Shown here piece by piece: positions 1 to 64,000 of a stretch of 64,000 nt of DNA; position 1 is the first letter of the stretch; the number at the start of each line of letters is the position of its first letter. The notes beneath the pieces are model-generated. The model was not told the DNA's origin, did no database searches, and saw only the letters and a list, made by a program, of their open reading frames with translations. The position numbers were made by a program, and so were the translations under genes. This DNA comes from an uncultured Acidobacteriota bacterium (GTDB taxonomy: Bacteria; Acidobacteriota; Polarisedimenticolia; J045): assembly GCA_963702425.1 (NCBI GenBank), contig CAVPCQ010000011.1:160001-224000 (forward strand), read 5' to 3'.

Positions 1-372
1 CCCCTGGTCGCCGGCGCCCTGCTGGTCGGGGTCGGTGCGGTCCACCCCCTGAGCGATGTCGGCCGACTGCCGCGTCAGGTGGAGCTGCACCGAGACGCCG
101 GCGGCGTTGAAGGACTCGCTCGGGTCGGTGTAACCGATCTTCTCGATCGTGTCGCGCACGAGCTTCTCGAAGTTCAGCCTGGCACCGGTCGTGATCTCGC
201 CCCCCAGGATGACCTGGTTGCTCTTGCACATGACTTCGCAGGCGACGCGGCTGTGCTTGTCCTGCCTCAGGCACTCGTCGAGCACGGTGTCGGCGATCAG
301 GTCGCAGACCTTGTCGGGGTGGCCTTCGGTCACGGACTCGGAGCTGAACAGGAACTCGTTCGTTTTCGCCAT
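1..372 (-). CDS. metK: S-adenosylmethionine synthetase (N-terminal part, runs off window)
   Basis: Manual translation from ATG at 372: MAKTNEFLFSSESVTEGHPDKVCDLIADTVLD...QSADIAQGVD...GAGDQG. SESVTEGHPDK and GAGDQG are MetK signatures; purine-rich RBS upstream. Confidence 0.97.
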   Translation of the reverse strand, partial: MAKTNEFLFSSESVTEGHPDKVCDLIADTVLDECLRQDKHSRVACEVMCKSNQVILGGEITTGARLNFEKLVRDTIEKIGYTDPSESFNAAGVSVQLHLTRQSADIAQGVDRTDPDQQGAGDQG

Positions 373-463
373 GGGGCTTTTTCCTTCTTCCGGGCGGGCC
401 TCGGGCCCGCGAACGCTCGTTGGACTCGGATCCGCGGCCGCGCACCGGGGAACGCGGATCGAC

Positions 464-595
464 CGGACACTTGGTTGCCCAGGCCTTCAGGACCGCATCC
501 CCGAAACGAGCCCTTGCGGGACCGTCTCGGGATGGCACCTTGGGTGTCCGCCCAGGTTGCCGGACCCGGCGCCGGCCGGGTCGCTCCCGATGCAA
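464..595 (-). ncRNA. SAM-I/IV-type riboswitch upstream of metK
   Basis: Minus strand: P1 GCATC...GATGC; ATCGGGAG; P2 GACCCGG/CCGGGTC; CGGCAACC; P3 with loop CGGACAC; AAGGTGCC; P4 CCCGAGACG/CGTTTCGGG; P5 GGTC-CTGAA-GGCC. A downstream GTGTCCG is perfectly complementary to the P3 loop (PK2). Confidence 0.88.
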
Positions 596-699
596 CGGCG
601 CAAGATACCGTCCCGCGGCGACGCCATCAACACGCCGGGGGGCGCGCTCCGCTCCGGCCGCACCCCAGACCGCGCCCGCCGGCCAGCCGGCCGGCCCGG

Positions 700-1750
700 C
701 CGGCCGGGGGTCGCCACCCCCCACCCCAACGACGGAGGAGAAGAAGGCGGCCGACGGCGGCTTCCCGGCATCGGACGGGGTCCCCGATCGCGAACCCTCC
801 CCGGTCGAATCCGCCGAGTTTCAGGCGGTCGATCCGGGCGATCGCTGGCCGGTCGAGCAGATCGTCGCCGGCCGGTGGATCGAGGCCGGACCGACCAACA
901 TCCCCGGCCCGGTCACCGGCCTGGCCCGGCCGGCGAACTCGCCCGGGTCGCTCCTGGTCGCCAACGCCGACGGCGGGCCGAGGCTCACGCGCGACAGCGG
1001 GGCGAGCTGGGAGCCGCTGACCGAGGGCGAGGCGACGCAGGCCTCGGCTCGGTCCAGGCCGATCCGGTCGATCCCCGGGTCTTCTAGTGGGGCACGGGCG
1101 AGTGGAACGGGGCAATCGACAACCACGACGGCGAGGTGATCGGCGGCCGCGATTCGGGCGTCTACGGCAGCACGAACCGCAGCCTCAACCGGGTGGGTGG
1201 CCACCGGGCAGGGCCTGCCCACCACGCAGTTCCACGGGGGCTGCGGCCACGATACCGACGGCGCGTGGCTCGCGGGCGGGACGGAGGACAGCGGCACCGA
1301 CCGGACCCGGACCGGCGAGTCCTGGCGCTGCATCCGCTGGGGCGACGGCGGGAACGGCTTCGCCGATGCCAGCTCGGGGGTCCGCAGCGACGACGCCGAA
1401 GGCGTGGGGCGGGATCTTCGAGCGCAACCCCTCATCCGGTCGAACGATCTACCTCGGCACCAGCCGCGTCTACCGCACGACCGACTTCCACACGGCGGCG
1501 TGGAAGGAGATCCTCGGGCCGGTCTACCGCAACCGGCTGGTGAGCGCGCTCGCGGTCTCTCCCGCCAACCGCAGCGCGCTCTGGGTGGGCTACGAGTGGG
1601 GCGGCCTGTACCGCTCGGCGGACGCACCGGCTGCGCTGGGACACCGAGGCCTGCGCGGCCGCGCGTTACCACCTCTCCTACGGCCCGCTCGGCGCGGTGG
1701 GCGACGCGGTCTACTCGGGGCAGGCGTGCGATGTCGGACGCGGCGGCGTG
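700..1750 (+). pseudogene. Decayed BNR/Asp-box beta-propeller (VPS10/glycosyl hydrolase-like) gene
   Basis: Family-typical fragments in different frames: WIEAGPTNIPG..TRDSGASWEPLT; IGGRDSGVYGSTN; GLPTTQFH..GGTEDSG..WGDGG; IYLGTSRVYRTTD..VSALAVSP..GGLYRS. No intact ORF; boundaries approximate. Confidence 0.7.
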
Positions 1751-1807
1751 ATCTCTCAGGAGCCGGCCGCGAGCTGTCCCTGAGCACGGGCTGGGCCTCC
1801 CCTCCCG

Positions 1808-2419
1808 TCAGCAGAGGTTCTGCGTGACGAAGACCTTCCCCCCGGCGGTGATCGACACCCCGATCCCCTGGCGCTCGAAGCCGCGCTTGAGCAGGTTCTC
1901 GCGGTGCCCCTCGCTGCTCATCCAGCCCTCGACGACCTGACGGGCGATCTCGTCCGCGCTCATCCACTGGTAGGAGCGCACCCCCGCCGAGCCGAAGGTG
2001 ACCGACGAGAAGACCGCCGACTGGAAGATGTTCTCGCCGAGGCCGTGGGTCACGTAGTTGCCGTGACTCCTGCGACAGGGATACCCGGCGTCGAGCCCGC
2101 GCCGCCCCGGGTCCTTTCCATCGGGCGAAGTGTGGTCGAAGAACTTGCGCGCCGCCATGTCGGCGGAATGGCGGCGCGCGATGTCGGCCAGTTTCAGGTC
2201 GGTGGCGAGCGGCGGCAGCCCGGCCCGCACGCGCTCTGCATTGACCAGCTCGGCGACGCGCGCTTCGACCACCGCCGACTCGACGCCCGACCACGCGGCG
2301 ACGTCGATCGTTCCGTCCGACTGCGCGCGGAGCGGGGTCGCGCCGGGCCACGCCGCGACCAGCGCGACCAGCGCGGCGAACGCGCTCCAACGGGCCGGCG
2401 CGGGCCGGCGGAGGCTCAC
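1808..2419 (-). CDS. CAP/SCP domain secreted protein
   Basis: Signal peptide; LVNAER, ARRHSADMA..FFDHTSPDG, GENI and WMSSEGHRENLL motifs; GTG start overlaps the upstream stop (GTGA). Confidence 0.9.
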   Translation of the reverse strand: MSLRRPAPARWSAFAALVALVAAWPGATPLRAQSDGTIDVAAWSGVESAVVEARVAELVNAERVRAGLPPLATDLKLADIARRHSADMAARKFFDHTSPDGKDPGRRGLDAGYPCRRSHGNYVTHGLGENIFQSAVFSSVTFGSAGVRSYQWMSADEIARQVVEGWMSSEGHRENLLKRGFERQGIGVSITAGGKVFVTQNLC

Positions 2420-3540
2420 GGCGCTTCCTTTGCGGGCGGGGCTTGGCGGCCGAAGTGACGGCGCGCTCCCACGAGGTCCTGCGCCCGCCCAAGCACGACG
2501 ACCGTCTCCCCCGCGCGCAGGCGGTGGGCGCCGGGCGGGTTGAAGACGACCTCCTCGGACCCCGGCTCGCGAGCCGCGACGACGAGCAGCCGTCCGAAGC
2601 GGCGCACGTCGGCTTCGGCGAGCGACTTGCCGTCGACGTCGCTGCCGGACTCGACGACCAGTTCCTCGAAGCGGTACGGGTCCTCCGGCTCGCGCAGCAT
2701 CCGCTCGATGAAGGTCATGACGGTCGGGCTGAGCAGCTCGCCGACCAGCCGGCGGCCACCGATCGCGGTCGTGTTGACCACCGCGTCGGCGCCGGCCGCG
2801 CCCAGCTTGTTCCGCGCGAAGTCGTCCACGCCCTTGCTGACGATCCGCAGGCGGGGGTTGAGCGCCCGCGCCGACAGCGTGACGAACACGTTGTCCTTGT
2901 CGTCGGTCAGCGCCGCGACCAGTCCCGTGGCGCGCTCGATGCCGGCCTCGCGCAGCACGGCGTCGTCGTCCGCACGACCGACGACGTAGAGGAATCCGCC
3001 GAGCTGCTGGAACACGTGCCGCAGCCGGTCCGCGTCCTTGTCGATCGCCACGAAGGGCGTTCCCAGCTCGCGCAGCTCCTCGACGCAGTGCATCCCGGTC
3101 GAGCCGACCCCGCAGACGATGACGTGGCCGGCCAGTTTGGCGATGTCGCGATCCATGCGGCGCCTCCGGAAGACGTCGGTGAAGAGCCCGTCCACGATCA
3201 GGGCAGTCGAGTTGGTGATCAGGAAGGCCGGGACGGCCACCCCGACGACGGCGAGGAGCATCGTGAACAGCGTCGCTCCCGGCAGCCCCTTGATGTCGAG
3301 CCAGTCGCCGTAGCCGATCGTGGAGAGCGTGATCACGGTCATGAACAGGCAGTTGAGCAGCGTCCACTGCTCCCGCCCGTGGTAGAGCCCGATCGCGTAG
3401 TAGATCAGGGTCGAGGCCACGATCACGAGGAGCAGGACGATCGCGCCCTGCCGCACGAGGCGGAGCGGCTCGTAGCGGGATGGGCGGGACGCCGCACGGG
3501 GTCGTGAAGGGGACGTCGCGCGCGGCCTGAAACTCGACAT
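2416..3540 (-). CDS. Two-TM potassium channel with RCK (TrkA-N/TrkA-C) domains
   Basis: TIGYGD selectivity filter, HVIVCGVGSTG Rossmann motif and C-terminal TrkA-C domain. Confidence 0.93.
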   Translation of the reverse strand: MSSFRPRATSPSRPRAASRPSRYEPLRLVRQGAIVLLLVIVASTLIYYAIGLYHGREQWTLLNCLFMTVITLSTIGYGDWLDIKGLPGATLFTMLLAVVGVAVPAFLITNSTALIVDGLFTDVFRRRRMDRDIAKLAGHVIVCGVGSTGMHCVEELRELGTPFVAIDKDADRLRHVFQQLGGFLYVVGRADDDAVLREAGIERATGLVAALTDDKDNVFVTLSARALNPRLRIVSKGVDDFARNKLGAAGADAVVNTTAIGGRRLVGELLSPTVMTFIERMLREPEDPYRFEELVVESGSDVDGKSLAEADVRRFGRLLVVAAREPGSEEVVFNPPGAHRLRAGETVVVLGRAQDLVGARRHFGRQAPPAKEAP

Positions 3541-3788
3541 CAACCGCATTCTACGCGCGCGTCCCTCGAGGCGGCGCCGCTGGAACTGCGGCCCCGCGCC
3601 GGCGTCGGAGGTGCAGGGCGCAGCGCCCGCGAACAGGGTGCGCCCGGGTCTCTCGTGTTCCTGAATGTCCGTAAGTGTTCACAATAGCCGTCCGGACTCC
3701 CCGGCCCGGAATATCGGCTCGCGCGCCCTGCCGGCTCGGCGAACACTTAGAGGCGTCCGGGGACGCTCTGCGGGGGGCGGGAGAACCG

Positions 3789-3944
3789 GTGATAGTTACC
3801 ATCGTCTGTCACTGCGGGAACCACAACCAGGTCTCGGAGCACGAACTCGAGGTGGCGCACTGCTCGCGCTGCTTCCGACTCCTGCTGCCCGCGTCGAGGG
3901 TCGCACCCGAGGCCTCGGCGGCCAGCCTGCCGTCGCACCCGTAG
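3789..3944 (+). CDS. Small putative zinc-ribbon protein (51 aa)
   Basis: GGGAGA RBS then GTG; IVCHCGNHNQV...AHCSRCFRLL (CxC-x15-CxxC). Confidence 0.55.
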   Translation: MIVTIVCHCGNHNQVSEHELEVAHCSRCFRLLLPASRVAPEASAASLPSHP

Positions 3945-3991
3945 CGGTTCTCCGTGGCGCTCCGGCGCCCGGGTGAGCAGAATCGACGGTC

Positions 3992-5677
3992 GTGAAGGAA
4001 TCGCCGAAGGAACTCGCCGCCCAACGCCTCCGCCTGCTGGCCCTCCCCCCTCGCGAGCGGGTCGCCGCGATCGAGGATGCCCCGAACCCGGGTGAGCTGG
4101 TCCGTGCGCTTCCGGCGCAGGACCTGTTCCTGACGCTCGTCGAGACCGGCTTCGACGACGCGCTGGTGCTGCTCGAGCACGCCAGCGTGCCGCAGGTCGA
4201 GTTCCTGTTCGACCTGGGCGCGTGGGACCGCGATGCGTTCGACCCCACGCGCTTCTCCCGCTGGCTGTCGGCAGTCGCGACCGCCAACCCGGAACGCGTC
4301 GCCCGCTGGCTCCTCGATGGGGACGAGGCGGCCGTCGTGCTGGCGCTGGCGAGCGTGTTCCACGTCTTCAAGCTCGACGAGTCGAGCGACCCCGCCTTCT
4401 GGCCCCCGGATCGCCCGCTCTCGACGCTCGATGGGACCTACTTCGTCGAACCGCGGGACGAGGTGCCGGACGAGGCGGCCGTGGCGCTGTGGGATGCCCT
4501 GGCGCGGCTGCGCTCCACCCACTCGCCGGCCTTCGAGGCCCTGCTCGAGCAGGTGATGTGGGCTGTCCCGGCCGAGCGCGAGGAGGAGGCCTACGAGCGC
4601 CGCGCCTCGCGCCTGGCGGAGAAGGGCTTCCCGCCGTTCGACGAGGCGATCGAGGTCTGGGCGGCGGGTCGGGAGGCCGATCCGGCCGTTCGGCGGCAGG
4701 CCGCGGACCGGGCGGTCGCGGCCGCCGCGTCGCACCTGATGAACGCCGCGCCGGCTCCAGCCGAGACCGCGCGCCATCTCCCCGCGCCGGTCGCCGAAGC
4801 GGGCCGAGCGCTCGCGCAGGCGGTCGCCGGACTCGATCCGGTCGAGCAGCACCGCGTCCTGGCCGACCTGCTTCGGGTCGGCAACCGCTTCGCGGTCTCC
4901 GGCCTCGGCGACCTCGGTGAGATCGAAACCCACCGCGAGGGGCTGCGGATCGCGCTCTCGCACGCCAGTCTCGGGCTGCACGAGCTGGGCGGCGTGCGCG
5001 CCGGCGCACTCGGCCCGGCGCTGCTGGCGACGGTCCCGGTGCCGGACCTGGTCCGCGCGGGGACCGGCGCGGTGATGGAGCGCGCCGAGCGTGCGCGGCG
5101 ACTCGCGGCCGGCTGGCTGTCTCGCGTCCCCGGCAGCCGGCAGCGACTCGACCCGGAAAGCGAGGAGATGCTCGCCGCGCTGCTCTCGCCGCGCCCGGCC
5201 TTCGGTGCCGCCGGAATGGCGACACGCCCCTTCCGGAGCCCGGAGGATCTCGCGGCCGCAGACGAGGCGCTCGACGCGACCGAGGCGCTCGGCCGGTTCG
5301 TTGAGGAGCGGCTGGGGGTCAACCACGACGGGCGCTGGCCCGAGCTCGACCCCCTTCCCGCGGCGCGGGGGGGCCCGCTGGACCTCGACTGGCCGGCGGT
5401 GGCGCTGACCGCGATCGCGCGCGCGGCGCTCGGCGAGCCAGCCCGTCCGCGGCCGCTCAGCCCGGACGAGGCGCGCCGCGCGCTCGCCCTGCTGCTCGAG
5501 GGCGAGGATCCGCGCCGGCCGGCGGCGCGCCTGTTCGAGATCGCGGAGGGACTGGGCCTCGGCGCGGCGGCGAGTCACCTGGGACGGCGGCTCGCGGACG
5601 AACTGAGCGAACTGCCGCCGGACGACGCTCCCGATCCGCGGTTCGTACGCTCGCTGCTGCTGCGCTGGAACGATTGA
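3992..5677 (+). CDS. DUF6178 family protein
   Basis: LVRALPAQDLF..ETGFDDA..LLEHAS..QVEFLFDLGAWDRD, and R.SRLAEKGFPPFDEA, resemble DUF6178; GC3-biased codons. Confidence 0.75.
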   Translation: MKESPKELAAQRLRLLALPPRERVAAIEDAPNPGELVRALPAQDLFLTLVETGFDDALVLLEHASVPQVEFLFDLGAWDRDAFDPTRFSRWLSAVATANPERVARWLLDGDEAAVVLALASVFHVFKLDESSDPAFWPPDRPLSTLDGTYFVEPRDEVPDEAAVALWDALARLRSTHSPAFEALLEQVMWAVPAEREEEAYERRASRLAEKGFPPFDEAIEVWAAGREADPAVRRQAADRAVAAAASHLMNAAPAPAETARHLPAPVAEAGRALAQAVAGLDPVEQHRVLADLLRVGNRFAVSGLGDLGEIETHREGLRIALSHASLGLHELGGVRAGALGPALLATVPVPDLVRAGTGAVMERAERARRLAAGWLSRVPGSRQRLDPESEEMLAALLSPRPAFGAAGMATRPFRSPEDLAAADEALDATEALGRFVEERLGVNHDGRWPELDPLPAARGGPLDLDWPAVALTAIARAALGEPARPRPLSPDEARRALALLLEGEDPRRPAARLFEIAEGLGLGAAASHLGRRLADELSELPPDDAPDPRFVRSLLLRWND

Positions 5678-5687
5678 TCGAACACGC

Positions 5688-5762
5688 TGGAGGCGCCGGT
5701 CGGAATCGAACCGACGAATAAGGGTTTTGCAGACCCTCGCCTTACCACTTGGCTACGGCGCC
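5688..5762 (-). tRNA. tRNA-Cys (GCA)
   Basis: GGCGCCGTAGCCAAGTGGTAAGGCGAGGGTCTGCAAAACCCTTATTCGTCGGTTCGATTCCGACCGGCGCCTCCA folds as a cloverleaf with encoded CCA. Confidence 0.97.
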
Positions 5763-5777
5763 GAGAGCGAAAACCGG

Positions 5778-5807
5778 AGGATAATCCCCGTCGCCCGGCG
5801 CCGTCAA
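5778..5807 (-). promoter_or_regulatory. Sigma70-type promoter for tRNA-Cys
   Basis: TTGACG-N18-TATCCT about 15 nt upstream of the tRNA 5' end. Confidence 0.6.
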
Positions 5808-5836
5808 AAGGCCCGGACCGTCGGAGGTTCCGCCCC

Positions 5837-7384
5837 GTGCAGCCCCAACCCTCGTCCCCCGCAGCGCCCGACGCCACGCTGACCAGCATCGCGCCCGGGT
5901 CCCTGGCCGCGCGCGACGCGATCCTCCCCGAGCCGGCGACCGTCGTCATCTTCGGCGCCAGCGGCGACCTGGCCCGGCGCAAGCTGCTGCCGTCGCTCTA
6001 CTACCTCTTCCGGCAGGGGCTGCTCCCGGAGGGTACGCGGATCCTCGGACTGGCCCGCGAGACCGGCCCGCGCGAGTCGGTCGTCCAGGCCCTCGAGGAG
6101 TCGATCCGGACCCACGCCGCCCCGAGCTACGACGCCGGGACCTTCGCCCGGTTCGCGGAACGCGTCTCGTATCTCGGCGGCGCCTTCGACAACCCGCTGA
6201 CCTTCGACGCACTGAAGATGGAGCTCGCGGGATCGACGGGAGAGGGAGCGACGCTCGGCAACCGCCTCTTCTACCTCTCGGTGCCGCCGGGGATCGTTCT
6301 GGCGATCCTGGACCAGCTCTCCGCGCGCGGACTGCTGCGGCGTGGCGGCACGACCCCCTGGACGCGGGTCGTGTTCGAGAAGCCCTACGGCACCGACCTG
6401 GCCTCCGCCCTCGCACTCGACGCCGAGGTCCACCGCCACCTCGACGAGTCGCAGATCTACCGGATCGACCACTACCTGGGCAAGGAGACGGTCCAGAACA
6501 TCCTGGTCTTCCGCTTCGCGAACGCGATCTTCGAGCCGCTGTGGAACCGCAAGTACGTCGACCACGTGCAGATCACGGCGTCGGAGACGCTGGGGGTCGA
6601 GGGGCGCGGGAAGTTCTACGAGGAGGCCGGGGTCCTGCGCGACGTCGTGCAGAACCACCTACTCGAGGTCCTCTCGCTCTGCGCCATGGAAGCCCCCCTC
6701 TCCTTCGGGGCCGACGACGTGCGGGACGAAAAGGTCAAGGTGCTGCGCGCGCTCCGGCCGATCTACCCGGGGGAGTTCACCGAGCGCGTCGTGATGGCCC
6801 AGTACGACGGCTACCGCGCCGAGCCCAGCGTCGCCCCCGACTCGCGCACGCCGACCTACGCGGCGCTGCAGGTCTTCGTCGAGAACTGGCGCTGGCAGGG
6901 CGTGCCGTTCTACCTGCGCGCCGGAAAGAAGCTGAAGAGCCGCAGCACCGAGGTCGCCGTCTACTTCCAGCCGATTCCGCTCTGCCTGTTTCCGGACCGC
7001 GAGCTGTGCGCGCTCGTCCGCCCCAACGTGCTGACGATGAAGATCCAGCCCGACGAGGGGATCAAGCTCAGCTTCGCCGCCAAGACGCCGGGCGAGCAGC
7101 TGGCCATCTCCGAGGTGACGATGGACTTCTCGTACGCGCGCAGCTTCGGCGTGCCGCTGGCCGACGCCTACGCGCAGTTGCTGCTCGACGCGATGCGCGG
7201 CGACGCCACGCGCTTCGCCCGCACCGACAGCGTCGTCGCCGCCTGGCGCTGGGTGACGCCGATCCTCGACTGGTGGGGCTCGCCGGATGCGCCGCCGCCC
7301 GTGACCTATCCGTCGGGAAGCGCCGGCCCGCGCGAGGCCGATGCGCTCCTCCTCCCCGGCGGTGACGCCTGGCAACCGCTCTGA
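5837..7384 (+). CDS. zwf: Glucose-6-phosphate 1-dehydrogenase
   Basis: [29 protein letters not shown] and [12 protein letters not shown] motifs. Confidence 0.97.
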
Positions 7385-7392
7385 GCAGGGCC

Positions 7393-8097
7393 ATGGAAAG
7401 CTCGCGCGTCATCGTCCATCCCGATCGACCGGCGCTCGATGCCGGCGCGGCCACGCTGATCGTCGAGCGGCTGGCGGCGCTGCTCGCCGAGCGCGAGCGG
7501 GCTTCGTTGATGCTCTCGGGCGGCTCCACGCCGCGCGCGGTCTATCAGGCGCTCGCCACGCCGCCGCTCTCGGCCCGGCTGCCGTGGGACCGGATCGACT
7601 TCTACTTCGGCGACGAGCGGGCCGTGCCGCGCGAGGACCCGGAGAGCAACTACGGCATGGCACGCCGCGTGCTGTTCGACCCGCTCGGCGCCTCGCCGCG
7701 GCAGGTGTTCCGGATGGAGGCCGACGATTTCGACATCGAGGCCGCGGCGGAGCGCTACGGCGCGGTGCTTCCGGAGTCGATCGACCTGGTGCTGCTCGGC
7801 GTGGGCGCCGACGGCCATACCGCGTCGCTCTTTCCCGGACAGCCGGCGCTCGACGAGACCGCGCGTCGGGTCGTAGCCGTGCACGGACCGAAGCCCCCGG
7901 TGCTGCGCCTGACGGTCACTCCACCGGTGCTCGTGGAAGCGGGAGAGATCGTGGTCCTGGCGACCGGAGGCGACAAGGCCAAGGCGATCCAGCGCGCCTT
8001 TGAGGGGCCGTGGGACCCGATGATCTGCCCGGCGCAACTGGCGCGGCGCGGGACCTTCGTCCTGGACCGAGCGGCGGCGGCGCTGCTGGCGCGCTGA
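7393..8097 (+). CDS. pgl: 6-phosphogluconolactonase
   Basis: LSGGSTP, FGDERAVP..ESNY and LLGVGADGHTASLFP; follows zwf. Confidence 0.96.
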   Translation: MESSRVIVHPDRPALDAGAATLIVERLAALLAERERASLMLSGGSTPRAVYQALATPPLSARLPWDRIDFYFGDERAVPREDPESNYGMARRVLFDPLGASPRQVFRMEADDFDIEAAAERYGAVLPESIDLVLLGVGADGHTASLFPGQPALDETARRVVAVHGPKPPVLRLTVTPPVLVEAGEIVVLATGGDKAKAIQRAFEGPWDPMICPAQLARRGTFVLDRAAAALLAR

Positions 8098-8122
8098 CGG
8101 CAGCGCGATCAGGCCGACCGCA

Positions 8123-8206
8123 GGGGCGCAGCGCCCGGACCTTGGCCACGAGCATCCGCATGCTGAACGGCTTGGTGAGGTCGTCGGCTGCCACGAGGAT
8201 CTTCAT
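8123..8206 (-). pseudogene. Remnant of an OmpR-type response regulator receiver domain
   Basis: ATG overlaps the cysW stop (ATGA). MKILVAADDLTKPFSMRMLVAKVRALR joins the receiver beta1 strand directly to the ADD(Y)LTKPFS..L.AKVRAL end. Confidence 0.65.
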
Positions 8207-9045
8207 TCGTGCGTCCTCCACTCGAGGAACGTCTTGGCGACCAGCGTCACGACCGCCAGGAGGGTCAGGAGCGACGCCACGGCGAACGCGGCGGCCATCT
8301 GGTACTCGTTGTAGAGGATCTCGACGTGCAGCGGCAGCGTCGTCGTCTCTCCGCGGATGTGTCCCGACACGACCGACACCGCGCCGAACTCGCCCATCGC
8401 CCGCGCGTTGCAGAGCACGATGCCGAACAGCAGGCCCCACTTCATCTTCGGCAGGCTGATGCGGCGGAACATCTGCCAGCCGCTCGCCCCGAGCGTGAGC
8501 GCGGCCTGCTCCTCGTCGCTCCCCTGTCCGCGCATCACCGGGATCAGCTCCCGCGCCACGAACGGCGCGGTCACGAAGGCGGTCGCGAGCACGATCCCCG
8601 GCAGCGCGAAGATGACCTTGACGTCGTGCTCGGCGAGCCACCCGCCGAGCAGCCCGTTGGCCCCGAAGAGCAGCACGAACAGCATCCCGGAGACGACCGG
8701 CGAGACGCTGAATGGCAGGTCGATCAGCGTCGTCAACAGGTGCCGGCCGCGGAACTCGAATTTCGCGACCGCCCAGGCCGCCGCCACCCCGAACAGGGCG
8801 TTGACCGGCACGACGATCGCCGCGGTGAGGAGCGTCAGGCGAATGGCCGCGCGGGCCATCGGGTCGGCCAGCGCCGCGAAGTAGACCGCCGGTCCCTTCA
8901 TCAGCGCCTCGACGAAGACGGTCAGGAGCGGAAGGACGAGGAACAGCGCCAGGAAGCCGAGCGCCGCCCCGATGAGCAGCCGGCGCACGAGCGGCGGCTC
9001 GTCCAGGTGGCGGGAGCGGGCTTGCTCCCGCCCCGCGTCAGGCAC
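8203..9045 (-). CDS. cysW: Sulfate ABC transporter permease CysW
   Basis: LIDLPFSVSPVVSG, PFVARELIP, NARAMGEFGAVSVVSGHIRG and TLPLHVEILYNEY; start could be 9054. Confidence 0.95.
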   Translation of the reverse strand: MPDAGREQARSRHLDEPPLVRRLLIGAALGFLALFLVLPLLTVFVEALMKGPAVYFAALADPMARAAIRLTLLTAAIVVPVNALFGVAAAWAVAKFEFRGRHLLTTLIDLPFSVSPVVSGMLFVLLFGANGLLGGWLAEHDVKVIFALPGIVLATAFVTAPFVARELIPVMRGQGSDEEQAALTLGASGWQMFRRISLPKMKWGLLFGIVLCNARAMGEFGAVSVVSGHIRGETTTLPLHVEILYNEYQMAAAFAVASLLTLLAVVTLVAKTFLEWRTHE

Positions 9046-9875
9046 CCTGCGCACGCGATCCCCTCGTCCAAGCCAGCCGGTTGAGGGCCAGCAGCATCGC
9101 GAACGACGCCAGCAGGAAGACCAGCGCGATCGCCGTCGCCCCGGCGGTAGTCGAACTGCTCGAGCTTGATCATGATCAGGAGCGGCGTGATCTCCGAGCG
9201 CATCGGCATGTTCCCGGCGATGAAGATCACCGAGCCGTACTCGCCCAGGCCGCGGGCGAAGGCCAGCACGAAGCCGGTCAGCGCGGCCGGCCTGAGCTCG
9301 GGCAGCAGGACGCGGCGCACGATCTGCAGCCGGCCGGCGCCGAGGCTGGCCGCGGCTTCCTCGAGGTCGGCCGGGAGGTCGCGCAGCACCGGCTGCACCG
9401 TCCGAACCACGAACGGGAGGCCGATGAAGGTCAGGGCGACCACGACGCCGAGCGGGGTGTAGGCGACCTTGATCCCGAGCGGCTCCAGGAACCGGCCGAG
9501 CACGCCGCTCTTGGCGAAGATCGCCGTCAGCGCGATGCCGGCCACCGCCGTCGGGAGCGCGAACGGGAGGTCGACGAGGCCGTCGATCAGCCGGCGTCCC
9601 GGGAAGCGGTAGCGCTCCAGGACCCAGGCCACGAGCAGCCCCATCACGAGGTTGATCAGCGCCGCGACGAGCGCGGCCCCGACGCTCAACCGGTAGCTGG
9701 CAAGCGCGCGCGGCGAGGAGACGGCCGCCCAGAAGTCCGCGAGCGTGAGCGACGCCGATTTCAGGACGAGGGTCGACAGCGGGATCAGGATGAGCAGGCC
9801 GAGGTAGCTCAGCGTCACCCCCATCGCCAGCCCGAAGCCCGGCAGCGGGCCCCGCCGCGCGCGGCGCCAGGCCAC
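9038..9875 (-). CDS. cysT: Sulfate ABC transporter permease CysT (one extra base near 9147)
   Basis: DLPFALPTAVAG, FVVRTVQPV and GEYGSVIFIAGN. Removing one C after LEQFDY restores AGATAIALVFLLASF...QGA* ending at 9038. Confidence 0.92.
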
Positions 9876-9877
9876 CG

Positions 9878-10891
9878 TCAGCTCCCCGCGCCGAAGATCT
9901 GGTCGAAGGTGCCGCCGTCGGCGAAGTGCAGCGCCTGGGCCTTCTCCCAGCCGCCGAAGACCTCGTCAATCGTGATCAGCGTGACCTTCGGGAAGGTGGC
10001 TGCGAACTTGCCTGCGACGGCCTCGTTCCGCGGGCGGTAGTAGTGCCGGGCGGCGATCTCCTGCCCCTCGGGTGTGTAGAGGAATCCCAGGTAGGCCTGC
10101 GCCAGGGCCTTGGTGCCCCGCTTCGCCACGACCTTGTCGACGACCGCGACGGAAGGCTCGGCCAGGATGCTGACCGACGGCACGACGATCTCGAACTCCC
10201 CCGGCTTGAGGTCCTTGACGACCAGGAGAGCCTCGTTCTCCCAGGCCAGCAGCACGTCGCCGATCCCGCGCTCGACGAAGGTCACGGTCGATCCGCGGGC
10301 CCCGGTGTCGAGGATCGGCACGTTCTTGAAGATCCCGCGCAGCAGCTCCTTCGCGGTGGCCTCGCTCCCGCCCGGCTGCCGCAGCGCCCAGGCCCACGCC
10401 GCGAGGTAGTTCCAGCGCGCGCCCCCCGAGGTCTTCGGGTTGGGGGTGATCACCGAGACGCCGGGCCGGGCCAGGTCGTTCCAGTCCTTGATCTTCTTCG
10501 GGTTCCCCTTGCGGACCAGCAGGACGATCGTCGAGGTGTAGGGCGCGCTGTTGTCGGGGAGGCGCTTCTGCCAGTCGCGCGCGATCAGGCCGGCCTTGGC
10601 GATCGCGTCGACGTCATAGGCCAGGGCCAGCGTGACCACGTCGGCCTCGAGCCCGTCGATGACCGAGCGGGCCTGCTTGCCGGAGCCGCCGTGGGACTGC
10701 CGGATCGACAGCTCCTCGCCGGACTTCTCCTTCCACTGTTTCGCAAACACCGCGTTGATGTCCTGGTACAGCTCGCGGGTCGGGTCGTAGGAGACGTTGA
10801 GCAGGGTCTTCTCGGCCGCGAGCGTCGGGGCCGAGACGAAGACGGCGGCGGCGAGTGCGGCGGCCAGCCGGAGCAGGTGACGAACGGGCAT
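9878..10891 (-). CDS. sbp: Sulfate-binding periplasmic protein
   Basis: [38 protein letters not shown] and [11 protein letters not shown]. Confidence 0.96.
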
Positions 10892-10922
10892 GCGGAGGCT
10901 CCTTCTCTCGTGTCGTGGCGCG

Positions 10923-12320
10923 CTAGAACGAGACCTGGAAGCGGGTCAGGTAGACCAGCTCGCGGGCGCGGTCGCCGCCCTCGGGGGCGCCGCCCCGGAA
11001 CGTCGTCCGGCAGGCGTCGACCATCCAGCGGAAATTGCGGCTCAGGTACCAGTTGACGCCGGCGCCCCACTCGGACGCTTCCTGCGCCGAAACGTCGGGG
11101 TTGGCGAAGATCGGGAACGCATCGGGGTCCACGCTCAGCACGCCGTACCGGAAGACGAGCTCGACGGCGCCCCACTGCTTCGACTTGAAGTCGATCGGCT
11201 TCTTCGGCGAAACCCCCTTCCACGACTCGACGTCGTCGGTCAGCAGGACCGCTCCCGTCGCCTCCCAGGCCGTGTTCTTCAGCCGCGCCGTATCGGTGCC
11301 GCGGCGGACCTCGGTCGACGAGGAGACGTACTCCGCTTGCAGCGCAAAACGACCGTACGTCCAGTACCCCTGGGGCGAGAAGCGGCGCCGCAGGCCGTCC
11401 GCGACCGTCGCCGCCGGGAGCGTCGTGCCGATCCGGTAGGTGAAGAACGGGACCTGGCCCGCCGAGCGGTAGGGGGCGACGCCGGGTGCGGCGAGGCTGC
11501 CGTAGGTGTTGCCGTAGGTCCCGGCCACCGCGAAGAAGAGCCCCTGCAGCCCGTACAGCGAGCTCTTCTTGAACGGCTGGACCGAGAGCCGGGCCGCGAA
11601 GTCCTTGTAGTCGTTCGTGTCGCCGTCGGTGCTGCCGCCGTCCGGGACGCCGTCGAACACGCCGACCTCGTACCCGAACACGCCGTCCGCGACGTCCCCG
11701 TGCAGCGTGATCCCGATGTCGCGGTTGGGGACGAGGTTGTTCGGCAGGGCGCGCTCGACGAACCAGAGGTCGTTGGCCGACTGCAGCCGCTCGAGCCCGA
11801 AGGGGACCTTGTACTTCCCGATCCGGATCCTGAACTCCGGCGCCAGCCTGACGTCGACGTAGGCGTCCTGGATCACCGTCCTCCCTTCGCCGAAGTCGGG
11901 CATCAGCTTGTAGTCGAAGTACTTCGCCACGGTGCCTTCCAGCGTGAGGCGGGCGCGCCTCAGGAAGAAGGTGTCGTTGTTGTCGATCAGCACCGCGGGC
12001 GCCTCGTCGAAGAAGCGGCCGTCGATGTGGATGTAGCCCTTGATCTTCAGCACGTAGGCCCCGTCAGCCGAGCGCGCCGCGAAGCCGTCCTTCCCGATCG
12101 TGACCTTGGCGGCTTCCTTCTCCTTGGCCGCCGCGGCCTCCTTGTCGAGCTCGTCCTTGCGCTCGAGGATCTTCAGCCGCTGCTCCAGCTCCTCGATCTT
12201 CTGGGCGTCGGTCTGCGGCGCCGCGGGAGCCGAGTCCTGGGCGAGCGCCGCGGGAAGGGCGGCCGCGAGGACGGCGGCGAGCAGCGCGGTGAAGCGGGTC
12301 GTCAGGCGTGCGGGTGTCAT
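10923..12320 (-). CDS. OprO/OprP-family anion-selective porin
   Basis: Signal peptide and coiled coil; [28 protein letters not shown] motifs; C-terminal RFQVSF. Confidence 0.88.
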
Positions 12321-12330
12321 GCCACTCTCC

Positions 12331-14208
<1,878 letters not shown>

Positions 14209-14387
14209 GGCGCAATACCGTCCTTCGTGGCCGGAGTGGCTGGCCGGCCTTCAATCTCCCCGGTTGGCGGTGATCGCGGTGGGAGAATGCGGGTGACAAT
14301 CCGGTGCAGGACCCTCCCCGGGGCCTCCGGGACACCCCGGGCGAAGTCGCGATAAACTCGGGTCCGACATTCAGTTGGAGCGGCGCG

Positions 14388-15369
14388 ATGGCCTGGGAAT
14401 ACAGCGAGAAGACCAAGCGGATCTTCATGGACGCGGTGCAGGGGAAGCCCGGCACCCATCTCGGCGAGATCGAGAACCCGGACGGCTTCGGCGAGCACGG
14501 GTCGATCGCCTGCGGCGACGCGCTGCGTTTCACCTTCCGCGTCGAGCGCCACCCGGACGATCCGCTCCAGGACCGGATCGTCGAGGCGCGCTACCTGACC
14601 TTCGGCTGCACCTCGGCGATCGCGGCCTCGGAAGCGCTCTGCACCCTGATCGAGGGGGGCGGCTACTCGCCGGTCGGCGCGCTCAAGATCACGAACCACG
14701 ACATCGTCGAGTTCCTCGAGGGGTTGCCGGAGCAGAAGATCCACTGCTCGGTGATGGGAGCCGAGGCGCTCGAGGCCGCCGTCTTCAACTGGGCCCAGAA
14801 GCGGGGCGTCGACCTCGAGGCGCTGGGGGTCGACCTGCACGCCGAGGACAAGGAGGAGGGGCGGATCGTCTGCCAGTGCTTCACGCTCTCCGAGCCCTAC
14901 ATCAAGCGCAAGATCAAGGAGCTGGGGCTGAAGACGATCGCGGAGATCACCGGCGCGATCAAGGCGGGCGGGGCCTGCACCTCGTGCCACCACAAGCCGG
15001 GCGGGCCTGCAGGACCTGCTCGACGACGCCTGGGGCCGGAAGGGGACCAGTTTCGTGTCGCTGCCGGAGTTCCCCGCCCCGCGCGAGCGGGCCGCGGCCG
15101 AGGCCGTGGCGGCGGCGACCGGACGGTCGGCCCTCTCGCCGTTCCAGTTCGCCAGGCAGGTCGAGCGGTCGCTCGACGAGTACGTCCGCCCGCTGCTCAA
15201 GCGCGACGGCGGCGACCTCGAGCTGGTCGACGTCAAGGACACCAGCGTCTTCGTGCAGCTGAAGGGGGCCTGCGCCGGCTGCCCGAACTCGACGCAGACG
15301 ATGAAGCTGATGATCGAGCGGACGCTCAAGGAGATGGTCGACGAGCGGATCCGCGTCGTAGCGGTCTGA
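14388..15369 (+). CDS. nifU: Three-domain Fe-S scaffold NifU (one extra G near 15003)
   Basis: IscU-like domain (CGD, FGC, KIHCSVMG), BFD-like domain (CQC..GGACTSC) and Nfu domain (RPLLKRDGGD..GACAGC), the last in the next frame; removing one G joins them (KPGGLQDLL). Confidence 0.9.
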
Positions 15370-15382
15370 GAACGGAGCGGCG

Positions 15383-16597
15383 GTGCTGACCTACCTCGAC
15401 AACAACGCCACGACGCCCGTCGCCCCCGAGGCGCTGGAGGCGATGCGGCCGTTCCTCGAGCACGAGTTCTACAACCCCAGCTCGGCCTACGAGAGCGCGC
15501 GCGGCGCGTCCGATGCGGTCCGGACCGCGCGGCGGACCATCGCGGAGGCGCTGGGCGGGGTCGCGCCGGACGAGGTCCTGTTCACCTCGTGCGCGACCGA
15601 GAGCCTCAACGCGGCGCTCTTCGGCGCCGTCCGCGCCAACCCGGCGCGGCGGCACGTCGTGACCAGCGCGGTCGAGCACCCGGCGGTGCTGGAGGTCTGC
15701 AAGGACCTGGCGCGCGACGGCCTCGAGGTCGATGTCCTGCCGGTCGACCGCGCCGGCCGGCTCGACCCGCGCGCGCTGGTCCGCGCCGTCCGCCCCGACA
15801 CGCTGATCGTCGCGCTGATGCACGCCAACAACGAGACCGGGGTCGTCTTCCCGGTCGCGGAGCTGGCGCGGCTGACCAAGGAGATCGACCCGTCGGTGCT
15901 GTTCCTGACCGACGCGACCCAGACGATGGGCAAGCTCCCGCTCGACCTGGCGGGCGAGCTGGCAGCGGTCGACCTGCTGGCCTTCTCCGGCCACAAGCTC
16001 CACGCGCCGAAGGGGGTCGGCGCGCTGTTCGTGCGGCGCGGCACCCGCATCCGGCCGTTCATGGTCGGCGGGCACCAGGAGTCGGGGCGCCGGGGCGGGA
16101 CGGAGAACGTGGCCTCGATCGTCGCGCTCGGGGCAGCCGTCGCGCTGGCGCGCGCGACCCACGACGACGACGAGCGGCGGATCCGTCGGCTGCGCGACCG
16201 GCTCGAGGAGGGGCTCCTCGCGCAGCTCCCCTGCGTCGAGGTCAACGGCGCCGGCGCCGAGCGCCTCCCCAACACGCTCAACCTCTCGGTCCACTTCATC
16301 GAGGGCGAGGGGATGCTGTTCGAGCTCAACCGGCACGGCATCTGCGCTTCGTCGGGCTCGGCCTGCACCTCGGGCTCGCTCGAGCCCTCGCACGTGCTGC
16401 GCGCGATGCAGGTCCCCTTCACCGCGGTCCACGGCTCGGTCCGCTTCTCCTTCAGCCGCTACAACACCGACGCCGACGTCGACCGCGTCCAGGAGGTCTT
16501 CCCCGAGATCGTCCGCGGCCTGCGCCGGCTCTCCCCCTACTGGGACCCCGCGCACGATCGGCCCCGCCCGGAGGCGGAGCCGATGATGCGGGGCTGA
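15383..16597 (+). CDS. nifS: Cysteine desulfurase, NifS/IscS group I
   Basis: YLDNNATT, SGHKLHAPKGVG (PLP lysine) and SSGSACTS (catalytic Cys). Confidence 0.95.
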   Translation: MLTYLDNNATTPVAPEALEAMRPFLEHEFYNPSSAYESARGASDAVRTARRTIAEALGGVAPDEVLFTSCATESLNAALFGAVRANPARRHVVTSAVEHPAVLEVCKDLARDGLEVDVLPVDRAGRLDPRALVRAVRPDTLIVALMHANNETGVVFPVAELARLTKEIDPSVLFLTDATQTMGKLPLDLAGELAAVDLLAFSGHKLHAPKGVGALFVRRGTRIRPFMVGGHQESGRRGGTENVASIVALGAAVALARATHDDDERRIRRLRDRLEEGLLAQLPCVEVNGAGAERLPNTLNLSVHFIEGEGMLFELNRHGICASSGSACTSGSLEPSHVLRAMQVPFTAVHGSVRFSFSRYNTDADVDRVQEVFPEIVRGLRRLSPYWDPAHDRPRPEAEPMMRG

Positions 16598-16625
16598 GGC
16601 GGGCGCACCGGGTACAATGTCCGTG

Positions 16626-16847
16626 ATGACCCAGCAAGCGCGTCAACAGGCCGCAGACCGGCTGCGACTCGCGATCGACATGGCCGCGACGGGCGAGGCG
16701 CTGATGCGGGCGACGCTGCGCCGCCGCCATCCGGAAGCCAGCGCCGGCACCATCGAGCAGATGATCGTCGCCTGGTACCGGCAGCGTCCCGGCGCCGAGC
16801 TCGGCGACGCCGAGGGCCGCCCCGTCCCCTGGCCGCGGTCACGATGA
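16626..16847 (+). CDS. MenA1-like antitoxin (Rv0078B-like)
   Basis: AADRLRLAIDMAATGEALMR..LRRRHP...AW..RPGAELGDAEG resembles recalled MenA1; stop overlaps the toxin start. In-frame alternative starts at 16617 and 16623. Confidence 0.8.
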   Translation: MTQQARQQAADRLRLAIDMAATGEALMRATLRRRHPEASAGTIEQMIVAWYRQRPGAELGDAEGRPVPWPRSR

Positions 16848-17443
16848 ACCGGCTCGAAACGACCCTCCGCTCGATCTCGGCCGACCTCTCCGGGAGCCAC
16901 ACCCGATGGGCGCTGGTCGGCGGCCTCGCCGTCTCGGCCCGGTGCGAGCCGCGCTTCACCCGTGACGTCGACCTGGCCGTCGCGGCGGCCGACGATCGGG
17001 AGGCGGAGCAACTCGTCACCGCTCTCGTGCGGCACGGCTACTCGGTCGTGGCGTCGCTGGAACAGACGGCGGCGGGACGGCTGGCCTCGGTCCGGCTCGC
17101 CCCGCCGGGCGAGGCGGTGGCCGGCGTGGTTGTCGATCTGTTGTTCGCCTCCTCCGGCATCGAGCCCGAGATCGTCGCGTTCGCCGACCGGCTCGAGATC
17201 TTCCCCGGGCTCGCGCTGCCCGTCGCTGCGATCGGGGACCTGATCGCGCTGAAGCTGCTCGCCCGCGATGACATCCGACGCCCGCAGGATGGCGCGGACC
17301 TGGTCTCGCTGATCGCCGTCGCGTCGAACGCCGATCTCGCGCGCGCCGCGGATGCGGTCGCTCTCATCGTCGCGCGGGGGTACCAGCGCGACCGCGACCT
17401 CGCGACCGACCTGCGCCGGCTGCTCGGCCACGGTCGAACGTAA
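16844..17443 (+). CDS. MenT1-like nucleotidyltransferase toxin (AbiEii/DUF1814 family, Rv0078A-like)
   Basis: [38 protein letters not shown] and [18 protein letters not shown]; collinear with recalled M. tuberculosis MenT1. Confidence 0.88.
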
Positions 17444-17589
17444 CTTCGCAGCTCGCCGCGAGCTCCCCCTGCCGGGACCCCGCGCACCGGCGGTCCCGGT
17501 CGCGGTGGAAGAGCCGGGGGTGCTTGAAGGACAATCCCGGCCACGCTCGGCAGCCGGCCGGCCGGCCCGCGCTCCCCACCGAGGACCCC

Positions 17590-19606
17590 ATGCCCTGGAC
17601 CCCCGACGCCACCGACCTGCTCGCCGTCAACACGATCCGCACGCTCGCCGTCGACATGGTCGAGAAGGCGAACTCGGGCCACCCCGGCCTTCCGCTCGGC
17701 GCCGCGCCGATGGCCTACGTCCTCTGGCAGCGGCACCTCCGGGTCAACCCGGCCGACCCGAAGTGGCCCGACCGCGACCGCTTCGTGCTGTCGGCGGGCC
17801 ACGGCTCGGCGTTGCTCTACGCGCTCCTGCACCTCGCCGGCTACGACCTGCCGCTGGACGAGCTGAAGGCCTTCCGGCAGTGGGGCTCGAGGACCCCGGG
17901 CCACCCCGAGTTCGGCCACACGGTGGGCGTCGAGGCGACGACCGGACCGCTCGGGCAGGGCTCGGCGGTCGCGGTCGGGATGGCGATCGCGGAACGGATG
18001 CTCGCCGCGCGGCTCAACGCTCCCGGGCTGCCCGGGATCGTCGACCACCGCACCTTCGCGCTGGTCTCCGACGGCGACCTGATGGAGGGGATCTCGTCCG
18101 AGGCCGGCTCGCTCGCCGGTCACCTCGGGCTGGGGAAGCTGGTCTATCTCTACGACGCCAACTCGGTCTCCCTCGACGGGCCGACGTCGGTGACCTTCAC
18201 CGAGGAAGTCGGGCGGCGCTACGCCGCCTACGGCTGGCACGTGGCCGAGGTCAAGCACGGCGACACCGACCTGGCGGCGATCGACGCCGCGATCGAGGCC
18301 GCGCTGGCCGTGACGGACCGGCCGTCGCTGATCGTCGTGCGGACGACCATCGGGTACGGCTCGCCCGCCAAGGCCGGCAAGGCGGAAGCCCACGGCTCCC
18401 CGCTCGGCGCGAAGGAAGTGGCGGCGACGAAGCAGGCGCTCGGCTGGCAGTACGCGGAGCCGTTCACGGTGCCGGACGCGGCCCGGGAGCGCTTCGGCGC
18501 GATCGGCCGGCGCGGGCTGGCCGCCCAGCAGGACTGGATGCGCCGGCTCGGCGAGCTGCAGGCGCAGGACCCGGAACGCGCGGAGCAGGCGCGCTCGACG
18601 CTCGCGGGGCAACTGCCGGAGGGTTGGGATGCGACGCTCCCCTCCTGGAAGCCGGGCGACGCGCTGGCCACGCGCGACGCGTCGGGAATCGTGCTGAACG
18701 CGATCGCCGAGCACCTCCCGGCCCTGGTCGGCGGCGACGCCGACCTCTCCGGCTCCACCAAGACGCGGATCAAGGGGAGCGACGATTTCCAGGCCGCGAC
18801 GCCGGCCGGACGCAACATCCGCTTCGGCGTCCGCGAGCACGCGATGGGGGCGATCGCCAACGGCCTCGCCTATCACCGCGGCCTGCGCCCCTTCGTCGGG
18901 ACCTTCCTCGCCTTCGCCGACTACATGCGCAGCCCGATCCGCCTCGCGGCGCTGGACCGGCTGCACACGATCTACGTCTTCACGCACGACTCGCTGGCGG
19001 TCGGCGAGGACGGCCCGACGCACCAGCCGGTCGAGCAGGTCGCCTCGCTGCGCGCGATCCCGGGACTGGTCGTGCTGCGGCCGGCCGACGCCAACGAGAC
19101 CGCCGCCGCGTGGCGCTGGGCGGTGGGCCGCGCGTCGGGGCCGGTGGCGCTGATCCTGACGCCGCCAGAAACTGCCGGTGCTGCCCGGCACGCAGCGGAT
19201 GGCGGACGAGGGGGTCGCGCGCGGGGCATACGTGCTGGCGGAGACCGAGGGGGGCGTTCCGCAGGCGCTCCTGCTGGCTTCGGGCTCCGAGGTCCAGCTG
19301 GCGCTCGCGGCGCGGGAGATGCTGGCGACGGCCGGGATCCGCGCGCGCGTGATCTCGGTGCCGAGCATGGAGAACTTCGAAGCGCAGGACGAGGCGTACC
19401 GGCACGCCGTGCTGCCGCCGGAGGTGCGGGTCCGGGTCGCGATCGAAGCCGGAATCACGATGCCCTGGTACCGGTACCTCGGTGACAGCGGCCGCGCGCT
19501 GGGCGTCGACGGCTTCGGCCACTCCGCCCCAGGTGAGCAGGTGCTCGAGCGCTACGGCTTCACCCCGGGGGCCGTCGCCGAGGCGGTGACGGCGCTGCTG
19601 CGGTGA
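17590..19606 (+). CDS. tkt: Transketolase (one extra C near 19162)
   Basis: [31 protein letters not shown] and GEDGPTHQP. Removing one base restores LILTRQKLP and joins the 19178-19606 C-terminal domain. Confidence 0.95.
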
Positions 19607-19614
19607 CGGCGCTG

Positions 19615-20079
19615 TCAGCTTGACCCCGTCCGGACCAGGCGGTCGCCGACGAACATCATTCCGGGGGTGCGCGCGGCGACCTCGCGCAGGAATCCGGCCT
19701 GGTCGCGGGGCGAGATCATCGCCGCGCCGAAGCCACCCTTCCGGCTCCGGAATCGGATCAGCAGCCGGTCGAGCGACAGCGCCGGCGCGGAGAGGATGCT
19801 GCGCGTCGGTCGGATCTCCTCGATCCCGTCGAGCGGGACCTTCCAGCGAAAGAGCCCGCTCCGGATCACCAGCTCCTGCTCGGTGAGCTCGTAGTAGAGC
19901 GGGAAGCTCGCGGCCAGGATCAGCGTGAAGGTGATCACCGAGATCGTGATCAGGTAGCTTCCCGCCCTGGCGTCGGTCCAGACGATGAGCAGGCCGGCGA
20001 TCAGCGGAAGGATGGCCGAGCCCCAGATCAGGGACACGAGCCAGGCGTCCTTTTTCGACGTGAAGACCCGCGTCATCAT
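19615..20079 (-). CDS. Bacterial PH-domain membrane protein
   Basis: FTSKKDAWL, two TM helices, YEL...LVIRSG and SAPALSLDRLLI..ISP.D. Confidence 0.8.
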   Translation of the reverse strand: MMTRVFTSKKDAWLVSLIWGSAILPLIAGLLIVWTDARAGSYLITISVITFTLILAASFPLYYELTEQELVIRSGLFRWKVPLDGIEEIRPTRSILSAPALSLDRLLIRFRSRKGGFGAAMISPRDQAGFLREVAARTPGMMFVGDRLVRTGSS

Positions 20080-20103
20080 CGCCGTCGCCCCCGGGCGCGG
20101 ACC

Positions 20104-20129
20104 GTAGGGGCCGGCCTCCGTGCCGGCCC
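20104..20129 (+). repeat. GTAG-family REP copy
   Basis: GTAGGGGCCGGCCTCCGTGCCGGCCC; hairpin GGGCCGGC/GCCGGCCC. Confidence 0.85.
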
Positions 20130-20140
20130 GCATCAGCGCG

Positions 20141-21712
20141 TCACGCCAGCTGCCAGACCGTGTCCAGCACCGTCCCATCGACCCACTTCACGACCGCGAC
20201 CGGGCGGTCGGTGAACCGGGCCGTACGCGGCTTGCCGCCGCACAGCCGCACGACCTCCGCCGCGATCTCCTCGATCGGCCGGATCGGCAGCCCCTTCCCC
20301 TGCACCGCCTCGAGCAGGTCGGTGCGGCGCGGGTTGACCGCGATCCCGCGCTCGGTGACCACGACGTCGATCAGTTCCCCCGGCCCGACCAGCGTCGTGA
20401 CCTCGTCCACCAGCACCGGGATCCGGTCGCGGAACGAGGGGACCGCGAGGATCGTGCACCCCGCATGCAGGCAGTTCTGCCAGCCGCCGATCCCGTGCAG
20501 CAGCCGGCCGTCGGAGTGCGTGACGACGTTGGCGTTGAACGCCAGGTCGACCTCGGTCGCGCCGAGCACCGCAACGTCGACCATCGAGGCGAAGCAGCCC
20601 TTGCCGTGGTCGTTGTACGAAGTGAAGGGGGAGGTCGCGACGTGGCGCGGATCGCTCGCGATCGAGTGGACCGCATCGAGGTCGAAGGTCTGGCCGTCGA
20701 GGATGAACTTCGTCAGCCCCTCGCGCAGCATCTCGACCAGAACCCTGGTCGAGCCGCCGCGGACGAAACCGGCCGTCACGCCGGCCTCGCGCATCATCTG
20801 CGCCAGGACCGGCACGAAGGCCAGCGCCGTCCCGCCGGCCCCGGCCTGGAACGAGAAGCCGTCCCGCATGATCCCGGCTTCCTTGATGAACCGCGCGACG
20901 TACTCGGCGATCAGCAGGCGGTCGGGGCTCTTCGTGAGCTCGGTCGTCCCGGAGACGATCTTCGCCGGGTCGCCGATCGACTCGACCTCCACCACGAAAT
21001 CGACGTTGTTCCCCTGGACCTGCCACGGCACGCACGGGAACGGGACCAGGTTGTCGGTGACGACGATCACCTTGTCGGCGTAGATCGAGTCGGCCAGTGC
21101 GAACCCGATCGAGCCGCAGGCCGACTTGCCGAGCGCGCCGTTGGCGTTGCCGAACGCGTCGGCAGCCGGCGCCGCGATGATCGCGATGTCGATCTTCACC
21201 TCGCCGTCCTGGATCGCCTGCCAGCGCCCGCCGTGCGAGCGGAGCACTCCCAGCCCGCGCATTTCGCCCCGCGAGACGAACTCGCCGATCGGGCCGTTCA
21301 TGCTGCCTTCGATGTGGTGCACCGTCCCGCGGCGCATCATGTCGATCACCGGCTCGTGGCACGGGAACGAGGCCGACGGGAACCACATCAGGTCGCGGAC
21401 CCCCATCTCCTCCGCGATCCGGAGCGCTTCCAGCGCGACGCGGTCGCCGTTGCGCAGGTGGTGGTGGGACGAGACGACCATCCCGTCCTTCAGCCCGCAG
21501 CGCTCGAGCGCCTCGCGCAGCGACCCGACGCGCTTGTCGCCGTTGGCCGGGTAGTCGGCGCTGCGTGCGATCCGGGGTCCATACTTGCGGCCGCGAGCGC
21601 GGTGCTGGCCGACCCCCTCGAAGGGCGTCTGGTCGCGGCCGTTGACTTCCGTCGGCACGCGTCGGCCGGCGGCGTTCTGCACGAGCTTGGTGCGCGTCGT
21701 CCGCTGGGCCAT
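20141..21712 (-). CDS. citF: Citrate lyase alpha subunit-like CoA/ACP-transferase
   Basis: SSHHHLRNGD, LRSHGGR, FSFQAGAGG, LGATEVD..FNANV.THSDG and VVKWVDGTVLD. Confidence 0.92.
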   Translation of the reverse strand: MAQRTTRTKLVQNAAGRRVPTEVNGRDQTPFEGVGQHRARGRKYGPRIARSADYPANGDKRVGSLREALERCGLKDGMVVSSHHHLRNGDRVALEALRIAEEMGVRDLMWFPSASFPCHEPVIDMMRRGTVHHIEGSMNGPIGEFVSRGEMRGLGVLRSHGGRWQAIQDGEVKIDIAIIAAPAADAFGNANGALGKSACGSIGFALADSIYADKVIVVTDNLVPFPCVPWQVQGNNVDFVVEVESIGDPAKIVSGTTELTKSPDRLLIAEYVARFIKEAGIMRDGFSFQAGAGGTALAFVPVLAQMMREAGVTAGFVRGGSTRVLVEMLREGLTKFILDGQTFDLDAVHSIASDPRHVATSPFTSYNDHGKGCFASMVDVAVLGATEVDLAFNANVVTHSDGRLLHGIGGWQNCLHAGCTILAVPSFRDRIPVLVDEVTTLVGPGELIDVVVTERGIAVNPRRTDLLEAVQGKGLPIRPIEEIAAEVVRLCGGKPRTARFTDRPVAVVKWVDGTVLDTVWQLA

Positions 21713-21721
21713 CACCGCCTC

Positions 21722-22918
21722 CTACGCCTTCGTCCGGCCGACGAGCGCGAGCGCCCGCTTGACCACCGGCGGATCGATCATCTTGGAGCCCAGGCTGACG
21801 ACGCCGAGCCCTCTGGCATGGGCCTCCTCGAACGCGGCGACGATCCGGGCGGCCTTCTCGAGCTCCGCCACGCCCGGTGCAAACCCGTCGTGGATCACCG
21901 GGATCTGCCGCGGGTGGACGCAGCCCATCCCCTCGAACCCCATCGCGCGCGAGCGCAGGGCCCAGGCGCGGAGTCCATCGAGGTCTCCGACGTCGCCGTA
22001 GACCGAGTCGATCGCCTGCACCCCGGCCGCCTTCGCGGCGTTCACCAACCGTTGGCGGGCCCAGAGCGTCTCCGCCCCTTCCGGCGTCTTCACCACGCCC
22101 AGGTCGGCCGTATGGTCTTCGAGGCCGATCGTGAGCGCGGCGACCGAAGCGTGCGCGCGGGCGATCGCGAAGGCGTGCTCGATCCCGAGCGCGGACTCGA
22201 GGATGGGCATCAGCCAGACCGGCGCGCGGCGGCGTGCGCGCCGCGCAACGGTCGCGATCCGGGCCGCCACCTCGCGCACCTGGGCCGCGCTTTCGACCTT
22301 CGGAATCAGCACGAGGTCGACCCCCTCCGGCACGACCGCGTCCAGGTCGGCCAGTCCGAGCGGCAGCTGGTTGATCCGCACCATCCGCTCCGCACCGCCG
22401 AAGTCGATCGTGCGCAGGGCGTTCCGCACGAGCAGCCGCGCCGAGTCCTTCTCCGCCGGGTGCACCGAGTCCTCGAGGTCGAGGATGACCCCGTCCGCGC
22501 CGTAGAGGGCGGCGTTGACCATGAACTTGGGCTCGGCGCCGGGAACGTAGAGACGCGAGCGCCGACGCCGCTCGCGCGCCGTCGGCGCGGGATCCGGGGC
22601 GAGGCGCGGCGGGCGCGCATCTCCCCCGGCGATCCCGGCCCGGCGCGCCGCCGCCTCCAGCCGCGCCGCGATGACGAACGGCAGCGCTCCGGCGTCGTCG
22701 AGTTCGACCCGCGCGTGTCGGACGCCCAGCAACTTCAGTAGCGCGCGGAGTTGCTCCTCGATCGACGCGCCGTAGTACGGTTTGACCTTGGACCGCATGG
22801 TGAGCGCAATACCGCCGGTCCGGCGAAGCTCGACGGTTACGTGACAGTCGGAGCGGACGTCCGGGCCCTGCCGGCCCGCTGATGTCGTTGTCGGCACCTT
22901 CGCCTTTCGAGTCGCCAT
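21722..22918 (-). CDS. citE: Fused citrate-lyase ACP (CitD-like) and citryl-CoA lyase (CitE-like)
   Basis: N-terminal RSDCHV..SKVKPYYGASI..DAGALPFVIAARLEAA (CitD-like), then RRSRLYVPG, LDLEDSV, GLED.TAD, HPRQI and KMIDPPV (CitE). Confidence 0.9.
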   Translation of the reverse strand: MATRKAKVPTTTSAGRQGPDVRSDCHVTVELRRTGGIALTMRSKVKPYYGASIEEQLRALLKLLGVRHARVELDDAGALPFVIAARLEAAARRAGIAGGDARPPRLAPDPAPTARERRRRSRLYVPGAEPKFMVNAALYGADGVILDLEDSVHPAEKDSARLLVRNALRTIDFGGAERMVRINQLPLGLADLDAVVPEGVDLVLIPKVESAAQVREVAARIATVARRARRRAPVWLMPILESALGIEHAFAIARAHASVAALTIGLEDHTADLGVVKTPEGAETLWARQRLVNAAKAAGVQAIDSVYGDVGDLDGLRAWALRSRAMGFEGMGCVHPRQIPVIHDGFAPGVAELEKAARIVAAFEEAHARGLGVVSLGSKMIDPPVVKRALALVGRTKA

Positions 22919-22941
22919 GGCCCCTCCTGGTCCACTCGATC

Positions 22942-22967
22942 GGGCCGCCACAGAGGGCGGCCCCTAC
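22942..22967 (-). repeat. Variant REP copy; its GTAG supplies the dehydrogenase stop codon
   Basis: GTAGGGGCCGCCCTCTGTGGCGGCCC with compensatory stem changes; TAG at 22966-22964. Confidence 0.8.
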
Positions 22968-24148
22968 AGGTGCGCGAGGATCGCGTCCGTCATCTGGCAC
23001 GTCGTCGCCGCACCGCGCTGGAACACGCCGGGTCCGCCGGTGAGGCGCAGCATGTCGTAGGTCCGAACCTTGCCTTCGCTGACCACGGCGGCCACGGCGG
23101 CCCGGACGCGCTTCCCCTTCCCCTCCTCGCCGACGTGATCGAGCAGCATCGCCGCGGAGAGGATCATCGCGATCGGGTTGACGATCGACGGGTCGAGCGC
23201 CTCGTACTTGGGCGCCGAGCCGTGGGTCGGCTCGAAGACCGCGACCTCATCGCCGATGTTGCCCGAGCAGGCGAAACCCAGCCCGCCGACGAGCCCGGCG
23301 AAGGCGTCGGAGATGATGTCGCCGAACAGGTTGCTGGCGACGATCACGCCGTACTCCTCGGGGTTCTTGGAGAGCCACATCAGCTGGGCGTCGATGTTGG
23401 TCGACCAGAGCGCGATCCCGGGGTAGTTCTTCGCGACCTCCTTCGCCACCTCCTCGAACATTCCGGAGGTCTCGCGCAGGACATTCGGCTTCTCGCAGAC
23501 CGTGACCGACTTGTAGCCGTGCTTCTTCGCGTAGCGGAATGCGGCGTCGACGATCCGCAGGCAGGCCTTGCGGGTGATGATCCGCAGCGAGACGGCCATC
23601 TCCTCGCCCGGCACCGCAGCGAACGGCTTCCACTTGGAGTGCATCGCGAAGGCCTCGCGCACCGCGGCCGGGGGGTTGGTCCACTCGACGCCAGCGTACA
23701 TTCCCTCCGTGTTCTGACGGAAGACGGGGACATCGACCCGCGGCTCCTCGATCGACCCGTCCGCGGTCTTGCGGACGTAGTTGAGCGGGTTGCCGGGGAA
23801 CGACTGGCAGGGGCGCAGGCAGATGTCGAGGCCGAAGCGCTGCCGCATCGCGACGATCGGGCTGAAGTACTGCAGTCCCTTGCCGCGCAGCGCCGGGGCG
23901 AGTTCCGCCTCGGCCTCCTTCTTGGGTTTGCTCGTGATCGCGCCGAACAGGCCGAGCCGGTGCTCGGCGAGCAGCGCGACGGTGCGCTCGGGGAGCGGGT
24001 TGCCCTCCGCGATCCAGGAGTCCCAGCCGATGTCGGCGTGGACGTAATCGGCCTCGAACCCCACCTTGTCGAGCACCCGGATCGCCTCCGGGAGCACCAC
24101 TTTCCCGATCCCGTCGCCGGGCATCGACACGACCGTTCGTTTCGCCAT
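22964..24148 (-). CDS. Beta-decarboxylating dehydrogenase, homoisocitrate dehydrogenase-like
   Basis: PGDGIG, FGAITSKP..YFSPIVAMRQ (resembles fungal Lys12 YSSPIVALR), RQNTEGMY, NLFGDIISD and FEPTHGSAP. Confidence 0.85.
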   Translation of the reverse strand: MAKRTVVSMPGDGIGKVVLPEAIRVLDKVGFEADYVHADIGWDSWIAEGNPLPERTVALLAEHRLGLFGAITSKPKKEAEAELAPALRGKGLQYFSPIVAMRQRFGLDICLRPCQSFPGNPLNYVRKTADGSIEEPRVDVPVFRQNTEGMYAGVEWTNPPAAVREAFAMHSKWKPFAAVPGEEMAVSLRIITRKACLRIVDAAFRYAKKHGYKSVTVCEKPNVLRETSGMFEEVAKEVAKNYPGIALWSTNIDAQLMWLSKNPEEYGVIVASNLFGDIISDAFAGLVGGLGFACSGNIGDEVAVFEPTHGSAPKYEALDPSIVNPIAMILSAAMLLDHVGEEGKGKRVRAAVAAVVSEGKVRTYDMLRLTGGPGVFQRGAATTCQMTDAILAHL

Positions 24149-24162
24149 CGTCATCCTCGTTC

Positions 24163-24188
24163 GGGCCGGCACGGAGGCCGGTCCCTAC
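24163..24188 (-). repeat. GTAG-family REP copy
   Basis: Reverse complement GTAGGGACCGGCCTCCGTGCCGGCCC. Confidence 0.85.
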
Positions 24189-24215
24189 GTTTCGCGGGCC
24201 GGGCGGAGCCGGCCG

Positions 24216-26163
24216 TTACGCCAGGCCCAGCTTCCGGGCCACCATCTGCTCGATTCCTCCCGCGATCACCAGCGACTGCGGCACGCTGCCGAGCGCCGGG
24301 AACGCAAACGTCTCGCCGCGGAAACGGATCACGCCGTTTCGGTAGTCGATCTCCACCTCGTCGTCGGGCACGATCGTCCGCACGCGCTCCGCGATCTCGG
24401 GCCCGAACAGCTCCGCCAGGCGCCGGGGGAAGGCCGCGTTCTCGACGCAGGGAAAGCCGTTGTTGAACGCGTTGCGCAGGTAGGTCTGCGAGAAACTCCC
24501 GGCGACGACGACCGGGATCCCCTTGGCCTGCAGCGCGGTCACCGCCTGCTCGCGCGAACTCCCGGTGCCGAAGTTGAAGCCGCCGACGACGATGTCCCCG
24601 GGCCGCGTGCGCGCGGCGAACTCCGGGTCGTAGTTCTCCATCACCACCCCGGCCATCATCTCGCGCGTCATGTCCTCGCGATAGGTGTAGTCCTTGCCGT
24701 AGATCCCGTCGGTGTTGAGGTTGTCCTGGGGGACGTAGACCAGGCGGCCCCGGATCGCGGCGGGGAAACCGTCCAGGATCTCGACCGCCTCGGCCGGAGG
24801 CCCGTCGTCGGGAATCACGACGTAGTCGCGCGCGAGCGTGCCGCGCGGCATCTCGCCCGGCCCGCAGATGTACCCCGCCGCCGCGGAGGCCGCGACGACC
24901 GCCGGGCTGGCGAGGTAGCAGCGGGCGTCCCGCGATCCCATCCGCCCCTTGAAGTTGCGGTTGGTCGCCGAGATCCCGACCTCTCCCGGCTCGAGCAACC
25001 CCTCTCCCAGCCCGATGCACGGCCCGCACGACGGGGGCAGCGCCACGGCCCCGGCCTCGAGCAGGACTCTGCCAGTCCCCGGCGGCCTCGGCGACGCGCT
25101 GGACGGCTGCGCTGGCCGGGGCGACGTAGAGCGTCACGCCGCCGGCGACCTTCCTCCCCTTCAGCACGGCCGCGGCCGCCGCGAAGTCCTCGGCCCGGCC
25201 GTTCACGCACGACAGCAGGTAGGCCTTCTGCACGGTGACCCGCTTCGCCTCGATCTCGGCCAGCGGCGTGGTCACCTGCACCTGGTCGGGGCCGGCGACG
25301 AAGGGCCCGACCTCGGACAGGTCGAGCGTGATCTTCGCGGCGTAGACGGCGTCGGGGTCCGGCGCGGGCGGGCGCATCTCCCAGCGCCTCAGATCGTCAT
25401 CGGTGATCCGGCGGATCCCCTGCGCGGCCAGTTCCGCGGCGCGCGCGCCCAGGAAGGCGAGGGTGACGTCGTCGACCGGGAACCAGCCGACGAGGGCGCC
25501 CCACTCGGTCGTCATGTTGGAGATCGTCAACCGCGAGTCCATCGAGAGGCTGGCCACGCCCGGCCCGACGAACTCGACCGCCGCGTTGAGGACCTCTTCC
25601 CGGTTGTAGATCCCGCACAGCGCGAGGATCACGTCCTTGCCGGAGACTCCGGGCCGCAGCCGGCCGGTCAGGACGACCTGCACCGTCCGCGGCACCTGCC
25701 ACCAGAACTCACCCGTGGCCCAGATCGCCGCGGCGTCGGTGCGCACGACCGGGGTCCCGATCGCGCCCAGCGCGCCGTACATGTTGGAGTGCGAGTCGGA
25801 CGCCACGACCAGGCTGCCGGGCACGACGTAGCCGCGCTCGACCATCAGCTGGTGGCCGATGCCGGAGCCGGCCGGGTAGAAGTCGATCCCCTGCTCCTTC
25901 GCGAAGGCCTCGATCCGGCGGTACTTGCCGAGATTCTCGGGGGCCTGGTTCTGGATGTCGTGATCGAGCGTGAAGACCGGCTGCCGCGGGTCCCCGACCG
26001 TCTTCGCCCCGATCCCCTGGAACTTCTTCAGCACCGCGGCGGTGTTGTCGTGGGTCATCACGTGCCGCGGCCGGATCGACAGGAAATCCCCGGCGCGGAG
26101 CGGCCGGTCGGGCCCCTCCGCCATGTGCGCCTGCGCGATCTTCTCGACGATCGTCTGTCCCAT
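24216..26163 (-). CDS. lysF: Single-chain homoaconitase, fungal Lys4/LysF-like (one extra base near 25069)
   Basis: QTIVEKI..SIRPRHVMTHDN, DSHSNMYG..TPVVRTDAAAIWATG, SCVN, CGPCIGLG, ATNRNFKGRMG, NTDGIY and GTGSSREQA. Deleting one base joins the 24151-26163 and 24216-25046 ORFs. Confidence 0.85.
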
Positions 26164-26184
26164 CGCTTCTCCTGCCCGGGCCCC

Positions 26185-26210
26185 GTAGGGGCCGGCCTCC
26201 GTGCCGGCCC
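26185..26210 (+). repeat. GTAG-family REP copy
   Basis: GTAGGGGCCGGCCTCCGTGCCGGCCC between prpD and the homoaconitase gene. Confidence 0.85.
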
Positions 26211-26217
26211 GCCCGCG

Positions 26218-27612
26218 TTACCGGTCGGCCTTGCAGAGCGCCATCAGTTCGGCCACCGAGCCGGCGCACTCCAGGCTCCAGACCGCGTCCTTCAGCCGCT
26301 TGCGGGCCGCCGCGGTCATGACCGGCTCGGCCAGCGCGTCGAACTTCTCCTCGACCTCGGCGTCCGTCAACGGGTGCCGCGGATCGCCCTTCGGGTAGTC
26401 GAGCCGCTTTTCGAAGGTCCGCCCGTCGGTCGCGGTGATCTTCACGATCACGCGCTGCAGCCTCGGGAAGTCGGCCTCGATCTCCGGGTCGGCGACGACC
26501 TTCACCTTGTGCAGCTGCTCGCGGATCACGGGATCCATGATCTTGGCGTCCGTGAACTGCAGGGGCGTGACCTGGCGCTCGGCGACCGCCGCCGCGATCA
26601 CGTACGGGAGCGAGTGGTCGGCCGTCTCCTTGGTGCGCGGGTCGTACTTCGAGGGATCGGCCAGGATGTCGGCCGCGCGGGCCAACGAGCGGATGGCAAC
26701 CTCCTTCACCTGCTCCGGCGCGAGGTCGTTCTCCTTGACCAGCTCCAGCGTCGCCGAGATCGGCGCGTGGGTCAGCGCCTCGGTCGGGAAGGCCTTCATC
26801 CCGCAGCGCAGGATGCGCCACGAGGTGCCCAGCCCGTCGGTGAGGATCTCGAGCTTCCACTCCGGCCTCAGGCAGTGCGCGAGCCCCTCCTTGCCGTCGA
26901 TCACATGCTCGGGGCCGGAGTAGCCCTTCTCCGCCAGCAGCGCGGCCAGCACGCCGCTCTGCGTCGCCAGCGGGTCGACGGTGTTCTTCATCATGGTCAG
27001 CTTGCCGGCCGTCACCGCGCCGAGCGTGGCGTGGCGGCTCCCGGAGATCCCGATCGCGTGCTGGATCTGCTCCGGCGTCAACCCGAGCATCCGCCCGGCG
27101 ACGATCGGCGAGGCGAACGCGGTCAGCGTCGCGTGGTGCCAGCCGCGCTCGCGGATCCCGGGGAAAGCGCACTCGCAGAGCCGCATCTCGAACTCGTGCC
27201 CGAGCACGATCCCGACGATCAGCTCCCGGCCGTCGCCCCCGGCGCGCTCGGCGCAGGCCATCGCCGCCGGGATGATGTCCGACGGGTGCGACGGGTCCTG
27301 CTGCCAGTAAATGTCGTTGTAGTCCATGACCCGGACCATCAGGGCGTTGGCGAGCGAGGCCGAGACCGGGTCGATCCGCTGGCCGCTGCCGATGACCGTC
27401 GCGGAGCCAGAACCGGCGATCTCGTCGAGCACCGAGAGCGCGATCGTCACGTCGTGCTGACGGTAGCCGCCCAGCGCGCAACCGAGCGAGTCGAGCAGGT
27501 AGCGCTTGGCCTCGTGGACCGCGTCGGCGGCGATCTGCTCGTAGCGGAGGGAGGCGGCCCAGCGGGCCATCGTCGCGGTGATCGTCGCTCTGCCGGGGGT
27601 GGCATCGGCCAT
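26218..27612 (-). CDS. prpD: MmgE/PrpD family dehydratase
   Basis: DSLGCALG, RVMDYND..SHPSD, GWHH, KETADHSLPY and YPKGDPRHP. Confidence 0.9.
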   Translation of the reverse strand: MADATPGRATITATMARWAASLRYEQIAADAVHEAKRYLLDSLGCALGGYRQHDVTIALSVLDEIAGSGSATVIGSGQRIDPVSASLANALMVRVMDYNDIYWQQDPSHPSDIIPAAMACAERAGGDGRELIVGIVLGHEFEMRLCECAFPGIRERGWHHATLTAFASPIVAGRMLGLTPEQIQHAIGISGSRHATLGAVTAGKLTMMKNTVDPLATQSGVLAALLAEKGYSGPEHVIDGKEGLAHCLRPEWKLEILTDGLGTSWRILRCGMKAFPTEALTHAPISATLELVKENDLAPEQVKEVAIRSLARAADILADPSKYDPRTKETADHSLPYVIAAAVAERQVTPLQFTDAKIMDPVIREQLHKVKVVADPEIEADFPRLQRVIVKITATDGRTFEKRLDYPKGDPRHPLTDAEVEEKFDALAEPVMTAAARKRLKDAVWSLECAGSVAELMALCKADR

Positions 27613-27618
27613 CGTGGA

Positions 27619-27760
27619 TCTCCGGGCCGGCGAGGAAGCCGGCCGTTCTAGGGCCGGCACGGAGGCCGGCCGTTCTCCGGGTCGGCACGGAGGCCGGCCA
27701 TTCTCCGGGCCGGCACGGAGGCCGGCCATTCTCCGGGCCGGCACGGAGGCCGGCCCCTAC
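27619..27760 (-). repeat. Tandem array of about five 28-bp REP-derived units
   Basis: Unit TTCTCCGGGCCGGCACGGAGGCCGGCC(A/G) head to tail; only the last unit has the CTAC (GTAG) end, and the first is degenerate. Confidence 0.9.
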
Positions 27761-27761
27761 G

Positions 27762-28296
27762 TCATCGTTTGAAGGGCTCGAAGCTCATGAAGTCGGCGTG
27801 GTGGACGATGAACGCCTCGGGGGTGCGCTTGACCATGATTCCCCTCGCCGGCGTGCGCGGCGATCACGTGGCAGACGGCGTCGGGCACCCCGCACTCCAT
27901 CGCGAGGGCCACGCCGGTGAACGGGTGACGCAGCAGTTCTCCGCGCGCGCTCTGCCGGGCCTTGCCGTCGATCTTCTCGTACTCGAGCAGCTTGCCGACG
28001 TCGGCGAGGATGGCCCCCGCGATCACGGTGTCCATCTCGATCGGCAGCGACCGGCCAAGGAACGCCTGCATCGCCTCTGCGGCGCGGCGAGCGATGTGCA
28101 CGACGCAACGCTTGTGCTCCATGAAGGTGACCGGACAATCGGGAACGAGCAGCGTAAACGGAATCTCCTCGAGATCCCGCGGCGCCAGCGGACTGAGCTC
28201 GAGAGCGCGGACCCAAGTTGCGAGCACCGCCTCGCGCAGCGCGGCGCCCTCGATCCAGTCGATCTCGGGCCACAGCTTCATTACGGCGTCGCGCAT
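27762..28296 (-). CDS. HD/HDIG-fold protein (one extra base near 27839; HD motif reads AD)
   Basis: MEHKRCVV, GAILADVGKLLEY, LRHPFTG and HVIAAH. The corrected frame ends KRTPEAFIVHHADFMSFEPFKR*. Confidence 0.8.
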
Positions 28297-28326
28297 GACG
28301 GCCTCCGATGCGGCAGAGTTGCCGTG

Positions 28327-28356
28327 AGACTAGCATTGGAAGGGGGGGTTCGTCCA
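28327..28356 (-). promoter_or_regulatory. Putative promoter of the HD-prpD-lysF-cit operon
   Basis: TGGACG-N18-TAGTCT with extended -10 TG, about 30 nt before the ATG, which has a GGAGG RBS. Confidence 0.45.
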
Positions 28357-28445
28357 TTGATCGTTTGGCATGCTGGCCTGTCAGGCGATTATTATTCGGC
28401 CACGCTGCCGCATCGCCAATGGCTCGCTCCCGTTAGAATCCCTCC

Positions 28446-29042
28446 ATGCACCGGCCCCGGAACGGCATTTTCGATCTCCTGGCTCCCGTTTACGATTGCC
28501 TTACGGGGAGTTATGGACTGGCCCGCCTGTTCGAGGCCCTCGAGCCGCTGGCGGGACTGACGCTCCTCGACCTCGGGGGCGGAACCGGACGCCTCGCCGC
28601 CCGCGGCGCGGCGCGCGGTGCGTCCGTCGTCGTCGCCGACGCCTCGTCGCCGATGCTGGCGCGCGCAGCCGGGAAGGGGCTCCCGGCGGTCCGGGCGCGA
28701 GCGGAACGGCTCCCGCTGGCAGACGGCACCTTCGACCGCGTCGCGATCGTGGATGCGTTCCATCACATGGGCGACCCTCCCGGGGTCGCGCGCGAGGTGG
28801 CCCGTGTGCTGCGACCGGGAGGACGCGCCGTCCTGTTCGAACCCGACCCCGAGCGGTTCGCCGGCCGCTGGGTGGCGCGCCTGGAACGGTGGGCTGGCAT
28901 GGGGAGCCTCATCCTTCCGGGCCCGGCGCTCGCGAGCCTGCTCTGCGACGCGGGGCTCGACGCGAAAGTGCGCCGTGCGCCGTTCCACCTGCTCGTCGTC
29001 GCGGCCAAGCGGGTCCCCGGGAACTCTTCCCCTTCCGGCTAG
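28446..29042 (+). CDS. Class I SAM-dependent methyltransferase (UbiE-like)
   Basis: FDLLAPVYD, LLDLGGGTG, AERLPLADGTFD and RVLRPGG. Confidence 0.88.
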   Translation: MHRPRNGIFDLLAPVYDCLTGSYGLARLFEALEPLAGLTLLDLGGGTGRLAARGAARGASVVVADASSPMLARAAGKGLPAVRARAERLPLADGTFDRVAIVDAFHHMGDPPGVAREVARVLRPGGRAVLFEPDPERFAGRWVARLERWAGMGSLILPGPALASLLCDAGLDAKVRRAPFHLLVVAAKRVPGNSSPSG

Positions 29043-29443
29043 CCCGCCACGAACGCCCCGCGGTGGTGGCGAATCCGGTAGCCGCCGGACGATGCGACGA
29101 CCGCCACGACGTCGAACCGGCAGCGCGCCAGCGGCATGTCCCGCCGCGAGAGCCAGGCGTCCGCGACGCGCGCCAGGCGGGCGCGCTTCCCGTGGTCGAT
29201 CGTCGCCTCCGGCGAGAAGCGGCTGCCGCGCCGCCGCGAGCGCACCTCGACGAAGACGATCTCGTCCCCCTCGCGCGCCACCAGGTCGAGTTCGCCGCCG
29301 GGCAGCCGGACGTTGCGCTCGAGGATCGTCAATCCGCTGGCGGTGAGATAGCGCGCCGCGATCGCCTCCGCCTCGCGTCCGCGCGCGCTCCGTTCGCGTG
29401 GCGGGGCAGCGCCGCGCGGAGATCCGGGTCCGGCTGCTGCCAT
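29039..29443 (-). CDS. yraN: YraN family endonuclease-like protein
   Basis: GREAEAIAARYL..ILERN..GELDLVA..IVFVEVR..RFDVV..AF. Confidence 0.92.
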   Translation of the reverse strand: MAAAGPGSPRGAAPPRERSARGREAEAIAARYLTASGLTILERNVRLPGGELDLVAREGDEIVFVEVRSRRRGSRFSPEATIDHGKRARLARVADAWLSRRDMPLARCRFDVVAVVASSGGYRIRHHRGAFVAG

Positions 29444-29532
29444 CGCGTCCTCCCTCGCGATGATCGGGGCGCGCGACCGCGCCCGCACGCTCCTGCCGGC
29501 CGGCTTCTCCCGCCGGCGGGATCGAGCCGGGC

Positions 29533-30939
<1,407 letters not shown>

Positions 30940-30960
30940 CCGGACACCATTCTGCCACCT

Positions 30961-31000
30961 CAAAAAGCGACGCGCCCCGGAGGGTCCCGGGGCGCGAGCG
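30961..31000 (-). terminator. Intrinsic terminator after the TonB receptor gene
   Basis: CGCGCCCCGG-GACCCT-CCGGGGCGCG stem followed by TCGCTTTTT on the minus strand. Confidence 0.75.
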
Positions 31001-31013
31001 AACGGAGCGACGC

Positions 31014-34000
31014 TCAGAAGTTCAGCTTGAACGCGACTTGGAACTGCCGGCCGAAACGCGAGGTGGCGATCGGCGTCTCGATGTTGCGCGTCTGGTTGGT
31101 GACCGGATCCTGCTGCTCGTTCCGGACGATCGCCTCGATGATCTCCGTGTTGTCGTTCAGCAGGTTGAACACGTCGAGCTGGAACGTGGCCGTCGCCGAA
31201 CGGATCGGGAACTCCTTCTGGAAGTTCACGTTGAGGTCCCAGAACGGCGAGTTCCGGAAGCTGTTGCGCTGGCCGGTGGGATAGACCGTGCGCGGCGTGG
31301 TGTACCAGACGATGACCGGACTGGGACCGACGCCGCCGGTCAGGTCGGTCGGGAAATCCAGCACGGTGCGTTGCTGGATCAGCGAGTAAGGGAGACCGGT
31401 CTCGTAGGAGATCGAGCTCCCGAGGCGGAACCCGCCCCAGTAGGGCACGAACACCCGGCCGTTGAACTTCACCACGTGCCGCTGATCGGTCGACAGCGGG
31501 CCTGCTTCGTCGTCGAGGGTCGTCGGGTCGTCGCCGAGGCCCAGGTTGAAATCCTCCGCCTGACCATAGGACTGTGACCAGGTGTAGGACATGCGCGCTT
31601 CCCAGTTCTGGAAGAAGCGCCGCTCGACCTCGAGGATGAAGGCCTGGTACGTCGCGTAGTTGTTGTTGTCGATGTCGTAGATGTTCGAGAAGGCCGGGCT
31701 CCACAGCTCGAGGTCCGCGATCCCGTCAAACGTAGTCACGAGCAGCCCGTCCTGGACCGCGAGCCCGCCGGTGCAGTCGGCGAATTTCCCGATGCGCCGG
31801 CAATTGCCCGCTTTGACATTCGCGCGCCTCAGCACATCCGGCGAGAGCTCGTCCCAGTAGACCGGGCGATGGTTCGCATCCACGTCCTGGAACAGGTCGA
31901 CGTACTTGCGGTTGACGTAGCGGACCTTCGCGGTCGTCTCCGGCGCGATCTCGCGCTCCACCGCCAGGGTCCACTCGTCATTCTTCTGCGAGCGGATGTC
32001 GTTGGCCATCTGGTTGATCGAGAACGCGCTGCCGAGGACGGGTCCCTGCTGTTGACCACTCTGGTCGAGGATATCGGCTGCACGGTGCGATCGGGGCCGT
32101 TCTCGCTGGTGAATGGCAACAGGAAGGTATCGCCGTAGAAGCGACCCCAGCTCCCGGAAAGCTTCGTCTTGCCGTCATTGGCGGGATCCCAGGATGCCGA
32201 GATGCGCGGAGCGAGGTTGTTGTTGACCTCCGAGAGCACCTCCGGCTGGCGGAACTGGCGCTCGTCGGCCGGGAGGCCGGACAAAAGGGCGCAAATCTGG
32301 TTATTCGGGGCGGTCAGGCAGGTCGGGTAGAGCGACGGGTTGTCCAGGTCGGCGAAGGTCAGGAGATAGGCCTTGGTCTGGACGCAGTAGCGCGCGTTGT
32401 CCCCGCCCCGGATGCAGTCCTGGACGGCGGCCTGGTAGATCTCGCGCTGTTTCTTCGGGTTGATGTTCACGAAGCCGGTCGACTCGATCTCCTCGCGGCT
32501 CCAGCGCACACCCAGCGTCACCGAGAGATTCGGCAGCGGATCGTACGTGTCCGACAGGTAGAACGCATAGTAGTCGCCCGCCGCTTTGACGTCGCTCTTG
32601 GGGGGGAGAACAATGTGTAGTTGAGCACGTACCTCGGAACATTCTCACCCTGTTCCCCCTCTCTGCCCTGGATTTCGTCGATGTCGATGACGTTGTCGAT
32701 GCTCAGGGCGCGGCCGAAGTCCGTCATCTCATAGGCAAAGCCGCCCTTGACCCGATGCGAGCCGCCGAGCCACTCCTGGACGAATTGCTCGGCGTCGAGC
32801 TTGTAGGTCCAGCGCTCGCGCGTGTCCGAGTAGCGCCTGAAGTACGGACCACTCCGGCGCTGCGTGCGCTGGTCGGTGCAGTACAGGTCTTTGTAGGGCT
32901 CGTAGCCGCAGGTATTGATCGCGTTCGGGTCGAACGGATTGATGTCGTAGCCGACGTCCGAGTAGCCGAGAAGGGCCTCGAAGAAGAAGGTCGGCGAGTA
33001 GGGAGCCGTCCAGCGCATCGTGTAGGTCGGACCTCCGCCCGAGAGGAGCGCACCGGTCTCGAGCGGCGTGATGCTGTCCACGAAGGCCGGGCTGAGGTCG
33101 AACGGGTCGGCGCGGTACTGGAGCTGCAGGCGGTTCTTGGGAGAGACCTGCCAGGTCAGCTGGTAGAGCGGGAGGCTCGCTTTCCGCTGCTGCACGTACG
33201 ATTCGCCGCCGATGACCTGGATCGGGAAGGAGGCATCGAGGTACTCATAGCTGAGCATGTACCAGAGATGGTCCTTGACCAGCGGGCCGGAGAAGTAGAC
33301 CGACGGCTGGAACAGCTGGTAGTTCAGGGGATCGCTGCCGCCCGCGCCGTCGTAGTCGAAGATGCTGTTGCGGAAGAAGAGATTGAAGGTCGCCTCGAAC
33401 TGGTTGCCGCCGGTCTTGGTGGTGATCCGGCCGAAGCCGCCGACCGCGCCGCCGAACGACGCGTCCGCGCCCGACTCGACGACCTGGATCTCCTCGATCG
33501 CGTCGGGATTGATGTTTCCCTGGGCCTGCCCCGAGAGCGGATCGACGTTGCTCACGCCGTCGACGTCCATCTTGAAGTCGCGCTCTCGCGAGCCGTGGAC
33601 GTTCGGGTTGCCGTCACCGTCCGAGTCCTGGACGCCGGGGGCCAGGGTCAGGACCTGCTGGTACTCGCGGCCCGCCACGGGGAGGTCGGCGAACGTCTCG
33701 GCGCTGATGCTCGTGCTCGATTCCGCGCCCTTGTCGAGCTCGACCGTCTTTTCCTTGCCGACGACGGTGACCTGCTCCTGGATCTCCGCGAGCAGCGTGA
33801 TGACCAGCTCGACCGACTGACCGTCACCGATCTTGATGTCCTTGGTGACGGTCGAATAACCCGGGAAACTGATCGTCACCGCGTAGTCGTCCGGCGCCAG
33901 GCTTTCGAAGGCCGAGATCCCGTCGATGTCGGTGATCGAGGCCTTGGGCTGGCTCTTGTTCGCCTTGCTCGCCAGCGCGACCTGGGCGCCGGGGATCGTT

Positions 34001-34134
34001 TCCTTCGTCTTGCCCGACTGCGTGAAGACGGTGACCTTCAGTCTCCCCGGCGCGGCCAGCGCTGCCGTGGAGGCGGCGAGAAACAGTGCCACGCAAAGGG
34101 CGACCGTCCCCACGACGAACAGCCTCGACCTCAT
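31014..34134 (-). CDS. Oar-like TonB-dependent receptor with N-terminal carboxypeptidase-regulatory-like domain (two single-base deletions, near 32603 and 32073)
   Basis: Signal peptide; plug LPVAGREYQQVLTLAPGV..DGVSNVDP..DAIEEIQV; TLGVRW, NNLAPRIS and DVFNLLN; ends FKLNF. The three ORF segments are joinable. Confidence 0.88.
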
Positions 34135-34313
34135 CCCTTCCTCCCCAGTCTCCCGGGTCGTCACGACCGGAGGGCGGAACCTCCCCGCGCGGGGAGCCTT
34201 CGCCGTGCTTCGCCTCTCCGGCTTTCCGCCCGCTGTTGCCGCATCACCCTCCGAGGGAGCATCGGTGCCGATTTCCGGCAGGCCGGGCGGGTCGGACGCG
34301 GCGCGGGCGACTC

Positions 34314-34343
34314 CGTATACCGCCCCTCCCGCGCCCGGGTCAA
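34314..34343 (-). promoter_or_regulatory. Sigma70-like promoter for the TonB receptor
   Basis: TTGACC-N18-TATACG, which would give a leader of about 175 nt. Confidence 0.5.
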
Positions 34344-34554
34344 GCCGGATCGGCCCAGAAGTGACGGCGCCCGGCCGGCCTGACTCGGAACGGCGAAGCG
34401 CCACAGCTTCCGGGTACCGGCCGACGGGCGGCGCGAGACCCCGCCACGCCTTCCCACGTCCCTCCACGAGCAAGAGTAGCCCGTCGGACGTCCGGGGAGA
34501 CCCGCGCCCGGACCACTCCCTGCGGCGGATTCGCCGCGGTCCCGATCCCGGGTC

Positions 34555-35958
34555 TCAGGCCTCGCGGATCCCGAGGCGCTTGATCTTCTCGTTGAGGGTC
34601 GTCGGCTTCAGACCGAGGCGTTCGGCCGCCCGCCGCTGGACGCCGCCTGACTCGTCGAGGGCCCAGCGGATCAGCGCTCGCTCGTACTCGGACACCGCGT
34701 CTTCGAAGGTCGCTCCGGGCGGGAGCCCCGGGACGACAGCCGCGGCCCGGGGCTGAAGGACCTCCTCCGGCAGCGAGTCCACCCCGATCTCGCCGGCTGG
34801 CGCCAGGAGCACGGCCCGCTCCGCCACGTTCCGCAGCTGACGGACGTTCCCCGGCCAGTCGAACCGGACGAGAGCCCGCAGCGCCTCGGACGACAGCCGA
34901 ACGCCCGGGCGCCCGTGCTCGGCTCCGAACTCCTCGAGGAAGTGCTCGACCAGGAGCGGGACATCTTCCCGGCGCTCGCGGAGCGCGGGGAGCCGGATCG
35001 TGACGACGTTCAGGCGGTAGAAGAGATCCTCCCGGAATGCGCCCTGCCGGACCCGCTCTTCGAGGTCCTCGTTGGTGGCCGCGAGGATCCGGACGTCGAC
35101 CCGGACCGGCTTGACCGATCCGAGCGGCAGGAACTCCTTCTCCTGCAGGACGCGCAGCAGCTTGGATTGAACCTCCGGCGGAAGGGTGCTGATCTCGTCA
35201 AAAAAGAGCGTCCCGCCGTCGGCGGCCTCGAACAGCCCGCGGTGTTCGGAAACCGCCCCTGTGAAGGCTCCCCGGGCGTGGCCGAACAGGTGCGACTCGA
35301 TCAGGTCGGTCGGAAGGTTCGAACTGTTGACCACGAGGAACGGGGCCTCGCTCCGCGAGCCGTGGCGGTGGATCGCGACGGCGACGAGTTCCTTGCCGGT
35401 CCCGCTCTCGCCCTGGATCAGGACCGTCGTCCGGGCCGGCGCCACCTGCTCGATCATCCGGTAGACCGCTTCCATCCCGGCGGAGCGCCCAACCAGTTCC
35501 CCGACGCGCCGCCGGTCCGCCAGCGCACGCCGCAGGCCGGCGTTCTCCTCGCGCAGCCGCCGCTGGGTGAGCGCCGTCTCGACCAGCAGCACGACCTCTT
35601 CGTTCTGGAACGGCTTCGTGAGGTAGTGGAAGGCTCCGGCCTGCATCGCCTCGACCGCAGTCTCGACCGAACCGTGCGCGGTGACCATGATCACTTCGAC
35701 CAGCGGGTGACCGGCGCGCATCGCGTGCAGGAGTGCGAGGCCGCTGGTTCCGGGCAGGAAGAGGTCGAGCAGCACGACGTCGATCGGCTCGGAGGCGAGC
35801 GCCCGTTCCGACTCGGCCGCGTTGCGCGCCAGCACGATCCGATGGCCCCGGCGCGCCAGCAGTGTGGACAGGACGTCGCGGATGACCTCCTCGTCGTCCA
35901 CCACCAGGATCGTTCCGCAGTTCGGGCCGGCCGCCGCCTCAGCCGGCAAGGCTGCCAC
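34555..35958 (-). CDS. NtrC-family sigma54-dependent response regulator
   Basis: Receiver domain (VVDDE, LLD, TKPF), GESGTGKE, GAFTGA, WPGNVRQL and Fis-type HTH. Confidence 0.95.
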   Translation of the reverse strand: MAALPAEAAAGPNCGTILVVDDEEVIRDVLSTLLARRGHRIVLARNAAESERALASEPIDVVLLDLFLPGTSGLALLHAMRAGHPLVEVIMVTAHGSVETAVEAMQAGAFHYLTKPFQNEEVVLLVETALTQRRLREENAGLRRALADRRRVGELVGRSAGMEAVYRMIEQVAPARTTVLIQGESGTGKELVAVAIHRHGSRSEAPFLVVNSSNLPTDLIESHLFGHARGAFTGAVSEHRGLFEAADGGTLFFDEISTLPPEVQSKLLRVLQEKEFLPLGSVKPVRVDVRILAATNEDLEERVRQGAFREDLFYRLNVVTIRLPALRERREDVPLLVEHFLEEFGAEHGRPGVRLSSEALRALVRFDWPGNVRQLRNVAERAVLLAPAGEIGVDSLPEEVLQPRAAAVVPGLPPGATFEDAVSEYERALIRWALDESGGVQRRAAERLGLKPTTLNEKIKRLGIREA

Positions 35959-38782
35959 GCCGCTCCTCCGTCCGGGTGCCGGCCGACGTCGCGACGCGCG
36001 CTCCGGGGAGCACCACGCGCATCACCGTGCCCCGCCCCGGCTCGCTCTCTGCGAGGAGCGTCCCCTGGTGCTCCTGCACGATCGCGTAGCTGATCGAGAG
36101 GCCGAGGCCCGTCCCCTGGCCTGGCTTCTTGGTCGTGAAGAAGGGGTCGAAGATCCGGGCCTTGACGCTCTCCGGGATCCCGACGCCGTCATCCTCGATT
36201 TCGAAAAACGCGCGCCCGCTGGGGCTGTCGCCGACGCGCACGCGCACGTGTCCGCCGGGCCGCACCGCGTCGAGCGCGTTGAGCAGGAGGTTCAGCGCGA
36301 CCTGCTGCAGCCGCGCCCGGTCCGCCAGCGCCAGGACGCGAGGGAACTCGCGCGCGGTCAGCACCGTGGCGCCGGCTTGCCGCACCTGGTGCGAGAGCAG
36401 GCCGATCGTCTCGTCGATCAGCTCTCCGAGGTCGACCGGACCGAGCGCCAGTTCCGGGGCCACCTTGGGGCGAGAGAGGCGTAGCAGGCCCCGCGCGATC
36501 CCCGAGGCGCGATCGGCCTGCTGCACGATCTTCTCCAGGAGCGGCCGGCGTGGGTCGTCGCCGCCGGTCTCCTCGAGCAGGATCTGCGCGAAGGACGAGA
36601 TGCCGGTCAGCGGCGTGTTGACCTCGTGAGCCACCCCCGCCGCCAGCAGCCCGACCGAGGCCAGCCGGTCCTGCTGGATCAGCTGCTCTTCCATGAGCAC
36701 ACGGTCGGTGACGTCATCGAGGGTCAGCAGCACGCCGTCGGTACCGTCCGCCGACGCCAGCCGGCAGGCCGCGAGGTTCACCAACCTCGCACTGGCACCG
36801 CGTCCCAGTCGGACGCGGTAGGCTCGCGCCTCGCCCTGCCGGTCGACGTGCCGCAGCATGTCGGCCACGAGCGCCGCCATCGTCGGGTCGAGCACTTCCG
36901 CATAGGGTTGCCCGAGCACCGCGGCGCGAGCGCGCGAGGACAGTCGCTCGAGCGCCGGGTTGAAGTGCCGGATCAACCCTTCGCCGTCGATCACCGCCAT
37001 CCCGATCGGGCTGCCGTCGATCAGTGCCTCGCTGCGCGCCTGGAGCCGTTGAACGAGCTCGACCTGCTCTTCCAGCCGCGCGAGGTGCTGGGCCCCGGCG
37101 ACCGCGGCGGCGGCGTGGTGCGCCACCGAACGCAGCAGGTCCAGGTCGTCGGAGTCCAGCAGCCGGGCGGTGTGCCGAGGCCCGACCGCGAGGACCGCGA
37201 TCAGCCGCTCCTCGACCGACAACGGCACCAGCACCTGGACGCGGGCGCCGTGCAGCGTCGGCAGCCGCTCGGGTGCTGCCGGGACCATCGCCAGCGACAC
37301 GACCTCGCCTCGGTCCAGGCGCCGGGCCGCGTCCGGAGGGAGCGAGTCGGGGAGCGTGTTCTGGGTCACCGGATCGATCAACCGGCCGGCGGGCGAGACG
37401 ATCAGCAGCCGAACGGCGCCGGCGTCGAGCGCCTCCGCCACGCGCCGCTCGAGGGAGCTCGCGAGCCGGGGCAGGTCGAGTTCGGCGTTGAGGTCGCGGG
37501 CCACGCGCTCGAGCGCGCGGCGGAAGCTGTGCCGGCGACGATAGTAGATCCGGCTGACCAGGTCGCGCGTGCCGGCACGGATCGCCGGCGCCAGCAGCGC
37601 GGTGATCATTGCTGCGATCAGTGCGGGCGCAAGGCCGGACGGCTGCAGCAGCGGCACCAGCGCCCAGCGTGTCAGGCTGAGCACGCCGAGGAAGAGCGTG
37701 AGCGTGAAGGCCAGGGTCGCGGTCGCCGTGACCAGCCGGCGGCCGAAGAGCGCCAGGTCCATCAGGCGGTACTCGAGCACGGCCCCGGTGAAGGCGAGCG
37801 GCACCAGCGCGAGGGGCGGAAGTGCCAGCCAGCTGAGGGCCGGCTCGGCGCCGGTCATCCACTGCGGGAAGGCCGAGAGGGCCAGGTAGGGCGCGAACCC
37901 GGCGGTCGATCCAACGAGGATCCAGCGCGCCTTGGCCCGCGCCGCGGCGTCACGCGCACGAAGCGCCGCAGCCGCCAGCAGCAGCAGGCCCAGCGACAGT
38001 CCGCTCGCGACCCAGAGCAGCTCGGCACGCGACTGAAGCAGGTCGATCAGTCCGACCGGCTCGGTGGCCAGGCGGGCCTTCCCCAGGCCGACGAGCTGGA
38101 TCTCGACGAACAACAACGCGACGGCCGGTGCATAGAGCACGGGAATCGCGGCACGAAGCCGCCGGAAGCCGGGCTCGAGCACGACGACGAGGTGGACGAA
38201 GAGGGCCGGGAAGAAGAGGCGGGCCACCCGGTCGGCCCAGAAGAGCGGCCAGTCGGCGGTGGTGCCGGCGGACGACCACGAGACGCCGACGAGCACGCCG
38301 CCCGCGAGACACCAGACGGCGTAGATCCGGTCGGCCGCGCCGCCGCGCGGCCGCAGCATCACGGCGAGCGCACCGGCGAGGAAGGCCAGCCCGACGAAGC
38401 TCCCCAGGACCCGGTCGGGGCGCCAGCGCACCAGCGCGGCCGGGACGACGCGCAGCGGCACGGTCGCGCCTTCACGAAGGACGAGCACGCCAAGCCGGTC
38501 CCCAGCGGGATGGCCGGTCAGGACCGCCTGGGCCGCGACCACGGACTCGACCGGCGCCCCCCCGAGCCGCAGCAGGCGGTCGCCTTGCTGCACGCCCGCC
38601 AATGCGGCCGGGCCGGCCGGCGCCACCCCCGTCACGGCGACGCCGAACTCCCCCTGGCTGACCTGCATGCCGTACCACGGCGTCGTCTCGCGCCAGGTCC
38701 TCAGCGCCGAGATCGCAAGCAGTCCGAGCGCCACGGCAAGCGCCGCGCAGGCGGCAGCGGTGGTGAAGCGGCGGGCGGCCAC
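35939..38782 (-). CDS. Sensor histidine kinase (PDZ, multi-TM, GAF, PAS, HisKA, HATPase)
   Basis: PDZ V.GV.PAGPAALAGVQQGDRL, TM array, AHEVNTPL, NALDA, DDGVG and FDPFFTTK..GTGLGL. Confidence 0.92.
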   Translation of the reverse strand: MAARRFTTAAACAALAVALGLLAISALRTWRETTPWYGMQVSQGEFGVAVTGVAPAGPAALAGVQQGDRLLRLGGAPVESVVAAQAVLTGHPAGDRLGVLVLREGATVPLRVVPAALVRWRPDRVLGSFVGLAFLAGALAVMLRPRGGAADRIYAVWCLAGGVLVGVSWSSAGTTADWPLFWADRVARLFFPALFVHLVVVLEPGFRRLRAAIPVLYAPAVALLFVEIQLVGLGKARLATEPVGLIDLLQSRAELLWVASGLSLGLLLLAAAALRARDAAARAKARWILVGSTAGFAPYLALSAFPQWMTGAEPALSWLALPPLALVPLAFTGAVLEYRLMDLALFGRRLVTATATLAFTLTLFLGVLSLTRWALVPLLQPSGLAPALIAAMITALLAPAIRAGTRDLVSRIYYRRRHSFRRALERVARDLNAELDLPRLASSLERRVAEALDAGAVRLLIVSPAGRLIDPVTQNTLPDSLPPDAARRLDRGEVVSLAMVPAAPERLPTLHGARVQVLVPLSVEERLIAVLAVGPRHTARLLDSDDLDLLRSVAHHAAAAVAGAQHLARLEEQVELVQRLQARSEALIDGSPIGMAVIDGEGLIRHFNPALERLSSRARAAVLGQPYAEVLDPTMAALVADMLRHVDRQGEARAYRVRLGRGASARLVNLAACRLASADGTDGVLLTLDDVTDRVLMEEQLIQQDRLASVGLLAAGVAHEVNTPLTGISSFAQILLEETGGDDPRRPLLEKIVQQADRASGIARGLLRLSRPKVAPELALGPVDLGELIDETIGLLSHQVRQAGATVLTAREFPRVLALADRARLQQVALNLLLNALDAVRPGGHVRVRVGDSPSGRAFFEIEDDGVGIPESVKARIFDPFFTTKKPGQGTGLGLSISYAIVQEHQGTLLAESEPGRGTVMRVVLPGARVATSAGTRTEERRGSLAG

Positions 38783-38799
38783 GGCCGGGCTCCCCGGGC

Positions 38800-40749
38800 C
38801 TAGAACTGCACGGCGAGGCCGCCGGAGAAGCGGCTCCGCTCGGTGAGCGCGGCCCGCACCGAGGGCGGTGGCTGGCCCTGATACTGCGCGGACTCGTAGG
38901 CCACGAGAACCGACGCGGTCGCGCCCCAGGCATCGCTGGCCAGCACGCGCTGGCGCACCCGCACCGCGCCCTGCCGCCAGGCCTCCGCACCGGACAGGAG
39001 CTCGGAGGCACCGCCAGCGTCGGTGAGCCGGTTCCAACTCAGCTCCATCGCGCTGCCGAAACGAGCCCAGCTGACCGCGATCAGCGCCTGATCGCCAGAG
39101 ATCGCCGCTTCGCCGACCACCGGCACGAGCAGCAGATCGTACGGGAGGACCGTCGCGAGTGTTCCCTCGACACGGAACCGGTCGAGCCCGACCTCGACGG
39201 AGAGCCCGTCCCATCCCGGCACCCACGAGCCACGCACCGACCAGCGCTGCGTCGAGGCGCCGCCCTGCGAGACCACGACCTGCGCCGCGCCCCCGCCTTT
39301 TCCGCCGTTCCAGGGCGCGAAGCCGGTCTCAGCCGAGCGCTGGATCGACCAGGCGTAGCCGTTGCCCTCGCCTCCGAGCCCCAGCAGGTAGACCGGAGTC
39401 GCCGGTCCGGTGGAGTCGAGCGAGGCCCCGCCCTCGGCACGCACTGCGATCCCAGGGATGAACTCCCAGCGGAGGCCGGCGGTCATGCCACCGACCGTCG
39501 CCGCCCACGGCCCGCGGCTGGTGGAGGCCATCGTACGACCCACGAGGATGACCTCCTCCGAGAGGCGTACACGGTCGAGCAGGAGAACCGTGCCACCGGA
39601 GGCGCCGATGTCCTGCAGGGTCGCGCGCGGCGCGGTCCGCTCGAGCGGCGAAGCAAGCTGCCCGGCGGCCGCGGTCCAGCCGGTGTCGGCGGACTGCGCT
39701 CCGGCTGAGAGTTCGACATCGTGCCTGCCGTGAGTCGTGTTCCAGCTGACCCCGAACGATGCGCGGTAGGCCCGGAACGGATCGGCGGGCGAGGCGTTCA
39801 CGCCGCCGACCGACTCGCTGCCCGCGAGCGTCTCGGCGTCGAAGACGAGGCCGAGCAGGTCGCCTTCGCCAGCGCGCAGCGAGGCCGCGTGCAGCCGCTG
39901 GCCGTCGAACGAGCTGTCGAACGACCCGGTGCCGGGCACCCGCCCCTGGCGCTCGTCCCTCACGCCGCCCAGCTGCGCCTCAATCGAGCCCAGCCCCGTT
40001 TCGATCGGCACGATCCAGGACAGCTGGAGTGCGTCGGCGATCCCTTCCAGGCCGGAGGAGGAACCGTCCGTCACGCGAACGAAGTCGATGCCGAGCGGCC
40101 CGACGGCGGCCAGGTCCAGCCAGGCGCCGAGATGGGCCGACATCCCGCGACCGTCCCCCGCGCCGTCCTCGACCCGTCCGCCGGCCACCTCGACGAGAAC
40201 CGCCTGCTCGCGCCGTGCGCCCGCGTCGGGCACCTGCGAGAGGACCGCCGGCACGCTCTGATCGACATCTTCGAGCAGGTCTCTCGACGGAAGGCGCAGC
40301 GCCCAGCGGCGCCCGTCGGGCGCGACGCCGGGGGCCGGGGCGGCACTGCTCGGGCGCAGGATCAATTGCAGCGTCTCGCGGGCCAGCGTGCTGACCTTGC
40401 CGACCAGCACCGCGTAGCCGGCCTTCGCGGCAACGAGGCGATAGTCTCCCGCGGGCACGCCCTCGAACTCGAAGCGACCCTCTCCGTCGGTTTGAGTTGC
40501 GAAGAGAACCGCGGCGGCGCCGGCCGAAGCGGCCCACGGCGCGATCCGGATCTCCACGCCGGCGAGCGCGATGCCGGCGTCATCGACGGCGACGCCCGCG
40601 AGCGGGTGCGGCCCGGCAGATGCCGGCCCGGCGGCCCAGGCCGTCGGGGCCAGTGGCCCCGCGAGGAACAGGATCGCGACGAGCACGGTGACCGCGACCG
40701 ATACAGCGTGCCGCAAGGCGGCCGGTCTTTCGGCGGTTGGTACGGCCAT
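38800..40749 (-). CDS. Secreted carboxypeptidase-regulatory-like domain protein, probable outer-membrane beta-barrel
   Basis: Signal peptide; TDGEGRFEFEGVPAGDYRLVAAKAGY; amphipathic strands; C-terminal beta-signal-like GGLAVQF. Confidence 0.7.
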   Translation of the reverse strand: MAVPTAERPAALRHAVSVAVTVLVAILFLAGPLAPTAWAAGPASAGPHPLAGVAVDDAGIALAGVEIRIAPWAASAGAAAVLFATQTDGEGRFEFEGVPAGDYRLVAAKAGYAVLVGKVSTLARETLQLILRPSSAAPAPGVAPDGRRWALRLPSRDLLEDVDQSVPAVLSQVPDAGARREQAVLVEVAGGRVEDGAGDGRGMSAHLGAWLDLAAVGPLGIDFVRVTDGSSSGLEGIADALQLSWIVPIETGLGSIEAQLGGVRDERQGRVPGTGSFDSSFDGQRLHAASLRAGEGDLLGLVFDAETLAGSESVGGVNASPADPFRAYRASFGVSWNTTHGRHDVELSAGAQSADTGWTAAAGQLASPLERTAPRATLQDIGASGGTVLLLDRVRLSEEVILVGRTMASTSRGPWAATVGGMTAGLRWEFIPGIAVRAEGGASLDSTGPATPVYLLGLGGEGNGYAWSIQRSAETGFAPWNGGKGGGAAQVVVSQGGASTQRWSVRGSWVPGWDGLSVEVGLDRFRVEGTLATVLPYDLLLVPVVGEAAISGDQALIAVSWARFGSAMELSWNRLTDAGGASELLSGAEAWRQGAVRVRQRVLASDAWGATASVLVAYESAQYQGQPPPSVRAALTERSRFSGGLAVQF

Positions 40750-40912
40750 CTGTCGCCTCCCTCGCCCGCTCCGCCTGCAACAACACCGCGGGCGCCCGGA
40801 GGTTGCGCCACCTGCCGCGGATCCTGCGCATCCGCCGGGCCCTACACTTATTATGGCATCGGCTTCCCCGGGAGGTTCCCTCAGGGCGGGCCCATGCGGT
40901 GCGGATGCTGAA

Positions 40913-41830
40913 ATGCCTAACATCCACAATTGTTCAAAGTATTTCATATTAGCCGTTCCGGGTGCGCTCATGCTCGCCGCCTTGGCCGGGGGGGCGTCGA
41001 TTCCCGCGCGCGCGGAGGGGGGGCTCCCCCCGGTCCGCCTGGTCCATGACACGGTGGTCAGCCTCAGGGTCCAACTCACGTTGCGCAGCCCGGAAGGGGT
41101 GCTCGGGACCGCCGAGGAGACGCTCCACGGTCTGGCCGGCGAGACGCTGGTGCTCGCGCGGTCGCTGGGAGACGGACCACGGCCCCTCTCGGTCGTGCTG
41201 ACGGTCGTTCCCCACGCCGACGAAAGCGGTTCCTGCCGGCTCGAGGTTCGCTCGGAAGTCTCTCGCGGGCAGCCGGTGCCGATCGTCGCCAGTCGCATTC
41301 TGACGACCGCTTCCGAGCGGCTCAGCCTGGTCGACATCTGGACCGACCGCGCCGATCGGCTGCGACTCGTCGCGGCCTTCACGGCCAGCTGGGAGATCGT
41401 CCCGCGGCTGACCGCGCTGGCGCCGGAGAGCGAACCTGTCGAACTGCTCTTCGAGCTCGTCGATGCAACCGACCCCGCCCGGCCCGAGCTGATCGAGCGG
41501 CACCGCCTGGGAGGGATCGTCGGCGCGAAGACGCTCTACACGTTCGCCCAGGCCGCGGGGAAGCCCGTCTCGAGCACGGGCCGGGCCCTCGCCGGCAGCG
41601 ATCACGCGGGCGCACGGCTGGTGCTGGAGGCCCTGCCGCAGTCGATCGATGCCGGTCTCCTGACGCTGGCGCTGCGGCTGCAGTACCAGACGACGGATCC
41701 TGCAGCTCCCGTCCCGCCGCTCGACCTGTCGCTCGAGGATCGCGTGCCGCCGGGCAGCGGCGTCGAGATCGCGCTGCCGAGGAAACCCGGCGAACCGGCG
41801 CTCCTGTTCAGGGTCACGCCCTATTTCTGA
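40913..41830 (+). CDS. Hypothetical exported beta-rich protein
   Basis: Signal-like N-terminus (..ARA-EG), two similar beta-rich halves, ends FRVTPYF; start uncertain. Confidence 0.6.
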   Translation: MPNIHNCSKYFILAVPGALMLAALAGGASIPARAEGGLPPVRLVHDTVVSLRVQLTLRSPEGVLGTAEETLHGLAGETLVLARSLGDGPRPLSVVLTVVPHADESGSCRLEVRSEVSRGQPVPIVASRILTTASERLSLVDIWTDRADRLRLVAAFTASWEIVPRLTALAPESEPVELLFELVDATDPARPELIERHRLGGIVGAKTLYTFAQAAGKPVSSTGRALAGSDHAGARLVLEALPQSIDAGLLTLALRLQYQTTDPAAPVPPLDLSLEDRVPPGSGVEIALPRKPGEPALLFRVTPYF

Positions 41831-41845
41831 CGGTACTATGGGCGC

Positions 41846-42139
41846 ATGGGCCGTGACGTGATCTCCGCGGCGGAGGTGCGCCGGATCGCTGCTCTGGCGC
41901 GGCTCGCGTTGACCGAGGACGAGGTCCGCGGCCTGGCGCGCGACCTATCGGCGATCCTCGACTACGTGGTGCTCCTCGACGCGCTCGAGCTGCCGGAGGG
42001 CGCGCCGCTCCCTTTCTCCGGTCCCGCTGCCACCCGATCCGACCTCCCCGCCGCGTCGCTCGACGAGCGGTCGGCGCTGGCCGGCGCGCCCATGGTCGCG
42101 CGCGGCCATTTCATCGTCCCCCGCGTGGTCGGACCGTGA
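41846..42139 (+). CDS. gatC: Asp/Glu-tRNA amidotransferase subunit C
   Basis: EVRRIAALARL..L..ILDYV..L..AP..HFIVPRV. Confidence 0.92.
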   Translation: MGRDVISAAEVRRIAALARLALTEDEVRGLARDLSAILDYVVLLDALELPEGAPLPFSGPAATRSDLPAASLDERSALAGAPMVARGHFIVPRVVGP

Positions 42140-43596
42140 GCGCCGCGGCGCGCCCGAGCGCGCGCTCGATCGCGGCTGCGGTACGCGCGGGAGAGTTGAC
42201 GGCCGAGGAGTCGGTGGGCCGCGCGCTGGCGGCGATCGAGCGCCGGGCGGGGCTGCACGCCTTCCTCGCGGTCGACCGCGACGGCGCGATGGAGGAGGCC
42301 CGCGCCCAGGACCGCCGACGCACCGCCGGCCTTGCTCCGGGGCCGCTCGCCGGAGTGCCGCTGGCAGTGAAGGACAACCTCTGCACGCGCGGGCTCCCGA
42401 CGACGTGCGGCTCGCGCATCCTCGAAGGCTTCGTGCCGCCCTACGACGCGACCGCGGTCGAGCGGCTGATCGCCGCCGGGGCGATCGTCGTCGGCAAGAC
42501 CAACTGCGACGAGTTCGGGATGGGCTCGTCGAACGAGAACTCGGCCTTCGGCCCGGTCGCGCATCCCGCGGACCCCGAACGGGTGCCGGGTGGGTCGTCG
42601 GGCGGGTCCGCGGCCGCGGTCGCCGCCGGCCTCGTCCCGCTGGCGCTCGGGAGCGACACCGGCGGCTCGGTCCGCCAGCCGGCGAGCTTCTGCGGCATCG
42701 TCGGGCTGAAGCCGACCTACGGCCGCGTGTCGCGTTGGGGGCTCGCCGCGTTCGCGTCGTCGCTCGACCAGGTCGGGCCACTCGCGAGTGACGTCCGCGA
42801 CGCCGCGCTGGCGCTCTCGCTGATGGCGGGCGCGGACGGACGCGATGCGACCGCCTCGCCCGCGCCGGTCCCCGACTATCTCGCGGCGCTCGAGGACAGC
42901 CCGCGCGGACTGCGCGTCGGCCTGCTGCGCCGACTGGCCGAGAGCGAGGGGACCGAGGCGGCAGTGCGCGAGGCGGTGCTGGGGGCGGCGGCGGCGCTGG
43001 CCGCGGACGGCGCGCTGGTCGAGGAGGCGGAGTTCGCGCTCGCCGCCTACGGCGTCCCGATCTACGCCCTCGTCGCCACCGCCGAGGCCTCGTCCAACCT
43101 GGCCCGCTACGACGGCGTCCGCTTCGGCCGCCGCGCGGAGGGCGCCACGGATGCCCGCGGCATGATCGAGTCGTCGCGCGGTGACGGGTTCGGACCGGAG
43201 GTCAAGCGGCGGATCATGCTCGGGACCTTCGCGCTCTCGGCGGGGTACTACGACGCGTACTACGGCCGTGCGATGCAGGCCCGCGCGCGGCTCGCCGCAG
43301 AACTGGACGCGCTCCTCGCGCGTTTCGACGTCCTGCTGCTTCCGACCAGTCCCGGCGTGGCGTTCCGGCGCGGCGAGCGGCTGGACGACCCACTGGCGAT
43401 GTACCTCTCGGACGTCTTCACCGTCGCCGCCAACCTCGGCGGTCACCCGGCGATCTCGATCCCCGGGCCGCGCACCTCGCCCGGGCTTCCGGTCGGCGTG
43501 CAGCTCATCGCGCGCCGCTTCGACGAGCCGACGCTCTTCCGCGCCGCGCTGGCGCTCGAGGAGCGGGGTTTCGCCGCGGCCGCCGACGTCCACTAG
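42136..43596 (+). CDS. gatA: Asp/Glu-tRNA amidotransferase subunit A
   Basis: KDN, GKTNCDEFGMGSS, GGSSGGS, SDTGGSVRQP, ASSNLARYDG and EVKRRIMLG. Confidence 0.96.
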   Translation: MSAAARPSARSIAAAVRAGELTAEESVGRALAAIERRAGLHAFLAVDRDGAMEEARAQDRRRTAGLAPGPLAGVPLAVKDNLCTRGLPTTCGSRILEGFVPPYDATAVERLIAAGAIVVGKTNCDEFGMGSSNENSAFGPVAHPADPERVPGGSSGGSAAAVAAGLVPLALGSDTGGSVRQPASFCGIVGLKPTYGRVSRWGLAAFASSLDQVGPLASDVRDAALALSLMAGADGRDATASPAPVPDYLAALEDSPRGLRVGLLRRLAESEGTEAAVREAVLGAAAALAADGALVEEAEFALAAYGVPIYALVATAEASSNLARYDGVRFGRRAEGATDARGMIESSRGDGFGPEVKRRIMLGTFALSAGYYDAYYGRAMQARARLAAELDALLARFDVLLLPTSPGVAFRRGERLDDPLAMYLSDVFTVAANLGGHPAISIPGPRTSPGLPVGVQLIARRFDEPTLFRAALALEERGFAAAADVH

Positions 43597-45438
43597 GTGA
43601 AGCCCGCCGCCCTGCTCGCGTTCCTCTTCGCGGTGGCGCTCGCAGCCGCCGCGCCCGTGGTCTCGCACGCCGCACCGTTCACGCCCACGGCGCCGCCCGC
43701 GCCGATGGACGACGACGAGCCGGGCAGCGGCGACGGGGAGAACGGCGTCGACGAGGAGGAGGACGAGATCGAGCGCGGCCTGGCCGACGCGCTCGAGATC
43801 GAGCCCGGCGTCCGGGTGCTCGTGCAGAGCGGCCGCGACCTCGCGCTCTCCGTGGAGCCCGACGAGGGGGACGACTACGGCTCGCTCGCGGCGCGCTTCG
43901 CCGGCGCGGCGAGCCTCGCCTCGCCGCTGCGGGAAGCGAACGGCGACGCGCCGATCGTCCCGGACCGCGCGATCGAGATCCCCTGGAAGCTGCTGCGCAA
44001 CGAGTACCGCTACCTCGCTCTGCGCACGCTGTTCCCGCGCGATGCCTTCCGGGATGGTGCCTGGGAACACGACCCGGCGCAGGCGCGCGCGCTCGTCTAC
44101 CACGTCGGGTTGTGGCAGGTGGCAGACTGGTTCACGGGCAAGGGGGAGAACTGGCAGGAGATCGCCCGGTTCAACGGCTTCACGGGCCCGGATGTGCCCC
44201 CCGGCCGGGTGGTGCGGATCCCGGCGCCGATGCTGCTCGCCCCCTACCGGCCGGCCGTCGGATCGGTCGGCGGCGTGCTGGCCTACGGCGAGGACGCGGC
44301 GGGGCCGTACGCCGAGTACACGCTGCAGAAGGGCGAAGCGCTCTACTCCGCGGTGATCATCCGCTTCACCGGGCTGCTGCACCCGACCGCCGTGCTCGAG
44401 GCCGCCGAAGCGGTCGCGAAGCGCAGCGGCATCACCGACGTTACGAAGATGCCGACCGGGCAGAAGCTCAAGATCCCGCTGGAGCTGGTGGCGACCTCCT
44501 ACCTCCCGGAGAACGAACCCCGGCGCGTCGCGGCCACGCTCGATGAGCGGGAGCTCGAGGCCGCACCGCTTCCGGCGCTGCCCCGCTCGCTGAAGGGGGT
44601 CCACGTGCTGCTGGATCCGGGACACGGCGGCGCCGACATCGGCGCGCGCAGCGGCCGGCACGGGATCTGGGAGAGCGACTACGTCTACGACATGACTTGC
44701 CGCGTCGGCCGCCTGCTGGCGAAGGAGCCGGGGGTGACCGTCCACTACCTCGTGAGGGACGGCAAGATGGCGTGCCGGGTGCAGGACGCGCGAAAGCTGC
44801 CGATGAACAGGAAGCGCGTCGTCGCCACCCATCCGGCGCACCTCAACCAGCCCGGCGCGTCGACGAAGGCCGGCGTGAACCTGCGCTGGTACCTCGCCAA
44901 CTCGATCTACCGTGAGCTGCGGCGCCAGGGTGTCTCCCCGGAGAGCGTCGTCTTTCTCAGCCTGCACGCGGATTCGCTGCACCGGGACCTATCGGGCGCG
45001 ATGGTCTATGTCCCGGGCGAGCGCTATCGCCGCGGCTCCTACGGCGTGCGCGGCGAGAGCTACGCCCGCTACGCCGAATGGCGGGAGGCCCCTTCCGTGA
45101 GCTTCTCGCGGGCCGAGCGGCTGCGCGACGAGAAGCTGTCGACGAAGCTGGCGCAGGCGATCCTCGACGGCTATCGCGCGGAGAAGCTGCCGGTGCACGA
45201 CGACGAGCCGATCCGCGACCACATCGTGCGCGGCGTGGGCGGCCGGCGCAGGGTTTTCGTGCCGGCGGTGCTGCGTGGGACGGAGGTGCCGGCCAAGGTG
45301 CTGCTCGAAACGGTCAACATCAACAATCCGACCGACGCCGCCCTGCTGGCCGGCTCCGCCGGCCGCGAGCGGATGGCGCGGGCGGTCGTGCGCGGCGTGC
45401 GCGGCTACTTCGGCGGAAAACGGGGACAGCAACCGTAA
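43597..45438 (+). CDS. N-acetylmuramoyl-L-alanine amidase (Amidase_3) with LysM-like N-terminal modules
   Basis: Signal peptide, acidic linker, YTLQKGEALY..GQKLKIP (LysM-like), LDPGHGG..E, SLHAD and LLE. Confidence 0.88.
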   Translation: MKPAALLAFLFAVALAAAAPVVSHAAPFTPTAPPAPMDDDEPGSGDGENGVDEEEDEIERGLADALEIEPGVRVLVQSGRDLALSVEPDEGDDYGSLAARFAGAASLASPLREANGDAPIVPDRAIEIPWKLLRNEYRYLALRTLFPRDAFRDGAWEHDPAQARALVYHVGLWQVADWFTGKGENWQEIARFNGFTGPDVPPGRVVRIPAPMLLAPYRPAVGSVGGVLAYGEDAAGPYAEYTLQKGEALYSAVIIRFTGLLHPTAVLEAAEAVAKRSGITDVTKMPTGQKLKIPLELVATSYLPENEPRRVAATLDERELEAAPLPALPRSLKGVHVLLDPGHGGADIGARSGRHGIWESDYVYDMTCRVGRLLAKEPGVTVHYLVRDGKMACRVQDARKLPMNRKRVVATHPAHLNQPGASTKAGVNLRWYLANSIYRELRRQGVSPESVVFLSLHADSLHRDLSGAMVYVPGERYRRGSYGVRGESYARYAEWREAPSVSFSRAERLRDEKLSTKLAQAILDGYRAEKLPVHDDEPIRDHIVRGVGGRRRVFVPAVLRGTEVPAKVLLETVNINNPTDAALLAGSAGRERMARAVVRGVRGYFGGKRGQQP

Positions 45439-45514
45439 GTCGGTTCGTCGGCAGCAAGGCCCGGATCGTCAGGTCTTCGCATGCGACCGACTGACGGGCT
45501 TACGGTTGCTGTCC
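45424..45514. repeat. 91-bp element with perfect 16-bp terminal inverted repeats (REPIN/MITE-like)
   Basis: GGACAGCAACCGTAAG at 45424-45439 and CTTACGGTTGCTGTCC at 45499-45514. Confidence 0.75.
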
Positions 45515-45601
45515 GCCTTGGGGGCGGAGCGCGGGTCCGCGTGGCATCCTTTCCCGCTCCACGGCGCCAGGCGCCGTGCCCCTGCCGGATCGAGGTCCTC
45601 G

Positions 45602-48600
45602 ATGATCGCCCCCGCGAGCCGCTCTGCGCGGCCGCTCCCGCTGATTCGCATCGCCCTCTTCACCGCACTCCTCGCGGGACTCGCCGGTCCGACCGCGCCG
45701 CGGGCCGCTGCCGCATCCGACACCCCCTCGGCCCCCCCCTGCTTCGAGGACTGGTGGCGGGCGCGCCTCGCCGCCGCGTCGCGTGCCGCGACCTCTCCTG
45801 AGACCGCACCGCAGGCGCTCTTTGCCGTGCGCCTGGTCAACGATCTCGCGCGCACCGCGACCGACCTCGCCCCGGTCCTCGAGGCGATGGACCAGCTGCG
45901 CGGGACGGTCGCACCCGAGGATCCGCTCGTGGCCGCCGAAATCGACGCCATCCTGCTGCAGGGCGACCTGGCAGCCGGGCACCGCGACGCGGCGGCCAAG
46001 CGCGCCGGCCGGCTCGGTCTCGTGACCGATTGGCGACTCGCCGGCCCCTTCTCCGCGGGAGAGGAGCCGGCTGCCGGCGACGCCCTGCTGCGCGACGCAT
46101 CGGGAGCCGGGTGGCGGACCTTCGCCGCCGGTCCGGACGGTGCCGTGCCGCTGGCGCTCGTGATGGATCCGGCCGAGAAGACGACCGCCTTCGTGTCCTT
46201 CTACCTGTACGCGACGCGGCCGGCCGAGGTCGCGATCCGGTTCGGCGCGGACGACCGGGCCGAGCTCTCGGTCGATGGGGCCGCAGTGCTGCAGCCGGAG
46301 GGGCGCCACGACCTCTCGTTCGACCAGCACGCTGCATTCGTTCGCCTCGTCGCCGGTTGGCACCGCGCGACCTTCCGCGTCGAGCAGGAATCTGGCCCCT
46401 GGGGGCTCGTCGCGCGCGTCACCGCACCCGACGGGGGAGCCCTGCCCGCCGGCGTGTCGCTCGCCCTGCCGGCCGATCTCGCGGCAGCCGAGCGCGAGAT
46501 CGCCGCGCGGGGCGCGGCACCGGAAACGACGCGCGGCCGGACCCTTCCCGCGACGTTCGAGGCGCTCGCCCGAGGGGGGAGTCCGGCGGCGCTTGCGCAG
46601 CAGGCGCTGGACCTCGAGGCGCGGCGGCTCCCCGACCGCCAGAGCGACAGCGCGCTGACGCTCGCGCGCCAAGCCTCGGCCGAGCGGCCGAACGACCTCG
46701 AGACGCAGCTCGTGCTCCACGACGTGGAGCGCGACCCCGCGCGGCAACGCGCGGCGCTCGACCGCGCGCTCGCGATCGACCCCTCTCACCCGTCCGCGCT
46801 GCGCCTGCTCGCGCAGTACTACCTCGCCTTCGGCCAGGACGACGTCTCGCGCGCCACCGCCCAGCGTGCGCTCGACGCCTGCGGGCGCCCGGACCCGTAC
46901 CTCCTGGGCTGGGTGGCGGTCGCCGAGAACGCGCGCGGCTTTCCCGGCGGCGCGCTGGCCGAGCTCGAGCGCCTGACGCGGCAGTCCCCGACCCAGCAGG
47001 TCCTGCTCGACCGCCTGGCCGCAGTGGCGCGGCGCGCGGGGCAGCCGGAGACGGCACGGCGCGCCTGGCAGCAGTACCTCGCGCTGCAGCCCGCGAGCGA
47101 CGAGGTGCGGATGGCGCTGCTGCAGCTCGAACTGGACGCGGGCCGGGCCGCCGCGGCGCTGGCACTGGCGGACGGCGCGATCGCGCTCGACCCGGCGGCG
47201 GTGCCGTGGTACGCCCAGCGGGCGCGGCTGCTGCTGGCCGACCGCCAGCCGGAGGCGGCGCTGGAAGCCGCGAAGCGCGGCCTCGCGATCGGACCCGCCG
47301 ATCCCGAGCTGCTGATCCTCGAAGGGGAGGCACGCCTGGCGCTCGGCGACGGCCCGGGAGCCGCCGCGGCGTGGCAGGCGGCGGCGAAGGCGCTCGAGCA
47401 GGACCTCGGGCTGGCCGAGCGGATCGCCGCGGTCACCGGGATCGACGAGAGCTTCGGGACCGAGTGGACGAAGACGCTCGACGAAGCCCGTGCCATCGAG
47501 CGCGAGCGCCCGCTCGAGGGCGACCCGGCGCTCGTCGTGCTCTCCTCCACCGCCGCCTTCCGCGTGCGCGAGGACGGCCAGGCGATCCGCTTCAAACAGG
47601 AGATCCTGCGGATCCGTCACCCCGAGCAGGCGCAGTCCGCGCGCCAGCACCAGTTCGCCTACTCGCCGATGCTCCAGCGGGCGACGGTCCTCGAGGCGCG
47701 GCTGGTGCGCCGCGACGGCTCGGTCCTGATCGCCGGCCGCTCCGAACAGCCGTTGCTCCCCGACCCCGAGCTGCGGATGTGGTACGACACGCGCCTGATC
47801 ACGCTCACCTTCCCGCGGCTCGAGGAGGGCGACCTGATCGAGGTCCGCTACCGGATCGCCGACCGCGGCACCGCCAACCCGATCGGCGCGGGCTACTTCG
47901 GCGAGATCGAGGTCCTGGGCCAGACGGTGCCGGTGCTCGCCGCGCGGATGGTCGTCGACGCCGCGCTCTCCCTGCCGGTCCGGCACCAGCTGCTGCACCT
48001 GCCGGCCGAGCCGCGCCTCGCGACCGAGACGCGGGGCGACCGCGCGCTGACCGTGATCGACCTGCCGCCGCTGCCGGCGTACCTCAGCCTCGCCGGCGCG
48101 CCGCCGGTCGTCACCCGCGTCCCCTACGCCGTGCTCGGCAGCGCGGCCGACTGGAACGCGCTCGGGCGGATGTACGCCGCGCTGATCGAGAAGCAGACCG
48201 TGCCCGACGCCGACGTGAAGGCCGCCGTGGCGGAGGCGATCGCCGGGGCGAAGACTCGGCGCGACAGGATCGACGCGGTCTACGCCTGGGTGATCGAGAA
48301 CACGCGCTACGTCGCGCTGGAGTTCGGGATCCACGCGCTCAAGCCCTACGACGTGCCCTCGGTCTTCCGCCGCCGCTTCGGCGACTGCAAGGACAAGGCG
48401 ACGCTGATGGTGGCGATGCTGCGCGAGGCCGGCATCCCCGCGAACGTGGTGGCGATCCGCACGGCCGACCTCGGGATTCCCGACACCACGGTCCCGACCT
48501 TCGCCCATTTCAATCACGCGATCGTCTACGTCCCGGAGATCGACCTGTACCTCGACGGCACCGTGCTGCACCACGGGCCGACGGAGACGCCGCGGCTGGA

Positions 48601-49315
48601 CCTCGGCGCCCTGGCGATGATCGTCGACGGGTCGAACGGGGGCAGCGGCCGGTTGGTGACGACGCCGAAGCCGCAGCTGACGAGCGCCGAGACGGTGTAC
48701 ACCCAGGTGGCGACGCTGACCGAGTCGGGCGCGGCGACCGTTCGCGCCGAGGTCTTGGCCTCCGGCGAGAGCGCGGCCGAGGAGCGAACCTACTTCGGCG
48801 CGGCCGACGATCGCGGCGCCGTGCTGACGTCGCGGCTGCGCCGGATCTACCCCGAGATCTCCGTCACCGAGTCCCGCTTCGGACCGATGGGGCTGTTCGA
48901 CACGCCGCTGACCTATTCCTTCAGGGCCCGGATCGGCCGGTTCGCGCTGCGCGAAGGGAGCCTGCTCCGCGCGCCGCTCTCGGTCTTCCCGATCGGCCTG
49001 CCGGTCGAGCCGGTCTCCGCCGGGCGCGAGGTCCCGCTCGAACTCCCCCGCCCGTACCGGATGTCGAGCGAGACGACCTTCGAGATCCCCGGCGGCTTCC
49101 GGGTCCAGGACGCGCCCCGCGCCGGGAAGATCGAGACCGCCTGGGGTGCGGTCGCGCTCGAGTCCGACCGTTCCCGCGGCACGCTGCGCGTGCGTGCCAG
49201 CCTCGAGTGGCGCGGCGGCGAGGTCGCCGTCGCGGACCTGGCCGCCTTCTCCACCTTCGTCGAGCAGGCCCGGCAGCTGCTCTCGCAACCGGTCGTGCTG
49301 GAGGTGGCCCCGTGA
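45602..49315 (+). CDS. TPR + DUF3857 + transglutaminase-like protein (intact triad)
   Basis: Signal peptide, DWRLAGPF beta module, TPRs, RYVALEFG, GDCKDKA, FNHAI and YLDGT. Confidence 0.88.
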   Translation: MIAPASRSARPLPLIRIALFTALLAGLAGPTAPRAAAASDTPSAPPCFEDWWRARLAAASRAATSPETAPQALFAVRLVNDLARTATDLAPVLEAMDQLRGTVAPEDPLVAAEIDAILLQGDLAAGHRDAAAKRAGRLGLVTDWRLAGPFSAGEEPAAGDALLRDASGAGWRTFAAGPDGAVPLALVMDPAEKTTAFVSFYLYATRPAEVAIRFGADDRAELSVDGAAVLQPEGRHDLSFDQHAAFVRLVAGWHRATFRVEQESGPWGLVARVTAPDGGALPAGVSLALPADLAAAEREIAARGAAPETTRGRTLPATFEALARGGSPAALAQQALDLEARRLPDRQSDSALTLARQASAERPNDLETQLVLHDVERDPARQRAALDRALAIDPSHPSALRLLAQYYLAFGQDDVSRATAQRALDACGRPDPYLLGWVAVAENARGFPGGALAELERLTRQSPTQQVLLDRLAAVARRAGQPETARRAWQQYLALQPASDEVRMALLQLELDAGRAAAALALADGAIALDPAAVPWYAQRARLLLADRQPEAALEAAKRGLAIGPADPELLILEGEARLALGDGPGAAAAWQAAAKALEQDLGLAERIAAVTGIDESFGTEWTKTLDEARAIERERPLEGDPALVVLSSTAAFRVREDGQAIRFKQEILRIRHPEQAQSARQHQFAYSPMLQRATVLEARLVRRDGSVLIAGRSEQPLLPDPELRMWYDTRLITLTFPRLEEGDLIEVRYRIADRGTANPIGAGYFGEIEVLGQTVPVLAARMVVDAALSLPVRHQLLHLPAEPRLATETRGDRALTVIDLPPLPAYLSLAGAPPVVTRVPYAVLGSAADWNALGRMYAALIEKQTVPDADVKAAVAEAIAGAKTRRDRIDAVYAWVIENTRYVALEFGIHALKPYDVPSVFRRRFGDCKDKATLMVAMLREAGIPANVVAIRTADLGIPDTTVPTFAHFNHAIVYVPEIDLYLDGTVLHHGPTETPRLDLGALAMIVDGSNGGSGRLVTTPKPQLTSAETVYTQVATLTESGAATVRAEVLASGESAAEERTYFGAADDRGAVLTSRLRRIYPEISVTESRFGPMGLFDTPLTYSFRARIGRFALREGSLLRAPLSVFPIGLPVEPVSAGREVPLELPRPYRMSSETTFEIPGGFRVQDAPRAGKIETAWGAVALESDRSRGTLRVRASLEWRGGEVAVADLAAFSTFVEQARQLLSQPVVLEVAP

Positions 49316-52300
49316 ACCGCCCAACGCTTGCCGCGGTGCTCGCCGCCGCCGCGCTCGGCCTGGGCGCGGCCCCGCCGAAACCGGCCGTGCCGCCCACCGC
49401 AAGACCGGCCGCAAAACCGGCCGCGAAACCGGCCGCGAAACCCGCCGGAGGAGCGCCGGCGCGAGCGGCCGGCAGGCCGGTCGCGAAGCCCGCGCTCCCC
49501 GACGGCTGGCCACTCGCGCTCGCCGGGAAGGACGCGGAAGCCGAGCAGGCATTCATCAAGCGGCTCGCCGCCGACCCCGCGCAGCTGGAGAGCGCGATCG
49601 GCCTGGCGGCGCTCCTCGAAGGGCGGGGTGATCCCGGCGGCGCGATCGCCGTCCTGGCGCGCTCGCTCGAGCGGTCCTCTGCTTCCCCGCTTGCCCCGGG
49701 CGCCTTCGCCCGGCTGATGGGCGTGAGCTCCCACGCTCCGGACGGGGGCGCCGGTGCGATCCCGCTCCTCTCGGGCGTGGTCGCGGGAGAGACCGCTGTC
49801 ACGGATCCGGAGGTCCGATCGCTCGCCGTGCTGGCGCTGGCCGATACGCTCGCGCGAAACGGCGAGCTGATCCCGGCGCAGGAGATGCTGCAGGGCTACG
49901 GCGGCCGCCTGACGCGCTGGACGCTGGTCGGGCCCTACGGGAAGTTCGAGCGCCTGGACCTGTACCGGGAGTCCCCGCCCGACACAGGGGACCTCGATCC
50001 GGCGAACGACCCCGCGGGCCCGGACGGCCGGCCGCCGATCCGCGTCGAAGCCTCTTTCCCCGACGGCCGGGTCATGATCCCGGAGTCCTTCGGCGAGGAC
50101 GGCATCGTCTTCGCGATCGCCGACGTCGTCGTCGACAAGCCGGTGATGCTGCGGCTGCGGGTGCTGGCGCCGGGCTCGCTGGCGGTGAGCGTGGACGGCC
50201 GGCGCGCGCTGGTCGCTGACCGAGCGCGCGAGCGGCAGCCGATCGCGATCGGGGCCAGAGTCGCGTTCTCGCCCGGCCGGCACCGGATCGCGGTCAAGGT
50301 CGCGCTCGACGGGAGCGCTTCCTTCGCGCTCAGCCTCGAGCCGCTCGACGCGGCAACCGCACGCACCGCGCGCGGGCTGTGGCACGAGGTGCCGCTCGAC
50401 GGAAAACCCGACGGAAGCGTGCGGATCGAGCCGCTGCCCGTCACTGCCGACGCGCTGCCAGCCGACCTCTCGACGCTGGCCCCGCCGGCGCTGCTCGCCG
50501 ACGCCTGGTGGATGCGTTCGCGCCGGCTCGAGCGCAGCGCGGGGGCACTGCTCGAGGCCGCGCACGCCGCCTACCCCGAGGCCCGCCTGTTCACGGTCCT
50601 GCTGGCCGATCACCTGCGGGCCGCGGAGACGGGCGCCGACCCGGCCAAGGACCTCGCGCGCGCGCGGGCCCTGCTCGAAGAGGCGGTCCAGGGCGAGGGA
50701 AAGGAGTGGATCACGGCGCGGGTCTCGCTGGCCCGGCACGACGAGGACGCCAACCGACTGACGGAAGCCTGGCAGGCCTCGGAGGCGATCCTGGCCGACG
50801 CCCCGAACGACCCCGACGCGCTCTTCCTGCAGTACCGGATCGCAGCCCGCCGCAACTGGCGGGCCGAGGCCGACGACCGGATTGAGCGCGCGCGGGCCGC
50901 CGCGCCCGGGCGGAACGACCTGCTCGACGCGTCGATCGACTGGTACGGGCGCAGCGGCGCCGCGACCCGTCTCGTCCCGGCGGTCGAAGAACGGAACCGC
51001 CGCGATCTCTACGATGAGCGGTGGGCGCTGCTGCTCGCCGCCTCGGGACAGACCGACGCGGCGCGCTCCGCCTGGGAGCGACTGCTCGCGGCGCGCCCCA
51101 CCGCGCCCGGCGCCTGGCTGGGCCTGGCGCGGCTCGAGGCCGACGCCGGACGGCCGGACGCGGCGCTGGCGGCGATCGATCGTGGGATCGCGGTGCTGCC
51201 GCGCGAGACCGCGCTGTACGAGGCGCGCGCGGGGCTGCTGGCGCAGCTCGGACGCGAGCACGAAGCGACGGCGGCGCTGGCCCTCGTGCTCGACCTGCAG
51301 CCCGGACGGCTCGAGGTCCGCGAGGCGCTGCGCCAGCGCGGTGTCGTGGACCCGCTGTCACCCTGGATGGTCGACGCCAAGGAGGTCATCCGCACCGCCG
51401 AGAAGCCCGGACCGGGCGTCGACGCGGCGCTGCTGGGCGACCTGGCGACCGTGCTGATCGACCGCGAAGGGGGCCAGACCGAACTTTACCAGGGGATCCA
51501 CGGGGTCTACACGCGGGCCGGCGTCGACAGCGAGGGCGAGCTGGAGGTGCTGCCGAACGCGCGGATCCAGGGCCTGCGCCTGCACAAGGCCGACGGCCGG
51601 GTCGTCGACGTCGACCCCGGGACCAAGCGGCCGATCAGCCTGCCTGGGCTCGAGCCCGGCGACTTCATCGAGTATTCGTGGCGCCGCTACACCCCGCCCT
51701 CGGGCTTCGTGCCCGGCGCGCTCGACAACCGCTCCGTTTTCGTCTTCCAGGGCCCGGACCGTGACTTCGTCCTCTCGCGCTACGTCGTGATGCACGACCC
51801 GGCGCTCCCGGTCCAGATCTGCGGCCACCAGGCCGGGCTGACGACGACGGACGAGGTCAAGGACGGGCTGCGGGTCCGGACCTGGACCGCGCGCAAGGTG
51901 CCGCAGCTCCGTCCCGAGCCGCACATCGCGGACCCGACCGCCGTCATCCCCAACGTGAAGCTGGGACTCAACGCGAGCTGGGCCGACATCGGCGACCTCG
52001 TGAAGAGCGCAATCGCGGGCTCGTTGCTCCCGGACGCACCCCTGCCCGAAATGGCGGCGGAGATCCGCCGGCGCGCCGGCGGCAAGGACCCCGAGGCGCT
52101 GGCGCGTGCGCTCCACGCGGTCGTCTCCGCGCGGACCCGTCCCGGGTCCGCGCCGCTGGGACTCGGAACCCCGGCCTCGATGTCGGCCTCGGCCGGCGAG
52201 GGGAACCGCGTCACGGTCGCGCTGGCGCTGGCGCAGATGGTCGGACTCGAGGCCCGCCTGCTCCTGGCACGGCCGCTCGAATTGCGCGGCACGTCGATGG

Positions 52301-53154
52301 ACTGCCCGTCGCCCGACCTCTTCCCCTACGCGCTGGTCGAGATCCCGCTGCCGGACCGCACGGTCTACCTCGACTACACCGACGCCGACTACCCGTTCGA
52401 CTCGCTGCCGCTGCGCCTGACCGGCTCGGACGGCCTGTCGATCCCGCTCGAACCGGAAGCGCCGGCGCGGCTGGTCGAGATCGCGCGGCGCGATCCGGGC
52501 GTGCTGCAGGAGTCCGACGCCGATCTGGTGCTCGAAACGGACGGCCGCGTCACCGGCAATCTGACCCTGACGATGCGCGGCGTGCTCTCGGGGATCGTGC
52601 GACGGGTGATGTCGGAGATTCCACCGGACCGCAAGGACACCGCCTACCGCTCGTTCGTCGGCAACTACTTCGCGGGCGCGCAGGTCATCTCGGCCAAGCT
52701 GGACGGCCTCGACGCGGCGGATGGGGCGGTGACGCTGTCGTTCGCCTTTACCGGCGGTGGTTTCGGCCGGCGCCTGCCGGCCGGTTTTGCGGTGCCGGTC
52801 GTGGACCAGAAGCTCGACCTGCTGTCCGAGTACGCGTCGCTCCCGACGCGCCAGTACCCGCTGCTGCTCGACGCGCAGGAGTTCCGGCGCGACCGGGTCC
52901 GGATCCGGATCCCGGACGGGCTTCGGGTGACCGCACTCCCCGCACCGGTCGCGCGCGACAACTCCTACGGCCGCTACGGGCTGGCAGCGACCGTCGACGG
53001 CGACCGGCTGGTGCTCGAGCGTACGGTGGCGATTCCGCCGCGGCGCGTGGAGCCGGTGGACTACGCCGATCTGCGGCAGTTCCTGCAGGAGATCGACGCC
53101 GCCGAGCGGGCCGAGGTCGAGCTGGTCGCCCCGACGCCGGCCCTGGCGAAGTAG
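49312..53154 (+). CDS. TPR + DUF3857 transglutaminase-like paralog lacking the catalytic Cys/His
   Basis: GTG overlaps the upstream stop; same architecture (RWTLVGPY, TPRs, PGLEPGDFIEY), but GNRVT and FPYAL replace GDCKD and FNHAI. Confidence 0.82.
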   Translation: MNRPTLAAVLAAAALGLGAAPPKPAVPPTARPAAKPAAKPAAKPAGGAPARAAGRPVAKPALPDGWPLALAGKDAEAEQAFIKRLAADPAQLESAIGLAALLEGRGDPGGAIAVLARSLERSSASPLAPGAFARLMGVSSHAPDGGAGAIPLLSGVVAGETAVTDPEVRSLAVLALADTLARNGELIPAQEMLQGYGGRLTRWTLVGPYGKFERLDLYRESPPDTGDLDPANDPAGPDGRPPIRVEASFPDGRVMIPESFGEDGIVFAIADVVVDKPVMLRLRVLAPGSLAVSVDGRRALVADRARERQPIAIGARVAFSPGRHRIAVKVALDGSASFALSLEPLDAATARTARGLWHEVPLDGKPDGSVRIEPLPVTADALPADLSTLAPPALLADAWWMRSRRLERSAGALLEAAHAAYPEARLFTVLLADHLRAAETGADPAKDLARARALLEEAVQGEGKEWITARVSLARHDEDANRLTEAWQASEAILADAPNDPDALFLQYRIAARRNWRAEADDRIERARAAAPGRNDLLDASIDWYGRSGAATRLVPAVEERNRRDLYDERWALLLAASGQTDAARSAWERLLAARPTAPGAWLGLARLEADAGRPDAALAAIDRGIAVLPRETALYEARAGLLAQLGREHEATAALALVLDLQPGRLEVREALRQRGVVDPLSPWMVDAKEVIRTAEKPGPGVDAALLGDLATVLIDREGGQTELYQGIHGVYTRAGVDSEGELEVLPNARIQGLRLHKADGRVVDVDPGTKRPISLPGLEPGDFIEYSWRRYTPPSGFVPGALDNRSVFVFQGPDRDFVLSRYVVMHDPALPVQICGHQAGLTTTDEVKDGLRVRTWTARKVPQLRPEPHIADPTAVIPNVKLGLNASWADIGDLVKSAIAGSLLPDAPLPEMAAEIRRRAGGKDPEALARALHAVVSARTRPGSAPLGLGTPASMSASAGEGNRVTVALALAQMVGLEARLLLARPLELRGTSMDCPSPDLFPYALVEIPLPDRTVYLDYTDADYPFDSLPLRLTGSDGLSIPLEPEAPARLVEIARRDPGVLQESDADLVLETDGRVTGNLTLTMRGVLSGIVRRVMSEIPPDRKDTAYRSFVGNYFAGAQVISAKLDGLDAADGAVTLSFAFTGGGFGRRLPAGFAVPVVDQKLDLLSEYASLPTRQYPLLLDAQEFRRDRVRIRIPDGLRVTALPAPVARDNSYGRYGLAATVDGDRLVLERTVAIPPRRVEPVDYADLRQFLQEIDAAERAEVELVAPTPALAK
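49404..49448 (+). repeat. 12-bp coding tandem repeat (PAAK linker)
   Basis: ACCGGCCGC(A/G)AA three times plus a partial copy. Confidence 0.7.
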
Positions 53155-53324
53155 CGGGCCGGGAACCGCTGGCGGTGCGAGGCGTTGCTTCGGCGAGAGC
53201 GCCTTTCGCCGCGGCGGCGGCCCGAACGGGCTGCGCGCGACGGCACGCGCTTCCCCGCCGTCCGGCGGCGGGCCATGATGGGCGCGCTCTTCCCCGCGCC
53301 CGGCCCGCCGGTCGAGGAGGCCCT

Positions 53325-56300
53325 GTGAACCCGAGCCCGCGCCACCGCGTCGCCACGTCCATTCGATCTGTCGGCTTCCCCTGCGCCGCCCTGTTGACGC
53401 TGTCGCTCGCGCCCGCGCTCGCATTCGCGCCGGCGCACGCTGCAACGACTGTAGGGGCCGGCCTCCGTGCCGGCCCTCCTGTCGATGCCGCAACGACCGG
53501 CGCCGTCGAAGGCCGCGTCCTCGATCGCGCCGGCGCTCCAATCTCCGGGGCGACGGTTCGCGTCGGCTGCGCGGAACCCCTGGCGAGCGCGACGACCGAC
53601 GAGCGCGGCTGGTTCCGCGCCGGCGGGATCGCGCCGGGCCGCGTCTGCCTCGAGGCGACCCACACCGGCTTCGCCGCCGCGCGGCTGGACGACGTCGTCG
53701 TCACGGCGGGAGCCGCGCGCAGCGTGGCGCTGGTCGTCGAGCGCGGCGTCGCGCTGCGCGGCGCGGTGAAGGGCGCGGGCGCGCCGGGCTCGGCCGTCGC
53801 CGGAGCGGAGGTCGCGCTGCGCTGCGGCGCCGGGGACGAGGTCCTGGCGAAGGCGAAGTCCGCGGAGGACGGCCGCTACGACCTCGGCGTCGTCCCCGCG
53901 CGCGGCGCCTGCCGGCTGACCGCGACGCACGCCGACCAGCCGCCCTTCGTGAAGGTGCTCGAGCTGGCGCCGCGCGAGGCGCCGCTGGTGATCGATATCG
54001 TGTTCGACCCGGCAGCCGCGCTCACGGGGCGCGTCGTCGACGGCGACGGCAAGCCGGTGAAGGGCGCGGAGGTCCGCGTGACGGACGAGCTCCGCGGCGG
54101 CGACGCCACGGCCGAGCGCCGCGCGGCGAGCGACGACAAGGGCGTCTTCCGGGTCGGCGGCCTCTCGGCCTCGCGGTACCGGGTCGAACTGCACCCGCCC
54201 GACGCGCTCGTGGAACGCCGCGAAGCGGTCGAGCTGGCTCGCGGGCGGACACTCGACCTGGGGACCTTCCGCACGCGCCCCGGGCTCGCGCTCTCCGGGA
54301 CGGTCGTGGGCGACGACGGCGAGCCGCTGGCCGGGATCAAGCTGCGGGCCTTCCGCCAGCTCGGCAGCGGCCGTGCGCTCGAGCGGCAGGCGGTCACCGA
54401 CAAGGAGGGGCGGTTCCGCCTCGGCGGCCTGGCCGAGGGGCGCTACGACCTCGACGTCGAACCGAAGTCGGCGCGCGGCTGGCTGCCAGCGGAACGCGAC
54501 GACCTCGCGGTGCCGGGTGCGCCGCTCGAGCTGGAGCTGGAGCGCGGCGCGACGATCGCCGGAACGGCGACCGGGATGGACGGCGCGCCGCTCGAGCGGC
54601 TCGCGGTCTGGGCCCTGCGCGCCGCGCCGGAGGGCGACTCGGGCCGCGTCGTCGGCAAAGCGACGATCGAGGACCGCGCCACGGGCGCGTTCCGGATCGA
54701 GGGGCTCCCCGCCGGGGAGGTCGTCGTGCGGGCCGCGGCGCGCGGTCTCGCCCCGGCGGCGTCGGACCCGATCGCGCTCGTTGCCGGCGAGGAGCGGACG
54801 GGCGTCGGGCTGCGCCTGGCGCGCGGACTGCGACTGACCGGCACGGTCGTCGCGAAGGAGAGCGGCGCGCCGATCGGCAGCGCGGCGATCGCCGTCGAGG
54901 GGGCCTCCGCGCCCGCGAGCGGCGGAGCCGGCGGCGACGTCGGCGAAGTCGCGGCGGCACCCGAACCGGCCGCGACCAGCGGCGCCGACGGACGCTTCGC
55001 GCTCGACGGAATCGTCGCCGGCCAGGCGGTGCTCGCGGTGCGCCACCCCGACTACGCCCCCGCGACGCAGGTCGTCGTGGTCGGCGAGGAGGATCCCGAG
55101 CCGGTGCGGATCGCGCTCGGCGCGGGCGCGACGGTCGAGGGGACGGTGACCCACGCTGGCGGTGAGCCGGCGACCGGGGTCCGAATCGAGGCGCGGGGAG
55201 AATCGGCCCGAGGGCACGACGAAGCGCTCGCCACCGCTCTCACCGGCGCGGATGGCAGCTACCGCCTGCCGCACCTCCCAGCCGGCGCCGCGAAGATCGT
55301 TCGCCGCGGCGGGACGAGCTCGCTCGACGACCAGGAGCGGCGCTCGGTCGCGCTTGCCGACGGCGCGGTGGTGCGCGTCGACTTCGTGCTCGGCAACCGC
55401 GTCGAGGGGACGGTGCGGCGCGGCGGCCTGCCGGTCCCCGGAGCGCGCGTCGCGCTGACCGAGCTGGTCCAACCTGAGGGGAAGGGCAACCGGCCGTCGT
55501 TCGACTTCCAGGTCCAGGCGGGGTTCACCGACGCCGACGGACGCTACGCGATCGGCGGCGTTCGCGCGGGCGAGAAACTGATCTCGATCTCCCATGGCCG
55601 GCAGGGGACACGGCGCGTGGTGCCGGTCGCCGACCAGCCGGTGACGACGCTCGACGTCGAACTCCCGGCGCGGCTCGTGACCGGAGTCGTCGTGGCGAAG
55701 GAGAGCGGCGCGCCGATTGCGGGAGCCACGGTCCGTTCGACGCCACCGGGAGAACCGCGGGGCAACCGCAGCGCGATGATCAGGATACGCGAGAGCGACC
55801 ATGCAACCGGCGAAACGAGCGACATGACCGCGGGAGGCGGAGAGGAGGACGAGACCTCGAGCGACGCCGCGGGGCGCTTCGAACTGTGGGTCGCGGAGGG
55901 GCCGGGCGGTCGCATCGGGGCCTCGGCCAAGACGTTCCGGAACGCCGCGATCGACCTGCCGCAGGGCTCCGGCGAAGCGGTCACGATCGCGCTCGCGCGC
56001 CAGAAGCGGCTGATCGTGACGATCCTCGGGCCCGACGGCCGGCCGCCCTCGCCGTGGGCCGTCTGCCTGATGACCGAGCGGAGCCAGATGTGCCAGACGG
56101 ACGGCAGCGAGCGCTTCGAGTATGAGCTGGGAGACTTGCTCGCCGGCGCCGACATGGCCGTCACCAGCCCCGGCCTCGCGCTGGTGGTCCGGCGGCTCGA
56201 CACGCTCGAGCCCGACGCCGATGGGAACGTCGTCCGCGAAGTGCAGCTCGCACCGGCGGGATCACTGGTCGTGCGGCTCCCGACGCCGAAGACCTTCGCG

Positions 56301-56519
56301 CTGGCCGAGCTTCGGCCGGAGGGGGCCGCGGTGAACTGGCTGGGGTACTTCAATGCCACGAGCCAGGTCTCGACCGTGCGGGGCGAGGCCGAGAAGGAGA
56401 TCCGCGTCGCCGGGCTGGCCCCCGGCCGATGGGTCACAGTGCTGCAGCGCGGCGAAGAGCGGATCCCCGTGGCGGTAGAGGTCGCGGCCGGGCAGGAGGC
56501 GACGGCGGCGCTGCCCTGA
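53325..56519 (+). CDS. Large secreted protein of repeated carboxypeptidase-regulatory-like (transthyretin-like) domains
   Basis: GAGGAGG RBS, signal peptide, and about 8-9 repeats of G.V.D..G.P..GA.V...TD..GRF...GL..G.Y. Confidence 0.85.
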   Translation: MNPSPRHRVATSIRSVGFPCAALLTLSLAPALAFAPAHAATTVGAGLRAGPPVDAATTGAVEGRVLDRAGAPISGATVRVGCAEPLASATTDERGWFRAGGIAPGRVCLEATHTGFAAARLDDVVVTAGAARSVALVVERGVALRGAVKGAGAPGSAVAGAEVALRCGAGDEVLAKAKSAEDGRYDLGVVPARGACRLTATHADQPPFVKVLELAPREAPLVIDIVFDPAAALTGRVVDGDGKPVKGAEVRVTDELRGGDATAERRAASDDKGVFRVGGLSASRYRVELHPPDALVERREAVELARGRTLDLGTFRTRPGLALSGTVVGDDGEPLAGIKLRAFRQLGSGRALERQAVTDKEGRFRLGGLAEGRYDLDVEPKSARGWLPAERDDLAVPGAPLELELERGATIAGTATGMDGAPLERLAVWALRAAPEGDSGRVVGKATIEDRATGAFRIEGLPAGEVVVRAAARGLAPAASDPIALVAGEERTGVGLRLARGLRLTGTVVAKESGAPIGSAAIAVEGASAPASGGAGGDVGEVAAAPEPAATSGADGRFALDGIVAGQAVLAVRHPDYAPATQVVVVGEEDPEPVRIALGAGATVEGTVTHAGGEPATGVRIEARGESARGHDEALATALTGADGSYRLPHLPAGAAKIVRRGGTSSLDDQERRSVALADGAVVRVDFVLGNRVEGTVRRGGLPVPGARVALTELVQPEGKGNRPSFDFQVQAGFTDADGRYAIGGVRAGEKLISISHGRQGTRRVVPVADQPVTTLDVELPARLVTGVVVAKESGAPIAGATVRSTPPGEPRGNRSAMIRIRESDHATGETSDMTAGGGEEDETSSDAAGRFELWVAEGPGGRIGASAKTFRNAAIDLPQGSGEAVTIALARQKRLIVTILGPDGRPPSPWAVCLMTERSQMCQTDGSERFEYELGDLLAGADMAVTSPGLALVVRRLDTLEPDADGNVVREVQLAPAGSLVVRLPTPKTFALAELRPEGAAVNWLGYFNATSQVSTVRGEAEKEIRVAGLAPGRWVTVLQRGEERIPVAVEVAAGQEATAALP
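53451..53476 (+). repeat. REP copy inside a coding sequence
   Basis: Identical to the copy at 20104; read in frame as VGAGLRAGP. Confidence 0.85.
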
Positions 56520-56593
56520 CCGTCGCGCCTGACTCCGTTCGGCCGGCGCCGCGCCGCGGGCGCGATCGCCGGCCGTTCTGCTACCGTTGCTGC

Positions 56594-57670
56594 GTGGACG
56601 AAGCGCGCCACGCGACCGGACTCCCGGACCCCCTGTCGGCGGTCCGGCTGACGCGCGCGTGGTTCGTCGGGTGCGAGTCGCGCGAACTCCGCGGCTCCCC
56701 GATCGCGCGCACGCTCCAGGGGACGCCGGTCGTGCTCTACCGCTCCGGCGGCCGCGCGGTCGCGGCGCTCGACCGCTGCCCGCACCGCAACGTACCGCTG
56801 TCCGAGGGGCGGGTCCTCGGGAACGGCCACCTCGAGTGCCGGTACCACGGCTGGCAGTTCGACGGAGAGGGACGCTGCCGTGCGATCCCGGGGCTCGACG
56901 CCGAGGTCGGCGAACACCGCGCCCGCGATGCGACGCCGCTCGCGGTGCGCGAGGCGGACGGGTTCGTCTGGGTCGCCGCGAGCCCGGGCGCCCCGCCGCC
57001 CGGCGAGCCGTGGCGCGTCCCGCACCTGGACGACCGCCGCTACGGCATCGTGCGGCGGCAGCTCGACGTGCGCGCGACGCTGCACGCCACCGCCGAGAAC
57101 GCGCTCGACGTGCCGCACACCGCGTTCCTCCACGCCGGGCTGTTCCGCTCCCCGGCGCGCCGCACCGCGGTCGAGGTCGTCGTGCGCCGCAGCGCCGACC
57201 GCGTCGAGGCCGAGTACGTCGGCGAGCCGCGGCCGACCGGCCTGGCACCGCGACTGCTCGCACCTCGCGGGGGGGTCGTGACGCACGTCGACCGCTTCAT
57301 CCTGCCGTCGATCGTGCAGGTGGAGTACCGGCTCGGCGACAGCACCCACCTCGTGAGCAGCGCCGCGTTGACGCCGATCGACGCGCTGACGACGCGGCTC
57401 TACGCGGTCGTGGCCCTGCGCTCGCCGCTGCCGCGCCTGCTCGTTCGCCTTGCCGCGGTACCGGTGATGAACCGGATCTTCCGCCAGGACGCGGAGGTGC
57501 TCGCCCTCCAGACGAAGACGATCCGCACCTTCGGCGGCGAGTGCTTCGCCTACTCGCCGGTCGACGTCCTGGGTCCGCAGATCGGACGCCTCCTGCAGCG
57601 CGCGGCGGCGGGCGGCGAGCCGGCGGACCCGGAGGCCGACCGCGAGTTCCGCCTGCGGATGCTCGTCTGA
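56594..57670 (+). CDS. Rieske non-heme iron oxygenase alpha subunit (VanA/KshA-like)
   Basis: DRCPHR..CRYHGWQFD Rieske motif and ENALDVPHTAFLH mononuclear iron site. Confidence 0.92.
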   Translation: MDEARHATGLPDPLSAVRLTRAWFVGCESRELRGSPIARTLQGTPVVLYRSGGRAVAALDRCPHRNVPLSEGRVLGNGHLECRYHGWQFDGEGRCRAIPGLDAEVGEHRARDATPLAVREADGFVWVAASPGAPPPGEPWRVPHLDDRRYGIVRRQLDVRATLHATAENALDVPHTAFLHAGLFRSPARRTAVEVVVRRSADRVEAEYVGEPRPTGLAPRLLAPRGGVVTHVDRFILPSIVQVEYRLGDSTHLVSSAALTPIDALTTRLYAVVALRSPLPRLLVRLAAVPVMNRIFRQDAEVLALQTKTIRTFGGECFAYSPVDVLGPQIGRLLQRAAAGGEPADPEADREFRLRMLV

Positions 57671-57794
57671 GCGGCGCGATCGCGAGGCCGCGGGGCGCGG
57701 GGCAGACGGCGGACGCGTCGCCGCCCTGACCGGCACGCCCTCGCTCGCTTGACGGCCCGGATAGACTCCTGCGGAGAGGCCGCCGGGAGGAGAT

Positions 57795-58451
57795 GTGATC
57801 GACGAGAAAGCCGACGCCGGGTCCGTTGACGGACGGGCCGGCCCGATGATTCGGGAAGCGTTCGAACGGGCGGCGTTGCAGTTCGTCGCCCTCGTGGACG
57901 GAATCCCCGCCGATCGGTGGTCCGGCCCCGGGCTCGACGACTGGACGCTGCGTGATCTCGTGGGTCACACGAGCCGGGCGCTCTCGACCGTCGAACAGTA
58001 CCTCGACAGCCCCGCCGCCGCGGTCGAACTGCAGCGACCGATCGACTACTACGTCGGCCTGGTGCAGCGCGTCCGCGTCACCCCCGAAGCGATCGGCGCG
58101 CGCGCCCGCGAGGCCGGCGGTCAACTCGGCCCCGACCCGGCGCGCGCCGTGCGCGAGATCGCCGCGCGCGTCGTGCCCCGCGTCCGCGCGACACCGGACG
58201 ACGCGATCGCCGGCACGATCGCGGGCGGCATCCGGCTGATCGACTACCTACCGTCGCGCGTCCTCGAGCTCGTCGTCCACTCGCTCGACCTCGGTCTCGC
58301 GCTCGGCCGTCCGGTCGAGCCCGCGCCGGTCGCCGCGGCCGTCACGCTGCACCTGCTGGCGGATCTTGCGCTCGCCCCCGGGCGCGCGGTGCCGCTGATC
58401 CTGGCCGCGACGGGACGCCGATCGCTGCCGGACGGCTACGCCCTCATCTGA
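57795..58451 (+). CDS. MDMPI/DinB-superfamily protein
   Basis: W..PGL..WTLRDLVGH and RVLELVVHSLDL. Confidence 0.8.
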   Translation: MIDEKADAGSVDGRAGPMIREAFERAALQFVALVDGIPADRWSGPGLDDWTLRDLVGHTSRALSTVEQYLDSPAAAVELQRPIDYYVGLVQRVRVTPEAIGARAREAGGQLGPDPARAVREIAARVVPRVRATPDDAIAGTIAGGIRLIDYLPSRVLELVVHSLDLGLALGRPVEPAPVAAAVTLHLLADLALAPGRAVPLILAATGRRSLPDGYALI

Positions 58452-58854
58452 GCGGCTCCACCGCGGCGAGAACCAGTTGCCAGGCGCCGAACCCGGCCAG
58501 TCCGACGGCGGCGAGTCCGATCAGCGCCCGGTTGACCCGCGCGCCGAGCGTTCGGGCGGCGGCGAAGAGGACGACGATCGCGGCCAGGCTGGCGAGCATT
58601 GCCAGGTAGAGCAGGAAGACCCCGCCCGCCGCCCGCAGCGAACGCAGGAGCCACGGCGGCATGCGGCTTAGTACCACCAGGGCGACGAAAGCGATCGGCA
58701 CGTCGCTCACGAGCGGAGCCAGCGCGGCCGGCAGGGTCCGCCGCCACCCGTTGGCAACGGCCCGCGAGGCGAGGAAGGTCTGGGTGGGTCCGGGCTGGAC
58801 CGCGGCGGCAAAGCCGAAGGTGGCCCCGAGCGAGAAGTACCCGAGCGTGGTCAC
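58444..58854 (-). pseudogene. LysE-family translocator with internal deletion (136 aa)
   Basis: AAAVQPGPTQTF..GWR..APLVSD.P..GGVFLLYLA is joined directly to the last two helices; the NP-motif segment is missing. Confidence 0.6.
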
Positions 58855-58914
58855 CCCGGGCTCCGTTCTCGCGGCGATTCGCCAGGCCCGGCCGCCGCGC
58901 CGCCTCCCGCGACC

Positions 58915-59826
58915 CTAGAAATCCTTGACCGCCAGGAACGGCCGCCGGATACCCCTGACGTACGTCGTCGCCGGATAGCCGAGGATCAGGACGATGGCCG
59001 GCTTGCTGCGCTCGGGAACGCCGTACTTCCGGAGCAGATCGCGCCGCCTCGCGAGCGGCGGCGCGGCGCAGCCGATCATGGTGGATCCCAGGCCGAGCGA
59101 CTCGGCCGCAATCATGGCGTAGGTGCAGGCGATGAAAGCGTCGGCGCCGTCGGCGTAGGGCGAGGTGTGGAACAGCAGCGCGACCGGGGCGTCGTAGAGG
59201 ACCTTGTCCTGGCCGGCCCGGCGCCCGGCCACGACGTCGCGGCCGAGCGGCAGGATGAAGGAACGGAACTGGTCGTAGGTGGTCTTCTTCGCGAACACGC
59301 GAAGCAGGCCCATCACCGCGGGGTTGTCCATCCACTTGAGCAGGCCGGCGTAGGTGTGCGCGACATCGCGAGCCAGCTCCCGGACCTTGGGACGGCCGCG
59401 GAAGACGACGACGCCCACCTCCCACGGCGGGATCCCCATCGGCGCGGTCGCGGCCGCCGCCACGACCCGGTCGACGACGTCGCCGGGGAGGTCGTCGGGC
59501 CGGAACCGCCGGACGCTGCGCCGCGCCAGGAAGAGGGCCTCGAGCTGGTCGGCGGAAGCTCGCCGGGCCGGTTCGGGCAGCTCGACGAGCTGATCGGGGG
59601 AGATCCGCCGACCGGTGACCGAGACGCTCCCGGTCGGGCAGGCCATCATGCACTGCCCGCAGGCGATGCAGCCGAAGGTGACGGCGACGTCGACGAGAAC
59701 GGTGTCGCCGTCCATCGTCAGGACCCCGGTCGGGCAGGTCTCGGCGCAGGCGCCGCAGTGCGTACAGGTGTCGCGGTCGATGACCGGCAGGCCACTGACC
59801 TCGCCGAAGCTGGAGATGACGGCCAT
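58915..59826 (-). CDS. Nitroreductase with N-terminal 2x[4Fe-4S] ferredoxin domain
   Basis: CTHCGACAETCP, CIACGQCMMACP, RRSVRRF, TAP and AESLGLGSTMIG. Confidence 0.92.
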   Translation of the reverse strand: MAVISSFGEVSGLPVIDRDTCTHCGACAETCPTGVLTMDGDTVLVDVAVTFGCIACGQCMMACPTGSVSVTGRRISPDQLVELPEPARRASADQLEALFLARRSVRRFRPDDLPGDVVDRVVAAAATAPMGIPPWEVGVVVFRGRPKVRELARDVAHTYAGLLKWMDNPAVMGLLRVFAKKTTYDQFRSFILPLGRDVVAGRRAGQDKVLYDAPVALLFHTSPYADGADAFIACTYAMIAAESLGLGSTMIGCAAPPLARRRDLLRKYGVPERSKPAIVLILGYPATTYVRGIRRPFLAVKDF

Positions 59827-59970
59827 GGGCGGTCCTCGTCCGATGCCGGGCGGGTGGGGAGGACGATCCTACCAGCGCCGGGCCGTGCGTTCAGCCCTCC
59901 TCTGCGCCGATCGGGACGCTCGAGGAGACCGGGGAGGCGACGAACGCGCCGGCGAAATTCTCCCGCCGAT

Positions 59971-59999
59971 TGTCGATTGGCGTCGTTCCCGATCGACTA
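59971..59999 (+). promoter_or_regulatory. ECF42-type promoter upstream of the YciI gene
   Basis: TGTCGA-N17-CGAC matches the recalled ECF42 target motif. Confidence 0.7.
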
Positions 60000-60033
60000 C
60001 TCGGTGAGCCGTCAGGCCGGAAGGAGGACAGCG

Positions 60034-60384
60034 ATGCGTTACATGCTGCTTATTTACGACCCGGAATCCGCGTGGGAGTCGATGCCGGAGGCGGAGCGGA
60101 ACGAGCTCTTCGGCGAGTACATGGCCTTCACGGAGAGCATCCGCGAGAGCGGACACCTGTTGGCGGGCGACCCGCTCGAGCCGACGGCGACCGCGACGAC
60201 CCTCCGCGTCCGCGGAGGGAAGGCCGTGACGAGCGACGGGCCATTCGCCGAGACGCGCGAGCAACTGGGCGGTTATTACATCGTCGAGGCGAGGGATCTC
60301 GACGAAGCGCTCGAGCTCGCCGCACGCGTCCCCTCGGCCCGCATCGGCTGCGTCGAAGTGCGACCGATCGCCGAAATGGGGTAG
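60034..60384 (+). CDS. YciI/DGPF family protein
   Basis: MRYMLLIY..SDGPFAETREQLGGYY..VEVRP; AGGAGG RBS. Confidence 0.93.
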   Translation: MRYMLLIYDPESAWESMPEAERNELFGEYMAFTESIRESGHLLAGDPLEPTATATTLRVRGGKAVTSDGPFAETREQLGGYYIVEARDLDEALELAARVPSARIGCVEVRPIAEMG

Positions 60385-60454
60385 CGCCGCGCGTCCGGTT
60401 CACGGATCTCGGGCCGCCCGCCGCAATCTGGCCTAACCTTGCGCGGACGGCCCG

Positions 60455-61693
<1,239 letters not shown>

Positions 61694-61736
61694 CCCGCCA
61701 GGCGCCGGCCGCTCGGCTGGCCATGAGGAGACACGC

Positions 61737-62456
61737 ATGGTCGAACGCGTCGTGATCACGGGAGCGTCCCGCGGCCTGGGACTCGAGCTGACGCGCCAGC
61801 ACGCGGCGCGGGGCGATCGCGTGCTCGCCACCTGCCGCCGGCCCGCGGCCGCGGCCGAGCTGTCTGCGCTCGCCGAGCGCTGGCCGGGACGGATCGAGAT
61901 CGCGCCCCTCGACGTGACCAGCGCGACGTCGATCGAGGGCGCGGCGGCCGTCGCCGCGGAGCGCCTCGGTGCGATCGACCTCCTGTGGTCGAACGCCGGG
62001 GTGTACCCGGGCTCGCCGGGGATCGATGTCGACGAGAGTCCACTCGCCACGCTCGAGGCGGAGGACGGGCTCTCGGTCCTCGCAGTGAACGCGGTGGGCC
62101 CGCTGCTGGTCGCGCGCGCCTTCCTGCCGCTGCTCCGGCGCGGGCGCGGCCCGAAGCTCGTGGCGCTCTCGTCGGGCTACGGCTCGCTCGCGCTCAACGA
62201 GGGGACGCCCTACTGGTACGGCGCGTCGAAGGCCGCGCTCAACATGCTGCACCGCTCGCTCGCGTTCGACGCGGAGGCGCGCGGCGTCACGATCCTGCTG
62301 ATGTCGCCCGGGTGGGTGCGCACCGACATGGGCGGACCGCGCGCGCCGACGGCGGTGGAGGAGTCGGTGGCCGGGATGATCCGCATCGCCCTCGCCGCTG
62401 GACCACCGCAGAACGGCGCCTTCGTCGACCACCGGGGCGACGTGGTTCCCTGGTGA
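61737..62456 (+). CDS. Short-chain dehydrogenase (CsgA/C-factor-like)
   Basis: TGASRGLG, NAG, YGASKAALN and PGWVRTDMGG. Confidence 0.92.
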   Translation: MVERVVITGASRGLGLELTRQHAARGDRVLATCRRPAAAAELSALAERWPGRIEIAPLDVTSATSIEGAAAVAAERLGAIDLLWSNAGVYPGSPGIDVDESPLATLEAEDGLSVLAVNAVGPLLVARAFLPLLRRGRGPKLVALSSGYGSLALNEGTPYWYGASKAALNMLHRSLAFDAEARGVTILLMSPGWVRTDMGGPRAPTAVEESVAGMIRIALAAGPPQNGAFVDHRGDVVPW

Positions 62457-62586
62457 CGATCGGCAGACCGACGGGGGGCGGCGCGGCACCTCCCCGCCGG
62501 GCCAACTCCCCCCGCCGCGGCGATCGGGTTAACATCCCGGTTTCTCGCCGCCCCCGGCCCGCCGGGGACCCCAGGAGACCCTTCCG

Positions 62587-64000
<1,414 letters not shown>

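Follow-up and report, generated by a model that had tools for sequence, protein, structure and literature searches.

The first half of the aminoadipate pathway is carried out in fungi by Lys20/21, Aco2 together with Lys4, and Lys12, and in Thermus by HCS, LysT/U and HICDH. In fungi, the isomerisation is split over two enzymes, with the Lys4 type doing the second half only. PrpD enzymes dehydrate citrate, and both CitDEF and the citryl-CoA synthetase/citryl-CoA lyase (Ccs/Ccl) pair are known as cleavage systems; citramalate lyase is also a complex of the CitDEF type.

In the window that we analyzed, a 64,000-nucleotide stretch of DNA from an uncultured Acidobacteriota bacterium, one operon shares with the aminoadipate pathway a homoaconitase of the Lys4 type and an enzyme resembling homoisocitrate dehydrogenase, and its isomerisation would likewise be spread over two different enzymes. 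Unlike that pathway, the operon has a carrier-type lyase in place of homocitrate synthase, the partner for the first half-reaction is PrpD-like rather than an aconitase, the dehydrogenase is NADP-type and belongs to its own subfamily, and the carriers are without LysX-type downstream genes. No earlier description of the six-gene operon was found in the literature searched. A sequence-only reading of the window had reported a co-oriented run of seven genes, including a PH-domain gene, and all seven are present on the minus strand (Table 1).

Table 1. Genes of the operon and the adjoining PH-domain gene, with the basis of each assignment.
Feature	Coordinates	Strand	Basis
HD-like	28296-27757	-	HDIG profile, alignment of orthologues
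MmgE/PrpD family	27744/27615-26218	-	Pfam MmgE_PrpD_N and _C
Aconitase family, Lys4-type, fused	26163-24216	-	Pfam and NCBIfam profiles
Iso_dh dehydrogenase (IDH*)	24172-22964	-	Pfam Iso_dh, 257 bits
CitD (ACP)-CitE fusion	22951-21722	-	Pfam ACP and HpcH_HpaI
CitF	21715-20141	-	Pfam CitF, 446 bits
bPH_4 bacterial PH-domain membrane protein	20178-19615	-	Pfam bPH_4

Two operon genes of this assembly, those for the hydratase and the HD protein, carry one-base frameshifts, which are probably assembly errors since the same assembly also has a split icd. The hydratase frame is broken by a one-base insertion near position 25068, so that the N-terminal part is read in the frame that begins at 26163, whereas CGPCIG and the rest of the C-terminal part are read in frame 25046-24216. 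The extra base was missing from the contigs of all three covering runs (out of four runs), its deletion gives a single open reading frame, and the hydratase of relatives is in one frame. Because of the second frameshift, the true, conserved C terminus of the HD protein ('IVHHADF...') lies in another frame, down to about 27762. The PH-domain gene is an operon neighbor in the window's genus only: it was found at three of 15 relatives' loci (genus-mates L011, L015, and L020) and, among the 80 loci described below, only at L027, which records the same contig as L020. It is probably outside the pathway.

The order of the other genes, HD-PrpD-Aco-IDH-CitDE-CitF, is also present in relatives from the window's class, and a synteny check across genomes, as the sequence-only reading had suggested, revealed that it is kept widely. 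Among 80 loci from MAGs of Acidobacteriota, Gemmatimonadota, Eisenbacteria, Latescibacterota, and Rhodothermales, all six genes were colinear in 63, while 11 were colinear but truncated by a contig end and 6 deviated; the gene arrangement is far beyond chance. The PrpD-like gene was found at every one of the 80 loci, with 74-95% identity. The operon carriers are many uncultured bacteria of soil and sediment.

A survey of 34 neighborhoods of HD homologues uncovered related operons of three further types: type B (CcsA-CcsB-Ccl-HD-HacA1-HacB1-IDH*-HacA2-HacB2), complete in six; type C (HD-fused Aco-HacA-HacB-CitDE(-CitF)), with four cases; and type D (CcsAB-Ccl-HD-PrpD-like), with two. In types B and C, the place of the PrpD-like gene is taken by a second, different aconitase-family enzyme, and in types B and D, CitDEF is swapped for citryl-CoA synthetase and citryl-CoA lyase. 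The HD protein and IDH*, which is a single family throughout, are the parts retained across the related operons, and hydro-lyases of two unlike kinds always come as a pair. The Lys4-like gene has its swivel loop 'NTDGIYGKDYTYR' in common with HacB1 of the type B and C operons, and it corresponds to the HacB1-side hydro-lyase, not to the replacement of the PrpD-like enzyme. The modular replacement supports two half-isomerases and a C-C lyase, in line with the earlier proposals that two half-aconitases complement each other and that the CitDEF-like complex makes or cleaves a citrate-like acid.

We propose that the operon encodes a self-contained branch parallel to the first TCA cycle steps, in which CO2, NADP(H), and a 2-oxo acid would be connected with an acetyl unit and the next-shorter 2-oxo acid; its substrates, stereochemistry, and direction are predicted. 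IDH* would interconvert the 2-oxo acid plus CO2 with a 3-substituted malate, the Lys4-type Fe-S hydratase would interconvert the latter with a cis-alkene, and the PrpD-like enzyme would interconvert the cis-alkene with a tertiary alcohol (a citrate homologue). CitF with CitD-CitE would then put the tertiary-alcohol acid on the carrier thioester by exchange and split the thioester into acetyl-carrier, with acetate released, and the shorter 2-oxo acid. The reading that we tentatively prefer is a C7 series, 2-oxoadipate + CO2 + NADPH <-> homoisocitrate <-> cis-homoaconitate <-> homocitrate <-> 2-oxoglutarate + acetate. We lean slightly toward cleavage, in which case the branch would run the first half of the aminoadipate pathway backward and dispose of 2-oxoadipate from lysine breakdown.

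The hydratase has its large and swivel domains fused and keeps the three Fe-S cysteines ('SCVNGR', 'SCGPCIG'). As anticipated from the first call of a fungal-type homoaconitase, an intact orthologue (L030:11395-13326) scored 729.3 bits on TIGR00139 homoaconitase (cut-off 529.9), which favors the C7 series. This match argues against a dedicated second citrate branch, a C6 series of 2-oxoglutarate + CO2 + NADPH <-> isocitrate <-> cis-aconitate <-> citrate <-> oxaloacetate + acetate (acetyl-CoA instead of acetate in the Ccs/Ccl types), which we regard as unlikely though worth weighing; it would be a reductive half-TCA, for example from glutamate-family carbon to C4 + C2, or in reverse an energy-saving citrate synthesis. 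Citrate would need only a single ordinary aconitase, but hydro-lyases of two unlike kinds are kept throughout. Moreover, ordinary gltA, acnA, and two icd genes lie elsewhere in the genome, which also favors the C7 series; acnA, already noted in the window by the sequence-only reading, is at the window's end. Type B carriers too have normal citrate synthase, aconitase, and IDH.

The hydratase also bears on a C5 citramalate series, 2-oxobutyrate + CO2 <-> 3-methylmalate <-> citraconate <-> (S)-citramalate <-> pyruvate + acetate, which would let 2-oxobutyrate from threonine and methionine be processed without propionyl-CoA. We consider it improbable: the hydratase falls in the homoaconitase family and not the isopropylmalate isomerase family, its swivel loop is lined by charged residues, the absence of IlvC leaves no anabolic use, and to our knowledge the Ccs/Ccl pair does not serve citramalate. 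The points on its side are the shared subunit plan of citramalate lyase, an (S)-configured acid that would suit a syn-eliminating PrpD-like enzyme, and the finding of no canonical PrpD in the genome, where the operon's PrpD-like gene is the only MmgE/PrpD-family match.

That gene, at first read as prpD, is indeed a member of the MmgE/PrpD family but not a PrpD orthologue, as it scored 92 bits on the PrpD equivalog (cut-off 950), far under cut-off as with every PrpD equivalog. In a PDB search, the nearest solved structures were IDS-epimerase and IRG1/CAD (1e-38), not PrpD (1e-16), and identity to all solved members was low. By these comparisons the protein, whose reading frame may begin as far upstream as 27744, belongs to a new MmgE/PrpD subfamily, and we propose that it catalyzes the tertiary-alcohol half-reaction as a (de)hydratase that does not depend on Fe-S. 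The arrangement recalls the 2-methylcitrate cycle (PrpC, PrpD, AcnB, PrpB), in which an Fe-S-free MmgE/PrpD dehydratase gives a cis-alkene for rehydration by the aconitase family. Unlike that cycle, the operon has no PrpC-type synthase, its C-C lyase is CitE-type and not PrpB-type, and it continues with a dehydrogenase, for which 2-methylisocitrate, being a tertiary alcohol, could not be a substrate. The structural neighbors, together with RipC, an itaconate-degradation lyase that ranked second among the NCBIfam profiles matched by the CitE part, might instead indicate a decarboxylase or isomerase (CAD- or IDS-epimerase-like) in an operon that makes or removes an itaconate-like acid. This is very improbable given the aconitase-family hydro-lyase in the PrpD-like place in related operons, the low identity to every solved member, and the residues that we take to be the CAD active site, only 5/8 of which are identical.

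The IDH* gene of the window likely starts at an ATG near 24154. Alignment of 76 IDH* orthologues revealed Ser-Pro-Ile-Val at the site that reads Ser-x-Asn-Val in both the NAD- and the NADP-IDH of the genome itself, an insertion 'SKPKK...LRGKG', and the NADP-type motifs 'HGSAPKY' and 'RTYDM'. The closest solved structure was Thermus homoisocitrate dehydrogenase; this and the Asn-to-Ile change favor the C7 series, and the change also counts against the C6 series. However, the change is weak evidence because the Thermus enzyme also uses isocitrate well, and the NADP-type motifs suit the C6 series. No NCBIfam equivalog was reached, the best being AksF2 (261 bits, cut-off 540). On sequence grounds, IDH* is a distinct beta-decarboxylating dehydrogenase subfamily, also occurring in type B and C operons. 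Like methanogen 2-oxoacid elongation (AksA, AksD/E, AksF), the operons pair an AksF-like dehydrogenase with hydro-lyases of the HacA/HacB type; unlike it, they are without an AksA synthase and use two different hydro-lyases where elongation uses one, and the profile scores reach about half of the cut-offs.

On the lyase side, the CitD-CitE fusion scored 261 bits on citE (cut-off 443) and 58.6 on citD (cut-off 63.5), and in 72 orthologues aligned with canonical CitD a conserved Ser ('RSD') lies at most one residue from the attachment serine. CitF, a CitF-like acyl-ACP:carboxylate transferase alpha subunit, reached 497.3 bits on TIGR01584 (cut-off 501.45). The operon resembles citrate lyase CitCDEFXG in having alpha, beta, and gamma parts and a CitF near the equivalog score. 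It differs in that CitD is fused to CitE and that CitE and CitF are each just 43% identical to those of G014, a non-carrier relative with a canonical set including CitXG and CitC; there is also no citrate transporter or oxaloacetate decarboxylase here, unlike in citrate fermentation. The absence of citC, citG, and citX from the window extends to the whole genome (91% complete), and no CitG was found among the carriers searched, so that the carrier domain is without a known way to the holo form, a point against the C7 series.

The Hydrogenobacter-type Ccs/Ccl pair known from the reductive TCA cycle is absent from the window, but in types B and D it stands in for CitDEF next to the same HD, hydro-lyase, and IDH* genes. 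Type B Ccl is over the cut-off of the citryl-CoA lyase subfamily and retains motifs conserved in aligned citrate synthases, presumably catalytic and oxaloacetate-binding residues, and CcsA bears the ATP-citrate-lyase citrate-binding domain. Together with the citF score, this makes the lyase side look citrate-like, which weakens the C7 series, and we know of no CitE-type or citrate-synthase-family enzyme that acts on 2-oxoglutarate. The C6 series gains from the near-cut-off CitF, the citrate-cleaving pair and its Ccl motifs, and the established dehydration of citrate by PrpD enzymes. Normal citrate synthase is also present in these carriers, so the pair is more than just their TCA or reductive TCA enzyme.

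For the direction of the C7 series, cleavage is favored by the known cleavage systems, the NADP-type motifs, the lack of a synthase, of LysX over cut-off, and of IlvC or LeuC, and an L-lysine 6-transaminase in the genome (641 bits, cut-off 521). This transaminase is as common among non-carriers and does not correlate with the operon, which weakens the catabolic role. In addition, the neighbors are housekeeping genes and the operon's surroundings revealed neither a conserved transporter nor a conserved regulator, a setting more suggestive of a biosynthetic or central role than of a catabolic one. An anabolic use would be the synthase-free condensation of acetate (as acetyl-carrier) with 2-oxoglutarate to 2-oxoadipate, for lysine or another product of 2-oxoadipate or a longer 2-oxo acid. 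Besides this setting, it is favored by the very high sequence conservation, by AksF2 and AksF as best NCBIfam rows of IDH*, at half cut-offs, by an oxidative decarboxylation that pulls the sequence onward (established thermodynamics), and by the absence of homocitrate synthase. The absence of such a synthase from the window, reported by the sequence-only reading, extends to the genome (91% complete), whose only HMGL-like gene is an HMG-CoA lyase.

The expected companion lysX did not materialize: among 41 relatives, LysX was over cut-off in two non-carriers only, one of them the unpublished G034, and in none of five type B carriers. Likewise, lysA showed no pattern complementary to the operon, and the carriers are without IlvC and LeuC and so look like amino-acid scavengers. 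The suggested synthase-free entry to lysine synthesis is thus not supported. No riboswitch was found near the operon, condensation of free acetate is unfavorable at cellular concentrations (established thermodynamics), and the ATP-using citryl-CoA synthetase of type B fits cleavage better; we consider the anabolic use rather improbable.

The small HD-fold protein, whatever its role may be, has no place in the scheme, which counts against the C7 series. It scored 30.5 bits on TIGR00277 HDIG (cut-off 27.6), its conserved stretch comprises residues 1-153 (37 orthologues aligned), and Ala takes the place of the His in its HD dyad ('ILADVGK'). Its model (pLDDT 88.9) gave structure matches to the HD superfamily only.

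All seven gene families named by the sequence-only reading were recovered as one co-oriented run on the minus strand, in the order HD-like, MmgE/PrpD, aconitase-family (hydratase), isocitrate dehydrogenase-family (Iso_dh, here IDH*), CitD-CitE fusion (CitDE), CitF-like and PH-domain genes; the source MAG measures 5.1 Mb, has 72% G+C and is 91% complete and 5.85% contaminated. When the PrpD-like protein was used as the query, 80 loci were retrieved from species-representative genomes. The gene order, whose conservation across genomes the earlier reading had proposed as a check, held: 63 loci carried the HD, PrpD-like, hydratase (both parts), dehydrogenase, CitDE and CitF genes in the same order on one strand, and 11 more were colinear up to the contig end. 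The other six depart from this order: L031 shows a rearrangement, L032 has no dehydrogenase, L045 gave no HD match, L048 is without CitDE and CitF, and only the first three genes are present in L062 and L097. Median identities to the window, among loci with a match, were 77% for the PrpD-like protein, 75% for HD, 74% for CitF, 73% for the dehydrogenase, 70% and 68% for the two parts of the hydratase, and 64% for CitDE. The PH gene lay beside the operon in the window's genus only. The carriers (genomes with the operon) are recorded as MAGs titled Terriglobia/Acidobacteriaceae, Thermoanaerobaculia, Gemmatimonadota, Eisenbacteria, Latescibacterota and Rhodothermales.

A PrpD-like relative is encoded by 574 of 599 matching stretches from species-representative genomes, although relatives at 50-56% identity also occur outside the operon. 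Such paralogues were seen outside any operon of this kind in G013, G020, G025 and G039 (loci L016, L017, L018, L025 and L110), and two of these relatives' genomes, G025 and G039, also have a solitary HD homologue on another contig (L112, L113). Flanking genes vary, the most frequent flanking family being present in 24 of 79 loci; no transporter or regulator was found among the 12 commonest flanking families scanned, and a search of the window and four loci gave no Rfam element, riboswitches included, close to the operon. In about 14 Terriglobia loci, a conserved DinB-like ORF of some 160 residues lies between the PrpD-like and hydratase genes, with the pattern 'HL..H ... H..HHH.GQM' as read by eye only.

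Two genes of the window's operon are broken. The aconitase-family gene, a single frame in relatives, shifts frame at a point where one letter (~25068) is missing from the contigs of all three covering public runs; the four runs compared each contain at most one third of the sampled words and so come from relatives, without proof that they represent the window's own population. No RNA run was among the matches listed. Removal of this letter gives 'DWQ VLLEAGAVALPPSCGPCIG' in a single frame. The HD gene shifts frame at about residue 153, and its conserved end, 'IVHHADF', lies in another frame. Because the genome's NADP-IDH is also split in two frames and a relative's locus (L015) shows several comparable breaks, both are likely sequencing errors rather than pseudogenes; scattered one-base assembly errors seem to be present in this genome.

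The main new result is the modularity of the operon. An HD homologue is present in 80 of 301 sampled genomes of the phylum, and when 34 of the HD neighbourhoods were retrieved and compared, 26 carried operon-type genes next to the HD gene. Besides the window's arrangement (type A), we found a type B with a two-subunit citryl-CoA synthetase (Ccs), citryl-CoA lyase (Ccl), HD, HacA1, HacB1, IDH*, HacA2 and HacB2, complete in six loci (HacA and HacB being large and small aconitase-family subunits); a type C with HD, a fused aconitase-family protein, HacA, HacB, CitDE and CitF in four loci, with CitF found in two of these and the dehydrogenase nearby in two; and a type D with Ccs, Ccl, HD and a PrpD-like protein in two loci. 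Housekeeping genes flank types B and C. The aconitase-family swivel sequences fall into two classes, one ('NTD.I..GK.YTY(T/R)') common to HacB1 and the window's Lys4-like hydratase and the other ('DTDMI(Y/F)HN.H-LAIT') common to HacB2 and the fused type C protein. From these classes and the comparison of operon types, it follows that one step is served by either the PrpD-like protein or the second aconitase-family enzyme. Another step is served by either CitDEF or the synthetase plus lyase, and the HD protein and IDH* are the constant parts. One type B operon (L117) is interrupted between HacA1 and HacB1 by a STAND-NTPase gene, which is probably a mobile or defence gene inserted there.

The HD protein scored 30.5 bits on HDIG (cut-off 27.6), and its structural model (pLDDT 88.9) indicates an HD-domain fold; a VIA-align structure search returned generic HD-superfamily chains only (top YhaM, Z 8.6, rmsd 4.2 over 129 residues), and Foldseek gave no match at E <= 0.001. 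Of the 37 type A rows, all 36 that are readable at the dyad histidine have Ala in its place (the 37th, from L019, is frameshifted there). Types B and C retain the complete dyad; Ala is found where the partner is a PrpD-like protein and in most of the solitary copies aligned. As the protein is present also in CoA-type operons, it is not the maker of the carrier's prosthetic group. Solitary HD genes, without an operon gene within about 10 kb, account for eight of the 34 homologues (58-69% identity to the window's); among four aligned, the dyad is replaced by 'AD' in three and by 'ID' in the fourth.

The hydratase is placed by sequence in the fungal Lys4-type homoaconitase family, with a predicted cis-homoaconitate/homoisocitrate activity. 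An intact orthologue from locus L030 scored 729.3 bits on the homoaconitase model TIGR00139 (cut-off 529.9), and the N-terminal piece of the window's protein scored 421.8 bits alone. Three cysteines in 'SCVNGR' and 'SCGPCIG', which we take to be Fe-S cluster ligands as in the aconitase family generally, are spread over its two reading-frame pieces. The PrpD-like protein, which matches Pfam MmgE_PrpD_N and MmgE_PrpD_C, fell under all PrpD equivalog cut-offs (NF042438, 92 versus 950 bits; NF006943, 88 versus 575; TIGR02330, 68 versus 458) and can be assigned as a superfamily member only; a Protein Atlas search with it as query gave generic MmgE/PrpD clusters only. Among solved structures, iminodisuccinate epimerase and IRG1/cis-aconitate decarboxylase (CAD) lie nearest to it (E ~1e-38), ahead of PrpD at 1e-16. 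Aligned with the CAD chain, it is identical at five of the eight active-site residues of human CAD (Asp93, His103, His159, Lys207 and Lys272) and differs at three (Thr97 to Ile, His277 to Glu, Tyr318 to Ala), although the five kept residues may be common to the whole superfamily. A role other than that of a hydro-lyase for this protein, to which these closest chains could point, is highly improbable in our estimate; its exchange with an aconitase-family enzyme among operon types stands on the other side.

IDH* belongs to a subfamily of its own, with at best a homoisocitrate-dehydrogenase-like function. It reached no equivalog cut-off, either for prokaryotic NADP-IDH (TIGR00183, 174 versus 567 bits) or for the homoisocitrate dehydrogenase types (AksF2, 261 versus 540; AksF, 254 versus 500; iso_homocit_dh, 141 versus 680), and its closest solved chain is the Thermus homoisocitrate dehydrogenase (E 5e-56). 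Ser-x-Asn-Val in the NAD- and NADP-IDHs of the same genome corresponds to Ser-Pro-Ile-Val across 76 IDH* orthologues, the Asn being Ile in at least 90% of them, and a conserved basic insertion directly precedes the motif. In E. coli IDH, this Asn holds the gamma-carboxylate of isocitrate. IDH* shares 'HGSAPKY' and 'TYD' with the genome's NADP-IDH, whereas the NAD-IDH has 'HGSAPDI'; as in E. coli IDH, the Lys-Tyr pair marks NADP use. The type B and C dehydrogenases share Ser-Pro-Ile-Val, the insertion and the NADP-type motifs at 55% and 73% identity to the window's.

The lyase genes resemble those of citrate lyase. CitF scored 497.3 bits on TIGR01584, just under the cut-off of 501.45, and 446 bits on Pfam CitF (cut-off 27), while the CitE part (TIGR01588, 261 versus 443.4 bits) and the fused CitD domain (citD, 58.6 versus 63.5 bits) stayed below theirs. 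The CitD domain has a conserved Ser in 'RSD', one residue from the Ser of 'ESSD' that we take to be the canonical attachment site. The absence of CitC, CitG and CitX, noticed earlier in the window, extends to the genome (91% complete), in which none was found. Among 41 relatives, no type A carrier has CitG above the cut-off (one sub-threshold match, in G021), and five non-carriers do. The operon presents a citrate-lyase-type carrier protein without a known route to its prosthetic group. A canonical citrate-lyase operon occurs in one non-carrier, G014. It comprises CitD, CitE and CitF together with a fused aconitase-like gene ahead of them and, after them, a CitX-CitG fusion and CitC; a porin gene comes next. 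Compared with this set, CitF and the CitE part of the window show 43% identity.

The window's genome encodes a single citrate synthase, AcnA and two IDHs of the ordinary kind, and the operon is therefore additional to the TCA cycle. A role as the sole TCA entry was ruled out, as citrate synthase is present in 39 of 41 relatives and, in type B carriers, gltA, an aconitase and an Iso_dh are encoded at other sites. The only HMGL-like gene in the genome is an HMG-CoA lyase, so the missing homocitrate synthase, first remarked for the window, is missing genome-wide, as are isopropylmalate and citramalate synthases. We judge a citramalate series for the operon very unlikely. Leucine/isoleucine synthesis by the operon was ruled out, since LeuC and IlvC are missing in most of the class, operon or not (above the cut-off in 2 and 3 of 41 relatives, respectively). 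Branched-chain amino-acid auxotrophy appears to be the rule in this class, and the carriers, which lack IlvC and LeuC, would live on outside amino acids.

The reading that we tentatively prefer, without giving it the benefit of even chances, is the 2-oxoadipate/homocitrate series, the same chemistry as in the sequence-only reading. In it, 2-oxoadipate, CO2 and NADPH would be interconverted with homoisocitrate, then cis-homoaconitate, then homocitrate, and finally 2-oxoglutarate and acetate, with acetyl-CoA as the C2 product in the Ccs/Ccl types. It is the simplest scheme because the hydratase is placed in the homoaconitase family. In addition, two unlike hydro-lyases are always needed, which argues for a substrate whose half-reactions require different enzymes, as in the methylcitrate cycle and in fungal homocitrate isomerisation, where the two halves are likewise split. 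This constant pairing argues against a dedicated citrate branch, for which one aconitase suffices. However, the lyase side looks citrate-specific: the type B Ccl scores above the cut-off of the citryl-CoA lyase subfamily and retains motifs that are conserved among the citrate synthases aligned with it, CcsA contains the citrate-binding domain of ATP-citrate lyase, and CitF comes close to its cut-off. We regard the citrate branch as an unlikely competitor.

As to direction, we lean toward cleavage of the 2-oxoadipate/homocitrate series, because cleavage is the known activity of both lyase systems, the type B synthetase uses ATP, the cofactor motifs of IDH* are NADP-type, no 2-oxoadipate consumer was found, IlvC and LeuC are missing in carriers, and an L-lysine 6-transaminase (641 bits, cut-off 521) is encoded in the genome, where it stands alone among housekeeping genes. 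The expectation that carriers would have lysX failed: LysX was below the cut-off in every type A carrier among the 41 relatives and in all five type B carriers, and the only genomes to exceed it were two non-carriers, including the unpublished G034. With no homocitrate synthase in the window's genome and LysX below the cut-off in carriers, the suggested entry to aminoadipate lysine synthesis is not upheld, and we consider an anabolic version of the operon quite improbable. Some observations stand against this reading of the operon as a whole. The transaminase, above the cut-off in 19 of 41 relatives, is equally common in non-carriers; it, lysA and HglS (3 of 41 relatives) show no pattern complementary to the operon; and the operon sits amid housekeeping genes, without a transporter or regulator.

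A more ambitious version, which we think doubtful, is an undescribed 'reverse aminoadipate' branch serving as a main lysine-carbon disposal route of Acidobacteriota, Gemmatimonadota and their neighbours, in which 2-oxoadipate is reductively carboxylated, isomerised with the help of two unlike hydro-lyases and split to 2-oxoglutarate and acetate or acetyl-CoA. Its dehydratase step would be solved by two non-homologous enzymes, PrpD-like or aconitase-like, and its lyase step by a carrier-type citrate-lyase relative needing none of CitC, CitG and CitX or by a citryl-CoA synthetase/lyase relative, with the HD-fold protein as an obligatory component.

By analogy, the operon would work like a mixture of four known systems: it resembles the first half of the aminoadipate pathway, the split isomerisation of the methylcitrate cycle, citrate lyase in CitDE and CitF, and, in the Ccs/Ccl types, the reductive TCA cycle with its citryl-CoA route. 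It belongs to none of these as a whole system. Searches of openly accessible article texts brought up no description of the gene set. The operon, which would encode a pathway assembled from known families, is widespread and strongly conserved, and it is among the most conserved gene sets of dominant, poorly cultured soil and sediment phyla. Under automatic annotation, the labels citrate lyase, homoaconitase, isocitrate dehydrogenase and 2-methylcitrate dehydratase would be given to its parts. Reconstructions would then credit these organisms with citrate fermentation, a reductive TCA cycle, synthesis of lysine or metabolism of propionate. Every one of these four readings fails a test here. If the 2-oxoadipate/homocitrate reading is true, the operon is a new link from lysine/2-oxoadipate to the TCA cycle and shows which enzyme can perform the 'missing' homocitrate dehydration beside a Lys4-type enzyme.

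Coordinates of the operon and of other features in the window, its genome (G000) and the loci (L) and genomes (G) of relatives
Feature	Sequence	Position	Strand
Operon, type A, including PH gene	window	28296-19615	minus
Frame shift in aconitase-family gene	window	near 25068	
SAM-I/IV riboswitch aptamer	window	461-598	minus
Low-G+C stretch	window	30001-34000	
cysS	window	29533-31704	minus
NADP-IDH, split in two frames	G000:C35 (L108)	31300-33300	
L-lysine 6-transaminase	G000:C20 (L146)	40602-41894 (8555-10144)	
Intact hydratase orthologue	L030	11395-13326	
STAND-NTPase gene	L117	11741-13447	
Canonical citrate-lyase operon	G014:C452 (L109)	2216-10843	
DinB-like ORF	L034	11478-11942	
DinB-like ORF	L039	11406-11978	
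DinB-like ORF	L066	11466-11951	
DinB-like ORF	L080	11341-11961	
Solitary HD genes	L112, L113, L119, L120, L121, L125, L144, L145		

Two further features of the window lie outside the operon. The SAM-I/IV aptamer (43.7 bits, cut-off 41.1) is distant from it. The low-G+C stretch (0.64-0.66, compared with about 0.72 elsewhere), which holds cysS and ORFs beyond, could be an island or merely a conserved gene.
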